A stretch of DNA of 55,965 nt, the filler included, from Asterionella formosa (taxonomy: Eukaryota): the NCBI GenBank assembly GCA_002256025.1. It is 4 parts of 4 records of this genome, joined end to end, with 100 filler letters (N's around TTAATTAATTAA, not from the genome) between each part and the next. Parts side by side here need not be neighbours in the genome. Positions count along the whole stretch, not along the records: positions 14,024 to 27,945 come from NKIB01006306.1; 3 more parts are not named here. One strand, 5' to 3'. The notes below the pieces were generated by a model that had not been told where the DNA came from, made no database searches, and was given only the letters and a program-made list of their open reading frames with translations. This document shows, in pieces, positions 1 through 55,965 of the stretch (its first letter is position 1; the number at the start of each line of letters is the position of its first letter). The position numbers and the translations under genes were made by a program.

Positions 1-674
1 AAAGTTCTGTGGTAATGATAAGTATATGAAGAGCCATGAAGATAGAGACTCTCAAGGGGAGGGTGTTGGAGGTTATAAAGACTCCGGGTGACGTTGAGAG
101 TCTGATGAGTCAAGTCGTGAAATGTTTATGGGACTGACAGTGGGATCAAAATTAGTTGGAGAGGAAGTCTTGAATTGTATTTGGTAAGATTGAATTTGAC
201 AGGATTAAGTTTGGCAGGACCAGTTGGCAAGATTGACAGTTTAGATATAATTACAATTAGTTCACAATCTGAGAAACCTTGACTTGAGTAAGATAGTCTT
301 TGAAGCCCTTCAACAAAGCTCCCATACGGAGCCATTACCAACATGGTGAAGGCTCAGAAGGTATCATACTTACCTTGGCTGACCAAAAAAAGTCGACTAC
401 TGGTTACGAAAAGCAGGTGCTAGTGCTGTCCCCAACATGGGTATACTATCAAGAGATTCTCTGGCAGATATGCGCTCATTTTACTATTCAAGTAGTAGAA
501 CATCTACTTTGACAAGAGAAGAGGATGACTACATGACAGTAGATGATTATATCAATGCTATTAATAGTTTTGAATTTTTTTGCAACTATGACTAGTGCTG
601 TAGTTAGTGTTCCTGCAGTCATGGTCCCCTTGACCACCATACTTACTGGAGGCCGGCCAAAGAGAACCACTCAA

Positions 675-2357
675 ATGGCATCAGCATCGATGAAAAGAAA
701 AATCGAAGAATGCATTGTCCAGTCGGCCACAGAATACATGAGGGTTAGAGAAGAACTGCACCAAAAGAACAAGAAAGCAAGTAGATTCACACTTGCCTGC
801 ATAATTGGGGGGAGAAAAGAGGCGCTTGGTATTCCTCCTGGATTTGAAATAAATATAGAAACAGTGAGATCTCGGGCAAAACGCAAAGAAAAACAGGGGG
901 AAAAAAGCTTCAATGTCTCCAATGCTCGAAGTTGAGCCATACATTATTGTGCTGATTGACCAACTCTCCAAAATGCGAGTCCCAATTACATGTCAGCAGG
1001 GACTGGAACTTGCTAACTCACTTGTGTCTGGTAAATCCATAATGGAAAATATTGTTGTGCTGTGGAGGCAGAAACATTGCATTTCATTCAGAGAGGATCC
1101 AAAATTGTCTAAACCACTGGGAGCAGGGTACTGGAGGGGATTCATGAGTCGCAATTGGCTTCATGTCAAGGCAAAGAAAGTTGTCAAATTCGATGGGAAG
1201 CGTGCTGACTGGTGCACATTAAGGAACTTTGAGCAGATGTATAAAGATGTGTATGAGGAAATGGCCAAGATGGGTATTGCGGAAAAGCTGGAAGAAGAAG
1301 TGTGGTTGAATAAATCAGGAGATGTTGTTGCAAATGAGGAAGGAGCCCTGGGAATGAAAACAAAGTACATTTTGAAGCATCCCAACAAACTGATATTTGT
1401 TGATGAAGTTGGAAGTAACACCAGTCAAGCAAAAGATGGACAGAAGGGGTGAGAAAGTGTTATGTATTGTGACCTATGGTACAGTATGTACCATGCTAGA
1501 TCTACTATTTCATTAGATGGTATAAGTCCTGTGTAACGATAACCTTATAGGCTCTTCTATACAGACCATATACTTGTTTACTCTCACTGTAGAGATTTAC
1601 ACAATACACACTGTGTATGTATACCACGTCAACCATAAGTGAAAGGTTTACCCTTTTACATTACGCACACGACTATCATGGAACCCATACGTAGTACAAA
1701 TACATGTACATGAGAGTGATCATGATTAGTACGTGATGCTATACACACGGTTCCTAGCATGTAGCTCGTAGTACATATTGCATTATGTACCCGCAGCTAT
1801 ATGTTACGTGATAACTATTGGTACAGATGTATCTCTAGAATAGACGTACCAATGCTAGGCTAAAACATGACACCTAGCATGGACTCTTGACACCTAGTAC
1901 ATGCCCTTCTCATCAAGACCCTTATGAGTCCCCTTGGACTAGGAGCTAATATAGATACACTACTCATTAAGCTCATAATTACCCAGAACCTACTTGTTGA
2001 ATCCTGACAACCGTAGGGCATATTGGAACAGCAGCAAGACCACAACAACAAAGTGCTATGAAGGATGCGCATTTTGCAGTCTTGGGATTTACAGCTGCCA
2101 AAGGAACTCCAGTGATGTGTGCTATAATATTTGTTGCTAAAGAGCTTGAACTTAGTTGGGTACAGGGGCTTAACCCGTTTGTGGAATGGCATGGCAATGA
2201 GGACGACTTCAACCTAAACACTGGCAAAGGAAAGCGATATCCCCAGGGACCTGTGTGTGTTAAATGGAAAGCATGTGCCCTTTTTGTGTTGTTGCTCGGA
2301 GTCAGGAAGCATTACTGCAGAAATGTTGGTGAGAATGTTGGCCTAAATGGACCTTTC
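675..2357 (+). pseudogene. Degraded pogo/Tc1-mariner-superfamily (DDE_1-like) transposase, split by a solo LTR
   Basis: Frameshifted fragments: CENP-B-like HTH region (...LGAGYWRGFMSRN...), catalytic-type motif KLIFVDEVGSN, then after the 1470-2020 insertion RPQQQSAMKDAHFAVLGFTAAKGTPVMCAII and CCCSESGSITAEML. Removing the insertion and one TATTG restores EKVLCIGTAARPQ. The 3' end is truncated. Confidence 0.7.
1470..2020. mobile_element. Solo LTR (551 bp) nested in the transposase
   Basis: Starts TGACCTATGGT and ends ACCGTAGGGCA (TG...CA, 9/11 terminal inverted repeat). Flanked by a perfect 5-bp TSD, TATTG, at 1465-1469 and 2021-2025. No internal coding domain. Confidence 0.85.
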
Positions 2358-2561
2358 AACACACAGCCTCCGAACATTGGGTCTCGCAATATACCAGCAT
2401 CACTCATAATTCCGGCAGTACCGTGTACCATCAGGTAATAAGGTGTTAACTGGGAGTACCAGCAAGTTGCGGTCATTTTGCTTAAACCAACATTTTAATC
2501 TTGGATAAAGATAGCTAAATCTTTAGTTTCAGCAAATTTATCGCAAATTGCAGGTACCTGG

Positions 2562-2735
2562 TGAGCAATCCTGCACATTGATACAGATATGTATAGGGTT
2601 AGGGTTAAATCAAATATATCAGAACTCGACTTACAACTGTTGTATACTTTGATGTCAACTTGGGAAACAAGTTGTACATAAGATTAATTAGCTCATATAT
2701 TCAACAAATACTACTACTTCTAGTTAGATACTTCA
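2562..2735 (+). repeat. Gypsy 5' LTR (3' boundary uncertain: 2695, 2706 or 2735)
   Basis: Homologous to 7281-7343 and 13736-13923. Candidate CA ends at GCTCA (2695, inverted repeat of TGAGC), TCAACA (2706) and CTTCA (2735). Confidence 0.65.
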
Positions 2736-2773
2736 CTTTGAATTCAAAAAGTTTCCAATTAGAAAAAAGAAAC

Positions 2774-5700
2774 ATGGCAATGTATTCAAGGGTTCCTGTC
2801 ATTCCTTTGATCAAAGATTACAATGTATTGACTGTCAAGACTAAAACATTCAGAGTTGCTTTAACCGGTGGAAGTTTTGAATCGTTTGATCAAGATATAA
2901 TCGATGGAAGCTCTGTGGAAGCATTGTTGATCGGAGTGAATCAATTTTGTGACATGGCTAACACATGTGCTTTAGCCCTGCAGATACCTTTTCCTACTTT
3001 AAAAGGGGTTTGACTGACATTGCCTTATCAGATTGTTTGAATGTAGAAGTACACCCAGAAGATCAATCCTACGATAGTTTCGATGAAGCAATGACTTTGT
3101 GGTTAGATGATCGTTTACCAAACAAGAGTTTTCAACATCAACGACAATGGATGCTATGCTACTTGTCTAAACCCTTTTCTATGTTGGTAATTGATTTCGG
3201 AGCTTCTATTAAGACTTTGAACAGGCTACTTCAACTAATGCCTCATCCAGAAGATCAAAACAGATTGTCAAAAGAAGATATGCGGATTATCATCATCCGA
3301 TCTATGCCCGATGAGTGCAACCAGAGTTTGAATTGAATCATGCTAAAACTTCAGACCAATCAATTCGCTCGGTTCTCACTTACTTCGAGAGTCAACAATC
3401 GTTTATGGATCGAAACAAGCACCTTCACAAGAACAGTTTTCAAACAATCACGCAAAATCGTCTTCGTATTGCTGAAGGCAATCGTGTGATGCGTCAAGAA
3501 AACGAGCGTGTCAGTCGTCAATTCTACCACGATAATTTTTCTCCAAGTGGTCGTGGAAGAGCGTGTGCTTTTGTCAATGCAGCCGGGATCATCAGTCGAC
3601 TGTTTGTCATCAAGCTCTACAAGCCAGTCGTACGTACCATGATTATTGTGGCCCTTGCCCGGTACATCCCGAAGGTATACATACTTGGGGCAATTGTTTT
3701 CAGAACCCTCGTACTCAAGGTGGTCGAGCAGGTCGCATGGCTGGTCGTCATAATGGACGTGGCCGTTCCAGTTTCGGTAGACGAGGACATTTCGGTTCAC
3801 ATAGTAATCCTACGGAAATCTACCATACTGTCACTGCTAACCCTGTGTCTGCTCCACATGTTCGTATGTTAAATACATGGGGTCGTAATACTCATCCATC
3901 CGGTTGGGGTATCAGGTACCGTGCCACGTGCCGATACTACCGAGAATATATCGGCCCAGGAAATTTCAGTGGTCACGCACGAACCCTTCTGCTGGTCAGA
4001 TAGTGACTTTTGTCCCTACTACACAACAGCAGATTGCTGATCGCCATTACAGAGGTATGTGCGATAAAAGCGATGCTATTTATAATGACTCATTGAGTAT
4101 ATCTCACGTTAGTCATCACCTGGATTATATTGTTTATTAACAGGATGAATACACTATGAATAACGCTGTTGCTGTAAGGCGGGACATATATAAATGTATC
4201 GATGGACATGATGTTCCACATACATATCAGGGCCCAATTCCGGTTTCCTGTTTTACTTCTAAGGATATATTAACGACAATTGATTTGATTCCGATGTCTC
4301 TTTTAGCGCCACGATTGGTGGAGGCTATGCCTATTATTTGATAGTGGAGGATCCTTATCCTTAATACATGAACAGGTTATGCCTTTAGGTATTTCTTTGT
4401 CTAACAAGACTTCACAATCAATACCTACCATAGCTGGTACTTATTTATCTCATGCCAGTGTTATTTTATATGACCGGAGTCTACCTGAATAAAATCGATC
4501 TGCTCGTGTTTTACAACAAAAATGTCTCATGATAGGGCCAACTGGCTGCGGCAAGGTCAGTGCATTATCGTCTCGAATTAAAGTTTTTAATGCTCTATGC
4601 ACATTTGATGCTATTTTAGGACGTGATTTCCTTCATCAAGTTGGTTTAACCCTTGATTTCGTAAATAACACCCTGTCCTGTATGGATATGATTGTTCCTA
4701 TGCATCCTCTTACATTCTTTGATGATGGAGAACGTTTATGTGATGTATTATTATATTTTGATGCACCTATGATTATGGAACCTTCATATGCGCTGGAAAT
4801 ATAATAATGTGAATATTGATACAGTGGTGAATAAACAGATGCATTTAACAACAATGCAACGGTCATGTTTGCGAACTGTATTGGTTAAATTTCAAACATT
4901 ATTTGATGGAAAATTAAAAGTTTATCCTCATAAACAGGTACATTTGGAATTTATTATCAAATGCTATCCCTCGCCATCAACGAGCATATCCTGTCGCTCA
5001 TATTCATTTAGAAGTTTTCAAAACCGAATTACAATGGGTGTGTGATATTGGAGTCCTACAAAAATGCGGTGCTTCTAAATGGGCGTCGCCTACGTTTATT
5101 ATTCCTAAAAAGGATGGAAGTGTCCGATGGGTATCAGATTTTCGTGAACTCAATAAAGTCATCAATCGCAATATATATCCGCTGCCTCGAATACAAACGA
5201 TTCTCACTAAGCAAACGTTCTTGAGGGTAAAGTCATCAATCGCAATATATATCCGCTGCCTCGAATACAAACGATTCTCACTAAGCAAACGTTCTTGATA
5301 TGTATTCTTCACCAATTGGATGTTTCTATGCAATACTATACTTTCGCATTAAATAAAAATTTATGCGTTATATCAAAATTTATGGGTTATTTCCACTCCA
5401 TTTGGTTTATTTAAATATTTACGTCTTCCTATAGGGGTGAAACAATCATCTGATATAGCACAAGAAACTATGGAACAGATCCTTAGTGATTTAGATGATG
5501 TGGAAATTTATATTGATGACGTGGGTTGTTTTTCAATGATTTCTCCGGATCACATTCATTTATTGGACATTATTTTACATCGTTTACAGGCAAATGGTTT
5601 TACAATTAATCCATTTAGGTGTGATTGGGCAGTCCAAGAGACAGATTGTTAAGGCTATTGGTTAACTTCTAATGGACTGAAACCTTGGTCTAAAAAGGTC

Positions 5701-7254
5701 CGAGCATTGATTAATATGTCTTCACCTACCAATTTTAACAAGTCAGATCATTTCTTGGTGCTGTTACGTACTTTTGAGACATGTTTCCTAGACGATCTCA
5801 TGTTCTTGGACCACTTACAGATTTATTGGAACTAGTCCATTTGTCTGGCTACCCATACATCAACAAGCTTTTGAAGAAATGAAAGCGTTGTTGATTGCAG
5901 ATACACTCATGCGTTATCCTGATCATAATCTTCCTTTTCATATATTTACTGAGGCCTCTGATTATCAATTAGGATCGGTCATTATGCAAAATGATCTCCC
6001 AGTTGCTTATTATTCTCGCAAATTATACACTTTCAAAGAATTTCGCTCTATGTTATTGGGTGCAGTTCTAAATGTTCACACTGATCATCGAAATCTTATT
6101 CATAATACTTTACATACTCAACGTGTTCTAAGATGGAGACTTTATATTGAAGAATATCATCCTACTTTTCATTATGTGAAAGGGACTGACAATGCTATTG
6201 CAGATTCCATCTCTCGCCTCCCGAGGCTTGAGTCTTGGTGGGGGATGGTATTGGACCGAAATCTCCAGCATCAACATCCATTTCTACCTTTTCAATTGAA
6301 TTAGATGATGAACCTTTGCCTACCTGTTTCCTTAATCATCCAATATTGACAGACAATATTCAGTATCCTCTGGGCTATAATTAAATACATGATAGACAAT
6401 TGCTGGATATACGATTGATTCTCAATCAACAAACACATCCGTTAAAATTTCCCTCTATCAATTTTCATGACATATTTTTAATATGTTTTGTGAATAATTC
6501 AGGAGATACTTGGCGTATTCCTATTCCTACAACATTAGTAATTGAATTTCGTGCTCTAACTTGTATTGATACGGTTACCAATTTGGCAGAAATTTCATGT
6601 ATCAATAACAAAACATCAGAATACATTGCAATGAAATTTGAAAATGATTGGTGGTTAGCCAGATATCTCCGTCCAGAACGTTGTATACATGACAATGGAG
6701 GTGAATTTACTGGTGCTCCTTTCTTACACATGTTGGTGCTGAAAGGAATCAAAGATGTGACTACTACAGTCAAGAATCCACAAGCAAATGCTAGCTGTGA
6801 ACGTTTACACCAATCTATCAGTAATAGTCTACGAGTTATGATGTTAAAGGCTCATCCTCCAATGAATGAAATTCAAGCCCAAAATAATGTGGATACATGT
6901 TTTGCAACTGCATCATCTGCAGCTCGAACTACTATTCATAGTATATTGCGTATTTCACCAGGTGCATGGGTTTTTCAACGTGATATAATATTAAATATTC
7001 TTTTAAATACAGATTTACAATTGATACATCAACGTCGACAGGTTATATTCGACGAACGCTTATGTCGCGTTAATTTCCGTCGTCGATCTTATGATTACAA
7101 AGTGGGTGATGAGATTTTAATACTTTTGGATAATCCTACTACTTTGGATGATTATGGACGAGGTCCTTATAATAATATTCAAGTACATGCCAATGGTACA
7201 GTTACTTTTCAACGTACTATGCATATTACAGAAATTAACCCTTTTCATAGGTAA
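2774..7254 (+). pseudogene. Gypsy gag-pol remnants with many stops and frameshifts
   Basis: Gag knuckle CPVHPEGIHTWGNC; protease-type DAILGRDFL; RT WASPTFIIPKKDGSVRWVSDFRELNK and EIYIDDVG; RNase [29 protein letters not shown]; integrase HDNGGEF, NPQANASCER. Confidence 0.9.
5154..5298 (+). repeat. Perfect 71-bp tandem duplication inside the Gypsy RT
   Basis: 5154-5224 is identical to 5228-5298, separated by GGG. Confidence 0.9.
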
Positions 7255-7280
7255 AAGGCTTTCCCTTAAGTGTGGGAGAG

Positions 7281-7343
7281 TGAGCGATCCTGCACATTGA
7301 TACAGATGTATATAGGGTAAGGGTTATATCAAATATATCAGAA
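7281..7343 (+). repeat. Truncated Gypsy 3' LTR preceded by a polypurine tract
   Basis: TGAGCGATCCTGCACATTGATACAGATGTATATAGGGTAAGGGTTATATCAAATATATCAGAA matches 2562 onward, then similarity stops abruptly. Confidence 0.85.
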
Positions 7344-9775
7344 TGACTAACATTTTTAATCCTTGGTTATATTGGGTCTTCGGGAGGAGTTCCAATTGGC
7401 AAAACAGTATACACACTACAGCTCGAGTATTAACCCCCATATTCATTGGTCAGGTGTTGAGAAAGGCTTCAAGTCGACTTGCGCCTTGGTCAAAAAGTAC
7501 AAGTTAAGCATTGATAAGTCGCGTGAGTACACCCTGGTTTTCATCATTTACACCTCATTTTGCACAACATTTGTCAAAGGTCACAGGTCCAATGCTGGTG
7601 ATCTAGGCCTTCTGATTTTGTTTCAATTCACCCTCCTTTGCACTGCATAATAAAGGATAGAATTCAGATAAAAATTATTTACTAAATAAAATTCTACAAG
7701 ATTAAATGTTACTGTCTTCTTCAAAGGAGTTTCATGAGTAAATCATGATTCCCTCCTTTTATTGAAAGTCAATAATTTCCAAAAGCAATATTTATTTGAT
7801 ATACCGTATAACCTAGTGTCCTTTAGCCCTCAATATACACAGTTTGATGGAGTTTATTTAGATGGGGATGCAAGACACCAGAACTTTTTTTGATTGCAAA
7901 ACATTATGAAAGAACTGAATTCACAATCATTTTCTCCATAGTCTAAAACAGAACTCACCACCTAAAAAGAGATGTTGTTTTAGGTTCAATCGGTTTCTAA
8001 AATCAATTGAATTTAAATTTTTGGTGCACTGCTGCACTCAAATTTTGTGAAAGTCTCAAAAATAAATTCTAGAGTGTGTACACTTTTTTACCCTATTCTA
8101 TAATGTAATAATTTGGGTAGCTTCTAAGACTTGGATTGTGATAGAAATTGAAGTTAGCCCATCAAATCATTTTCTGCAGAATCATCAGCATGACAACTAA
8201 AAAAAATCTCTGCATCAAGCCAAAGAAAAATGTTGTTGTGGAGCAAACAGCAAGCAAGCCTTACAATATCAAGACATCCGCTATAGCAAACTCGGTTCAG
8301 CCAAAGTAGATCAGGAGCTGGAAGTCTACTATGCTGGAAGGTGCAACGCTTGTGCTGGTTCCGGCAGTGGTTGCAGAGATTCCCCTGTAGGAAAAATTTT
8401 CGATTCAGAGGCAGGTGTTGATGAAAAAACTCTAATCCAGTCTCTCCAAAAAGTGCTGCTGACTTTGAAAGGAGTTGTGTCTTCAACAAGATTGGGGTTT
8501 CACAACGATGATGCTCACTGTTGAACATAAACGAGAAACATGAAAATGCAAATGTGTCTCTGAAGGCGCTCGAAAAACAGATCAAGCGCTGGCTCACCTG
8601 TAACGACTTTGTCATTCAAGGTGTGACTCATGTCGCACTAAATACAAGGTTGGATGAGGAGAAGATTCGGATTTTTTTCACTTAAATATTTTTGTACATG
8701 ATCAATCAAGTTGCTGCTTTCTAATTTTCTTCTGGAAGCATTGTCATTTTTGATGAGACAAACATCAATTTTGTCATGTTTGGGTCAACAATGTTGGCAA
8801 ACAATGGCGAAAGGATTATTGGGCTCGGAACAACAGGGAATTCAGATCATTGCATTCAAGTTTGTTTGGAGTCCAGCTGTTTGTGGATTCAAAGTAACCA
8901 TATTGTTTTGCTTTGTAGTATATACTCAAAACTGGTTTGTAGTACATACTTGTAATGACTAGATTGAAATTAATTGAAATCAGCATTAGTAAGTTGAATC
9001 TTCTGGACTTTTAGAATGGTAAATACTCCGAAACTGTGAATGAAGTGTGAGTGTGAATGACTATTTGCTGTGGTTTTTTTCAAAGCAAGAAACTGGAATG
9101 AGATTGATTAGTACCATTTCAGGGGAGGACTCAAAAACAGTAGTAGTTCACACTGGTCTGACGGGTACGGGATCATAAAAACGGTGTGAAGGTTGGCTTA
9201 GGCCAATCACATAATCCAATCTATTATTAATATCCAAGTGATTCTCTGTAAAGCCTCTCATGCTACTTGACTTGTTCTTCATCCATCGCAACCACTTCAT
9301 TGCAGGAATTTGTACGAAATTTTGTCAGCTTTTACTTCACAGAGTGCAAGTGTGTCAACACAAATGATATCGATTGCTTTTGCATCAAATCTCATCGACA
9401 AAATACAGTAGAGGCCTTTACTACAAAATTGTCTCCGATTTATTTTGATTCTCTGGTTTATTGGTAATACCGGTCATTATTTGGTCAATGCAGCACCAGG
9501 GTAGTCCAGAAATCTCTGTACTTCCATGGTTCGTCGGAAATAACCATCTGTTGTCTATTATGTCAATGATAAGCACTATGTAGACCGGTATTGATATCTA
9601 TTCTGAACAAAAACCCAAATCTCTCAAACTAGCTGGTTCAGCAATCCATGTTCAAGAGCTTCGACGTTTGCTATTTCCTAGTAAGACCAATCCAGTTCAA
9701 CGCGTTGTTCTGCATTGAATCAAATACAGAATCTATTTGTTTGTTCAAGTCTGTAGCAACTTCACCACCAAAACC

Positions 9776-12700
9776 TTAGAGCTCAGCAAGTTGGGTTTGT
9801 ACGTTGATAACATCCCCATTCACAGTTGTCCTTGATGACACTGTACTAACTGATCCAATTCCTCCACTTGAGTCTTCGATGGAAACTTCAAGTTGCTTGC
9901 CATCTTCATCTCGTGTAATGACAACAGTGCATTTCTCTCCAACAACGCGTCCAAGGTCAATCGTTGCCGCATCTCCCTCTTTCATAAAACCGCGCACAAG
10001 AGCATCACTGATACTATCCTCTAAGAAACGTTGCGCAGCACGTCGCATTGGTCGAGCACCAAACTGAGAGGCTTGTGCACTCCCTTCATCTCGGACTCGC
10101 CGGACAAGGGCTGATGTTATCGTCAAGTGCATGTTCCGTTCTGACTTTGCGCGGTTGACTGTTTGTTGCAGTAACAACGATGCAATGTCGCTCAAATCAC
10201 CTTCACCAAGCGGAGAAAAGACCACGATTTCATCAAGACGATTAAGAAGTTCGGGTCGGAGTGCATCTTCTAACTCTTCTTTCACAACAGCTATGAGTTT
10301 GGAATATAAATCTTCTGCTCTGATTGTCTCACTTAGTGCTGGACTAGGCAAAGAAGTTCCTTGCATTGTATTCATCAAACCTGATGCAAACGAGCTAGCT
10401 GCATTGTTGGTCCAGCTAGATATAACACTTTCCACCGCTCCCTGAATAGAAGCTATACCTGATTTTGGCTCTTTGGAAGCCGTAGGGGCCAGGGGTGGGG
10501 TATTGTCTGCCTCCAAGACAGCCCAAAGATTTTGTAGGAATGCTGCAACCTTTGGGCTATTTTGCCCCGCCTTTAGAAGGTCAGCTGGCGAACCACCCAT
10601 GGCAGTCTGCATGGCTTTCATTGTTACAGGATCGGCAGCAGCTTCCATCATGAGTTTCATGGCTTTTGGGTTGTTTTGTAATTTGGACAGTACTTCCTCT
10701 GGTTTCATAGGTTGCAATGAGGTGGATGACAATTCCTTCGCAACTTCAGGAGAGCGGTATACCGAGGCATCGCTCTCTCGTGAAGCTTGCAAAATTCGCT
10801 TGCTTCCCACATTGGAAGTCATGACGAGGATTGCATTCTTGAATGAGACAGTTCGGCCTTTGCCGTCAGTCAACATGCCGTCCTCCATAATTTGAAGGAG
10901 AATATTCAAAACATCGCTGTGTGCCTTTTCTAGTTCGTCCAACAGGACAACGGCATGAGGCGATCGGCGTACTGCTTCTGTCAATTGCCCGCCTTCTTCA
11001 TAGCCAACATAACCAGGTGGAGGCCCGGTCAACCGACTGACACTGTGTTTTTCCATATATTCCGACATGTCAATCCTGATCATATCCTTTTCAGATCCAA
11101 AGTATGTTTGGGCCAGGGTCTTACAGAGTTCCGTCTTTGAGTTGGGTCCAACGTCATTGTTAGCGACAAGTTTCAAACAGATCTAAGCAATGGCATAAAC
11201 ACAGCAACCGCTTCGTACCTTGCCAGTGCCGGTTGGGCCACAAAACATAAAGGACGCAATTGGACGTTTTGGATCTCGCAATCCACTTCGTGCTCGGCGG
11301 ACGGCTCGTGCCACAGCACTGACTGCCTTTTGCTGTCCCTTGACACGGGCTGTCAATTCATCTTCTAAAAACAGCAGTCGTTGCATTTCGTCTGATTCTA
11401 GTTTTCCCAAAGGTATGTTTGTCCATTCTGACAACACTTGTGCCACAGAGTGTTCCGTCACAGTTGGAGACTTGGCAAAATCAACAGGTTCCACTCCCAT
11501 GACAGAATCCATATGAACCAATGCACCTGCTTCATCGAGCAAGTCAATTGCCTTGTCCGGCAAGAATCGATCATTGATATAACGTTCACTCATTTTGGCA
11601 GCGGCCACGAGAGCCTCATGTGTATAAGCAACACCATGATGTTTCTCGTACTTGGAAACGATTGCCTTGAGGATCAACAATGTTTGTTCCACCGTTGGTT
11701 CTTTGATCATGAGAGGTTGGAATCGTCGCTCTAACGCCGCGTCTTTTTCAATGTATTTCCTATATTCAGTAATAGTCGTTGCTCCAATGATTTGTAGTTC
11801 TCCTCGTGCCATGACTGGTTTCAATAAGTTCGCCGCATCCATGGACTCTCCTTCTCCTGCACTACCAGCACCTATCAATTGATGTACTTCGTCAATGAAG
11901 AGAATCGTAGGAGTGGTCTTTTCATTGGTGACTTCAGCAATAATGTTTTGAATACGTTCTTCAAATTCACCTCTATACTTGGTGCCTGCCACTAGACTTG
12001 CCAATTCTAAGGAAACAATTCGAAATCCTTTCAATCGTGGTGGGCAAGTCGTTTCATTGACAAGAATTTGTGCCAACCCTTCTGCAATGGCTGTTTTACC
12101 AACACCAGGTTCTCCGATCAAGCATGGATTGTTCTTTCGTCGCCTGACTAATGTTCTTAGGGCCGAACGAATTTCTTCATCTCTACCATATACAGGATCC
12201 AGTTGACCTGCTCTGGCCATTGCCGTCAAGTCTACTCCACACTCAGCCAATGTGGGTGTCTTGGATGCCCCACCAGCACCACTCCCAGCAATGGCCAAGT
12301 CCTTGTCATTTTGTTCTTGTTTCATATTGGTCATTAATGCAAAGCAAAACTCCGTCGCATCCAAGTCTTCCAACCCATCCGTTCTAAGCAAAACTGCCAA
12401 ACCCCCACATTGAATCCTTCCATCCATCGGTTGTGCCGCCGTTTCTCCCGTAAATTCCAACAGTGCCAACAGGACATGTTGGCTATGAATGGTGGGTGAC
12501 CCTAACTTATCCGCAAGTCTACTGGCATCGACCATTCCTGTCTTTAGCTTTTTTGAAAACGGCAAATCTTGTGGTTGCGATTTGAAAAAGGCAAACGCAT
12601 CATTGGAATTGGCAGCAGGATACATTTCTGAAAGAGTCTTGGTGACCTTGCGCCATGTAATGTCATATTGGACCAATGTCGATTTCGCCGCTTCTGGTCG

Positions 12701-13072
12701 ATCCACAATGCCAGCGATCATAACTTCGGGACCTACTTCGAGTAATCCCATTTTCTTGGCTTCCTTTTGAGCTGTCACCAAGGCGGCAATGCAGTCTTCT
12801 GACATGCGATCAAAGACCATGGACGTTGTGGTTGTGGCCCTTGATGTGCTTCGTCGATAGTAGCGATGAGAATGCTGCTTGGGAGCGAGAAACGAGCTGC
12901 TGCCAATGGAGTAATATGAGGAGCGTTTGATACAACTGCTGCAGCAGCTGCTACTGCTACTGCTACTCCAAGCATCAGCAGTGGGGCCTGACTGAAGCGC
13001 CACAATAGAAGCACATGCAAGGATGATGATTGCATGTCTCTTTCTCCGGTTCGTCAGCTCTGAGCTCTTCAT
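9776..13072 (-). CDS. clpC: Plastid-targeted Hsp100/Clp ATPase (ClpC/ClpA-like), 2 exons (13072-11219, 11134-9776), ~1070 aa
   Basis: Signal peptide ending TADA-W followed by a Ser-rich transit-like segment; Clp-N repeats; NBD1 GEPGVGKT and FIDEVH; NBD2 GPTGTGK|TE joined by an 84-bp GT-AG intron (11218-11135); [35 protein letters not shown]. Confidence 0.9.
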
Positions 13073-13160
13073 CGTTTAGCGATAGCTCTATATGACTTGA
13101 CAATACACTGAGCTCGATTGTGAACAATGAAGCAATTCACTCGAAGAAACACAAGGATCG

Positions 13161-13184
13161 GATCTGATCTGATCTGATCTGATC
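13161..13184. repeat. (GATCT)n microsatellite just upstream of the Clp start codon
   Basis: GATCT x4 followed by GATC. Confidence 0.8.
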
Positions 13185-13735
13185 AGTGAGTGAGTAATAA
13201 ACTCCTGATGATTTGATGAGGAACACGACGACGAAAGAATTTATAATTTATAATCTTTGTGTGCAGGTAAAGAAGTTCCCACATAAATCTACTGGAGTAT
13301 TCTTATGTAATATATATATACCGTAATATTTTTTTACATCAATCATTTATTGTGTATATTGTATGTACTCACATATCTACCGGCACTCTACTCGCATAGG
13401 CTCTAATATTATGGTAATTATAAATTATTTTATTTGCTTGAAGAATTCAGTGCAAGCATGTATCCTACATATCGCAGTAATAAAATTTCTTACATATATA
13501 GATAAAATCAATACCGGTATGTGTATCCGTGAAATATATGTAATAGAAAGCTGCATCAGCAACATCGAAGAAAAATGCTGCCACGACAGCAGCTGCTGCC
13601 GACTCACACTGCGACAGCCAAGCCATGTGGTGCTGAGCAGTGGTCTTCATATGATATATATATGTAAGATAGCATTCACGACATAACGTCACTTCCGGTC
13701 GTAGCTACATACCGGTATGCATACATGGTACCAGG

Positions 13736-13923
13736 TGAGCGATCTTGCGCATCAATACAGATGTATATAGGGTTAGTGTTATATCATGTATGTATAAGAA
13801 CTCAATAATGAGAGAACTCGACTAACCCTCATTGTATACTTTGGTGTCGACTTGGAGAACGAGTTACACACAAGGATTAACAAATAAGCTCATATATTCA
13901 ACAAATACTACTACTTCTAGTTA
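13736..13923 (+). mobile_element. Second copy of the Gypsy LTR (solo LTR or 5' end of another element), running into an assembly gap
   Basis: TGAGCGATCTTGCGCATCAATACAGATG...GCTCATATATTCAACAAATACTACTACTTCTAGTTA aligns with 2562-2726. Confidence 0.85.
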
Positions 13924-14023
13924 NNNNNNNNNNNNNNNNNNNNNNNNNNNNNNNNNNNNNNNNNNNNTTAATTAATTAANNNNNNNNNNNNNNNNNNNNN
14001 NNNNNNNNNNNNNNNNNNNNNNN
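13924..14023. other. Artificial scaffold linker (44 N + TTAATTAATTAA + 44 N)
   Basis: The same 100-bp construct occurs at 27946-28045 and 41958-42057; the 12-mer has stop codons in all six frames. Confidence 0.95.
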
Positions 14024-14786
14024 ATGTCCTTAGGGACAGAAGCTCTAAATGAAAGGCGCAAGGAGTATAGTGGAGGACCAGTAATCGAGGGACAACAATG
14101 CGATTCACCTTTTCTTCACTATTTTGTCCTCCAACGTGTAAAATAAATACGTATACTCAAGTTTCAAAAGTTGGCACTTTGCTTGGGTTCACCATCAGGT
14201 ACTCCCGATGTTGGTATAGATCTATATTTTTATGTTTGCAAATTACAAAGTCCACAGTGCATTCATCAACAGTTGACCGACCGTTCCAACATACTCTTTC
14301 TCGCATCATTGAGGTCAAGTGAAATGGTGGGTCCCTGAAGTTTGGATTATGAATACGAGATTTGATATAATATATATAATAATAAATAAACCTACATTTA
14401 TCATGATTTGTGCATAAATAAGATATGTACATCTACTACACTCTATATACTCCGTAGCATGTACTCCTACAGAAACGAGCAAGCAAGCAGATATCCGGGT
14501 GATGTATGTACATTAGCTCTTGCTTTTATCATCAAATGGGTGTTGGTCGTTTGTTGATTGCGTGGTGACGATGATGGCATTCGCCACATCCTCAAAACTT
14601 GCTGCCAAGACCAATGGATATAACGGTAGTACTTGGAGTATACCGGTACGTACGTGTGAAATACAAACCGGTATGATGTTCTGGTATTCAGTCTGCCCCT
14701 GTTGGCTGGTAGAAAGCAAACGAAAGGCTGTGCGTGCCGTGCGTAAATAAAATTCTGAATATGTACCATGTTTGAGCACGAATTAA

Positions 14787-16011
14787 GGTTGCTGCATTTG
14801 AACCCCTAGGCAAAAATTAAAATATTGCTTAGGGTTGCGAAAATGCCCTGGAATGAAGAATTTAATTAGCTATTTTTGAATGACGTGATTCCATTTGAAA
14901 TATTTAAATCAGTGGAAATTTGCGAATACGTACATAGATTCCTTGTCAAAATCGCTAAATTTATAAATAAACAGTCATGGTCGCTGAATGTATATATACG
15001 CTAAAAACTGTTAGGGTTAGGGCATGGACACTCTATTCTCCGATTAACGATTTTATATGCTATGCAATGAATCCGTTCGACATATTCAAATCGTTTAATA
15101 TATGTATATGCATTCAGGTTCTACATCGCTTCATGTGCATACACCAGTGCTACAATCTATATCCGATCGACGACTATGGGTCATGTATACGACCCGGCGG
15201 CTCGGCAAATATTTGAAAGTGCACTCAAGGAGCGGTACGCGTATGTCCAATGATGATCATCTACTGGTACCTGGTACCCTGGTATCCGTGGAGAATATAG
15301 AACCGGACTGTCAGTACACACAAGAAAATATTACATGTTTATACAATGTGGCCGGCGTGGGTTTGCAAGACCTCGCAAACCAGGCCAATCAAACAGAGGA
15401 ATGCAATTCACGTTCACCAATCATATTATAAATGTGGAAGCGGGCACTTACAATGGAATTTTTTGGACAGGAGATTTTAGAACTAAAAATTCCGGCACAC
15501 GACTACCATTCCGATGATGACGTTTTGGCACTTAATAATTCTGATTCCGATATTTGGGCGACAGTAGAAAAGGCCGATTTTGTCGAGTTTTTGGACGACG
15601 ATAGCTAATCGTTGGCTGTGTCTGACGGCGATTTAGATACATAGGTAACTTTCAAATAGCATCAGTATATAACTTCTGGCGAGAAACTGCAAAAAGGAAC
15701 TTCGGTTTTTTTACTATGCCAAATAAACAAATTTCCCCCGAATTTTCGAGTCTTTCTAGCATAGTTAAAAAACCGAAGTTCCTTTCTGCAGTTTCTGACC
15801 AGATCCTATATACTGACGATATATAGAGTGGACCTACACCCCTACTTTGTCCGAAGACTGTATGTAAGCATACGCAAAGGGTGTGTATTGGTGAAATTTC
15901 CGTTGAGCGTTATACATGTCTATTTTATACGTGAAAAGTACGTGTTTGATTAGTCTGACTGAATATTTTTTTTTAACCCTACCTCGAGCTAGGGGTTCAA
16001 ATGCAGCAACC
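14787..16011. mobile_element. Non-autonomous DNA transposon (1225 bp) with 23-bp TIRs and TTAA target duplication
   Basis: TTAA|GGTTGCTGCATTTGAACCCCTAG ... CTAGGGGTTCAAATGCAGCAACC|TTAA (perfect TIR). No transposase ORF. A second, shorter copy lies at 41368-41843. Confidence 0.9.
15662..15816. repeat. Long imperfect inverted repeat (~58-bp arms, 39-bp loop) inside the DNA transposon
   Basis: TCAGTATATA...AGAAACTGCAAAAAGGAACTTCGGTTTTTTTACTATGC (15662-15719) pairs with GCATAGTTAAAAAACCGAAGTTCCTTTCTGCAGTTTCT...TATATACTGA (15759-15816). Confidence 0.9.
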
Positions 16012-18757
16012 TTAATTAATACACTCTCTAAATCGTTTCTCCTTTGCTTGACAAGTATGAAGGCGAGTTAACGAAAGAATAACACAGTATCACAGTGCTT
16101 ATCACAGAATTTAGTGGTATTTCAAGCTACTGGGACCTCTGGGTCCAAATACTTAATAATTCCAAAAACGACCGATTTACCATGACGAAAGGTGCTATCC
16201 AGCAAGCAGCCAACCAAGAAGCAAAGAAAGAAAGAACAAATTATTCATGTGGGACAGAACCATAAGATAGTAATGAAATCCAATAGAAAGAGAATGCAGA
16301 ATGCTGAAGGCGGAGGAGGAGGTGAATAAGCAGACAAAGCTTAATGCAGGAGCAGCAACAATGAGAAATGGCAATTGCATGGATGTCCATTTGGCATTTG
16401 ACATAAATACTACAATTGAGGAATTCATGGCGATGATATCAACCCAACACAAACAGAAGAATAACCATGCAAAGACAAGAACAACAGCAAGAGGAAAGAA
16501 AAGAAGAATTGCAACCCCTTTTCATGACATTGAGCGATATTACAGTGCAAGAAGAAGAATACAAGAATGGCGATGTGCTAAACATTGACAAGAAAGACAA
16601 AGAAGACAGAGAAATAAAGAAGTCACCGATGAAGAAATTGCGCCAGAGCTAGATGTGCTGCTCAAAGAAAGAATTTCATGATGACAAAGAAGACAAGACA
16701 AGACAAAAACAATGAGTTGGAAGCCCTGGAATCACCAATTGTTATGGATACTTCAAATAGGACCACCAGAATTGGGGCCAAAATGGAAATCCTTAACCCA
16801 ATCTACACTCACCATCCCATTCTCCGGCTGACCTTAGAAGTGCATTCATAGAGAACTGAACCAAGTACAAAGCTACCACAACTTTTTAAAATTTACTTCC
16901 ACATGGGGAAGTGACTTCCACCCTAACCATTCCACTGCCCCACCTTACTATATGGGCCATAGAGAACAACAACAACAGCAACTCTAGAAATAGAATAGTG
17001 ATTTATATATAATTAATACTCTCTCCTCCCTCTATGATAGTACCAGTATACATTTTGGTTGTTACTCTGTATAATAGAGCTATGATGTGTTTAAACATGA
17101 TTATGGTACCTTTCTTGATTCACTCATTACCTTACACCTCAAACTACTATAAGCAAGCAAACATCGGTTTTAATAGTATACCGGTAGTTACAAGAGCCTT
17201 TAAAATAGAGAGTAGAATGGGTTGTTATGGTGTGCGGAAGTTGCTTCACAGAATAATGAAATGAAGAGAAGGGATCAATTCATTTCGATTTCATGACATT
17301 ATAAGCAACAGGTACTATGGTGGTAAGTCGCCCACATGAGACTGTACCCAAGTCACTAGCCCAACATCACAATTTCATAGATTTCCCAAACTTTGCCCTT
17401 TCATTGACATACCAAAAATGGCATACCAGTGATGTACACGAAATATTGAAAAGTTGAAACATTGGGACTTTAAACCCAACATTCGTCCATGCAATGATGG
17501 TTCACATCTAAACTTCCAAGCTTACCGGATTGTAGAGCTAATCTCAATATGATTCCTCGAACTTGGTATAATCTTATATAAAGTTATTGTTCTATTGTTT
17601 GCTTACTGATCATATATGAATGTTGTTCCACAAGTAAAACAAATTTGGTTGTCAAGTAGCAGATTCCATCCCTTCATGCCTCAACGCAAAAAATCGGTGG
17701 GCGATTAGGTGTTGTACGTGAATTTATGATTTCTGATCTTCTTTTTAATTGGTCGTGTAATTATGAATTGCGCGAATCATATACCCATTCACTAATCCTG
17801 ACTCGGTAGTTATCCACCGACTCAAGGAGGGGAGCCAAGGCGTCGTCCGAGACACGGGATAGTCTCTTCTTCGAATGCGTGATGTAGTAAGGGTAAACAG
17901 TGGATCGATTTTCCGTTGCAAAACAGCAAATGCGCTTCAATCCTCGTCTGCCATAATTCGTTTTTCGTTTCGTATACGTTCGAATTGGCTCCTTTAGTTC
18001 ATCGCGATAATGGACTGGGAAAGATCCCTTAGCGGCAACCGGAAAGGCACCTTTCTTTGCAATCATCACGTTTGCTGGCATCATGCTTTAATGTCCTTAA
18101 TTCGACATGCTTTCTGTGGGATTGATTATGAAGGTCAACATCAAAGTACCAGGTAGCAGAAAATCTTCCTATTGCACTTCTCCGACTACCGGGGTAGTTA
18201 GTTAGTAAGTACACTGATGGTGAGCAAATTGTGGCGAGGCCGATTATCGCTTTGTATCCTCCACGACCCCACCCCCATCACAAAAAGCCACGTAAAATGC
18301 TTGCATTTACTCATCCTCCCGCGTAGTACCGGTATAGCCGGTAGCATTACAGGTATACAAATACAGACCGGTAGATAACAATTAAAAAAAGACACATATA
18401 AATCTCTCGATTGACTAGTTCGAATGGAACAACAGAACCTGGTACTACACCCATATGTATATGAATGTAGTGACATCCTGGTCCTCTACCTAGCTAGTGC
18501 GTAACCACTGGTACATAAATTGGATTTTCGTTGTTGCTTGACACGCTTAAGATTTGGATATGACAGCAGGCAATTTCTCGCTTGCCGATCCGGTCCTACA
18601 GATTTCGCTTTTGTATCCATGGGTATACCTCGGGGTATGGGACAGCTTGGTGACCCTGTCGAAGCTGCTACTTCGCATATGGTAGACTACTTCAGAATCC
18701 AATGCCAGGTACAATATGGTAACTCTTGCTGCCCTTTTCTAGTCTTTTGGAGGCAGG

Positions 18758-19023
18758 TGCTGAAATTGTTTCCCGAAGCACTCTATGCTTTCTTGTATCC
18801 TGTAAGGACACGTCAGGGACCAAATAGGCTGTAGATATAACAACGATGTCTCCGTGATCGATTGTAATCGTTCCTAAGAGTTTTAATAGAATTATGGGTT
18901 TTTACTGTTGGCGTAGATTGTTTTCGAATTCTCTGGTACTATATTCTTTCTTGATTCATTCGATTCAATATGTAGTAGGTAATTCATACCGGGATTTTCT
19001 TTCCTAAAATATTTTCTCCAACA
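18758..19023 (-). repeat. Copia 3' LTR
   Basis: Near-identical to 24045-24310. Confidence 0.95.
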
Positions 19024-19045
19024 CACTCCTGCTGGACACGGATGC

Positions 19046-22000
19046 TCACTTTGAATTCATAATTTGCTGACGAAAATGAATAAATTTCGTTCCAACCAGT
19101 GGTTTCGTCATGTAGTCTGCTAACATTGCATCCGTTAGACAGTACTTAATCTGTACTTCCTTTCTTTCAATAAGATCAGTAATATAAAAATACTTGATGT
19201 TGAAATGTTGCATGCATTTTCCTGAACTTGCTTTTCCATTTGCTTCTAGCTTCATTGCGCTAGTGTTGTCACGGTAAATGACATTCGTAGTCACCTTGTG
19301 TCCATGTGCTTCAATGAATAATTTCGTCCACAACACCTTTGATATAATGTCATCGACACCAACCAATTCTGCTTCAGTCGAGCTTCTAGTGTTCACTTTC
19401 TGTTTCATGGACATAGAACAAATAATTCCGTTTCCAAGTGACGATGTGGCTCCAGTGTGACTTTTAAAATCTTTGTGTACTGCAAACGCCTCATCAACAT
19501 AGTACCATTTAATGCTCTGAGTGTCATCAGCACCCATAGATGCAACCTCGTTCTGAGTTGCTTTCAAGAAATTCATGATCTTGACTAATTTTGCCCAATC
19601 GCCTTTATTTGGTTCAGTAGTTCGGGTTGCCAGAAATGCAATTCCTGGTTGAATGTCCTTTTTTCCTCGCTTACATAGGAACATTCCTTTCATAACAAAA
19701 GTATGAAATATTTTTGCTTTTTCATATTCAAGCTTCTTTGATTTTGTATCAACTGCGAACAATTTATCTGTCCATGGAAATTTTTCAACTCCTTTAAGTT
19801 TGTCTGGAAAATCATCAATCATTGATTTCACATATTTGGTCATGTCCACCCAAAACACTCCTGGAAGAGAGTAATCTAATGTCATCGCCAAATAATCATG
19901 CTTCTTTCCACGCATGACCTTGACTTCACCAATTTCGTCAGAAGCGTATTTCTTTTTGAGCCATTCCAAAAATTAATCATTCACTTTCCTGTCCACGTGA
20001 ATTGATTTCAAGTCATCTATGTGCCAAGTAACTGTGTCCTGTTTACCATTAACAATGCGATTTGCAACGCATGGATCATATGGATTGACCTTGAATCCAA
20101 TTGACTCAATATCCTTCCGAAATTTCTTGTAATATAATAATGATGACTGTAACATGCCATATAATGCCTTGATCATCCTAACATATAGGACCTTGTTGTT
20201 TCCTTCATAAACAACATATTTTTCATAAGTCTCGGGGCTGAGTTTTGTCAACATAGTGACAAGCAAACCTCTAATCTTCATAATGATTCGTTCCCCTTTT
20301 TCTTTCTCATCGATATCCACTTGCACAAATGCATTGGGTATATCTGCAGTCATGACATCGCGATTTTGCTTCGCATCAATTGTTGCTGTTATCATAACAG
20401 ATTCAGTCATGGTAGTTGGACTAGCTGCTTCATCTCTTTCCATGTATTCACGCTGCGAACTGCCATTGGCGCATGCTCTGCCTTTAATGCTCTTGTCTCT
20501 CTTTTCAACCAAAAAAATTAGACTTTCCATTGCACGTCGCTTTTCGATATCGGTTAGGTCTTCAATCCTAATTGGTTCAAATACAACTCTATCATGAAGT
20601 TGTTTCATTTCTTTATGAGCAGCATCTCTTCCTTTCTGGCCGAATTTCTTGAGGCCTTTCCTTAAGCTGTATGACTGAACAAAGTGAAATGCTTCTTTAT
20701 CGATACACATCTCATTCATATAACACATTGTCTTTGCGATCACTTTCGCATTATCAGTCGTGTATTCTTCTTGACAGTGTGCTTGGGTATGCAAATGATT
20801 TTGGACCATAGTTAATTTTGACGGTGGTCTTGAGACTCTTCCAGACCTTGTAGTTCTAACATTTGGATCTGAGTCATCCTGAGTGCTTGGATTGACTTCT
20901 AACAATGCCTCTTCATTTTCAGTTTCATTTTCTGGCTCTTCATCCTCATCTTGGAATTCATCTACATCCATTTCAATATTGTTCTCATTGTTGCCCTCTT
21001 CAGGTTCATGGTCATCCTCTTGAGTATTGTTGTTTAATTCAAGCTGTTCTGCTTCATATATTTCATCTGGAGTCATTTCATCATAGTCTTCTTCTCCAAG
21101 AATTTCATCATTGCTTTCGTTTTCATCTTCATAATCTTCATCTTGTGCATCTTCAAATGCTTCATTATCATAATCCACTCCTGCAATCCAAGCACTATCA
21201 TAAAATAGTTGTCCTGTTCGATTTGATATCTTGAGACCATCTGGCATATTTTCCTGCACAGCAAGGGCGTGTACTTGATTCATGATTGCTGGGGTAAGTG
21301 GTAGAGGAGTAATTGTTCGTCTAGTGATCAATGAATTTGTAGGTAGGTGTAACAATTCATGACCTCCTTGCACGTCGTCATTGTAGCGTAGATAAATTCA
21401 ATCTAGGCTGCGTGGTGCATTGGTGTTTGAAAACACAGGTTCTTCATGTGCTTGGACATAAGTGCCAAATGTATACTGGCAATGTCGAGTATAGTCCAGG
21501 TTTTGTTGATGTAAAATCATACAAGGACTGTAGTACGGGGATATCCCATTCTTTGCCGGAAAGAAATTCAGTTTCTTTCCAGATTCTGTCACTAGAATCT
21601 TAATCATCAGTCGTGGCAAATGTTTGAAAGGTAATCGATGATATGCTGCGCGCACGCGTTCTTTAATCACTCGATTATTTCGCTCCGCTTCGGGAACATG
21701 TTCTTGTGGGTTTGCGTAGTTCATAGTGACTTGAAATTCATTGGAAATTTGTTCCATCAAAGGTCGAAACTCATTGTCACAGTGGAATATTGTAATTTTA
21801 AATCCTCCAGTATTATAAACACGAAATACTTGAATCAAAGCATCTCGATAGACTTCAGCTGTCTGATTCTTGACCCATTGCGCTGTCCTATACATAATGT
21901 TTCGAGAAATTGTTGTGAGAAATGATTGTCCATTGACTTTCATTCCATCCATGCAAAGAGTCACTTCGCGTTGAGCTTGGATAAGCTCCTTAGGAATCTC

Positions 22001-23911
22001 GATGTAGTCGTTCACGACTGGCAGCGGCTTGCGACGAGTTGTCTTGCCTTTTAGTGTTCCGATGTCAGGTCCAAAAATTTTCTCTGCAATTTTGATATCA
22101 TCGGTAGTCACTGGATTATTGTTGATCGTATTCATACGAATTATTGCCTTGAAATCATTAATTGATGGTGTACCCAAGGCATGGAATAGATCACGAGCTC
22201 GCTTAGCTCTCTGAAATTGACGTTCAGTGTAAAATGTTTTGTTTTCTTCAAGTGTATTTAACATTTGAGCATTCTCCGCTCTAATTCTTGTAGTTGGCTC
22301 GAAAACATATAAGTTCATCCCAATTCTTTCAAATCGAACTGTTTTGTCAGGCAAATGAACAATGAATGCATCTTCTTTCTCAGAGTCGTAGGTAATTCTG
22401 TACCTTTCTGCCATTTCGGCATAACTGAAGATGTTTGTGATAGCCTTTTCATTAAACCATACTTCTCCCCATTCTGGAAGATCAGCCTTCATATTAGTTA
22501 CCATGGATCCACCATTTGTGGCCAGGTGCATGCTTCTGTTGGTTGACATTCGAATGTTATTAACCATTTTTGGATTGCAAAAGACTGTGACACTTGATTG
22601 ATTATCCAATAGTATCCAGTCACCCATCTCAGATGCTTGGTAAAATTGTAGTTTCATATGAGCTCCCATCCATCCAAATTGATTGGCATTTGCTTGTTGT
22701 GAAGCTTGTGATGACGGCGGGTTGTTGGAATTAACAGAGGTAACTGTACTTGTGTCAGATGTATTAGCCTGTGCCTGTGCATGGCTTTGGGCCTTGTTAA
22801 TTGCCCATTCCTCTTTGGGTTTATTTTTGTCTCGACACGAAGGAGATTTGTGACCTGCTTTTCCGCAGCAGTAACATTTTCCTTCTAACTGTGCAAACGA
22901 TAAGTTCACATCTTCGTCTTCCTTGCCTGCATCCTTTTGTTTCCTCTCTTTATCATTATCTCCTGGTTTCTTGTAGGCAGATTTATTTGTTACGTCAAAC
23001 CGATGGTTGCTGAGAACATTATTTGATTCGGTGATGGTCTTTGGGTATTGATCGTTACCGAGTGACTGTTGAGTGTTCAGCCCGGTCATAATTGAACCGT
23101 ATTTACCTTTATCGGCATTATCGAGATATAAATATGCCATAAATTGACTGAAAGCTTGTTAGCGAAATTTATCTCGTTGCTTGATGTCGTTCTCATTGTA
23201 TCCTTCCATGGCTTCAACGAACTTGGTGAGGATAATGGGTCCTCCCATGTGTGACTTGAGCACATCTCGTGCCACACGAAATCTCTTGGTGTAGTCTTGT
23301 AGACTTTCTCCTTCTTTTTGCTTTGTGAATAAAAGCGTTCTCAACGCATCTAAAATGATCGACATTGAATATCGATTCTCTTGAAAATTTAGTGCGTGTT
23401 CTTTAATTGCCATAAGCAATGTTATTGGGTTATTTTCGATCCTATTGTAATCGGATCTTGCTTCAATCTTGTTCTTCATGGCTTTGTTGCATCTTTCCCA
23501 GAGCAACGCATATGCCTTGGTATTATTATTTTCGTAGGCCTGTACCCTTTTACTGTAGTTGTCATAATCAGCCTTAAACTCGATCTCAAATTGTCGATTC
23601 TCTGCAGCGCGATCTTCTTCTGTTGTTGCAATGCTCACTTGCATTCTTGGCTTCCATGCCGATGTGTTGATTGGTTCTAATGACTTGAGTGCGCTTCCAA
23701 TGTCGCTGCCATAATCAAACACTTTCTTGATATGATTGATGAGGTACTCAGTAGTAGTCTCATAGTCAGATGCCTGCTTCGATGATCCAAGGTAGTAGTT
23801 ATAGTCATTGACTGACTTCTTGATGGAGTGAGAAGCAATATTGCTCCCTCCCTTGGCTTGAAACTTGCCCTTGGCTTGAGCCTTCTTGGTAAACTTTCCT
23901 TTGCCACTCAT
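19046..23911 (-). pseudogene. Copia gag-pol polyprotein, one frame of 1622 codons interrupted by three in-frame stops
   Basis: The four listed ORFs share one frame and are separated only by TAA (23161-23159), TGA (21400-21398) and TAA (19975-19973). Motifs: CYCCGKAGHKSPSC; ILLDNQS; CMDG, HCDNEF, EAERNNRVIKE; ADIPNAF, WHIDDL; SSTEAE, DNTSA, ADYMTK. Confidence 0.92.
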
Positions 23912-24029
23912 GATGCGCCCTGTGCGACTTCTTCAGACTCTGGATGGTCTGGTACCCTCAGATCTTGTCTCCGGACTCTCAATTGTCCGCTTGTTGTTGA
24001 TTGTGGTATCACGGCTCTTCCTGGCCGGC

Positions 24030-24044
24030 TAATTCTATTAAAAC
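24030..24044 (-). promoter_or_regulatory. Putative non-tRNA (self-priming) primer-binding site of the Copia element
   Basis: The element strand reads GTTTTAATAGAATTA immediately after the 5' LTR, with no TGG. It is perfectly complementary to the LTR-internal element-strand segment at 24181-24167. Confidence 0.7.
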
Positions 24045-24310
24045 TGTTGAAATTGCGTCCCGAAGCACTCTATGCTTTCTTGTATCCTGTAAGGACACGT
24101 CAGGGACCAAATAGGCTGTAGATATAACAACGATGTCTCCGTGATCGATTGTAATCGTTCCTAAGAGTTTTAATAGAATTATGGGTTTTTACTGTTGGCG
24201 TAGATTGTTTTCGAATTCTCTGGTACCATATTCTTTCTTGATTCATTCGATTCAATATGTAGTAGGTAATTTATACCGGGATTTTCTTTCCTAAAATATT
24301 TTCTCCAACA
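24045..24310 (-). repeat. Copia 5' LTR
   Basis: Near-identical to 18758-19023. Confidence 0.95.
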
Positions 24311-24409
24311 GAATGAGAGAGTGAATTTGGAACTTGCACGTTGAATTCATCGAGAGATTGTATAAACTCAAGTTTTCAAACACGACCACAAAGAAAAAGG
24401 CGTTTCATC

Positions 24410-26707
24410 ATGATGGAACAACCAAACAACCAAAATCAACGAAACGTGAACGTATCATGGGAGGCATTAGGTTTGTCAGTGGCCAGTACAGCCCCCGAAC
24501 GAACTGTAGCTACAAATGAACATGACTTCAAAATGTTTTTAATAATGAATGGAAAATGTACTAAATGTGAAAGAAGTGTGCGTCGCGAAATGGATTCGTC
24601 CGGATCTTTGCGAGAACGCTGCGACTGTTGCATAGATGATCCTATTGATACAATTTTTAAAGTGATGCAAGTTCGGCCTATTGAGGCTGTCGATCTAGAG
24701 AAACATCTCAGCAATCTTCAGGAATTGGCTGCTTTTAACAACCAGGATGAGATTGTTAGAAAAGAAGGTATCGAGAAGATTATGACTGCTATGAATCATC
24801 ATTCAGGAATTGTTAATGTGCAAAAACATGGTATTGGAGCACTTGGAAGTTTGGCTAGGAATAATGACAAAAACAAGGTGGAGATTGCCAATAAAAGTGG
24901 TATCGCGGCGATTGTGAAAGCTATGACGAATCATCCCGACGAAGACGTTGTGCAAAATGAAGGTTGTAAAGAACTTTGGAACTTGGCTGTGGATGATACC
25001 AACAAGGAAAAGATTGTTGAAAAAGAAGGTATTGATGTGATTGTGTCTGCAATGATAAATCATTTAGATAAACCTCACGTGCAACACTATGGTTGTGCAG
25101 CACTTAATAACTTGGCTGTTAATGATATCAACAAGGAAAAGATTGTCGAAAAAGAAGGTATTGGTGTGATTGTGTCTGCAATGAAGAATCATTTAAGTTT
25201 TGTCGATGTGCAACGTTATGGTTGTGCAGCACTTAATAACTTGGCTATGAATGATACCAACAAGAAAAAGATTGGTGAAAAAGAAGGTATTGATGTGATT
25301 GTGTCTGCGATGAAGAATCATTTATCTAATGCTGATGTGCAACGTTATGGTTGTGCAGCACTGAATAACTTGTCTGTGAATGACAACAACAAGGAAGAGA
25401 TTGCTAGAGGAGACGGCATCGACATGATTGTAACTGCGATGGATAAATATCGTGATAATATTCATCTACAAGAATATGGTTTTTCAGCGCTGGCGAACTT
25501 GGCTGTTAATGATACCAACAAGGAAAAGATTGCTGGTGGAAAAGGTATCAAAATTATTATGTCTGCTATGGAAAAACATTCCTTAAATGCTAATTTACAA
25601 CACTATGGTTGTAAAGAACTTTTGAACTTGGCTTACAATGATAACAACAAGAAGAAGATTGGTAAAGGAAGAGGTACCGATAGCATTGTGTCTGCAATGA
25701 AGAATCATTTATTTAATGCTAATGTGCAACACTATGGTTGTGCAGCACTTAATAACTTGGCTGTGAATGATATCAACAAGGAAAAGATTGTTGAAAAAGA
25801 AGGTATTGATGTGATTGTGTCTGCAATGAAGAATCATTTATTTAATGCTAATGTGCAACACTATGGTTGTGCAGCACTCAATAATTTAGCTGTGAATGAC
25901 AACAACAAGGAAGAGATTGCTAGAGGAGATGGCATCGACATGATTGTGTCTGCAATGAAGAATCATTTAACTATTGTCGATGTGCAACACTATGGATGTG
26001 CAGCACTGAATAACTTGGCTGTGAATGATGACAACAAGAAGAAGATTGGTGAAGGAGAAGGTATTGATGTGATTGTGTCTGCAATGAAGAATCATTTAAC
26101 TATTGTCGATGTGCAACACTATGGTTGTGCAACACTAAATAACTTGGCTCTGAATGATGACAACAAGAAGAAGATTGGTGAAGGAGAAGGTATTGATGTG
26201 ATTGTGTCTGCAATGAAGAATCATTTAACTATTGTCGATGTGCAACACTATGGTTGTGCAGCACTAAATAACTTGGCTGTGAATGTTGACAACAAGAAGA
26301 AGATTGGTGAAGGAGAAGGTATTGAAATGATTGTGTCTGCAATGAAGCATCATTTAACTATTGTCGATGTGCAGCACTATGGTTGTGCAGCACTAAATAA
26401 CTTGGCTGTGAATGTTGACAACAAGAAGAAGATTGGTGAAGGAGAAGGTATTGATATGATTGTGTCTGCAATGAAGCATCATTTACCTATTGTCGATGTG
26501 CAGCACTATGGCTGTGCAGCACTTAATAACTTGGCTGTGAATGTTGACAACAAGAAGAAGATTTCCAGGGCTAATGGAAAAGACGTAATTGTGTCTGCTT
26601 TGCAAAATCACACATCTAATGCAGATGTGCAAAAAGAAGGTAAAGGAGCACTTGAACAAATTGCCCCATTGGAAACAATCATCATGGTCCTATTTAGGAA
26701 GATTTGA
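24410..26707 (+). CDS. Armadillo-repeat protein (~15 repeats of 43 aa) with an N-terminal Cys cluster, 765 aa from the first ATG
   Basis: Intronless ORF with repeat consensus GIDVIVSAMKNHLxxxDVQHYGCAALNNLAVNDDNKKKIGEGE (129-bp period) and N-terminal CTKC...CDCC. The ORF track start at 24341 is TTG; the first ATG is at 24410. Confidence 0.88.
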   Translation: MMEQPNNQNQRNVNVSWEALGLSVASTAPERTVATNEHDFKMFLIMNGKCTKCERSVRREMDSSGSLRERCDCCIDDPIDTIFKVMQVRPIEAVDLEKHLSNLQELAAFNNQDEIVRKEGIEKIMTAMNHHSGIVNVQKHGIGALGSLARNNDKNKVEIANKSGIAAIVKAMTNHPDEDVVQNEGCKELWNLAVDDTNKEKIVEKEGIDVIVSAMINHLDKPHVQHYGCAALNNLAVNDINKEKIVEKEGIGVIVSAMKNHLSFVDVQRYGCAALNNLAMNDTNKKKIGEKEGIDVIVSAMKNHLSNADVQRYGCAALNNLSVNDNNKEEIARGDGIDMIVTAMDKYRDNIHLQEYGFSALANLAVNDTNKEKIAGGKGIKIIMSAMEKHSLNANLQHYGCKELLNLAYNDNNKKKIGKGRGTDSIVSAMKNHLFNANVQHYGCAALNNLAVNDINKEKIVEKEGIDVIVSAMKNHLFNANVQHYGCAALNNLAVNDNNKEEIARGDGIDMIVSAMKNHLTIVDVQHYGCAALNNLAVNDDNKKKIGEGEGIDVIVSAMKNHLTIVDVQHYGCATLNNLALNDDNKKKIGEGEGIDVIVSAMKNHLTIVDVQHYGCAALNNLAVNVDNKKKIGEGEGIEMIVSAMKHHLTIVDVQHYGCAALNNLAVNVDNKKKIGEGEGIDMIVSAMKHHLPIVDVQHYGCAALNNLAVNVDNKKKISRANGKDVIVSALQNHTSNADVQKEGKGALEQIAPLETIIMVLFRKI

Positions 26708-26843
26708 TAGGGTTATGGTTAGGGAAAAGGGAAGATGCCAGTTGACCTGCGTCAGTAACAAAACTGTTAGGGCTAGGGTTAGGGATAGGGCAAAGGGAAG
26801 ACGCCTCTAGGCGTCATCCCTATAGAGCATCCAACCCTTCTAG
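26708..26843. repeat. Degenerate TTAGGG-like repeats plus a GC hairpin directly after the ARM stop codon
   Basis: TAGGGTTATGGTTAGGG...TTAGGGCTAGGGTTAGGGATAGGG; hairpin AGGGAAGACGCC-TCTA-GGCGTCATCCCT at 26794-26821; CTAG at 26840-26843. Confidence 0.6.
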
Positions 26844-27695
26844 GGCTGGACATGTAACTGTAGCACGCAGTATGACTAATCCTACAGGTGGAAACTGGTA
26901 TGAGAATGAATGTGTAAGTACCGGTTGTTTGTTTTTTGATATGAATATGTAGAAGGGCACTGTTTTGTACTTACCAGAGTGATGGTCATGTAAAAATGTT
27001 ACACATCATTATAATGTTATGCATGTAATATATATATATAATTCGCATTCGCGGGTGCGTCCTGAATGACATGGTGGAGTGGAAATATTCGTTATTTCTT
27101 TTTGGTTTGGTTTTGCAATTCCGTGGGCACGGCATCAGTTGCGGCATGATGATATGGTTTGAAAAATGTAATTGGTGTCGGTACGAAAAAGATGTTCATG
27201 TCATATTTGAAGATGAGTTGGGTTCACTGAATCGAGTAAAGACGTTGCCATTTGGACAAGAATTGAATGAGAAACAATGGACGGTGTGATCGTCATGGTG
27301 TGTTTGTTTTTGATGTCAATGATAATGGTTGTACGACAATGTTAACAGTTTACTGTACAGTATAATGTACTTGTATCTTGTACCTTTGTACATTTGTACT
27401 GGTTGACAAGTACTGATTTGAAATGACGATCGGTATACTATAATGATTACTTTTATGCAGCTGGATCTTTTGCCTTACCATTCGAAAGTCCATCATCCTC
27501 CATCTAAGCCGCGTATTACGTGAAGTGACCATCACGTAAATAAGCCTAGTTGATTTTGAATGCATCACATGAATTAGTTGAATACATCAAAATACGTAGT
27601 TGAACATGTCTATATATTATCTGAATACATCACGTTAAATATTTGATCAAAGTATCATGCATGCATTCCTGATCATCACTATATTATGTGATCAC

Positions 27696-27795
27696 CTTCA
27701 CATAATTATTTGAAATACTTCACATAATTATTTGAAATACTTCACATAATTATTTGAAATACTTCACATAATTATTTGAAATACTTCACGTAATT
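27696..27795. repeat. 22-bp minisatellite, about 4.5 copies
   Basis: CTTCACATAATTATTTGAAATA x4 plus a partial copy. Confidence 0.95.
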
Positions 27796-27945
27796 CTGTA
27801 ATTTCGTTCACATAATTCTAGAATAAAGTTCACTTAATATGTTAAATTTGTTTACGTAATTTTCTGGAGCTCATTCAACTAAATTGAAGAGTTTCATTAA
27901 TGAAATAAAGCCTGCTCATTCGGAACGGCATGCGAATGCTCCTGC

Positions 27946-28045
27946 NNNNNNNNNNNNNNNNNNNNNNNNNNNNNNNNNNNNNNNNNNNNTTAATTAATTA
28001 ANNNNNNNNNNNNNNNNNNNNNNNNNNNNNNNNNNNNNNNNNNNN
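27946..28045. other. Artificial scaffold linker
   Basis: N-run with a central TTAATTAATTAA. Confidence 0.95.
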
Positions 28046-28345
28046 TTACTACCGGTAGTAAAAACAGTCTTTTTCCGCAGCTCCCCAGTATCACATGTAC
28101 CGGTAGTACCCCTCCCCGTCGTTTAATGGGAACTGGAGGGATCGCTTGGACGTGTCGACGGATGCCTGCAAGACGAATGACGTACAAACCATGTGTTCAT
28201 GAAGATCCTTCACCATTCAAATGCGTCCCATCAAACAATTAATGAGAGTCTTCGGTATGATGGAGGATGATAACATGAATCAATGATTGTATACCTGGTA
28301 GCTGTGCCGCCGATGCATACATAGTACCAGCTGTAATAGGTAATC

Positions 28346-29087
28346 ATGATTAGAAGAATCACTCGAGTGACCATTCTGTGCCTGTCGGCAGCAAGCTCCA
28401 TTGCATGGGTGTCATCATCAGCTGGATATGTGAAAACAACAAGATCTTTGCTGAATATGGCCGGAAATCTTCATGGGGAATCAGCCTGCTTTCTTCCTTT
28501 AGAACAAATGGAATCTGACTACTATGCGCCCCGTATTGTTCAGGTACAGTTGGCACTTTTTACATTTCTAAATAGATGATGAGGTTTCGATGGACAACTC
28601 ACTGACTTCTGTTCGTTTTCACGCTCAGATCGCTGGTGCATACCCAGGAATTACAGCAGATGAGTTTTTTGCAGTTACATCAGAACCACCGGCTCCACAA
28701 GGACAGTGGACCTATGATTTCAGCGACCCAGAAGGGCCTCAAGTCGGAACCGTAGCTATTGAGGGAAGCAATCGAGTTGCAAGCACAGAAGACCCGGTTG
28801 TAATTATTGCCGAGCATGTATCGTTGGGGGTAAGCCTTCCGGAAGTTATCAAGGACCCAGTGGATTTACTTGTCCTCGTTGACCGTTCAAAGACGACGTT
28901 TGCTGAACGTAGGTTTTTGGTGGTTGACGTTCCTGGATCGGATCTCGAAATTAAGGCATATGATACAAAGGCAGCCTTGCCGGCAGGCTCGAGTATAGTT
29001 GGACATGTTGTTTTGGTAAAGATTCCTTGGCTTCCTGCCATGCAACCAACTAGAACAGGTTTCTCGGAAGCGGATGAGTATTTCTAA
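28346..29087 (+). CDS. Probable plastid-targeted protein of unknown function, 2 exons (28346-28543, 28629-29087), 218 aa
   Basis: Signal peptide ending SSIA-W plus a transit-like segment. An 85-bp GT-AG intron joins PRIVQ to IAGAYPG in frame. Confidence 0.8.
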
Positions 29088-29149
29088 AGCGCGAATCTTG
29101 AGCTAAGAGATTGGTTGTGAAATGACAGGTTCCAGTGGTACTCCAAGTC

Positions 29150-29317
29150 AATTGATCGTGTCGTTGCAATCGTAGTTTTACACATAGTAATATTACCTAT
29201 TGTTGGTGTTTGCTGGCCGTCATTTATAAAAAAATTGATTATGTCGTTGCAATCGTAGTTTCACACATAATAATAATACCAATTGTTGGTGTTTGGGGTG
29301 TTTGCAGGCCGTCATTT
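29150..29317. repeat. Imperfect tandem duplication, ~83-bp period
   Basis: TGTCGTTGCAATCGTAGTTT(T/C)ACACATA...TTGTTGGTGTTTG...GGCCGTCATTT occurs twice. Confidence 0.85.
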
Positions 29318-32314
29318 CAGTAGTGAGAATACTACAGTAAATAAAATGGTGCTTCTGACCCTGATTTGCCATTTCCAGTGCTGCTCTAGTAAAGCCAACA
29401 TCGACTTTGAAAATAGAAAAGTGCATACAACCACTAGAATACATGTCACATGCTGTTTATGATTAGATAGAAGCAAAGGAAAACCTAACAGAATCAAGTT
29501 GGTACCTGCTGTTGTATGCAGTCAACTGAGCAGCCAGAAGCCAGGAGTTTAAGCACTTAATTAAGAAAATATAATACCAGAATCATTAGGTCAAAATAGC
29601 TATATAGAGTATGTTACCTGCTGATGACAGGACCACATGATAACAAGGTGCCACTTCTGATTGGTAATCAAATGAATACTGTTTGCCTTATACATCCTCC
29701 GGACTGCATCAGTATACAGATTAAGGTTCCTGAACCTCTACTTCAAAGTAAGTTTAAAGTAAATATTGATTCAGAGGAATCAAACACAACCCCATCACGA
29801 GTACAACAGGATTATACAAAATTCAAAATGAAGCTCAGGAGCTTTCCCTTTTGCCACCCTTCCTGCACAAATGCTTAAACACAGCCATTGGTTAAAATAT
29901 CTGCATAGGTCTACTCTAAATAGTTTCATTATATAACATGGTGTGGTGGGAGGTGGGGGTGCACAGTCCAGATGGAGATTAAGGTTGTCAGGAAGAGTAA
30001 CAGCCCTAGTAGGACATAGAAGGTGTGTGATGTGCTGGGGAGAATCAACAACAGGAGATGAGGTCATAGGAGCCAGTGGAGGAACCAAGAGCTGAAGATC
30101 ACATGAAGGAGTCGGACAAGACATCTATTTCATGAAGAAAATTCTGAACTTCATGATTATTTTGATTCCAACATTTTGACAATCACTGGAACGGCCGATT
30201 TGGTCGATTTTTGGGACAATACTTGCTCAACATTGGCAGGTCTCGATGATGAGTAAGATATCTTATAGATATATGCATACTCCATTGTACCATGTCAGTA
30301 TTTCACTTCTGGAAAGAAAGTGCAGCAAGGATCGAGCAAAAGCACAGAGGTTCTTTTGTATTCTTTCTCGATGGAATTCTTTATACAACTCCAAAATAAA
30401 TCCAAGGTAAATTCCTGCGCAAATAATTTGATTTGTTGCTGAATTGAATTTTCTCAACACATCTCGGTTGGCCCAATATGTTTGTCATTCATGAAGATTG
30501 ATGCTATCCACGCCTAATTCACATGCTGGTGCTGTAGCAATTTCATCATTGTCCATTGAGAACTAGTTTGTGTGAGAGAAAACAATGCCATCTACAAACC
30601 CAAACATAGTACTGGGAGGATATTCGAATAACATGATAGAGTCAAGCAATAAAGAACAATTCCTGATTCCCAAATTTGGTCTTGTCTGCTGTGTATACGT
30701 AGAATATGATTATCGCTCATCAGTGAATAAAAAAACCGCTAGATCAAACGATTAACTAAATTTTTGATCATTATCTTTTTGACAAAGCAATATTTTTGTT
30801 ATATTAAGAAAAGTTTTGGTGTATCAAGAAAATTATTATAAGTTATATCATTGGGGTTGATGAGGGTAATTTCTTCACACCACAGCAGATCAGTATTATA
30901 GATGCACAAAAAATTCAGAACTAACAATGAAACTCAATGTGCAAAATAAGTAATTTTTAATCATGAACTAGTTTTCGCTCGCATAAGACATGATCCAGAA
31001 AAAACTATTTTGATTTTTTTAGTTAGTCTTTTTGTTCAGATTCTTCTTCCTCTATCAACAACTTGTATCAAGTATGTTTATGAAAAAAAGCCAATTTCTG
31101 AACCAAAATTCGATATCAATTAGTCCCTTTGTTACAATCATTGTAAACAGCATCACAAAGATGTTCTAAATTGAAGACTCACAAGAAACACAAAGAAACG
31201 AACAAAATGTCATACTGATTTATGGTGACGACACGACCATATCATATTAACAACCAACAACACAGGTTTGGAAGGAATTATTTCATATCAGATCTGAACT
31301 ATAATACTAACCATCTATTCGATTTAATCTCTATTGTTAACTACAAATTGTTTGAGCTGGATTGGGCATGAATTGATAGAGGAAAATGAAAACAATTGTT
31401 TTTCGATCATAGGATGGATGGTGCATAATATCAACAATCATCATTATCATTGATATTGCTCTTTTAAAGAATTAACTGCTCGTCTTTAGCCGTGTTTTGT
31501 GTAAATGTCAACATTGCAGTTCCATTTTATCATGCTTCACTTACCAGAAATCGAAAGACTTTTCTCATAATTGAGTAAATTAATGCGTCAGTCGAATATC
31601 GCATAAGTACACATCAATAAATCGTTCCACCAAGGTCATGTATAACTTACAACAAAACTGTTTGATTACAATTATTCTGAAAGATTAAAAACACGCATTT
31701 GCCAGTTATTTTCTAACAGTTGAGCATGAATCCAATGAGAGCACTTACCAACTTTGTTTTGTCGTCATCGGTGATTTCTCACCAATTGCAAAATGAGCAG
31801 TTGAATCGCTAGGGAAGTAAGCAATAATTTAGACTTAGTGAACCCAACAATCGATCATCCTGACATGTGTGCTTGGAGTTACCATAGATAGATTCCATTA
31901 ACTATTCCATTTTCAATCATTTTTTAAGCCGCAAGTTGTCGTAATAACGTCACTTCAGTTTTCCTTTTGATATGGCTGATGTGATCTTTCATTCCAGGAT
32001 GTGTATCGGTTTTCATGACAAGGAACTCGATTGAACCATTGCTACTTTAATTTGTTTTCGCTCGTCTCTGCATGTGCAAAGTACTAAGCTCATGATCCCT
32101 TGAATGTTTGGTGAAGTCATACGCTATTCGCCATCCACCAACCACACCGTCATCGACTCATGATGACATGATGAATGTCCCGGAAGAGTTGAGAGAATTC
32201 ATAGGAACCACTCCTCGAGATTTTATGTCACCTTGTTTGTATGAGAACGTGTTATTGTGTACCCTCCATCACATTTAGATATTCCAATGTCACTCCCTAA
32301 CCCTACTATCCCTG

Positions 32315-32470
32315 TGATGGACATGATTTAAATTCAAATTAATCGTATACATACGTTTAAATACAAAAATATCTGTGCAACATATATAGGTATCAATATG
32401 ATGGACATGATTTAAATTCAAATCAATTGTATAAATATGTTAAAAATACCAAAATATCTCTGCAACATAT
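32315..32470. repeat. Imperfect tandem duplication, 84-bp period
   Basis: TGATGGACATGATTTAAATTCAAAT...AAAATATCT(G/C)TGCAACATAT occurs twice. Confidence 0.85.
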
Positions 32471-33158
32471 CGGTACAATAGATTATGCAAATACACAATA
32501 GCATTACTCACACACAAGTAGTCGTGTACCTGCAGATACATACTATATGAATATCTATCATGTCTTTTCAACAAGCAATAGATAGGTACAGATTTGTACA
32601 TGTACCTATGTACAACTGTCCTAATGCTACACGAATGATTCAAATTCAGATTGAGCGATTGCTGATGGTTGCAGCCAGTGATGATAAACATGCATAAATA
32701 AATATGTCGATATATTTATACTTACAATATTCTCTACGACGAGAATTATAATACATAGTAGTAAATGATAAATCGAATTTTTATGATCATAGGATTGTCA
32801 TTATAAGTTGCATCACACGAATAAGATTTTTTTATTTGCAGGCGTAATTGTGTCCATCTATTTGAACTTGAGTGCAATTATTTGATAACTTTCATGGTCT
32901 ACACGACTTAATTAACTTCTAGAAGGGCCTATGATATTTATATGCAAAGTACTTCTACCATCTATTTACATAGCAGGTCTAGCCGTTGCTTCTTCCATTT
33001 ATAGTACCTGTGAGGCTGAGGATTTCACCATAATGAATGTCACCTGCAATTCTCATGTTTCTGCATGCTGTGTATGTGACAATACTTTGCTGATGCCGGT
33101 TTATGAAAATACATTTCAATAAATAGAATACCTTCATGTGATGTTATCGTTTCTGTGC

Positions 33159-33326
33159 ACATTAAAATTTGGGTAGTTTTACACAAGATATACAAGGGGG
33201 TGTGGTACATGACTAGGGGGGAACGTTACACCGGGTTTTATAGTACCGCAAAACCCGGTGTCTTGAATGCACAATTGTCCTGTACCCCTTTGTACATCTG
33301 GCACAACACTCCCAAATATTTTATGT
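33159..33326. repeat. Fold-back (MITE-like) palindromic element, ~165 bp
   Basis: Inner perfect stem ACACCGGGTTTT/AAAACCCGGTGT and outer imperfect arms TTTGGGTAG...AGATATACAAGGGG / CCCCTTTGTACATCT...CTCCCAAA. Confidence 0.7.
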
Positions 33327-35108
33327 CTACAGAAAAAATAAAAGCATATTTGTAAATGTATTTATACTGTTATTGTATTCTTACTGGTCACCATCAGCAT
33401 GAAACAACAATCAACAACAACACAAGGGATGCCAATGACATTTGCGATGGGAATATCCTTGGCCTGCGATCTATGTCAACAGTCAAAGCTGCAAGTTGCA
33501 AGCTTGCTTGTTCTGGCGTGATCATCAAGCTGAATGCTATAGGCTCATGCAGTGCTGTTGGCCTCGATGTTGTTGGCTTGCTGGAGGCGTTGATAGAATC
33601 ATTTTTGTCTGCTGCCTGATGATGCAGAAATATTTCATGGTGCATGGCATAATTCTGGTCCACTTATCATATATGCAATGTGGTTGGCTTACATTAATAT
33701 CTATCACAATCTAAGTCATAGAGCCTACACAAATTAATACCATTTTAGGATTATTTACAAACATGTACACACTCTAGGAACCACTATAGATGCCATCACG
33801 AAGCTTGGGTGCACCACCAGTGCACCAAAAATCATAGAAACCATTTGAACCTACAACAATGTATCTTTAATGTTGCTGTTTACGTTATAGACTATGGAGA
33901 ATTTATTGGTGAAGTTGCGTTTTTCATCATGTTGGATGATCAAACAAGAGCCAATGTTTGCTGTACTTCCCTCTAAGTAAAATCAGTCATGGCTGTGTCC
34001 ATTGAGGGGTACAAGACACCAGCTTTTATGGTAGTTGAGTAGAATGCTCATCTCTAGCAAACACTTAGAAGTTGCATCAACTTTTGATCATTCTATTACG
34101 GTACTTAATATTTGAAAAGTCGGAAGATGGAGTACCTGGTCAATTGGCTATAGTGACTGGTCCTTGCTGTTTCTTGTGGCTGCTGAGGACAATGGGTGGC
34201 GGCTGCGTGGAAGCTAGTTTTCAATCTAGGGGTAAAGATATATACAGGTAGTTGTGAATTCCAGTTTTACGTTGTTACCCTACAGGTGTTCCTTCTATAC
34301 CAGTCCTGGTGTAAACAAATTGCAGAATGGGCGGTGTACCGAATACTCAGCGGAAACGCACGTTGGCTGGAATGTCGTCATGGGATTGGATTCGAAGACT
34401 GCCTAATACTGATACATACTGGTTTTTATAAAACGCGAATTGATCCATTGGCTGAGAGGACGAGGCCAAAACATGCTCCAGCTACATTGGTTATGTTAGG
34501 AAGATTACCGGTATGTACACCATACATAGCAGAAGACGTGATTGAAGATTCGCAACAGTTCGGAAGATATAATATTCATGTTTACTACCGGTATTAGACA
34601 CCAGCAAATGTGCCGGTCTACTTACTTATAGTACCTGGTACTAGCCCTTTTGTCAACCACTGTGTATGCAGGTATGAATGGCCATGAATATATCAAAATT
34701 GTATCCTGGGGAACAGCTATAAAAATTCGTTTCCGGGTGCCCATGAGGTGTTCAAAGTTTTTTCAACTGACACGAGATGGGGTCATCTGCTGATCGAGAA
34801 TTCTGCGAGGTCTAATTTTTAATTCTAATGATTGGGTCAAACCCTTTTTGGCGATGGGAGATGACATTCTAGTCGCTGTCACAGGGGACACGACACAGTG
34901 AAATGGTTGATGTCATCTTGGTTTCGTCCTGCGTCGTCCGTATTTCAATCCCAAGACGCGTTCCGAGGAGTTTTAGAACGCTTTTCAGTAAGGATAGGAT
35001 GACGACGTGCTGATATCAGCCATTCATCACCGTGATCTCATGCTGAGCTCACATTCATGAAAGCACAGCAGCGTTGACGTCGACCTCAGACACAAGAAAT
35101 AACCTCCA

Positions 35109-36260
35109 ATGCTCACTTTGCTGGCTCAATCAATTCAACAAATCTCAAATCCAACCATGGCTGACGTTGACGCAGCAGCAGGAGGGCACGCCCCAACCCT
35201 AGAAGGGGACAGGGGAAACAATGTTCCCATGAAGAAGCGCAAAATGACCGAAGAGCAGTCGGACGATGTTCCGCAAACGACGGACTTCGGGACGAGCTAC
35301 GATGCCAAGCATACCAAGGCGTACGACGCACCTCCTTCGACCTTCGAGGCCGCTGCGAGTGCCGACCAAGATGGCGGTGGAGGCGCAAGCGCTGGCCCTC
35401 AGCCGATCAAGAGAGCCCCCATGCCCAAGGCACGGGAGATTCGCTTGGAACAGAACCGGAAGGCTGCTCGGGAGTCAAGGCGGAGAAAGAAGGTCATGAT
35501 CGAGGAGCTCCAACGAAGTGTCATCTTCTTCTCACGCGCAAATGGAACGCTCAAGCAGCAGAACGACGAACTCTCACGGCACTTGATGCAGGCGAAATCT
35601 CAAGTTGCCTCCATTGAGTCCGGCCAGCACCAAGCACAAGTTAATAGCCAGGAAGCTGCTGCCAAAGCACAATCCGAGGCGGCGAGTCAGCAACATCACT
35701 ACGCCAGTGCTTCGAATGTTTCTCAACAGGTGCAGGCAAACACGGTTGCTACTCAAGCCATGTACGAGAGCCAAGGCTTTCCTCCTGGTGCGGCTCGTTC
35801 GGCAGCACAAACCATGAACGCCTCAGCCCCGCCTGTGCAAGCTCATCCCGGAAACCAAGTCACATACAACCATCCGGCGCCAGCACCTGCTAATCCTCAG
35901 GTTTTGCCACCCATGCAGCCTGGTGCCACCATGCAGGCCATGGCCAACTTTCAGCAGGCGGCCACCGCCGCAATGCAGGCGGCCATGGGGATGAACCAAA
36001 CTGTCGCGACTCATATACAGCAACCGCAAGCGGCTCAAGCTCAACAGGCATACATGGATACCATGAATGCATTCATGCAACAACAAGCGGCTGCTGCCGC
36101 TGCTGCCGGACATCAGTATGTCATGGGAATGAACCCACAGATGCAGGGCATTCCTATGCAAATGATGCCACAGGCCATGATGGCTGGTCCTCCCATGACA
36201 TGGGCGCCTGCTCAACAGCAACAACAACAGCCACAGCAGTCTCACCAACATCAGTCATAG
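35109..36260 (+). CDS. bZIP transcription factor with a Gln/Ala/Met-rich C-terminal region (start may be the ATG at 35157)
   Basis: Basic region RLEQNRKAARESRRRKK followed by zipper IEELQRSVIFFSRANGTLKQQNDELSRHL; intronless, GC-rich coding bias. Confidence 0.9.
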   Translation: MLTLLAQSIQQISNPTMADVDAAAGGHAPTLEGDRGNNVPMKKRKMTEEQSDDVPQTTDFGTSYDAKHTKAYDAPPSTFEAAASADQDGGGGASAGPQPIKRAPMPKAREIRLEQNRKAARESRRRKKVMIEELQRSVIFFSRANGTLKQQNDELSRHLMQAKSQVASIESGQHQAQVNSQEAAAKAQSEAASQQHHYASASNVSQQVQANTVATQAMYESQGFPPGAARSAAQTMNASAPPVQAHPGNQVTYNHPAPAPANPQVLPPMQPGATMQAMANFQQAATAAMQAAMGMNQTVATHIQQPQAAQAQQAYMDTMNAFMQQQAAAAAAAGHQYVMGMNPQMQGIPMQMMPQAMMAGPPMTWAPAQQQQQQPQQSHQHQS

Positions 36261-36901
36261 ACTCTGTTTTTCTTAGGGAGGAAGATCAATGTTTAGATGG
36301 GAATATATATATTTCGTTTTTTAGAAATATATGCTTTGTAAATCACAGTTTATCCTTTGTGACATGTATGCTCATTACGAAATATATAGTTAAGTAGAGA
36401 ATCCATCCCCCATATCACAGATTGGGATGAACAAAATATAACCTGATCCATGTTTGTTGATTAAACCACCACTAACTTGGAAACAGTATCATGATGTTGG
36501 AGATCAATTGATGAAGGTTACAATAATTCCCAAAACTACGGGTATGCATATTGATTCTTTTGTCAGTCACATCATTGTGTATGTAACGGATGCATGGAAT
36601 AAAACTACCAGGTACCCCAAGTCAAATAAAGCTAGTACAATGGAATAATTTGGCGACATTGGGTGTGCTTCGAACTACCAAATCAATTTGTGCCATAATT
36701 ATTTCATCACAAATATTCTTTTGTGATATAATATTGCCATTGCACTCTGATACTCAAATTATTTTAGATTACCGGTACTTATCTGACAGTAAAAATAAAT
36801 TTGACTATTATTTATAACAGTTAAACTTTCATAGGGATGCTGCATCTCTTGTTCATTCTAAATGAGTTTCATAATTTCACCATCATTGGCCACTGACCAT
36901 A

Positions 36902-37800
36902 TTGGCTGTCCTGTCACCTCATGATGATGATGATGATGATGATGACATGATCATCACATTGCTACTGCTAGCAACATATGATCTAGCAATAAACAAGACG
37001 CCATTATTTCATGAAAATTTGACTGTTGCTGAGGTCAGAAGAAGACGAAGCAGCAAAATCTGGCACCGTGCACTACAGCATCCATTGTCAAGTCCATTCT
37101 GGACTTTGTCAAATAGCAAGCATGATGATGCCCTCATCACATTGTGTGGGTTCGATCCCTTTACTCCCTGTAGGGAAAAACGGAATTCATTGTCAGGAAT
37201 TCAACAGCAAAATCTGGTCGGCCCAGACTCTTGTGTTCCATCAGTTGTCTGGCACTTTGGCTGGCATGGACTAGAACTTGTGGATCTTACTATATGATTC
37301 TTCAGATCATTTTCGGCTTAACTCACGGTTCCTCGAGCATTTGGTTGCAGTGTTTAAGGCAGATGATTGTCAAAGTCCTTCTGATTAATGAAGATGCCAT
37401 TGTTCATCTAGTACCTACAGCAGCCGAAACCACTTTATTTGCATCCTTGATTCATAAGAAATGCATAACTTTTGATAATGTTTTGTTGGGGACCGAGCAT
37501 TGGATGGTTTGAAACTCAATCTGCAACCAGCTGGAAATGAAACACAGCAGAACAATTGCTACAATGGGTAGACTCATGAACACCATCTGACAAACTTGTT
37601 TCTTTTTTCTCCTGATGAAAACCTCCTTGTTGCTCTTATTTTAATGTGCCTGGTGTTCTCCACAACTCAACAATGGCCATTTCGTCCTCTATATATGACC
37701 AAATTGAAACTGTTTACAGTGAAACGGCTAAGAAAGTTGTTGTAGACTCTGTATTTTCATCAAAGAAGTCTCATGCAATGATAAATCAAACCAAAACAAT
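36902..37800 (+). pseudogene. Degraded PIF/Harbinger (DDE_Tnp_4-like) transposase
   Basis: Frameshifted fragments HDDALITLCGFD, CLALWLAWTRTCGS..LQIIFGLT, DGLKLNLQPAGNETQQNNCYNG, NLFLFSPD, NVPGVLHNSTMA and VVVDSVF match the order of Harbinger DDE motifs. Confidence 0.7.
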
Positions 37801-38176
37801 GTGTTGACATAAATGGTAACCCTTGTAAAATATTTGGCTTAAATTGTCAAGCAACTTCAGTCATTTGTTTTACCTGCTCTGAAACCACAGGAATCAAGGA
37901 AATCTCTGAAATTGCAAGAAGTTTGGAACAAATACGGAAAGATAATTTAATGCCGCCGTGCCTCCACATCATTCATGGAAATCAATTGGGTGGGACGAAA
38001 AACTAACAAGCAAACATTGATAAGCTTACAAGAATAATATCAATGATAATATAGTATGATATACTAGCTAAGTTATTAAGTTTGTTTCACAAATTAAAAT
38101 GTATCATGTTAATCTTTCATGTGAGATGAAAGATATCCTAACAAATGATGACATAGGATGATCCCAATGGTCCTTT

Positions 38177-39192
38177 ATTTACTTTTCACTCCCAAATCTC
38201 CTAAGATGGTCCATACCGTTTCCTCTGGGATTTCACTTCTCCATATATCAAGTGCAGTTCTATATGCGTCTACAAACGCTTTCAATTTGCGTCCAGAAAG
38301 GCTATCATCAGTTACAAAATACCTTTTCAACTTTTTTGTCACCTTTTATGGATCCAGAAATTTTACCAAGAGGTGCATGATTATACCATTTGAAGGCAGA
38401 TACTTTTTCATACATTTCTTGCATCATGGATTCTATGTATGCAACATCTACCTTCTTGAGCAAATAATTGCAAGGAACTCGTCCAAATACTTCGTTCAAC
38501 ATTTTCAAACTAAATAAGAGCTCAGTATGTTGACTACATTGGTGGTCAGATACAACAGAGAACAAATTGTCAGTTCGATCTGTTGCTACCTGACGTTTTA
38601 AAACTTTCCAGGACTCCGTGTCCAAACGGAATTGTGCCCGGTTGCCAAGAATTTTGGTTTTACCATTCCTTTCTAATTGCAATAGAGTTTCAAACACTTT
38701 CACAATTGTAAATGGTCCACATGATCATCCACTATCGTCTTCTGGTTGAAATAACATGGAATCAAGTGGTTCAGTGGCCATATTGACCTGCTATGGTGCT
38801 TTGGTGCCAGTAGAGAGCGAATGATTCAGACAGACCCATATTTTCTGGAAGGAAGATATCCTGTATCGAAGCCTAAAAATCCAAACCCTTGGTGCATCCA
38901 GGGATGATGCATTACTTGCGGGCAAGGTGAAATACTTGATCATAATGTTCATCCACAATTGCATCTTTTCCTGGATCAAGGACTTGACATAATCCATCAC
39001 AAAATGGTTGTTTTTCTCCTTGTATGGTCTTTTGCAATAAACAATTAGCACATAGTTACTTTTATGATGAAGTGGACAACAATCACCTTGGTATATATAA
39101 GGATTGTCATCAACCATGTCTGGGTTCTCATCCAGATCAAATATAACCTTTATATCAGCTGGATGAAATTCATGAATTATATAATGGATCAC
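38177..39192 (-). pseudogene. Decayed gene with a possible Ulp1/C48 cysteine-protease motif, probably transposon-borne
   Basis: ORFs 39192-38791 and 38703-38308 share one frame across two stops. The bridge reads LFQPEDDSG*SCGPF, like the Q-x-D-x-x-x-C-G catalytic motif. Confidence 0.35.
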
Positions 39193-40404
39193 GTAGGTAA
39201 TTGTTTCAAGGTATCAATATGCAAGGCAGATCTTTAAAATGATGAGGTCATTTCTTTGTTGGTCTTGGAGAATTGTTGGGATGTGTGGTTGCATAAGGCA
39301 ATGATGTAGGGTAATGAAGGGGGCCTTTATACCAGCGGCAAGTACTGGAGGACAGGGAAAGAGATATGGGGGCTGGGATGCAAAGGGATATGATAGGTTC
39401 AACAGTCAGTCTGTATGAGCGAGCTAGTGGTTCATCAAGGACAACTTCCATGAGCACCAGACAGTTGGAGATCAGCTTCAAGTCCGATCTTCTTGTTTTG
39501 GCTGTAGTTCTCCCCAAGGTAACAAGTCACTTCGGGGAATGGATGGTGGTATTGTTGAGCTGAGATTTATGTAAAATTTTGACTAACTGATGGAAATTTT
39601 CATTGAAGTTACGCCAGCCAGGCAACAACAGTGTGTCTGCCATTAGAGTTCGTAATGATCTAGTTCCCATTTATCTTCCAGTAAGCACAACTCCGGCCTC
39701 TTCCATCAGTGGATTGACTCCACAAGTTATTTCAGGAAGAACTACAACGATAAGAACTAGTAGTACTAAGATTTCAACGATTGCAAAGAGTTCAAATGTG
39801 ATTATTCACTACCCAGACCAAGTCAAGTGAGCCACAGATTGGTACCTCCAAGAGATAAAGAGAAAGATTTATGGCTGTGGAGCTTCGGATGAAAAAGAGT
39901 GAAATCTATAAGGCTTGTATTGACCAGAACATTGCAACCCCAGAACTTTTTGGAAATGAAATTAAAGAAGGGATGATGAGGAATGATAAGAGCTACATCA
40001 TTAAGAAAGTCGAGGAGGTTGCAGCAAAGGGCGAGAGGAAACACAAAGTGGCAAAGAAGAGGATATACACAAATTTGCACAGGGACTTTACATGTTCCAG
40101 AAAAGCAAGCAAATTAGACGAAGAATCAGTGGAGAAGACATATAAAAGAATGAGTGAATATGATTTTTTCAAACGGTCAATGAACGATGTTGCAAGACAA
40201 TCGAACTTCACTCCAGTATAGTAAACACGTATTTCAACATTGACAAATTGAACATTATCAAATGGCACATGAACTAGGAACCAAAATTACAAATAATATT
40301 ATTGATCTTTCTTCGCTTCCTCTTTCGATCTATCATATTACTTGTGAAACTGCGTTAATAGCCAATATTTTAGGGGAGTTCATCATGGGCGGCAGATCCC
40401 ATAT

Positions 40405-40818
40405 TTTCGACTCACTAAGGCGACATGCATTGAAAGTAAAAATATACAACAGCTGTTTCTAAACAAATTTACGAATTCAATCGTTGACAGACACTCAGCC
40501 TTTGCTTCTTTTTCTATCCTGTAGTTGCTAGAGTTTTCGCTGTAGACTATTTGTAGCCGCTCCGAAAAGGAGGAGGCCATTTCGTCACATCTCAATTTCG
40601 ACTTACCAAAATGGCGACATGCAGCCATTGAATGTTAAAATATGCAACAGCTGTTTCAAAACAAATTTACGAATTTGATCGTTGACAGGTACTCATCTTT
40701 TCCTTATTTTTCTATATTGTAATTGCTAGAGTTATTGCTGTAGACTATTTGTAGCGGATTCGAAAAGGAGGAAGCCAGTGCGGTACATCTCAATTTCGAC
40801 TCACTACGGCGACATGCA
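40405..40818. repeat. Diverged tandem repeat, ~191-198-bp unit, ~2.1 copies
   Basis: TTTCGACT...GGCGACATGCA starts at 40405, 40596 and 40794. Internal blocks CAACAGCTGTTTC, GCTGTAGACTATTTGTAGC and CGAAAAGGAGGA are conserved between units. Confidence 0.85.
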
Positions 40819-41367
40819 AGGCTCAACAATTCTCAACAAGGATCAACGATGCTACAATGCTATATTCCTAATCTGGCTGGCTATTGTAAACTCTACAATC
40901 AACAATGACTAAACAATGTGCTATATTGTGTCTAATAATACATGCAATGAATCAACTGCGTGAATCTTCCCCTTGCATGTGATGTTCTTTGCCAGTTCAG
41001 ATCAAAGAAATATGCTGGAGCGGAAAAATAATAAGTGAATTGGAAATGGTGACTCTTTCTTTCATTATAGGGTGAAAGCAGTATAATATTGCTGCGGAGC
41101 TGCATAATTTCGCTATTATACTGTAGCGATGGCTAGTTGGTCAACATACACTATTGTCGTGAACACACATCATAATTATTCGATAAGTGAAAATTTTTTA
41201 AAACCTGAATAAATGACGGAAAAAGTAACATAATATTTTAGAAGAGTAGCATAAATTCATCGGTTTAGACAGAAATTCGAAAAGATGCCGTAAACGACAT
41301 CTTACTGTCTTTACAACCCTTGCGACGTTTTCTACAAGATAGGGTTAAGCCGGAGCCGCAACCTTAA

Positions 41368-41843
41368 GAATGCTGCATTTGAAACCCTACATAGGCAAAA
41401 ATTAAAATATTGCTTAGGGTTGGCAAAATTCCCTGGAATTAAAAATATGATTAGCAATTTTTGAATGACGTGATTCCATTTGAAATATTTAAATCAGTGG
41501 AAATTTTCGAATACATACTTAGATTCCTTTTCGAAATCGCTAAATATATATATATAAACATTGTACATCGCTGAATGTACTATATATACCCTAAAATACA
41601 ATCAACATATATGCTTCAACACTCTATACTCCAATTGACGATTTTATGTTCTAACAATGAATCCGTTCGAATATTCAAATCACTGAATATATATAAATTT
41701 AGATTCTCCATCACTTTATGTTTATATACCGGTACTACAATCTATACTCCGATCGACAATTCTGGTGTGTCATGCACTCTACCCGCTCCGATTGACTCAA
41801 TTTTTAAACCCTACCTCGAGCTAGGGGTTCAAATGCAGCAACC
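41368..41843. mobile_element. Internally deleted copy (~476 bp) of the TTAA-flanked DNA transposon at 14787-16011
   Basis: TTAA|GAATGCTGCATTTGAAACCCTA ... CCTACCTCGAGCTAGGGGTTCAAATGCAGCAACC|TTTAA. The first ~390 bp align with 14787-15180. Confidence 0.9.
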
Positions 41844-41957
41844 TTTAAGGCATCGCTCGGGAGGCTTGTCCAAGACTGCATGGGCACGACTCCGTAAACT
41901 GGTTGGGGCACGAGTAAAATCCTCCTGCTGGCAGTATGCATAGTACAAGGTACCAGG

Positions 41958-42057
41958 NNNNNNNNNNNNNNNNNNNNNNNNNNNNNNNNNNNNNNNNNNN
42001 NTTAATTAATTAANNNNNNNNNNNNNNNNNNNNNNNNNNNNNNNNNNNNNNNNNNNN
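41958..42057. other. Artificial scaffold linker
   Basis: N-run with a central TTAATTAATTAA. Confidence 0.95.
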
Positions 42058-42152
42058 TACATATATTCATATACATTAAATAAAAATGAAAACATTCCCG
42101 ATTTCACGACAACGACAGGTCGTGGCAAGACAAGCAAAGCACCATTGCCACC

Positions 42153-45100
42153 ATGTCATCTGAAAGTACTCCTTTGATTCCTTGCAGCATCGAGGATGCC
42201 AGAACAACAGCGATAACAACGTCCCGTCGTGAACATGTCTTTAGCTTTTTGGAGGCCCAAACTCCTGGCGGTCGAATCTACGAACGGTTCACTGTGGTGT
42301 TGATTGTCCTCAATGTGCTGGCCTTTGTACTTGCCACACTCTTTGTTCAAGACTACAATCCAGAGCCATGGGCGATGCGGGAGGGGGGAATTTGCGGCAA
42401 TCTTTGTGATGCACTTTGGTTTGGGAATTACCCAGACAATGGGCTGGAGTTTCTGAACATGGGGACCACGTCTGTATTGGAAATAGTGACTGTTTTCATA
42501 TTCACTGTGGACTATTCGTGCCGAGTGTGGACGGCGGATTTGGAGAGTGACCTCTATCAAGGTGTTATGGGTCGATTGAAGTACCTTCCTACGTTTTACA
42601 GTTTGGTGGATTTGGCGTCAACAGTGCCCTTTTACATCGATGCCTTTGTATTAATACACAGTGATCTGGTGGCGTCTCAGGTATGTTTATTTTCTATGAA
42701 ACGCCATGGCTTTTGTTTTGGATTGTGGCCACTCTCAAGGCACTGCCAATGTTTCTCCTCTCTCACACGCACATATTAACACATCATCCAAACAGTTCCT
42801 CCGAATGTTCCGGCTCTTTCGGATGATGCGTGTTGAAGGAAGGTACGATACTGCTCTCACCATGTTTGATGATGTTTTTTATGAACAACGTGGGATTCTT
42901 GGGACTGCCCTCTTTGTTGGTGTAACGACATGGATGACAGTCAGTTCCTTGTATTACATGTGTGAACGAAGATCGAATGACATGATTTATTGCGGAACAG
43001 CTCCCGATTATTGCGGTGATACAGATGACATTGATGTTAGCTTATGTGTGATTGACTTTTGGGGAATTACAGATTGTACAGAAGCGGGGTGTCCTCCAAC
43101 GGATGGCGTACCAGAACCTTGTTACAACCTGTATAAGAGCATCCCCATGGCATCCTACTACAGTTTGCTAAACTTGTTTGGAGAATTTCCTCTGATTGAT
43201 CAACATAATGTAGCTGGGAAGATTGTGGGGTCCATGGTGGCGATCGTCGCCGTTGCTTTCTTTGCTCTCCCAGCTGGTATTATCGGTGAGTCATTTTGAT
43301 TTCCTGTTGTCGAAATAACAATTTCTTTTCTCTGCCTATACTCACCATTATGGTCACGTGACACATGGTGAATACATCCATATTTTATTCACTGCACCCC
43401 CAGGTAATGGATTTGAAGACTTGATTAATCGTCGTCGTGAGGAGCAAGGCCGCGGCCATTCCGGTCCAATTGAAGAAAAAGGGGGAATAACGGATGGATA
43501 TTCTGCCGACAACGGATCCTTTCGGGGACGATGCTATAACTTTTTTCATGCCCATACCACCAATAGCGCAAAAGCCTTTGACAATTTTATCAATGCTCTG
43601 GTATTGGGAACCGCCATTACGTTTATGATTGGGACTGTCGCTGCTATTTCGGCCACACAAGTCCGCATGAGCATGGATGTCTTTGAATTCTTGAGTGTCA
43701 TGGTGTTTACTGTAGAGTACACCCTTCGTGTTTACTCGGCAGCAGAAGACCCAAAGTACAATGGAGCTGGTGGGCAATTCAAGTATATGTGTACGTTCTT
43801 AGCAATTGTAGATTTGTTGACTGTGGCTCCGTATTGGCTCCAAGTTGGGTTTACGGGCCAGTTTGTGGAGATCGATGCCGACTCGTCGTGGTCGGTCCTC
43901 ATCAAGTGTTTGCGTCTTCTCCGTTTGCTTCGATTCGAAAAGTACACACACGCATTCACATCCTTTGATGACGTGATTTCGCAAAATTTGGATGTCTTGG
44001 CAGTGACTGGGTTTACTGCTATCCTTTTTTGGATATTCTTTGCGGCTATTTTGTATTTTACAGAACGTAATAGTCGAGACTCGGAAATGGCAAGCAATTA
44101 CAAAACTGTACCAGATGCCATGTGGATGACACTGCTCAACTTATCAGGAGAATCCCCCTTGGCACAGTATAGTGTGTATGGCAAGTTCATCACGGGTATT
44201 CTCGGCCTGTTTGCAACTGGTTTGTTTGGGATACCTATTGGTGTATTGGGCGCAGGTTTTGAACAGGTCATTGGAGCCGAAAATGAAGATACTCCCGATG
44301 AACCAGAGGAAGTCGACGAGACTCGTGTGTTGCCCATTGTGGGAACTGCATTCGAAAACTGGTGTTTTAATTTTGTCAACGGAGTTGGTTCAACAATGGC
44401 TAAGTACTTTGAACTTGGAATTTACTTTCTCATTTTTCTGACGGTGGGTGTCGGTATTTGGCAGACTGTTGAGGGCCACGATAACGATTTTCATCAAGCC
44501 GAGTGGGTGGCTGTCATTATCTTTACCGTTGAATACTTGATTCGTCTCATTGGGGTTGGAGCTGATCTCCAATTTGCCAAAGGTCGCAATTGGTTCACTT
44601 CCAGGGTTCGTTTCGTTATTTCGTTTTACTCCATTATTGATTTGCTCGCGATTCTACCCTTCTACATTGCAGCTGCCGCTCCGTCGTCTTGGGTTAACGA
44701 TTACGATGAAATGATGCGCATGTTCCGTTTGCTTCGACTTCTCAAATTGGACAAATATATTCCAAGTATCACGTTGATCGATGATGTGATTCGGCTTAAA
44801 CGAAAATCCTTGGTTGTGGCAGGATTTGCTGCAGGAACTCTATGGGTGCTCTTTTCAGCAATGATTTACGTCACTGAGTACAAGGACGACGTCAATGACA
44901 TCGACCCTGTTCCATTTTATGGTTGCTTCGGTAACTGCACAATGTCGGATCGATTCCAGAACTATTTTGACAGCATGGTTTACACTGGTGTTCATTTAAC
45001 TGGGGACTATCCCATAACAACATACAGTTGGCCAGCTCGGTTTGTCAACTTTTTCATGGTGATTGCAGCAGTTGGTGTAGTTTCCGTTCCTTCTGGTTTG

Positions 45101-46186
45101 ATTGCGAATGGCTTTGTTTCACTTGTTCAATCCAAGGCAAAGCGAAAAGCTGGCGATCTCTCAGGAGACATTGGTGACGACTGGTACGAACATCGATTGC
45201 GTGAAATCCGCTGTGAAGCAATACCCCTATCTCGATGGGGACCGACAGTAGACAAGTGGCAAATTGCCGTGAACGAGTATTTAAACGGACGAGAAGATGG
45301 ATCTAGGTCGTCATTTTCTCGAAAGTCCCGAGCTTTGATCTTTACTGTGATTGTCTTAAACGTGGCAGCCGTCCTAGCAGAGTCTGTCCCTGAAATAGAC
45401 CGCTACGTAACCAATGCACCAGGGAATTTTTTCGATGTGTTTGAAACTTTTTCCGTCTTTATCTTTGCTACGGAATACGCCCTTCGCCTGTTTTGTGCTC
45501 CAAAGAACTACGAATCTCTCTGTTCCAGCTTGGTCTACGCAACCACCTTTTTCGGAATTGTCGATTTCCTATCTACTGCTCCATGGTTCATAGAGCGAGC
45601 CTTGATTCACTTCGATGTTATTTCCCCTGACTCGGATGCAGCCATGATGTTCCGCATCTTCCGAATATTTCGAATGCTCCAAATGGAAGATTTTATCGTT
45701 GCCTTTAGCAAGCTCGACAACGTTTTTCGAGCATCCAAGGATGTATTTAAGGCGACAGGCCTCATGGCATTAATTGTGTGGGTCGGTTGTGGTGCCTTGT
45801 TCTTTCTCTTTGAGGAAAACAATCCGAACTGGAGATCGTGTGATTCATCGATTCCAGCACATTCGGCCAACCCCAAGATTCCCGGTTGCTATGACTTTCA
45901 CAGCACGACCGCATGTAACAACTTTTACCCCGGCATGTGCGAACAAAAGGCGTTCACCAATGTACCGAATGCATTATACTACACTGCTGTTTTCCTTGGT
46001 GGGGAGTGGGGTGTCATTGATTTTACATGGCCTGGGCGAATAGTCTGTCTGTTCTTGTGTGTGGTTGGAATTGGGTTGTATGCTATCCCCGTCGGTACTC
46101 TCTTTGATAGTTTCGGTGCTATCTTGGGTCTTGGAGGCGACAATGAGGATGAGGAAGAAATGGAAGGAGGTAATGAGAAGGAGTAG
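42153..46186 (+). CDS. Four-repeat (4x6TM) voltage-sensor-containing cation channel with Kv-like domains, 3 exons (42153-42680, 42796-43285, 43404-46186), 1266 aa
   Basis: GT-AG introns 42681-42795 and 43286-43403 give one continuous frame. Each of four repeats has S2 F[TA]x[ED]YxxR, S3 [IV]D[LF]xxxxP[FYW], an Arg-rich S4 (RMFRLFRMMR, KCLRLLRLLR, RMFRLLRLLK, FRIFRIFRM), a pore helix and an S6 PxG motif. Confidence 0.88.
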
Positions 46187-46346
46187 AAGAGTCGTGAGGA
46201 GGAAATTTTTGGACGAGGAAAAAATGTTGTTTCAAGTGCTCTATAATACTGATTCGTACCACATTACTGCCCACCAGTTCTTACACAAAAACACAAATAA
46301 GCGACGTGAATAATGAATAATACATAGGCGAGATTTAAATGTACAA

Positions 46347-47778
46347 CTATGGCATAATACTGGATGGGGGCATCCTTGTGGGATCTGTCAAATGCTTTCG
46401 TCCCAACTCAGGGGCTTCATCTGCCAGAGGTGGCCATTTTCCACCTGCCATGCAATGTTCCACTTCGGAGATGGTGCGTGGACACATGGTAAAATTATAA
46501 AAGCCATTACTGGTGACACAAAACACATCTTCCAATCGAACCCCTCCAAAGCCTCTATATTCTTTCAATACATCGGCATTCAAAAACTTGCTGTGAACAG
46601 GGGATGCCAAGGCTTCGTCTAACAACCAATCAATAAAGTAACACCCCGGTTCATTGGTCAATACCATGGATTCTTTCAAGATCCTAGCCGTTCGTAACGA
46701 TTTGAGTCCTGGTTGTTGAATGCGTTCTGGATGGCCAGGCAAGTAGCCTCCCACATCATGCGTATCAATTCCAATGAAATGACCCAAACCGTGCGGCATA
46801 AATATGGCTCCCAATCTCATGTCAACCAAATTTTCTATAGTGGTAGTGCAGGGATCTTCCTCGACCATCACCACCCCCAAGTGTACCAATTGTGTCAAAA
46901 TGGCCCGTTCGGCCGCCTTGTGACAGTCTACCCAGCTCACCCCCGGTCGGATCATGGCCCACACGGCCTTTTGTGCATTCAAAACTGCTGTATATATTCC
47001 AGCTTGTTTTTCAGTAAAGATTCCACTTGCAGGATACGAGCAGGTAATATCACTACCATATCCAAAGTATTCAGCTCCCATATCCATCAATAACATATCA
47101 TTGGGTTGAATTTGTCGATTGTTAGGTTCTCCGGCATGTCCATAATGCAATATACTTGAATTGGGTCCACATCCACAAATGGGAGTGTAACCCACCAATC
47201 TAGATCCAAAATTAAAATATCCATAATGTCGAAATAAAGATTCACATTGATACTCCATCATAAATGGTTTCGTGTGACGCATGGTATAAACGTGTGCCAT
47301 GGATGAAATGTACGCAACATGCTCGAGGAGATTCAATTCGTACTCTGATTTGATCACTCTACATTCAGCAAGAATTGGAAATAATGTAGTTGTATCAATA
47401 CTGTGTTCCTTCATGATTTCAGACTTGAATATTGGAGCAGGATAGACATTGCCCGAATCTGAATTGGTCCCGTGCATTACGAGTAGTGCCAGCTGATGCT
47501 GTTGGTCGTCTGTGTTAAATAGTAGCCGATGTAAATATGACTCTGTATCGTCAGTGAACTGCACAAAATCCACTTGATATTTGTGTTTCCATTCATCCAA
47601 AGTGAGGATATGTCCCATAATAGTGGCATAACTCTGCGGTACTTTCGGAACGAACAAGGTCGTTCGTCCTGTTGTTGTCTCAATGGCGACAGCACAATCA
47701 GGGTCCATGACACCAGTCAACCAAAGGAAGTAAGATTCTTGACGAAAGATGGGTTCATGATCCGTGTCGTTTCTTGTC
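46347..47778 (-). CDS. PEPD: Xaa-Pro dipeptidase (prolidase, M24B), 5' part lost in the assembly gap
   Basis: FRQESYFLWLTGV, LMDMGAEYFGYGSDIT, MPHGLGHFIGIDTHDVGG, TNEPGCYF, GGVRLEDV. Confidence 0.92.
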
Positions 47779-48314
47779 NNNNNNNNNNNNNNNNNNNNNN
47801 NNNNNNNNNNNNNNNNNNNNNNNNNNNNNNNNNNNNNNNNNNNNNNNNNNNNNNNNNNNNNNNNNNNNNNNNNNNNNNNNNNNNNNNNNNNNNNNNNNNN
47901 NNNNNNNNNNNNNNNNNNNNNNNNNNNNNNNNNNNNNNNNNNNNNNNNNNNNNNNNNNNNNNNNNNNNNNNNNNNNNNNNNNNNNNNNNNNNNNNNNNNN
48001 NNNNNNNNNNNNNNNNNNNNNNNNNNNNNNNNNNNNNNNNNNNNNNNNNNNNNNNNNNNNNNNNNNNNNNNNNNNNNNNNNNNNNNNNNNNNNNNNNNNN
48101 NNNNNNNNNNNNNNNNNNNNNNNNNNNNNNNNNNNNNNNNNNNNNNNNNNNNNNNNNNNNNNNNNNNNNNNNNNNNNNNNNNNNNNNNNNNNNNNNNNNN
48201 NNNNNNNNNNNNNNNNNNNNNNNNNNNNNNNNNNNNNNNNNNNNNNNNNNNNNNNNNNNNNNNNNNNNNNNNNNNNNNNNNNNNNNNNNNNNNNNNNNNN
48301 NNNNNNNNNNNNNN
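47779..48314. other. Assembly gap (536 N)
   Basis: Run of N. Confidence 0.99.
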
Positions 48315-48652
48315 TATTTGAAACAGTATCGCCCCCAAAAAATCGTATATTTACCCAAATAAGGTTGAATCCATTATCGACCTTATCCATTACAATTATT
48401 AGTACAATAATATAAGCTGGTACCAGGTACTACCGGTACCTATAAGAATAGACTACTACCTTTACCGGTATGTAGTACGGTAGTATTTTATCTTTTGCTT
48501 CATTAAATAAGATCAAACACTCAAGAACAGTTCCAACAGCATCGTCATCAGGCATCATTGTTGCCCATTACCGGTACACCGGTAATCTCTTCCATCACTC
48601 GATCTGGTTGTCAAGTTTCTATATCCATGATACATGATATCTATGTATCATC

Positions 48653-51600
48653 ATGGAAAGTAGCACCATCAACATGGAGGAAGAATCAGCACTTCCTTTA
48701 TCATCATCAGATTATCATTATGAGAAGAGCGCGAAGCAGAAAATATTTCAAGACTTACAAGAACTAGCTCGAGATGTGAAGGACCTTGCTGTCGAATCTG
48801 TCTTGAAAGTCAAAGAAGCTGCCGTTGACAACGTCGACTATGTAGGCCATCAAACCTCCAAGTTACGGATACATGCAGTCGATCAATTCAAGGAGATACT
48901 ACACAACAATTTCCTGAGAAAGGTCGTTACATCGTCGTCGTGGTCCTGGCACATTTTGACACAAGATGATCGACTATGGATTGGAGGAGCTTTCGGCGTC
49001 ACGGTCATCTCGCTCCTTGTGTGGTTTTCTAGGAGAAAAATGACAACAAAACCAAGGTCCAGGAGCACCTTTGGTTCCATCACTATGGAGGAACCATCAA
49101 ACCGGGAAATATCAGGACGAGATCGGAAGGCATCCACAGATGAATCATTTCAGTCAAAACGAAATAATGCCATCAATATGTTGGCTCTTGGTCCCAACGT
49201 TGCATCCATCACGTATGAGACATGGGCACCTCCCACGCCATGGAGGGAGGCCGCAAAACATTTGCTACCTGCCAATATTAAAACCAAGCCACAATCGAAG
49301 ATCACTCTTGATATTCGAAAGGGCACATTACTCGTAAATCATATCAATGCCATCACCTATGATATTTCGAAAATAACTCTTGATATACAACGTCCCATCG
49401 AATCTGGGGTTGTGGAGCTTTTAGTGGCTGATCATGATCAGAAACTTGAACACACCTTTCAATCTGCATATGAAGCCGCTCAGTTTCAACACGACATAAT
49501 TGGCTACCAAGTGGTTGGAACACAATTAATACATATCTATCATGCCCTTGAACTTGCACATAAGGGAAGCATGGCGCATGTTGGGATGGAACCGGTATTG
49601 CATGACACAGCAGGCGATGCTGAATTCCAAGTAGGTGCTGTAGCATGGGATGATGTTATGAGGTGCTTGGGGGGTACAGCCGTCCGGTCAACATTGGAGC
49701 AAATCCGTATGCTGCAAGACGTTAAGGGTAACTACACCATTTTACCGACATTGCACCCAGATTATCGGAAAACACGGGCGTTTATTGGTCACGTCGATTT
49801 CTTTCGCTTGTTTGTGTCGGTCCTGCCAGAGACGGCCCTGCCTCATGTGGATTCGCATCCAACGAGATTGGAATATTGGTTACGACTTCGAAAGCAAGTG
49901 GCGGAAGCGGCTGTGTTGGTACGATCATATGTCGTGGCCATGCAAGTGGTGAATCAAGGGTGGAATCCATGGCCAGATCAAACAATGCTTCGACGTAGAA
50001 TGGCATTTGACAAGAATGTGGACAATTTGAATCGAGACCGGTCGTCACAAAGTGAATATTATGAAGCCACGGTGTCGCGAGATGTTCGCTGTGACATACA
50101 CACTCCACAACATCTCATCACAACGGGAGCATCTCAACAGTCGGCCTATCAAGCCTTTTCCCTAGTTTCTTGTCAAGCATTTCAACTCCCAAAAGATGGT
50201 AGGCCACATCACTTTTCGCATGCAGTCGATCCGGTAGAGGCACTACCAAGTCTGAAACAACTGATTTCCCATCATCTGGGACTGGACTTTTTCGTGAGCG
50301 TTTTCTTTCCAGAAGGCCCTCGCGTAGCCATTGTAAAGTTATTTGTCCGGTCTCTTCCCAAGGGGGTAGACCCAGGATTTGATGCAAACTGGCAACGATT
50401 CAAGACGAGTGACAAGGTGGTGCGCGACCGAAAATTGGCCTTGTTTGTTCAGCTTGGGCCTGGTTCTCTGTCACCGGTTGCTTGGGCCGCACTGAAGGTG
50501 GCATCCTTGTTCTTGAGATGGACAAGACGAGATGAACCCGCTGTCCCATCCGAGTCGGGAAATGAACGAACCCCCTTTCCAGGAATGATAATGCGCAACT
50601 ATATGAAGACAGCTCATTTTGGAGGGGCCCTCCAGACAAATCCGGCTTTGCCTGGAAACTATGTGGCTGTCACATCTCGTGTCGATTCTAGTACAATGAA
50701 CATGGTATTTCGTGCCCTTTATCAGAAATTAGAAGCTGGAGCCTTGCCAAGTTCCACGATAGATTTTACGTATGTCTTGGAAGGGGAGCAAAAAGATCAA
50801 TTGCCAGAACGAGCCTTGGGGACCATTCGAATTGTCCGCATGAGCCCAGTCTCTTGTGCCCTACCGATCGAATGTAGTGCAAAGCAAGCCGAGCCGACTG
50901 CGCGCGAGGCTCGGATTATGCGGAGTATTACGCCATTGCGCAAGTCTGAAACATCAACCTCACAAGCTGTCGACTTCTCCCTGGATGTTCAAGCACGAAA
51001 CAATACAGTTGTTTCCCCTGTGAATAGGGCTATCAATATGACATACAATTCACTCAGGAGCATCTTTTCATTTGAAGATGTTAGTAACGAAGAAGCGAAG
51101 GATGAGGTAGAAGAACTTTCAGTGGGTGAGCATTTTCAGAACAACCTGGACAAGGACGATCCATTCAAAGATGGGGTTGATGCACTAGCAGATATTTTAG
51201 TGGACATTCAAGTGCCTGTCCGACGTGCAAGTCTAACGCTGGAAGAGATTGCTTTGGTGACCCCAATTCCGGTTGATGGTCGCCCCGAACTTGCTTTATT
51301 AACAAAACAGGACAATTGGTGCAACATTGCTATCAACAAGAGAATGACAAAATCGGATTTGAAGCGATTTTATCTTGCTGCTGAATGCGATATAAAAATT
51401 GCAGCGGTGCGAGTTGTTGAGAGTATAGCATGGCGGGGCAAGATGTTTCCTATTGATACACGAGAGTGTAGGATTGAGTTGCAAATTGGACAGTTCTTCC
51501 AACAAGGCAAAGATTATTTTGGCAACCCTGTTTTCTACTTTCAGACCATGTGCCTTGGACCTTGGAGAAAAAACGAGGAGGCTGTAATTCGGGCAGTCCT

Positions 51601-52213
51601 GCATCGCCTGGAAACTTCCATTCAACACTATTCTACGAAAAAACCTGACGTGCAATGTACAGTTGTGATTGTTTTGGGCAAACCCATATTTCGAACTCAA
51701 ACAACGAAGAATACTGCAAAGAGTAAAAAAGGTGTTGGTGATGATGTTAGTACCAAACGAACCGATGTGGCAAGTTTGGACCCACTTGACGGAAATGGCG
51801 AAGATGATGAGACTAATCAAACAGTAGCTACTGAAAGAGAGTTTGATCCTTCAGCGTGGGATCCCTACAGACTGGGAGTGAATCCTCGCCTTTGTTCTGG
51901 CGAAGACTATTATGCGCATGCGACTACCAAAATGATTGCACGACTTATTGACACGTTATCAAAACACTACCCTGAACGCCTTCACAAAGCCCTATGTGTT
52001 CCCGGAAAGGGCGGTTATGCATACCATCCAAATATACCAAATGCATTTGCACTTATGATGCAATTGTCCAAATACATTCCTTCTGCTCGAACCAGAGCAA
52101 AGGTGATTTTTTTACGTCGAGTTGGTGAGCTGAAGGAGTATATTAGCCCAGAGGAGATGGTCACATTAGTCGGCGGCAGGTCTCTAGTCCATCCCAATGC
52201 CTTTGAGTGCTAG
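48653..52213 (+). CDS. 1186-aa membrane-anchored protein with EDR2_C (DUF1336)-like and C-terminal CRAL-TRIO (Sec14-like) domains
   Basis: TM segment LWIGGAFGVTVISLLVWFS; IDFTYVLEGEQKDQLPERALGTIRI resembles the EDR2_C C-terminal motif; DLKRFYLAAECDIKIA..SIAWR, GKDYFGNPVFY, KHYPERLHKA, TRAKVIFL and LKEYISPEEMVTLVGG are CRAL-TRIO motifs. Confidence 0.8.
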   Translation: MESSTINMEEESALPLSSSDYHYEKSAKQKIFQDLQELARDVKDLAVESVLKVKEAAVDNVDYVGHQTSKLRIHAVDQFKEILHNNFLRKVVTSSSWSWHILTQDDRLWIGGAFGVTVISLLVWFSRRKMTTKPRSRSTFGSITMEEPSNREISGRDRKASTDESFQSKRNNAINMLALGPNVASITYETWAPPTPWREAAKHLLPANIKTKPQSKITLDIRKGTLLVNHINAITYDISKITLDIQRPIESGVVELLVADHDQKLEHTFQSAYEAAQFQHDIIGYQVVGTQLIHIYHALELAHKGSMAHVGMEPVLHDTAGDAEFQVGAVAWDDVMRCLGGTAVRSTLEQIRMLQDVKGNYTILPTLHPDYRKTRAFIGHVDFFRLFVSVLPETALPHVDSHPTRLEYWLRLRKQVAEAAVLVRSYVVAMQVVNQGWNPWPDQTMLRRRMAFDKNVDNLNRDRSSQSEYYEATVSRDVRCDIHTPQHLITTGASQQSAYQAFSLVSCQAFQLPKDGRPHHFSHAVDPVEALPSLKQLISHHLGLDFFVSVFFPEGPRVAIVKLFVRSLPKGVDPGFDANWQRFKTSDKVVRDRKLALFVQLGPGSLSPVAWAALKVASLFLRWTRRDEPAVPSESGNERTPFPGMIMRNYMKTAHFGGALQTNPALPGNYVAVTSRVDSSTMNMVFRALYQKLEAGALPSSTIDFTYVLEGEQKDQLPERALGTIRIVRMSPVSCALPIECSAKQAEPTAREARIMRSITPLRKSETSTSQAVDFSLDVQARNNTVVSPVNRAINMTYNSLRSIFSFEDVSNEEAKDEVEELSVGEHFQNNLDKDDPFKDGVDALADILVDIQVPVRRASLTLEEIALVTPIPVDGRPELALLTKQDNWCNIAINKRMTKSDLKRFYLAAECDIKIAAVRVVESIAWRGKMFPIDTRECRIELQIGQFFQQGKDYFGNPVFYFQTMCLGPWRKNEEAVIRAVLHRLETSIQHYSTKKPDVQCTVVIVLGKPIFRTQTTKNTAKSKKGVGDDVSTKRTDVASLDPLDGNGEDDETNQTVATEREFDPSAWDPYRLGVNPRLCSGEDYYAHATTKMIARLIDTLSKHYPERLHKALCVPGKGGYAYHPNIPNAFALMMQLSKYIPSARTRAKVIFLRRVGELKEYISPEEMVTLVGGRSLVHPNAFEC

Positions 52214-52439
52214 CTCATAGTCAAGTCATGATGAGGCATCTGCCCTTTGGAATCGCTTTTAGTCACCAGCAGTGACTTCACTTTTGGTGGCAGTACCAGG
52301 TACAGATCAGTTCTAGATAAATTGTAGTTTTACGATTATTGCATGTAAAACTTCTTTTTTTCTGTTGTCCCTTCCTCTGGACGTCTTCAGGAGGTTTGAC
52401 ACGAATCAGGAGAATTTGATCTTTATTGTTAATTCAGTC

Positions 52440-52980
52440 GGATTGAGGACAAGAAACTCCATGTCAACTTGCTTCACTTGTGAAATTGAGGATCATGCCG
52501 ATTCTAGTTACTGGGACAGGAGAATTTCCTCGTTCGGCAGTTCAAAGCCTACAATTTTTTTTGGGCACAAACTGATTCACTGGTGCAATCCCCTCAGCTA
52601 TTCGAAACTGAACAAGTCTTGGTGAAGCTGTTGTGGATTTCAATGATATCCGTCAACCATACAATCTCCACATTGATTGGAATGTTAACACTTCTCAATG
52701 GACTTTCTATGGATACCAATGAAAACACTGGTAAAATCCCCATGGATATTGGAAAATTAACAACCCTCCTTTCCCTGTCACAGACTACCAACAGATGCAA
52801 AGGTACACTTCCAACAGAGAGTGGACACTTAACAAGCCTCATTAATCTGATTCTGGATGCAAACATGTTCACTGGTACTTACTACAATCTCCTCAGAGCA
52901 TGGACTCATGAATAGTCTTGAATTACATTCAAGGGTACGCTTCCCACACAGAGATTAGACTCATCTCAAGCCTTCTCCAG
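52440..52980 (+). pseudogene. Decayed plant-type leucine-rich-repeat gene fragment
   Basis: 24-aa LRR pattern NENTGKIPMDIGKLTTLLSL, NRCKGTLPTESGHLTSLINLILDANMFTGT, flanked by stops and frameshifts. Confidence 0.7.
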
Positions 52981-53039
52981 GATGATATTCCCTGAATGGT
53001 GGCACAAATAGTCAAGACAAGTGTACCTAAACTTTTTTT

Positions 53040-53520
53040 GCTTCCAGTGCAACATATGCTGACAACAACCCAAAATGGAGAATAGGCATCATTATTGGCT
53101 CCTATATAAAAAAATCAGCCAGGCCATCTAAACATGGAAATGTATCAAGTTTCACAAACTGAACACCACAAGTGGCCTCTACATCTGGAGTAATAGTGTG
53201 GTGGCAATTCAACGAGTTCAGGCAATTACAGATGATCTTTCAAAGGGAAGACCATCATCCCATAATGCAGATATCATTTCTCTTTCATATGAGCTTGTCG
53301 CCAACTACTTCCTGCTCAAGCTAATACATGGATGAAGACAGCCATTAAGCAGATATGGAACCCAGAAGCTTTGGTAGCATGGGAAGAAAGAAATATGGTC
53401 GTTCACAAAGGACCAAACGCGAGCATCACCCAGTCAGCCAATGATTAAATAGTTAAGATGTTATTGTTTCAGCAACATACAATCAACAAAAGATATTTAC
53501 GTCTTTTCTCTAAGCCCCTC
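53040..53520 (+). pseudogene. Possible non-LTR retrotransposon remnant (RNase H-like and C-terminal fragments)
   Basis: Fragments GLYIWSNSVVAIQRVQ..HNADIISL and NTWMKTAIKQIW..AWEERNMVVH resemble LINE RNase H and WxxRN C-terminal motifs; heavily decayed. Confidence 0.3.
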
Positions 53521-54354
53521 CAGGTGTTGCTGACTGCTCAGCTAGGAACAAAACATAGCTAGGTTGATAGAAAAAGCAGCATTTCTTTTTGTAGTATCAG
53601 CATGTCTGGCCAAATTAGGCCAGCAGCATCTCCACCAATTTTACAGCGCAATTCCAAGGCGATTGGGAGAGAAACAGCCAAGACCCACAGTGAGGCTGTA
53701 AACTCTTTTGTGCTCACAAACCAAGTTCACAACTTTCTTCACCTCTTGAAAAATGAAGCAGGAGACTGATAAATACAGCATAACAGCACAAGTATTTCCC
53801 TGACTCTTTCACAAGAGAGTGTATCCACTACCACCTCCCTGCATACAAGCACCTAGAGTTACCACATTATTGTGGTTGATACCAGGTGGGTTAAGATCAG
53901 TTTTTACTTTCAACAAAACCCAGGCTTGGTATGCTAGGAAGCGCCATGCTGGCCCCCTACTGATAATGGAGTAGCAATAAGGTACTTAAGAAATGACATA
54001 TAAAAACATGGAAATGCCTAATATACACCATGTATGGAATGTCATTTGCAAACAAATTGACAGTGCTGGTTCCAATCAGTCAAATGGATGAATGATCTGC
54101 CTCCAAATTGGGTTTTGATTTTAATGAACCACTAATGCTGCATTCCTCCTCACGGCCAATATGAGCTGTTATCTAGAAAATGCCTCAAGAAAAAGCTCAA
54201 AGAAACAGCAATGCCATCATTCATTTAGTTAGATTCTTCTTATCCTTCTCCTAGCACAACAATCGCAATCGTACACATCCTTTTTGCATATATTTTATCA
54301 GACCTCCATTCACGTTCCTTTTTCGTTCAATGTATTGTGGCCCCGGTTTTTCGC

Positions 54355-55749
54355 TTAAAATCCAAAATCACCATCATCAAATCCATATTCACTCTTGTCA
54401 TCATCGCTCCCATCTGCATCACTATCATTTCCCTTGGCAGCAGCTGCTGCTGCCTCTTCAAATCCAGCCAATTCAGTAAAGTCCACCTTCCATCGTAAGA
54501 TTCCTCCAACACCCCCAAAGCCTTTGACAAATTGCGTACCTTCGCCACTACGGTCCGTGACAAACTCCAAATTGCAGCCATAGTTCTTGTAGTTGTTGGC
54601 CATCCACTCCACAAAAGGTTCTTGTTCTTGCACTTCTAACTCCGCTCCAGTTTCTGGATCGCGAAAAACGTTTTCGTTTTGTTCTTGCACTTTGGTGAGG
54701 TGAACCACTTGCTCAAGTCCTGTGGAACTATTCTTGAGGACGTATCGAATGATCTCAAGGTTATCCCAAATGATCAAGTCTTCCACAGCTCCTAGTTCAA
54801 GTGCCTTGAGCGTGTCCTCCACCATGAAGCAATACTTTCCAGTATCAAGTGAAATCTCGTCCATGTATTTCTGCAAGAGTTTTTTCTCCTTTAGCAGTTT
54901 TACGTTTGTCAAGGTATCCGCACTCATTTCAATTGCTTGATTGAATCCCTGTTCGCCTCCATAGCTCACATCCACCATCTTGACAACAATCTTGCTCAAT
55001 CTAGCATCAAACAGGTCTGAGCGCATGAGTTCCGCCTTGAAGTCCGCACTCCCCGCCAAGACAATGCCCTGCACGTTGGGCCGTTGTCCATCCGTGATGA
55101 AAAGTTGCGTGGCCATTTCCGCCACCTTGCGCACATAGTTGTGTCGCTTCTCTAAGCGCAGTCTCGCAAATCGCAGCGCGGACTGTCCTCCGCGTCCATG
55201 CTTCTTGGGCAGGTCCACCGAGAACTTGTGCAGAATTTCCTTGTTGCTGCCCTGCACCGTCCCGTAGAGGGATCCGTTTCCGTCCATGATGATAAACCCG
55301 AATGCCTCGTCGTCAATGAGCAACTCCATGAGATCCTCTGTGTGGAACTTGTTGTCGCATAGGTACAAGGAAGTGTTGATGGGCTTGAATGGCTCAAAGT
55401 CAATGTTCACCTTGCGCTCCTTGCCGTCGTCTGAGATGACAGTTCCGCAGTAGAGGACCAGCCCGTTCTTGGGGCACTTGTTGTACAGCTTGAGCCGCTG
55501 CTGCGTGGAGGTGATGGCCCCCAGCACGGAGAGGCGGTTGACTCTGGACTTGATGTTGGATGCTGTGCCGTACTCGTCGCTGAGCATCTTGTTGACTCGA
55601 CTCAACTGATCTCCGGGCGGAATGATGAGCGAGATCATGGAGGTTCCGTTTCCGCGCGCTGCTTGAAGATTTTTGATCAGTTTCTTCACTTTGAACATTT
55701 CAATTTGTTTGTCGAGTTCATCTTGAGGGGTATTGTCGTTTTGTCCCAT
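54355..55749 (-). CDS. ETF1: Eukaryotic peptide chain release factor subunit 1, 464 aa
   Basis: GTS, TASNIKS, YLCDNKF and HGRGGQS motifs; [10 protein letters not shown]; acidic tail; intronless. Confidence 0.98.
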
Positions 55750-55965
55750 TGTTTTGTAGGTTGTTTGTTAGTTAGTTTGTTGTTGTTGTTGTGGTGGTGG
55801 TGGTGGTCTTGTTCTCTTGAATGGGTTGAATTAGTATTGTCCTGTTTTGTGGTTTGTTGGCACGTCGTATGAATTTTTCTTCAGTCGTTGCGTCTTGGCA
55901 GCAAATACAATTACTGTACTACATACCGGTATGTACATCCAAACATTTGTACAACAACAATGGTC

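What the first reader, a model, noticed from the sequence alone, without database searches (positions are those of the whole stretch)
24030..24182. tRNA-independent, self-priming architecture in a Copia retrotransposon
Seen: on the element (minus) strand the 5' LTR ends ...TTTCAACA and is followed directly by GTTTTAATAGAATTA, not the TGG of a tRNA PBS. The exact complement TAATTCTATTAAAAC(T) lies inside the LTR at 24181-24166 (16 bp including the terminal A), right after a CCCA initiator-like motif. Established: S. pombe Tf1, a Gypsy-group element, primes reverse transcription by folding the first 11 nt of its RNA onto the PBS and cleaving with RNase H. Inference: transcription starts near 24182 and the RNA 5' end serves as primer, in the Copia superfamily that normally uses tRNA. 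From memory, a similar idea was proposed for the Phaeodactylum element Blackbeard, so novelty needs checking; the duplex here is longer than in Tf1.
Basis: partly seen in the sequence, partly recalled or inferred. Interest (0 to 1): 0.72.

Follow-up and report, generated by a model that had tools for sequence, protein, structure and literature searches.

The report
Self-priming diatom Copia retrotransposon lineage
This jumping gene, probably from a diatom, has no site for the host tRNA that normally starts its copying; instead the predicted first 15 bases of its own RNA pair with that site, a pairing its relatives keep with different letters, so it most likely primes itself, a trick proven in a fission-yeast element and predicted for one plant group.

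Summary
Observation confirmed. A 5.55-kb Copia element (minus strand, 266-nt LTRs, dead copy) has a 15-nt primer-site (PBS) sequence, 24044-24030, exactly complementary to LTR 24181-24167. In 61 testable related metagenome loci, 47 carry a perfect inverted repeat of 13 nt or more upstream of gag (coding control 0 of 61, shuffles 3 of 1220); 46 start at the LTR's terminal CA; 32 distinct PBS 14-mers differ by 7 bases on average, none starts TGG, and each pairs with its own LTR. The published diatom initiator (CAH+1W) sits exactly at the 5' edge of the duplex in 27 of 32 (primer 14 nt; 15 nt here, predicted start 24181), and the base just outside the predicted RNA pairs in only 12 of 29. No host tRNA found matches. 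Other Copia lineages in the same genome lack the pairing. Best reading: Tf1-like self-priming (0.8); start site, cleavage and priming are not shown. It is not the first in Copia: self-priming is already predicted for plant TAR elements. The Blackbeard precedent was not found. This scan noted the same architecture before (23 findings, at least 4 genomes). New variant of a known kind.

The parts
24045..24310 (-). 5' LTR, 266 nt, TG...CA
   Evidence: direct repeat with 18758-19023, 98%
24180..24183 (-). initiator-like CA-T(+1)-A; predicted transcription start T24181
   Evidence: fits CAY+1A of PMC4686930; same register in relatives; start not mapped
24167..24181 (-). predicted self-primer, first 15 nt of the RNA
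   Evidence: exact complement of 24044-24030
24161..24166 (-). TCTTAG just 3' of the predicted cut; its T pairs with the LTR's terminal A, followed by a C-C mismatch
   Evidence: T 28, C 27, T 29, T/A 30, A 27, G 30 of 32 distinct families; C-C opposite in 27 of 32; role inferred
24030..24044 (-). primer binding site position, 15 nt, directly after the LTR, no TGG
19046..23911 (-). single gag-pol frame in Copia order: gag with one CCHC, protease, integrase, RT, RNase H; broken by in-frame stops at codons 251, 838 and 1313
19024..19034 (-). purine-rich tract position, CAGCAGGAGTG, before the 3' LTR
   Evidence: an AGGAGTG-type tract precedes the LTR in 16 of 32 relatives where the pattern found it
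18758..19023 (-). 3' LTR, ends TTTCAGCA, carries the second copy of the primer segment

Best explanation
A dead copy of a high-copy, diatom-type Copia family whose lineage primes minus-strand DNA synthesis with its own RNA 5' end. Steps: (1) Pol II starts at the initiator CA-T(+1)-A, T24181 [inferred from consensus and register]; (2) the first 15 nt fold onto the 15 nt right after the LTR, looping out about 120 nt of R-U5 [pairing shown in sequence, conserved with changes on both sides; folding computed]; (3) the element's RNase H cuts after nt 15, in front of the conserved TCTTAG, to free a 3'-OH facing the LTR end [inferred by analogy with Tf1]; (4) RT extends it across U5-R and the usual strand transfers follow [established pathway]; (5) plus-strand synthesis copies the primer and so rewrites the PBS from the RNA's own 5' end, which would carry a change in the LTR segment over to the PBS and explain the near-absence of mismatches and G-U pairs [inference].
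For: Perfect inverted repeat of 13 nt or more upstream of gag in 47 of 61 testable loci, against 0 of 61 coding stretches and 3 of 1220 shuffles; right arm starts at the LTR-end CA in 46 of 47; 32 distinct PBS 14-mers, mean Hamming distance 7, own-LTR match 13-16 nt, cross-family match at most 11 nt in 992 pairs; the 46 loci form 36/23/20 gag clusters at 90/80/70%. CAH+1W sits at primer length 14 in 27 of 32 and at 15 in 2, background 2.7% per position. The A just upstream of the predicted start pairs in only 12 of 29: constraint stops where the RNA would begin. Sister families in the host with both LTRs: perfect 14-nt match after TCA in L210 and L212, near match in L206 and L207. Four elements of other Copia lineages with LTR pairs in the host reach at most 7 nt of self-match (L193, L194, L201, L204). 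Longest exact complement to 58 distinct host tRNA genes: 6 nt. RNase H acidic motifs are present in the frame. Tf1 precedent: PMC7175516 passages.
Against: No start site, cut site or primer was observed; the RNA runs laid were contigs only. The 46 loci in the per-position table were chosen for having the repeat, so 100% pairing at positions 1-13 is by construction. Of 14 tested loci that missed, 1 has the perfect repeat further upstream (L078), 6 have it with 1-2 mismatches, 6 lack one arm or a recognisable LTR, and 1 (L087) has an apparent LTR end with no complement in 193 nt upstream. TCAHW is a short motif, found in 68% of 80-nt upstream regions by its authors. The tRNA set is incomplete (63 of 3876 candidates scored); an organellar-looking tRNA-Tyr reaches 14 of 15 pairs when G-U is allowed, a level 9 of 100 shuffled PBS also reach.
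Confidence: 0.8

Rival explanations
1. Same pairing, primer delivered otherwise: the 14-15 nt come in trans, from the 5' end of the second packaged RNA or from short capped transcripts of any LTR (solo LTRs included), or are freed by a host nuclease rather than the element's RNase H.
For: Sequence covariation cannot tell cis from trans; the host holds many LTR copies (404 candidates; 206 exact 15-mer matches).
Against: The cis fold is strongly favoured: mean pair probability above 0.8 in 31 of 32 families. A conserved motif abuts the predicted cut. Tf1 works by cleavage of its own RNA.
Confidence: 0.1
2. The helix is a structural element of the leader (closing R-U5 for packaging, dimerisation or translation control) and priming uses something else.
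For: No direct evidence of priming; fungal GalEa elements have a conserved hairpin at the PBS position with unknown role (PMC5445492).
Against: One arm begins exactly at the LTR end and the other exactly at the predicted start; length is fixed at 14-15; G-U pairs are absent at positions 1-14 in 32 families, unlike ordinary RNA helices; no other primer site is left.
Confidence: 0.05
3. A host tRNA, tRNA half or other small RNA is the primer and the LTR match is secondary.
For: The host tRNA set searched is partial; half-tRNA priming exists in Copia and another Copia in this genome (L194) has a site with a 9-nt match to the anticodon region of a tRNA-Met.
Against: 0 of 32 PBS have TGG at offsets 0-2; 21% GC; 32 different sequences; longest exact match to this host's tRNAs 6 nt for the window PBS.
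Confidence: 0.02
4. The RNA's 3' end is the primer: transcripts ending in the 3' LTR right after the complementary segment pair with the PBS and are extended without cleavage.
For: The segment is present in both LTRs.
Against: This gives no reason for the sharp far edge of the pairing at an initiator motif, and would leave almost no R repeat for strand transfer (inference).
Confidence: 0.03

Closest known systems
Tf1/Tf2 of Schizosaccharomyces pombe, Tj1, Tcn1 and the Tf1/sushi group (Ty3/Gypsy)
   Same: PBS complementary to an LTR segment at the RNA 5' end; no tRNA site. In Tf1, RNase H cuts between bases 11 and 12 (review passages, PMC7175516; Tj1, PMC4600332).
   Different: This element has Copia domain order and a 14-15 nt duplex instead of 11; its mechanism is untested.
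Plant Ty1/Copia TAR lineage (Houba, Osr-1)
   Same: Copia elements with self-priming predicted from an LTR complement of the post-LTR sequence (PMC6317226 passages).
   Different: Plant hosts; the element here belongs to a diverged lineage with a WHVDD-type RT and only a weak RVT_2 score (32 bits). No TAR sequence was in my tree, so independent origin is inferred, not tested.
Diatom CoDi elements (Maumus et al. 2009; CoDi-A to D of Llorens et al. 2009)
   Same: Named relatives are from Fragilaria and Nitzschia. One CCHC and no chromodomain fit CoDi-B (CoDi5, the CoDiII lineage) or CoDi-C, not CoDi-A.
   Different: Neither paper's main text mentions a PBS or priming for CoDi. Blackbeard is tied to CoDi3, listed as CoDi-A with no CCHC and a chromodomain, so it is probably another clade.
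Fungal GalEa 'conserved hairpin site' (PMC5445492)
   Same: Copia elements that lost the tRNA PBS.
   Different: There the hairpin lies wholly downstream of the LTR and no LTR complement was found; here the partner is in the LTR.

Membership tests
Ty1/Copia LTR retrotransposon | Two LTRs with TG...CA ends | tested here: met
   266 nt, 98% identical
Ty1/Copia LTR retrotransposon | Order gag, protease, integrase, RT, RNase H with Copia-type RT | tested here: met
   motif order CCHC 346, protease 434, integrase 709-741, RT 1296, RNase H 1471-1597 (motif assignments from my own knowledge); Pfam RVT_2 over cut-off
Ty1/Copia LTR retrotransposon | 5-bp target duplication | tested here: inconclusive
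   this copy 3 of 5; sibling L225 and sister L212 have perfect 5-bp duplications
Self-primed LTR elements (works like Tf1) | PBS directly after the LTR complementary to an LTR segment | tested here: met
Self-primed LTR elements (works like Tf1) | No tRNA complement | tested here: met
   58 distinct host tRNA genes, a partial set; best exact 6 nt
Self-primed LTR elements (works like Tf1) | Complementary segment is the RNA 5' end | tested here: inconclusive
   initiator consensus in register in 29 of 32; no raw reads offered, contigs cannot show starts
Self-primed LTR elements (works like Tf1) | RNase H cleavage frees the primer; primer joined to strong-stop DNA | not testable with these tools
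   needs particles or purified RT
Self-primed LTR elements (works like Tf1) | U5-IR-like stem next to the PBS helix | tested here: inconclusive
   predicted folds near the LTR end differ between families; only a T-A, C-C, T-A pattern is common
Tf1/sushi clade (membership) | Ty3/Gypsy order, integrase after RNase H | tested here: not met
   integrase precedes RT
CoDi-B / CoDiII (CoDi5) | One CCHC, no chromodomain | tested here: met
   against supplement rows; shared with CoDi-C
CoDi-B / CoDiII (CoDi5) | RT tree placement with CoDi5 references | not testable with these tools
   no labelled CoDi sequence came from any call; the tree only separates this clade (100/100) from 5 other host Copia rows
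Plant TAR lineage | RT/RH/INT placement in TAR | not tested
   no TAR reference at hand

The most novel reading that the evidence does not exclude
A whole deep Copia lineage of diatoms invented tRNA-free priming on its own: a primer of fixed length (14 nt, sometimes 15) measured from the host initiator, cut by a Copia-type RNase H at a conserved TCTTAG/C-C mismatch, and copied back into the PBS each cycle so that the two arms change together. One diatom genome would then hold Copia elements with at least three priming modes (self-primer, half-tRNA-like site, palindromic site).
Probability: 0.6. Interest if true: 0.68.

Novelty: new variant of a known kind. Interest (0 to 1): 0.52.

Why it matters
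Self-priming is proven only for Tf1-type Gypsy elements and predicted for one plant Copia lineage. A large diatom Copia lineage with a base-exact predicted start and cut would show the mechanism arose again with a very different RT/RNase H, bears on whether hairpin or tRNA priming came first (raised in PMC3601003), and is testable in culturable diatoms. Practically, repeat pipelines that keep only elements with a tRNA PBS (as in PMC7466962) would tend to drop these families.

Tried and rejected
RNA runs: 24 listed, all contigs; four laid on 18600-24500 hold the element but show no place where molecules begin or end; the high summed depth over the LTR/leader bins and the one contig joining 24272 to 18986 (38 shared letters, as an assembly across the repeat would give) were not used as evidence. 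Viral contigs: no relative. Prokaryote genomes: one contig, in a MAG and probably a contaminant, with the same architecture, 17-nt repeat. First tRNA comparison was discarded because ARAGORN ran in circular mode with long introns and gave false genes; repeated linear. Within-genome search for copies with changes on both sides: none among the 22 rows printed (one row is a false match in gag); variants are one-sided, so step 5 of the mechanism has no support from inside this family. 17 of 78 metagenome loci had under 300 nt upstream and were left out of the count; among them L107 has a perfect and L099 a 2-mismatch repeat. Assignment to a named CoDi group by tree was not possible. The Blackbeard precedent: not found.

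Full report
1. The element. Two 266-nt direct repeats, 24310-24045 and 19023-18758 on the minus strand, differ at 5 positions and have TG...CA ends. Between them one reading frame runs from ATG 23911 to 19046, broken by stops at codons 251, 838 and 1313. Motifs come in Copia order: one CCHC knuckle, protease, integrase, RT (Pfam RVT_2, 32.4 bits, cut-off 31.6), RNase H (motif labels are from my own knowledge). Named relatives come from the diatoms Fragilaria and Nitzschia, with many unnamed aquatic metagenome proteins, so the host is inferred to be a diatom. The family is abundant: 404 candidates, 40 scored at 96-100% identity. This copy is dead and its flanks are not a clean target duplication.

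2. The observation. The 15 bases after the LTR (24044-24030) are the exact complement of 24181-24167 in the LTR; T24166 adds a pair with the terminal A. Expected by composition: 2.8e-6. The helix dominates the computed fold (z -3.84, 0 of 200 shuffles). Of 30 LTR/PBS junctions from the host genome, the window's own included, 26 are perfect and 4 carry one substitution.

3. Conservation across families. A gag alignment retrieved 78 metagenome loci at 39-96% identity. 17 had under 300 nt upstream and were set aside. In 47 of the other 61 the 450 nt before the gag match hold a perfect inverted repeat of 13-17 nt with a 40-300 nt loop; the same test gives 0 of 61 in coding DNA and 3 of 1220 in shuffles. 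In 46 of the 47 the right arm starts at, or directly after, the A of a CA in a CAACA-like LTR end (L077 ends CAAGA). These 46 give 32 distinct PBS 14-mers, mean distance 7 of 14, 21% GC, none with TGG; they fall in 36, 23 and 20 gag clusters at 90, 80 and 70%. Each pairs with its own LTR over 13-16 nt and with other families' LTRs over at most 11 nt (992 pairs, mostly 3-6). Because the loci were picked for the repeat, full pairing at positions 1-13 is by construction; the telling numbers are the pass rate, the register and the cross-family control. Of the 14 misses, L078 has a perfect repeat beyond the 450 nt, six have 1-2 mismatches (L066, L076, L086, L094, L095, L102; L095 judged from its upstream sequence being the same as L094's), six lack an arm or a recognisable LTR (L069, L072, L073, L085, L093, L101), and L087 has an apparent LTR end without a complement and stays unexplained. 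In most metagenome loci the LTR end was read from the motif, not from a second LTR. In the host, where both LTRs fix the ends, distant sister families (about 35-43% identical in RT) show the same design: perfect in L210 and L212, two substitutions in L206, a one-base loss in the 5' LTR of L207 whose 3' LTR is perfect. Four elements of other Copia lineages with LTR pairs show at most 7 nt of self-match, and the tree separates the self-complementary clade from five such rows at 100/100 (with a long-branch warning).

4. Where the RNA would start. Kadono et al. 2015 (PMC4686930, passages) give the diatom initiator as CAY+1A / TCAH+1W, +1 being the base after CA. Placing that motif relative to the base facing PBS position 1 gives a primer of 14 nt in 27 of 32 families (21 with the full TCAHW) and 15 nt in 2, against a background of 2.7% (1.1%) per position. 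The window reads CA-T-A, so the predicted start is T24181 and the primer 15 nt. The A before the start is constant in 29 of 32 yet pairs with PBS position 15 in only 12 of them: pairing is held exactly as far as the predicted RNA reaches. On the other side a TCTTAG-like motif and a C-C mismatch flank the predicted cut. The motif is short and common, and the RNA runs available were contigs that cannot show starts, so the start is predicted, not shown.

5. tRNA. 62 tRNA matches came from the host genome, only 63 of 3876 candidates being scored; from 49 fetched loci ARAGORN gave 58 distinct genes, many organellar-looking. The longest exact complement to the window's PBS is 6 nt; with G-U one tRNA-Tyr reaches 14 of 15, as 9 of 100 shuffles also do; best 3'-end match 11 of 15. 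More decisive is that 32 different AT-rich sites each follow their own LTR.

6. Mechanism. Most likely Tf1-like self-priming (0.8): fold-back of the first 14-15 nt, cleavage by the element's RNase H, extension across U5-R. For Tf1 the first 11 bases pair with the PBS and RNase H cuts between 11 and 12 (review passages, PMC7175516; the primary papers were not read). Copying of the primer during plus-strand synthesis would rewrite the PBS and could itself produce the two-sided changes; no such change was caught within this family. Rivals: primer in trans or host nuclease (0.10), structural helix (0.05), 3'-end priming (0.03), tRNA (0.02).

7. What is known. Neumann et al. 2019 (PMC6317226, passages) predict self-priming for 12% of plant LTR elements, including the Copia TAR lineage, and cite earlier proposals for Houba and Osr-1; so Copia self-priming is not new as an idea. 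For diatoms I found no statement: Maumus et al. 2009 (PMC2806351: abstract, outline, term searches, first third of Results) has no 'tRNA', 'Tf1', 'self' or 'primer binding' in its main text (supplements not readable, and they may list element features); Llorens et al. 2009 (PMC2774666: passages and 15 rows of supplement 3) has no 'PBS'. Library searches turned up none; subscription journals, GyDB and Repbase were not searched, so absence from print is not established. By the markers, one CCHC and no chromodomain fit CoDi-B (CoDi5) or CoDi-C rather than CoDi-A, the group of CoDi3 to which Blackbeard is tied; the clade name is tentative. Donnart et al. 2017 (PMC5445492, passages) describe a different non-tRNA site in fungal GalEa. 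This scan has noted the same architecture in 23 findings in at least 4 genomes, two of the eight shown in this genome; they are unchecked notes and were not counted as support.

8. Verdict. The feature is real, lineage-wide and well placed; the self-priming reading is strongly favoured but untested at the bench. It works like Tf1, is not a member of the Tf1/sushi clade, and extends a mechanism already predicted for plant Copia to a diverged diatom lineage. New variant of a known kind; interest 0.52.

Noticed in passing
L201:3539-3550, L205, L187 (G000 C241, C4696, C1239) and L193:3603-3612: Other Copia families in the host have a perfect palindrome right after the 5' LTR (CGCTTTAAAGCG; GCTTGCAAGC) followed by GGAT, with no LTR complement and at most 9 nt of match to the tRNAs found; reminiscent of the palindromic site of fungal GalEa. 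Priming mode unknown.
   Followed up: partly
L194, L196, L204: A third group of host Copia elements has GGTTATGAGCCC or GGTTACAAGCCC at the PBS position; L194 matches 9 nt of a tRNA-Met anticodon region, as half-tRNA priming would (label recalled).
   Followed up: partly
window 24317-26707 (+): 796-codon open frame of armadillo-type repeats built from 13-14 tandem 129-nt units; first ATG at 24410, about 100 nt from the element's 5' LTR, head to head.
   Followed up: no
window 18758-19023 and 24045-24310 flanks: Flanks CATTC and CCTGC match at 3 of 5, so this copy may be a recombinant, mutated or misassembled; the 3' LTR ends AGCA instead of AACA.
   Followed up: partly
L087:200-230: Relative with an apparent LTR end but no LTR complement in the 193 nt upstream or in the 3' LTR part present; possible exception to the rule.
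   Followed up: partly
L226 (contig in a bacterial MAG); proteins P0126, P0127: Members of this diatom-type family sit in records labelled as bacterial MAGs, probably eukaryotic contamination of the bins.
   Followed up: no
window 11140-11220 (-): The in-frame stop in the ClpB-like gene lies in a GT...AG stretch that looks like an ordinary intron.
   Followed up: partly
window 47750-48430; 14781-16017: A long 8-nt tandem repeat; and a 1.2-kb stretch with 29-nt terminal inverted repeats whose ends recur near 41360-41845, probably a non-autonomous DNA transposon.
   Followed up: no

Follow-up and report, generated by a model that had tools for sequence, protein, structure and literature searches.

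According to the textbook view, all four-domain cation channels with an acidic ring descend from one ancient double duplication. In Cav, Nav and NALCN channels, the pore loop consists of a P1 helix, the filter and a P2 helix, and the repeats of Cav and Nav channels pair as I/III and II/IV. Kv channels are assembled from four subunits, and the C-terminus of KCNQ (Kv7) carries calmodulin-binding and tetramerisation helices. Another known fusion of four K+-channel-type repeats into one chain is CNGK, a metazoan K+ channel of marine invertebrates, which has GYG filters and a cyclic-nucleotide-binding domain (CNBD) in each repeat.

CNGK is also mentioned in a study of protist tandem channels (Pozdnyakov 2020, PMC7576140). 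The tandem channels described there are chains of two fused Kv-like six-transmembrane (6TM) repeats from SAR protists, in which each repeat has its own specialisation and trees group the repeats by position; the filters are TVGYG-like and K+ selectivity is expected. Its account of tandem channels reports none in diatoms and treats large departures from TVGY/FG as rare (PMC7576140). CNG channels have a K+-channel-derived pore whose filter, TIGETPPP, is short of two of the residues in the GYG signature and forms a Glu ring; this Glu is responsible for Ca2+ block, and NaK chimeras carrying the same filter are non-selective (PMC4555469). In diatoms, pennates included, and in other phytoplankton, voltage-gated cation channel candidates outside the four-domain Cav group include the single-domain BacNav and EukCatA/B/C channels, the EukCats being single 6TM subunits of BacNav type with T-L-x-x-W filters (Helliwell et al. 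2019, PMC6509283). Pennate diatoms are described as having lost four-domain Cav/Nav channels (Helliwell 2019, PMC6509283; a 2024 survey in Plants), with one exception in the 2024 survey, a single homologue of S. robusta.

The window analysed here, a 55,965-nucleotide stretch made of four joined parts of the Asterionella formosa assembly GCA_002256025.1, contains a diatom gene, located in NKIB01006317.1, that combines features of several of these systems. The reading we favour, with a probability of roughly 0.62, is that its four repeats descend from a Kv-type (KCNQ/Kv4-like) subunit by internal quadruplication and not from the Cav/Nav/NALCN lineage, and that they form a pseudo-tetrameric, voltage-gated, non-K+-selective, Ca2+-permeable channel.

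Gene structure and expression

The predicted protein of 1266 aa plus stop is encoded by a 3801-nt CDS in three exons of the + strand (Table 1). RNA contigs from two studies (X1, 3799 nt; X2, 5665 nt) start at 42105/42110, reach at least 46141 and lack both introns, and the contig X7 of a third study spans the junction of intron 2 with the intron removed. The locus is a single expressed gene with one spliced RNA, transcribed as one unit and not as separate genes. The four-repeat 1266-aa chain read from the DNA in the earlier note, which had proposed RNA as a check on the splicing, is thereby borne out by a continuous open reading frame, GT..AG introns and spliced transcripts, and all the motifs it quoted were found where it placed them. 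The database protein P0001 (1266 aa) has an identical structure and differs in 4 of 1266 residues. Pfam (E<=0.01) detects Ion_trans in the products of exon 1 (E 1.2e-6), exon 2 (E 5.3e-4) and exon 3 (E 1.1e-48, in three stretches) and no other domain in any of the three; the exon 2 product alone scores 19.7 bits against a curated cut-off of 25.

Table 1. Features of the four-repeat channel gene, in positions of the window
Feature	Position	Strand	Description and basis
Exon 1	42153..42680	+	aa 1-176: start codon and N-terminus, then the pre-S1 helix and S1 to S3 of repeat I; from the ORF and its splice donor
Intron 1	42681..42795	+	115 nt, GT..AG, directly before S4 of repeat I; absent from contigs X1, X2
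Exon 2	42796..43285	+	S4-S6 of repeat I, Cys-rich S5-P loop, filter; aa 177-339 and first base of codon 340
S4, repeat I (FLRMFRLFRMMRVEGR)	42796..42843	+	Arg every third position; R182 at least 90% conserved in 105 sequences (alignment position 142+40)
Filter core, repeat I, G-E-F-P (E306)	43180..43191	+	translation; G-E in 80/80 full-length diatom homologues
Intron 2	43286..43403	+	118 nt, GT..AG, phase 1; absent from contigs X1, X2, X7
Exon 3	43404..46186	+	completes S6 of repeat I; then repeats II to IV, a C-terminal tail that is acidic, and the stop codon
Repeat II	43517..44275	+	aa 378-630; most KCNQ-like; KCNQ1 E 3.3e-15, the alignment spanning pre-S1 helix through S6
S4, repeat II (LIKCLRLLRLLRFEK)	43898..43942	+	five K/R, every third position; R513 at least 90% conserved (105-sequence alignment)
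Filter core, repeat II, G-E-S-P (E589)	44147..44158	+	translation; G-E in 80/80 full-length diatom homologues
Repeat III	44348..45130	+	aa 655-915; KCNQ2 E 1.6e-8
S4, repeat III (MMRMFRLLRLLKLDK)	44711..44755	+	five R/K; R781 and R784 at least 90% conserved (105-sequence alignment)
Filter core, repeat III, G-D-Y-P (D874)	45002..45013	+	translation; G-D in 80/80 full-length diatom homologues
Repeat IV	45308..46135	+	aa 975-1250; Kv4.2 E 3.1e-5, KCNQ3 E 3.1e-4
S4, repeat IV (MFRIFRIFRMLQ)	45647..45682	+	three Arg; R1093 and R1096 at least 90% conserved (105-sequence alignment)
Filter core, repeat IV, G-E-W-G (E1207)	46001..46012	+	translation; E 72, D 7, gap 1 of 80 homologues

Kv kinship of the repeats

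Every repeat has the features of a voltage sensor: its S4 bears 3-5 R/K, spaced three residues apart, and it has the S2 Phe and the S3 Asp. A pore helix comes next, then an S6 whose hinge reads P-x-G. In an alignment of 105 sequences, conservation reaches at least 90% in the columns of the S4 Arg, the S2 Phe and the S3 Asp. The repeats are joined by linkers of 24-59 residues, the one between III and IV being of about 59, and the chain stops only ~20 residues beyond the S6 of repeat IV. The S5-P loops are long and Cys-rich in repeats I and IV and Cys-rich in III too, and those of all three are probably disulphide-bonded. Since the repeats match each other in BLASTP (E 4e-15 to 7e-28, 24-29% identity) and their acidic filter residues are conserved across the family, the resemblance between them is not due to chance.

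The repeats and the whole protein were compared with all PDB chains using phmmer (E<=10). For repeat II the best 60 of 73 matches are all Kv, with KCNQ1 at the top, and the same holds for the best 60 of 61 with repeat III and the best 60 of 71 with the whole protein, in which residues 102-239 of repeat I align to KCNQ2 53-191; exon 3, searched at E<=1e-3, has only Kv chains among the best 60 of 70. Repeat IV, with its weaker Kv match and just three S4 arginines, has 37 matches in all, comprising 30 Kv chains and 7 chance matches at E 0.24-0.78. No Cav, Nav, NALCN, BacNav, TPC, CatSper or CNG chain is among the PDB matches listed at E<=10. The K+-channel-like character that the earlier note had ascribed to the repeats is thus matched by the PDB chains listed, with KCNQ and Kv4 as the best matches by both sequence and fold.

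Each repeat can be aligned with KCNQ and Kv4 along its entire length, pre-S1 helix through S6, sharing the S2 motif F-x-x-E-Y-x-x-R, the S3 Asp, R-x-x-R in S4, an S4-S5 helix of 11-13 residues and the pore helix. The S6 hinge reads 'FFALPAGIIG' here and 'FFALPAGILG' in KCNQ1. The nearest one-repeat proteins have an Ion_trans_2 domain and GYG/GFG filters. Unlike KCNQ and Kv4, the diatom channel carries its four repeats in one chain and has lost T-x-G-Y-G for a filter that is two residues shorter and contains Glu or Asp; the C-terminal helices of KCNQ are also absent, as judged from the short tail and the Pfam result.

Selectivity filters and the acidic ring

The four filter strings begin at 43171, 44138, 44993 and 45992 and contain FGEFP, SGESP, TGDYP and GGEWG, none of which has T-x-G-Y/F-G. 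They follow the pattern [FSTG]-G-[E/D]-x-[P/G], two residues shorter than T-T-I-G-Y-G, and every repeat has Leu in place of the Thr that precedes the filter. For repeat II, HMMER aligns 'LNLS--GESPLAQYSVYGK' with KCNQ1 'VTVTTIGYGDKVPQTWIGK', placing GESP over G-Y-G-D (G-E-S on G-Y-G) with the two-residue deletion just upstream. In K+ channels, the Tyr of GYG, whose position is aligned with the acidic residues, faces away from the pathway.

A survey of homologues confirmed the conservation of the E-E-D-E ring proposed from this one gene. Of 106 proteins whose four repeats are all nearly complete, 94 carry the ring E/E/D/E and 7 carry E/E/D/D (together 101). The 105-sequence alignment shows conservation of at least 90% for the G, E and P of the filters. 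Because the four acidic residues are strictly conserved while family identity falls to about 25%, the carboxylates are likely functional. The earlier note had set the acidic ring beside the EEEE/EEDD rings of Cav/Nav-family channels; the motif in its letters is closer to the CNG filter (TIGETPPP) with its G-E-T-P, which is of K+-channel ancestry, than to the Cav T-x-E-x-W loop. The resemblance to CNG, and no kinship, is what these letters offer: repeats I-III read G-[E/D]-x-P and repeat IV G-E-W-G. The diatom protein differs from CNG channels in having no C-linker or CNBD (no cNMP_binding match in Pfam) and in the S4-S5 helices of 11-13 residues in its model, as against fewer than 10 given for CNBD channels (PMC7576140). 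Since the CNBD is missing, the S4-S5 linkers are long and of Kv type, and no CNG chain is among the listed PDB matches of the repeats, the CNG-like filter would be convergent.

Predicted structure

In the AlphaFold model of residues 41-1240 (pLDDT 90.5, pTM 0.89), DSSP assigns 10-11 non-helical residues to the segment that leads, in each of the four repeats, from the pore helix directly into S6, so that no second pore (P2) helix is predicted. The modelled S4-S5 helices have 11-13 residues in every repeat and are of the domain-swapped Kv type. A Foldseek search with the whole chain lists only four-domain Nav, Cav and NALCN structures among its best 50 matches (TMq 0.51-0.61, identity 11-15%). 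The predicted overall fold is a Cav/Nav-like 24-TM pseudo-tetramer that lacks the second pore helix, which agrees with the pseudo-tetramer suggested in the earlier note. When repeat II is modelled alone (pLDDT 83.7), the best 50 Foldseek matches listed are all Kv chains, led by Kv4.2 (TM 0.77, rmsd 3.1 A).

Relatives and distribution

Trees were built with the filter columns removed and with Cav, Nav, TPC and BacNav sequences outside the sampling. The acidic repeats form one clade in the 92-row quick tree (SH-aLRT 99) and in the 58-row LG+C20 tree (99/98), apart from the GYG channels. In the LG+C20 tree, repeats 2, 3 and 4 of seven of the eight proteins fall into position-specific clades (99/96, 100/99 and 99/98), and the repeats of the P0122 lineage are not sorted by position. 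Tandem Kv-like relatives with GYG filters and four or two repeats also exist (P0191, P0268, P0220, P0256, P0265). The four-repeat ones group together (100/100 in the LG+C20 tree) and, on these sequences, quadruplicated independently of the acidic family; the two-repeat proteins P0256 and P0265 branch outside the acidic clade in both trees. The PDB matches listed, all Kv apart from the seven chance matches of repeat IV, and the separation of the acidic clade from GYG channels support the independent quadruplication of a Kv-type subunit that had been suggested from the gene.

Members of the family occur in many pennate and centric diatoms, one xanthophyte and dinoflagellates; among the pennates, named members come from Pseudo-nitzschia, Nitzschia, Seminavis, Mayamaea, Cylindrotheca, Epithemia and Grammatophora. 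The two-repeat tandem channels (PMC7576140) share with it the fusion of Kv-like repeats in SAR protists and their specialisation by position, but here there are four repeats with acidic, shortened filters. CNGK is likewise an independent fusion of four K+-channel-type repeats, but the diatom protein has neither its GYG filters nor its CNBDs. The EukCats, of which EukCatA has been studied by expression in HEK cells or oocytes, are single-domain proteins; the earlier note had set this channel apart from them, and the distinction holds, given the four Kv-derived repeats and the lack of any BacNav chain among the PDB matches listed. A literature search found no paper describing a four-repeat family with acidic filters, in line with the undescribed status suggested at the outset, and the published surveys of diatom channels do not count it.

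Alternative origins and functions

The favoured reading involves the following course of events. A Kv-type subunit would have been quadruplicated within one chain with its voltage sensors retained, and its filter would have lost two residues and acquired Glu, Glu, Asp and Glu at the GYG tyrosine positions. These changes would destroy the stacked carbonyl K+ sites and leave the outer mouth lined by a ring of acids, like that of the CNG filter T-I-G-E-T-P-P-P. Depolarisation would open the channel, and cations would pass without K+ selectivity, among them Ca2+ and probably Na+ and K+. A non-K+-selective channel that passes Ca2+ is to be expected because the filter Glu of CNG channels governs Ca2+ binding, permeation and block; by this analogy Ca2+ or mixed cations probably pass the channel.

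Regarding the origin of the chain, a fusion of adjacent one- or two-repeat genes by gene prediction or assembly would fit the database relatives that have only two repeats (P0165, P0219, P0223, P0241) and the fact that exon 3 by itself can be read as a three-repeat ORF. However, a single frame stays open through every repeat and the introns are canonical, RNA contigs of two separate studies cross the locus with both introns gone, and homologues of ~1270-1300 aa exist in many diatoms, some with transcripts labelled 'type:complete', so that such an artefact deserves practically no credence. It is also highly improbable, though a little less so, that the protein belongs to the canonical Cav/Nav/NALCN group as a very divergent member, having arisen by the two ancestral rounds of duplication and kept its Kv likeness as ancestral features. 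Four 6TM repeats per chain, the acidic ring (in 7 of 106 relatives the E/E/D/D of T-type Cav), the whole-chain Foldseek matches and the sampling of the trees without Cav/Nav sequences would all accommodate this origin. The S5-P loops, long and Cys-rich in I and IV, and the III-IV linker are also reminiscent of 4x6TM channels, for which turret asymmetry and a short linker between III and IV are described (PMC6259924). Yet no sequence kinship with these channels was detected among the PDB matches listed for each repeat at E<=10 (complete for repeat IV, best 60 of 61 for repeat III), the P2 helix is missing from every repeat of the pLDDT-90 model, the filter is of K+-channel type and aligns with GYG by a two-residue deletion, and both the pre-S1 helix and the S6 hinge align with KCNQ. 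The closest one-repeat proteins are GYG/GFG K+ channels, and the Foldseek matches, at only 11-15% identity, are such as any 24-TM pseudo-tetramer would yield. The chain further differs from Cav, Nav and NALCN in its compact 1266 aa with short linkers and in having no IQ or EF-hand domains. The similarity rankings and the missing P2 helix in the model would place the repeats outside the Cav/Nav/TPC clade.

Regarding selectivity, a tandem Kv with an unusual filter could still conduct or prefer K+ and serve repolarisation or K+ uptake instead of Ca2+ entry, as its Kv ancestry and the GYG tandem relatives might suggest, and a motif alone cannot tell selectivity (Pozdnyakov 2020, PMC7576140). This is improbable in view of the loss of T-x-G-Y/F-G in all repeats, the two-residue shortening, the exchange of the preceding Thr for Leu, the non-selectivity of G-E-T-P filters in CNG channels and NaK2CNG chimeras (PMC4555469), and the strict conservation of four acids, which points to a carboxylate function. 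Unlikely, but to be taken more seriously, is a voltage-gated monovalent (Na+-carrying) channel whose acidic ring serves mainly for divalent block, or an organellar cation channel, neither of which would provide Ca2+ entry at the plasma membrane. An acidic ring alone is insufficient for Ca2+ selectivity, as BacNav channels with E/E/E/E select Na+ (PMC5824947). The CNG Glu yields Ca2+ block and slow Ca2+ permeation (PMC4555469), and two-pore channels are multi-repeat voltage-gated channels that can be organellar (PMC11085791). The Cys-rich loops between S5 and the pore helix in I, III and IV, however, suit an extracellular or a lumenal face equally.

Implications

Under the favoured reading, a Kv-derived voltage-gated cation channel, the protein would be a candidate route for voltage-gated Ca2+ entry in diatoms, including pennates without four-domain Cav. 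A wider proposal, which we put forward tentatively and at somewhat less than even odds, is that these proteins make up an old and widespread Kv-derived four-repeat family of diatoms, xanthophytes, dinoflagellates and probably haptophytes, voltage-gated and Ca2+-permeable, which reached the Cav-like plan and the acidic ring independently of Cav/Nav and may include the 'missing' four-domain calcium channel of pennates. If so, surveys would have overlooked it because neither Cav queries nor the GYG signature pick up its members.

An independent route from Kv to a four-domain channel would, if true, clearly exemplify convergence in the evolution of channels, and be a natural experiment in which a K+ filter became a Ca2+/cation filter through a two-residue deletion and a ring of Glu and Asp. 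The hosts include globally important phytoplankton, and, given its pennate and dinoflagellate members, the family therefore adds a candidate component to models of phytoplankton excitability and Ca2+ signalling.

Gene structure and transcription

The channel gene is divided into three exons, which are separated by two GT..AG introns of 115 nt and 118 nt and join into a spliced CDS of 3801 nt encoding 1266 residues. P0001, a protein from the database, has the same length and exon structure and differs at 4 of 1266 residues. Contigs from two separate studies, one from polyA RNA-seq (run X1, 3799 nt) and one from a metatranscriptome (run X2, 5665 nt), extend from 42105/42110 to at least 46141 and lack both introns, while intron 2 is also bridged by a contig from a third study (X7). 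The four repeats therefore belong to one spliced mRNA, although assembled contigs are uninformative on expression level or transcript ends. The single four-repeat chain of 1266 aa that the earlier note had placed at 42153-46186 is thereby borne out, together with the splicing that it proposed to check by RNA, and all of the motifs and coordinates that it quoted proved correct on translation. Fusion of neighbouring genes as an artefact is ruled out by the same contigs.

The contig starts at 42105-42110 put the length of the 5' UTR at about 45 nt. The promoter region is unreadable because of N runs at 42002-42057, about 100 nt 5' of the start codon. Near-identical contigs for 42153-46186 occur in runs X2-X5 and X7-X13, which are lake-water and freshwater metatranscriptomes from several studies (shares 0.26-0.90), those of X2, X7 and X8 having been aligned along the gene; the owner of the gene is therefore a freshwater organism, active in the field.

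Other genes noted in the window are listed in the table. The aminopeptidase-like gene converges on the channel gene, ending about 160 nt from its stop codon; an N run masks its 5' part, and the X2 contig continues beyond 46340 into it. The two AAA+ ORFs are probably parts of one gene, which an intron or a change of frame interrupts. The ORF with the weak reverse transcriptase match adjoins a 580-aa ORF, which has no Pfam match, and the region may be a retroelement remnant.

Features of the window and the evidence for them
Feature	Position	Strand	Evidence
Two adjacent ClpB/Hsp104-type AAA+ ORFs	9776-13072	-	AAA_2 (E 1.7e-56), ClpB_D2-small, AAA, AAA_lid_9
RVT_2 (Copia-type reverse transcriptase) ORF, weak	19973-23140	-	E 9e-8
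ARM-repeat protein gene, ordinary nuclear	24341-26704	+	
bZIP transcription factor gene, ordinary nuclear	35109-36257	+	
Channel exon 1	42153-42680	+	open frame and splice sites
Channel exon 2	42796-43285	+	open frame and splice sites
Channel exon 3	43404-46186	+	open frame and splice sites
M24 Xaa-Pro aminopeptidase-like gene	46347-48338	-	Peptidase_M24 (E 2e-48), AMP_N (E 2.5e-19)
CRAL-TRIO domain protein gene, ordinary nuclear	48653-52210	+	
eRF1 gene, ordinary nuclear	54358-55749	-	

Four Kv-type repeats in one chain

The channel combines four Kv-type modules, each with a voltage sensor and a pore, in one chain predicted to form a pseudo-tetramer; its shortened filter bears a conserved E/E/D/E ring. 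Pfam detects Ion_trans alone. The repeats lie at about residues 28-345, 378-630, 655-915 and 975-1250, joined by linkers of about 32, 24 and 59 residues and followed by a short acidic tail, and they match each other by BLASTP with E values from 4e-15 to 7e-28 and identities of 24-29%. In their S4 segments every third residue is R/K, giving 4-5, 5, 5 and 3 charges in repeats I to IV. An alignment of 105 sequences shows conservation of at least 90% in the columns of the S2 Phe, the S3 Asp and the S4 Arg.

Searches with phmmer against every PDB chain returned Kv channels for each query. In the whole-protein search, residues 102-239 of repeat I match KCNQ2 53-191. The alignment of repeat II with KCNQ1 extends from the pre-S1 helix to S6, with 'RCYNFF' opposite 'RVYNFL' and 'FGIPIGVLGAGF' opposite 'FALPAGILGSGF'. 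Modelled alone by AlphaFold, this repeat (pLDDT 83.7) has only Kv channels among its best 50 Foldseek matches, led by Kv4.2 (TM 0.77, rmsd 3.1 A). The Kv-like nature that had been read from the motifs of the repeats is thus upheld by both the PDB matches listed, seven chance matches aside, and, for repeat II, the best 50 structural ones.

Matches of channel queries to PDB chains (phmmer)
Query	Matches	Nature of the matches
Whole protein	71 (E<=10)	best 60 of 71 all Kv
Exon 3	70 (E<=1e-3)	best 60 of 70 all Kv
Repeat II	73 (E<=10)	best 60 of 73 all Kv; KCNQ1 3.3e-15
Repeat III	61 (E<=10)	best 60 of 61 all Kv; KCNQ2 1.6e-8
Repeat IV	37 (E<=10, full list)	30 Kv (Kv4.2 3.1e-5, KCNQ3 3.1e-4); other 7 of 37 chance (E 0.24-0.78)

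An AlphaFold2 model of residues 41-1240, with 104 homologues in the input, reached a mean pLDDT of 90.5 and a pTM of 0.89. According to DSSP, every repeat of this model has a pore helix of 12 residues followed by 10-11 non-helical residues and then S6, and a second pore helix (P2), which is present in Cav, Nav and BacNav channels, is absent from all four. Each repeat also has an S4-S5 helix of 11-13 residues, a length which the available text of one survey assigns to the Kv-like, domain-swapped type, whereas CNBD channels have short linkers (PMC7576140). The whole-chain model superposes on four-domain Nav, Cav and NALCN structures with TMq 0.51-0.61 at 11-15% identity (Foldseek), which agrees with the Cav-like pseudo-tetrameric architecture proposed earlier; in its general layout, the chain has thus become like them by convergence. 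The match is not read as ancestry, because coverage favours any single-chain protein with 24 TM segments.

An acidic filter of the CNG type

In the HMMER alignment of repeat II, 'LNLS--GESPLAQYSVYGK' stands opposite 'VTVTTIGYGDKVPQTWIGK' of KCNQ1. Compared with the K+ filter, that of the channel thus lacks two residues and has its Glu in the place of the Tyr of GYG. Across 80 full-length diatom homologues, the core is G-E in repeats I and II (80/80 each) and G-D in repeat III (80/80), while in repeat IV it is G-E in 72, G-D in seven and a gap in one. Among the 328 proteins collected, 106 are near-complete four-repeat proteins, in which the ring reads EEDE in 94, EEDD in seven, a truncated EED- in two and AQNA in one, the other two being GYG proteins. 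The conservation of the acidic ring, which the earlier note proposed to survey across orthologues, is therefore found in nearly all of them.

The likeness of this ring to Cav channels holds in part: the acidic ring is conserved, but its nearest precedent is a K-channel-derived non-selective filter of the CNG type and not the Cav T-x-E-x-W loop, which was rejected for this channel since the filter aligns with GYG and the model has no P2 helix. CNG channels share the G-[E/D]-x-P motif with the family. Their filter is TIGETPPP, with a Glu responsible for Ca2+ block, and NaK chimeras carrying the CNG filter are non-selective and blocked by Ca2+, as described in the text available for PMC4555469.

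One family member, P0140 (1313 aa), lacks the ring, its filters being GAF, HQD, GNY and GAW (A/Q/N/A); this paralogue may conduct no ions or differ in selectivity.

Distribution of the family

An exhaustive HMMER search of 1.84 billion representatives with repeat II gave 3561 matches at E<=1e-3, of which 152 reach E<=1e-30, and most of the 150 matches listed are 1000-1900 aa long with four matched stretches. Subfamily A, with the filters [FL]GE[FY]P / [ST]GExP / TGD[YF]P / GGEW[GA], holds diatom proteins, both from pennates (including Grammatophora, Nitzschia, Epithemia, Mayamaea, Seminavis, Pseudo-nitzschia and Cylindrotheca) and from centrics (including Cyclotella, Attheya and Thalassiosira exigua). 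Subfamily B, with [KRCHG]E[HEY]P / HGEW[PVI] / GDYP / GEWA, is dinoflagellate and is found in Symbiodinium microadriaticum, where it is annotated as 'kcna2, partial', and in Prorocentrum cordatum. In its members (e.g., P0259, P0215, P0248 and P0232), K, R, C or H replaces the Gly preceding the repeat-I Glu, and the repeat II filter is H-G-E-W; judging from sequence, a basic residue beside the ring might alter selectivity. The same search also reached a xanthophyte, Tribonema minus, whose weaker match (24% identity) makes it a putative relative by sequence similarity, and an Atlas match (score 0.97) offers a lead to a haptophyte cluster that might belong with the family.

Six proteins of 588-704 aa have two repeats with family filters. 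P0165 resembles the repeat 1-2 half (GEFP/GEFP), whereas P0181, P0183, P0219, P0223 and P0241 resemble repeat 3-4 halves, mostly with GDYP/GEW; the GDYP/GEW tally is given as five, with P0181 separately recorded as GDMP/GEW. These relatives may be fragments or real half-channels. Matches of one-repeat length at E<=1e-3 number 58 and are mostly fragments of the channel family, while the independent one-repeat proteins (n=17) have Ion_trans and Ion_trans_2 domains and GYG or GFG filters.

Duplication history

Filter columns were excluded from every tree. In a quick tree (LG+G4, 92 repeats), the 62 acidic repeats all group in one clade (SH-aLRT 99), and the 34 acidic repeats of a careful tree (LG+C20+F+G4, 58 repeats) do the same (99/98). 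For seven of eight proteins, the careful tree resolves position-specific clades for repeats 2, 3 and 4 (99/96, 100/99 and 99/98), with support of 95/53 for repeat 1. In P0122, the eighth protein, the four repeats group weakly together in that tree; its filter motifs are position-specific, and its repeats 3 and 4 sort by position in the quick tree, in which its relatives P0148 and P0178 are included.

Four Kv-like repeats that keep GYG are also found in P0191 (1493 aa), P0220 and P0268 (1748 aa; one repeat aberrant). In the trees, P0191 together with P0220, and P0268, each form a cluster of their own (100/100), the repeats of a protein grouping with one another, so a K+ channel subunit was quadrupled independently in them; the two-repeat GYG proteins P0256 and P0265 fall among one-repeat GYG channels. 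Kv-like subunits have therefore multiplied in tandem several times. The acidic repeats, forming one clade apart from the GYG four-repeat proteins, agree with the proposed tandem quadruplication of a Kv-type subunit, and the acidic family goes back to one tandem-multiplication event, followed by filter conversion, before subfamilies A and B split.

Relation to described channels

Searches of the main text of CC-licensed PMC papers and bioRxiv found no account of Kv-like channels that combine four repeats with an acidic filter, which fits the suggestion that the family is undescribed; the full-text matches listed for its filter strings are chance strings unrelated to channels. In its available portion, the survey of Pozdnyakov (2020; PMC7576140) finds no tandem Kv-like channels in diatoms, describes strong departures from TVGY/FG as rare, metazoan CNG excepted, and reports only two-repeat tandem forms, in contrast to the four-repeat GYG proteins P0191, P0268 and P0220. 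Four-domain channels were collected by BLASTp (E<=1e-25) from Nav/Cav/NALCN of human and Cch1 of yeast in a search that, from the part of the paper at hand, did not extend to diatom transcriptomes (PMC5824947). In excerpts of two further papers, 4D-Cav/Nav is recorded for six diatoms out of 24, each of them a centric (PMC6509283), and Cav is missing from pennates except for one S. robusta homologue (PMC11085791). The genomes of the latter include Pseudo-nitzschia multiseries, Nitzschia inconspicua, Mayamaea pseudoterrestris and Cyclotella cryptica, each of which has a named member of the channel family, so these surveys, as far as their excerpts go, did not count it. PMC6259924 refers to Verret et al. 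2010 for a site of the type 'EEDE' in 4x6TM channels from outside the animals.

Proposed function

A hidden member of the Cav/Nav lineage would share the four-domain plan and the acidic ring, but no Cav, Nav, NALCN, BacNav, TPC, CatSper, CNG or HCN chain is among the PDB matches listed for any query, and such an origin is very improbable; placement relative to Cav, Nav, BacNav and TPC rests on the PDB rankings and the P2-helix check. A preference for K+, the property of the Kv relatives, is improbable for the shortened acidic filter, and a mainly monovalent or an organellar channel is a somewhat less remote, though still unlikely, option.

The observation of the earlier note is thus confirmed; its interpretation is supported and refined by the CNG-type filter, while the function is putative. 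From the combined analysis, we favour, with a probability of roughly 0.6, a voltage-gated, non-K+-selective and Ca2+-permeable channel. Depolarisation would move all four S4 segments, the S4-S5 helices would then open the S6 gate at its P-x-G hinge, and cations would cross a filter incapable of K+ selection, where the ring (E306/E589/D874/E1207) would bind Ca2+, leading to Ca2+ permeation and block of monovalent current in a CNG-like manner.
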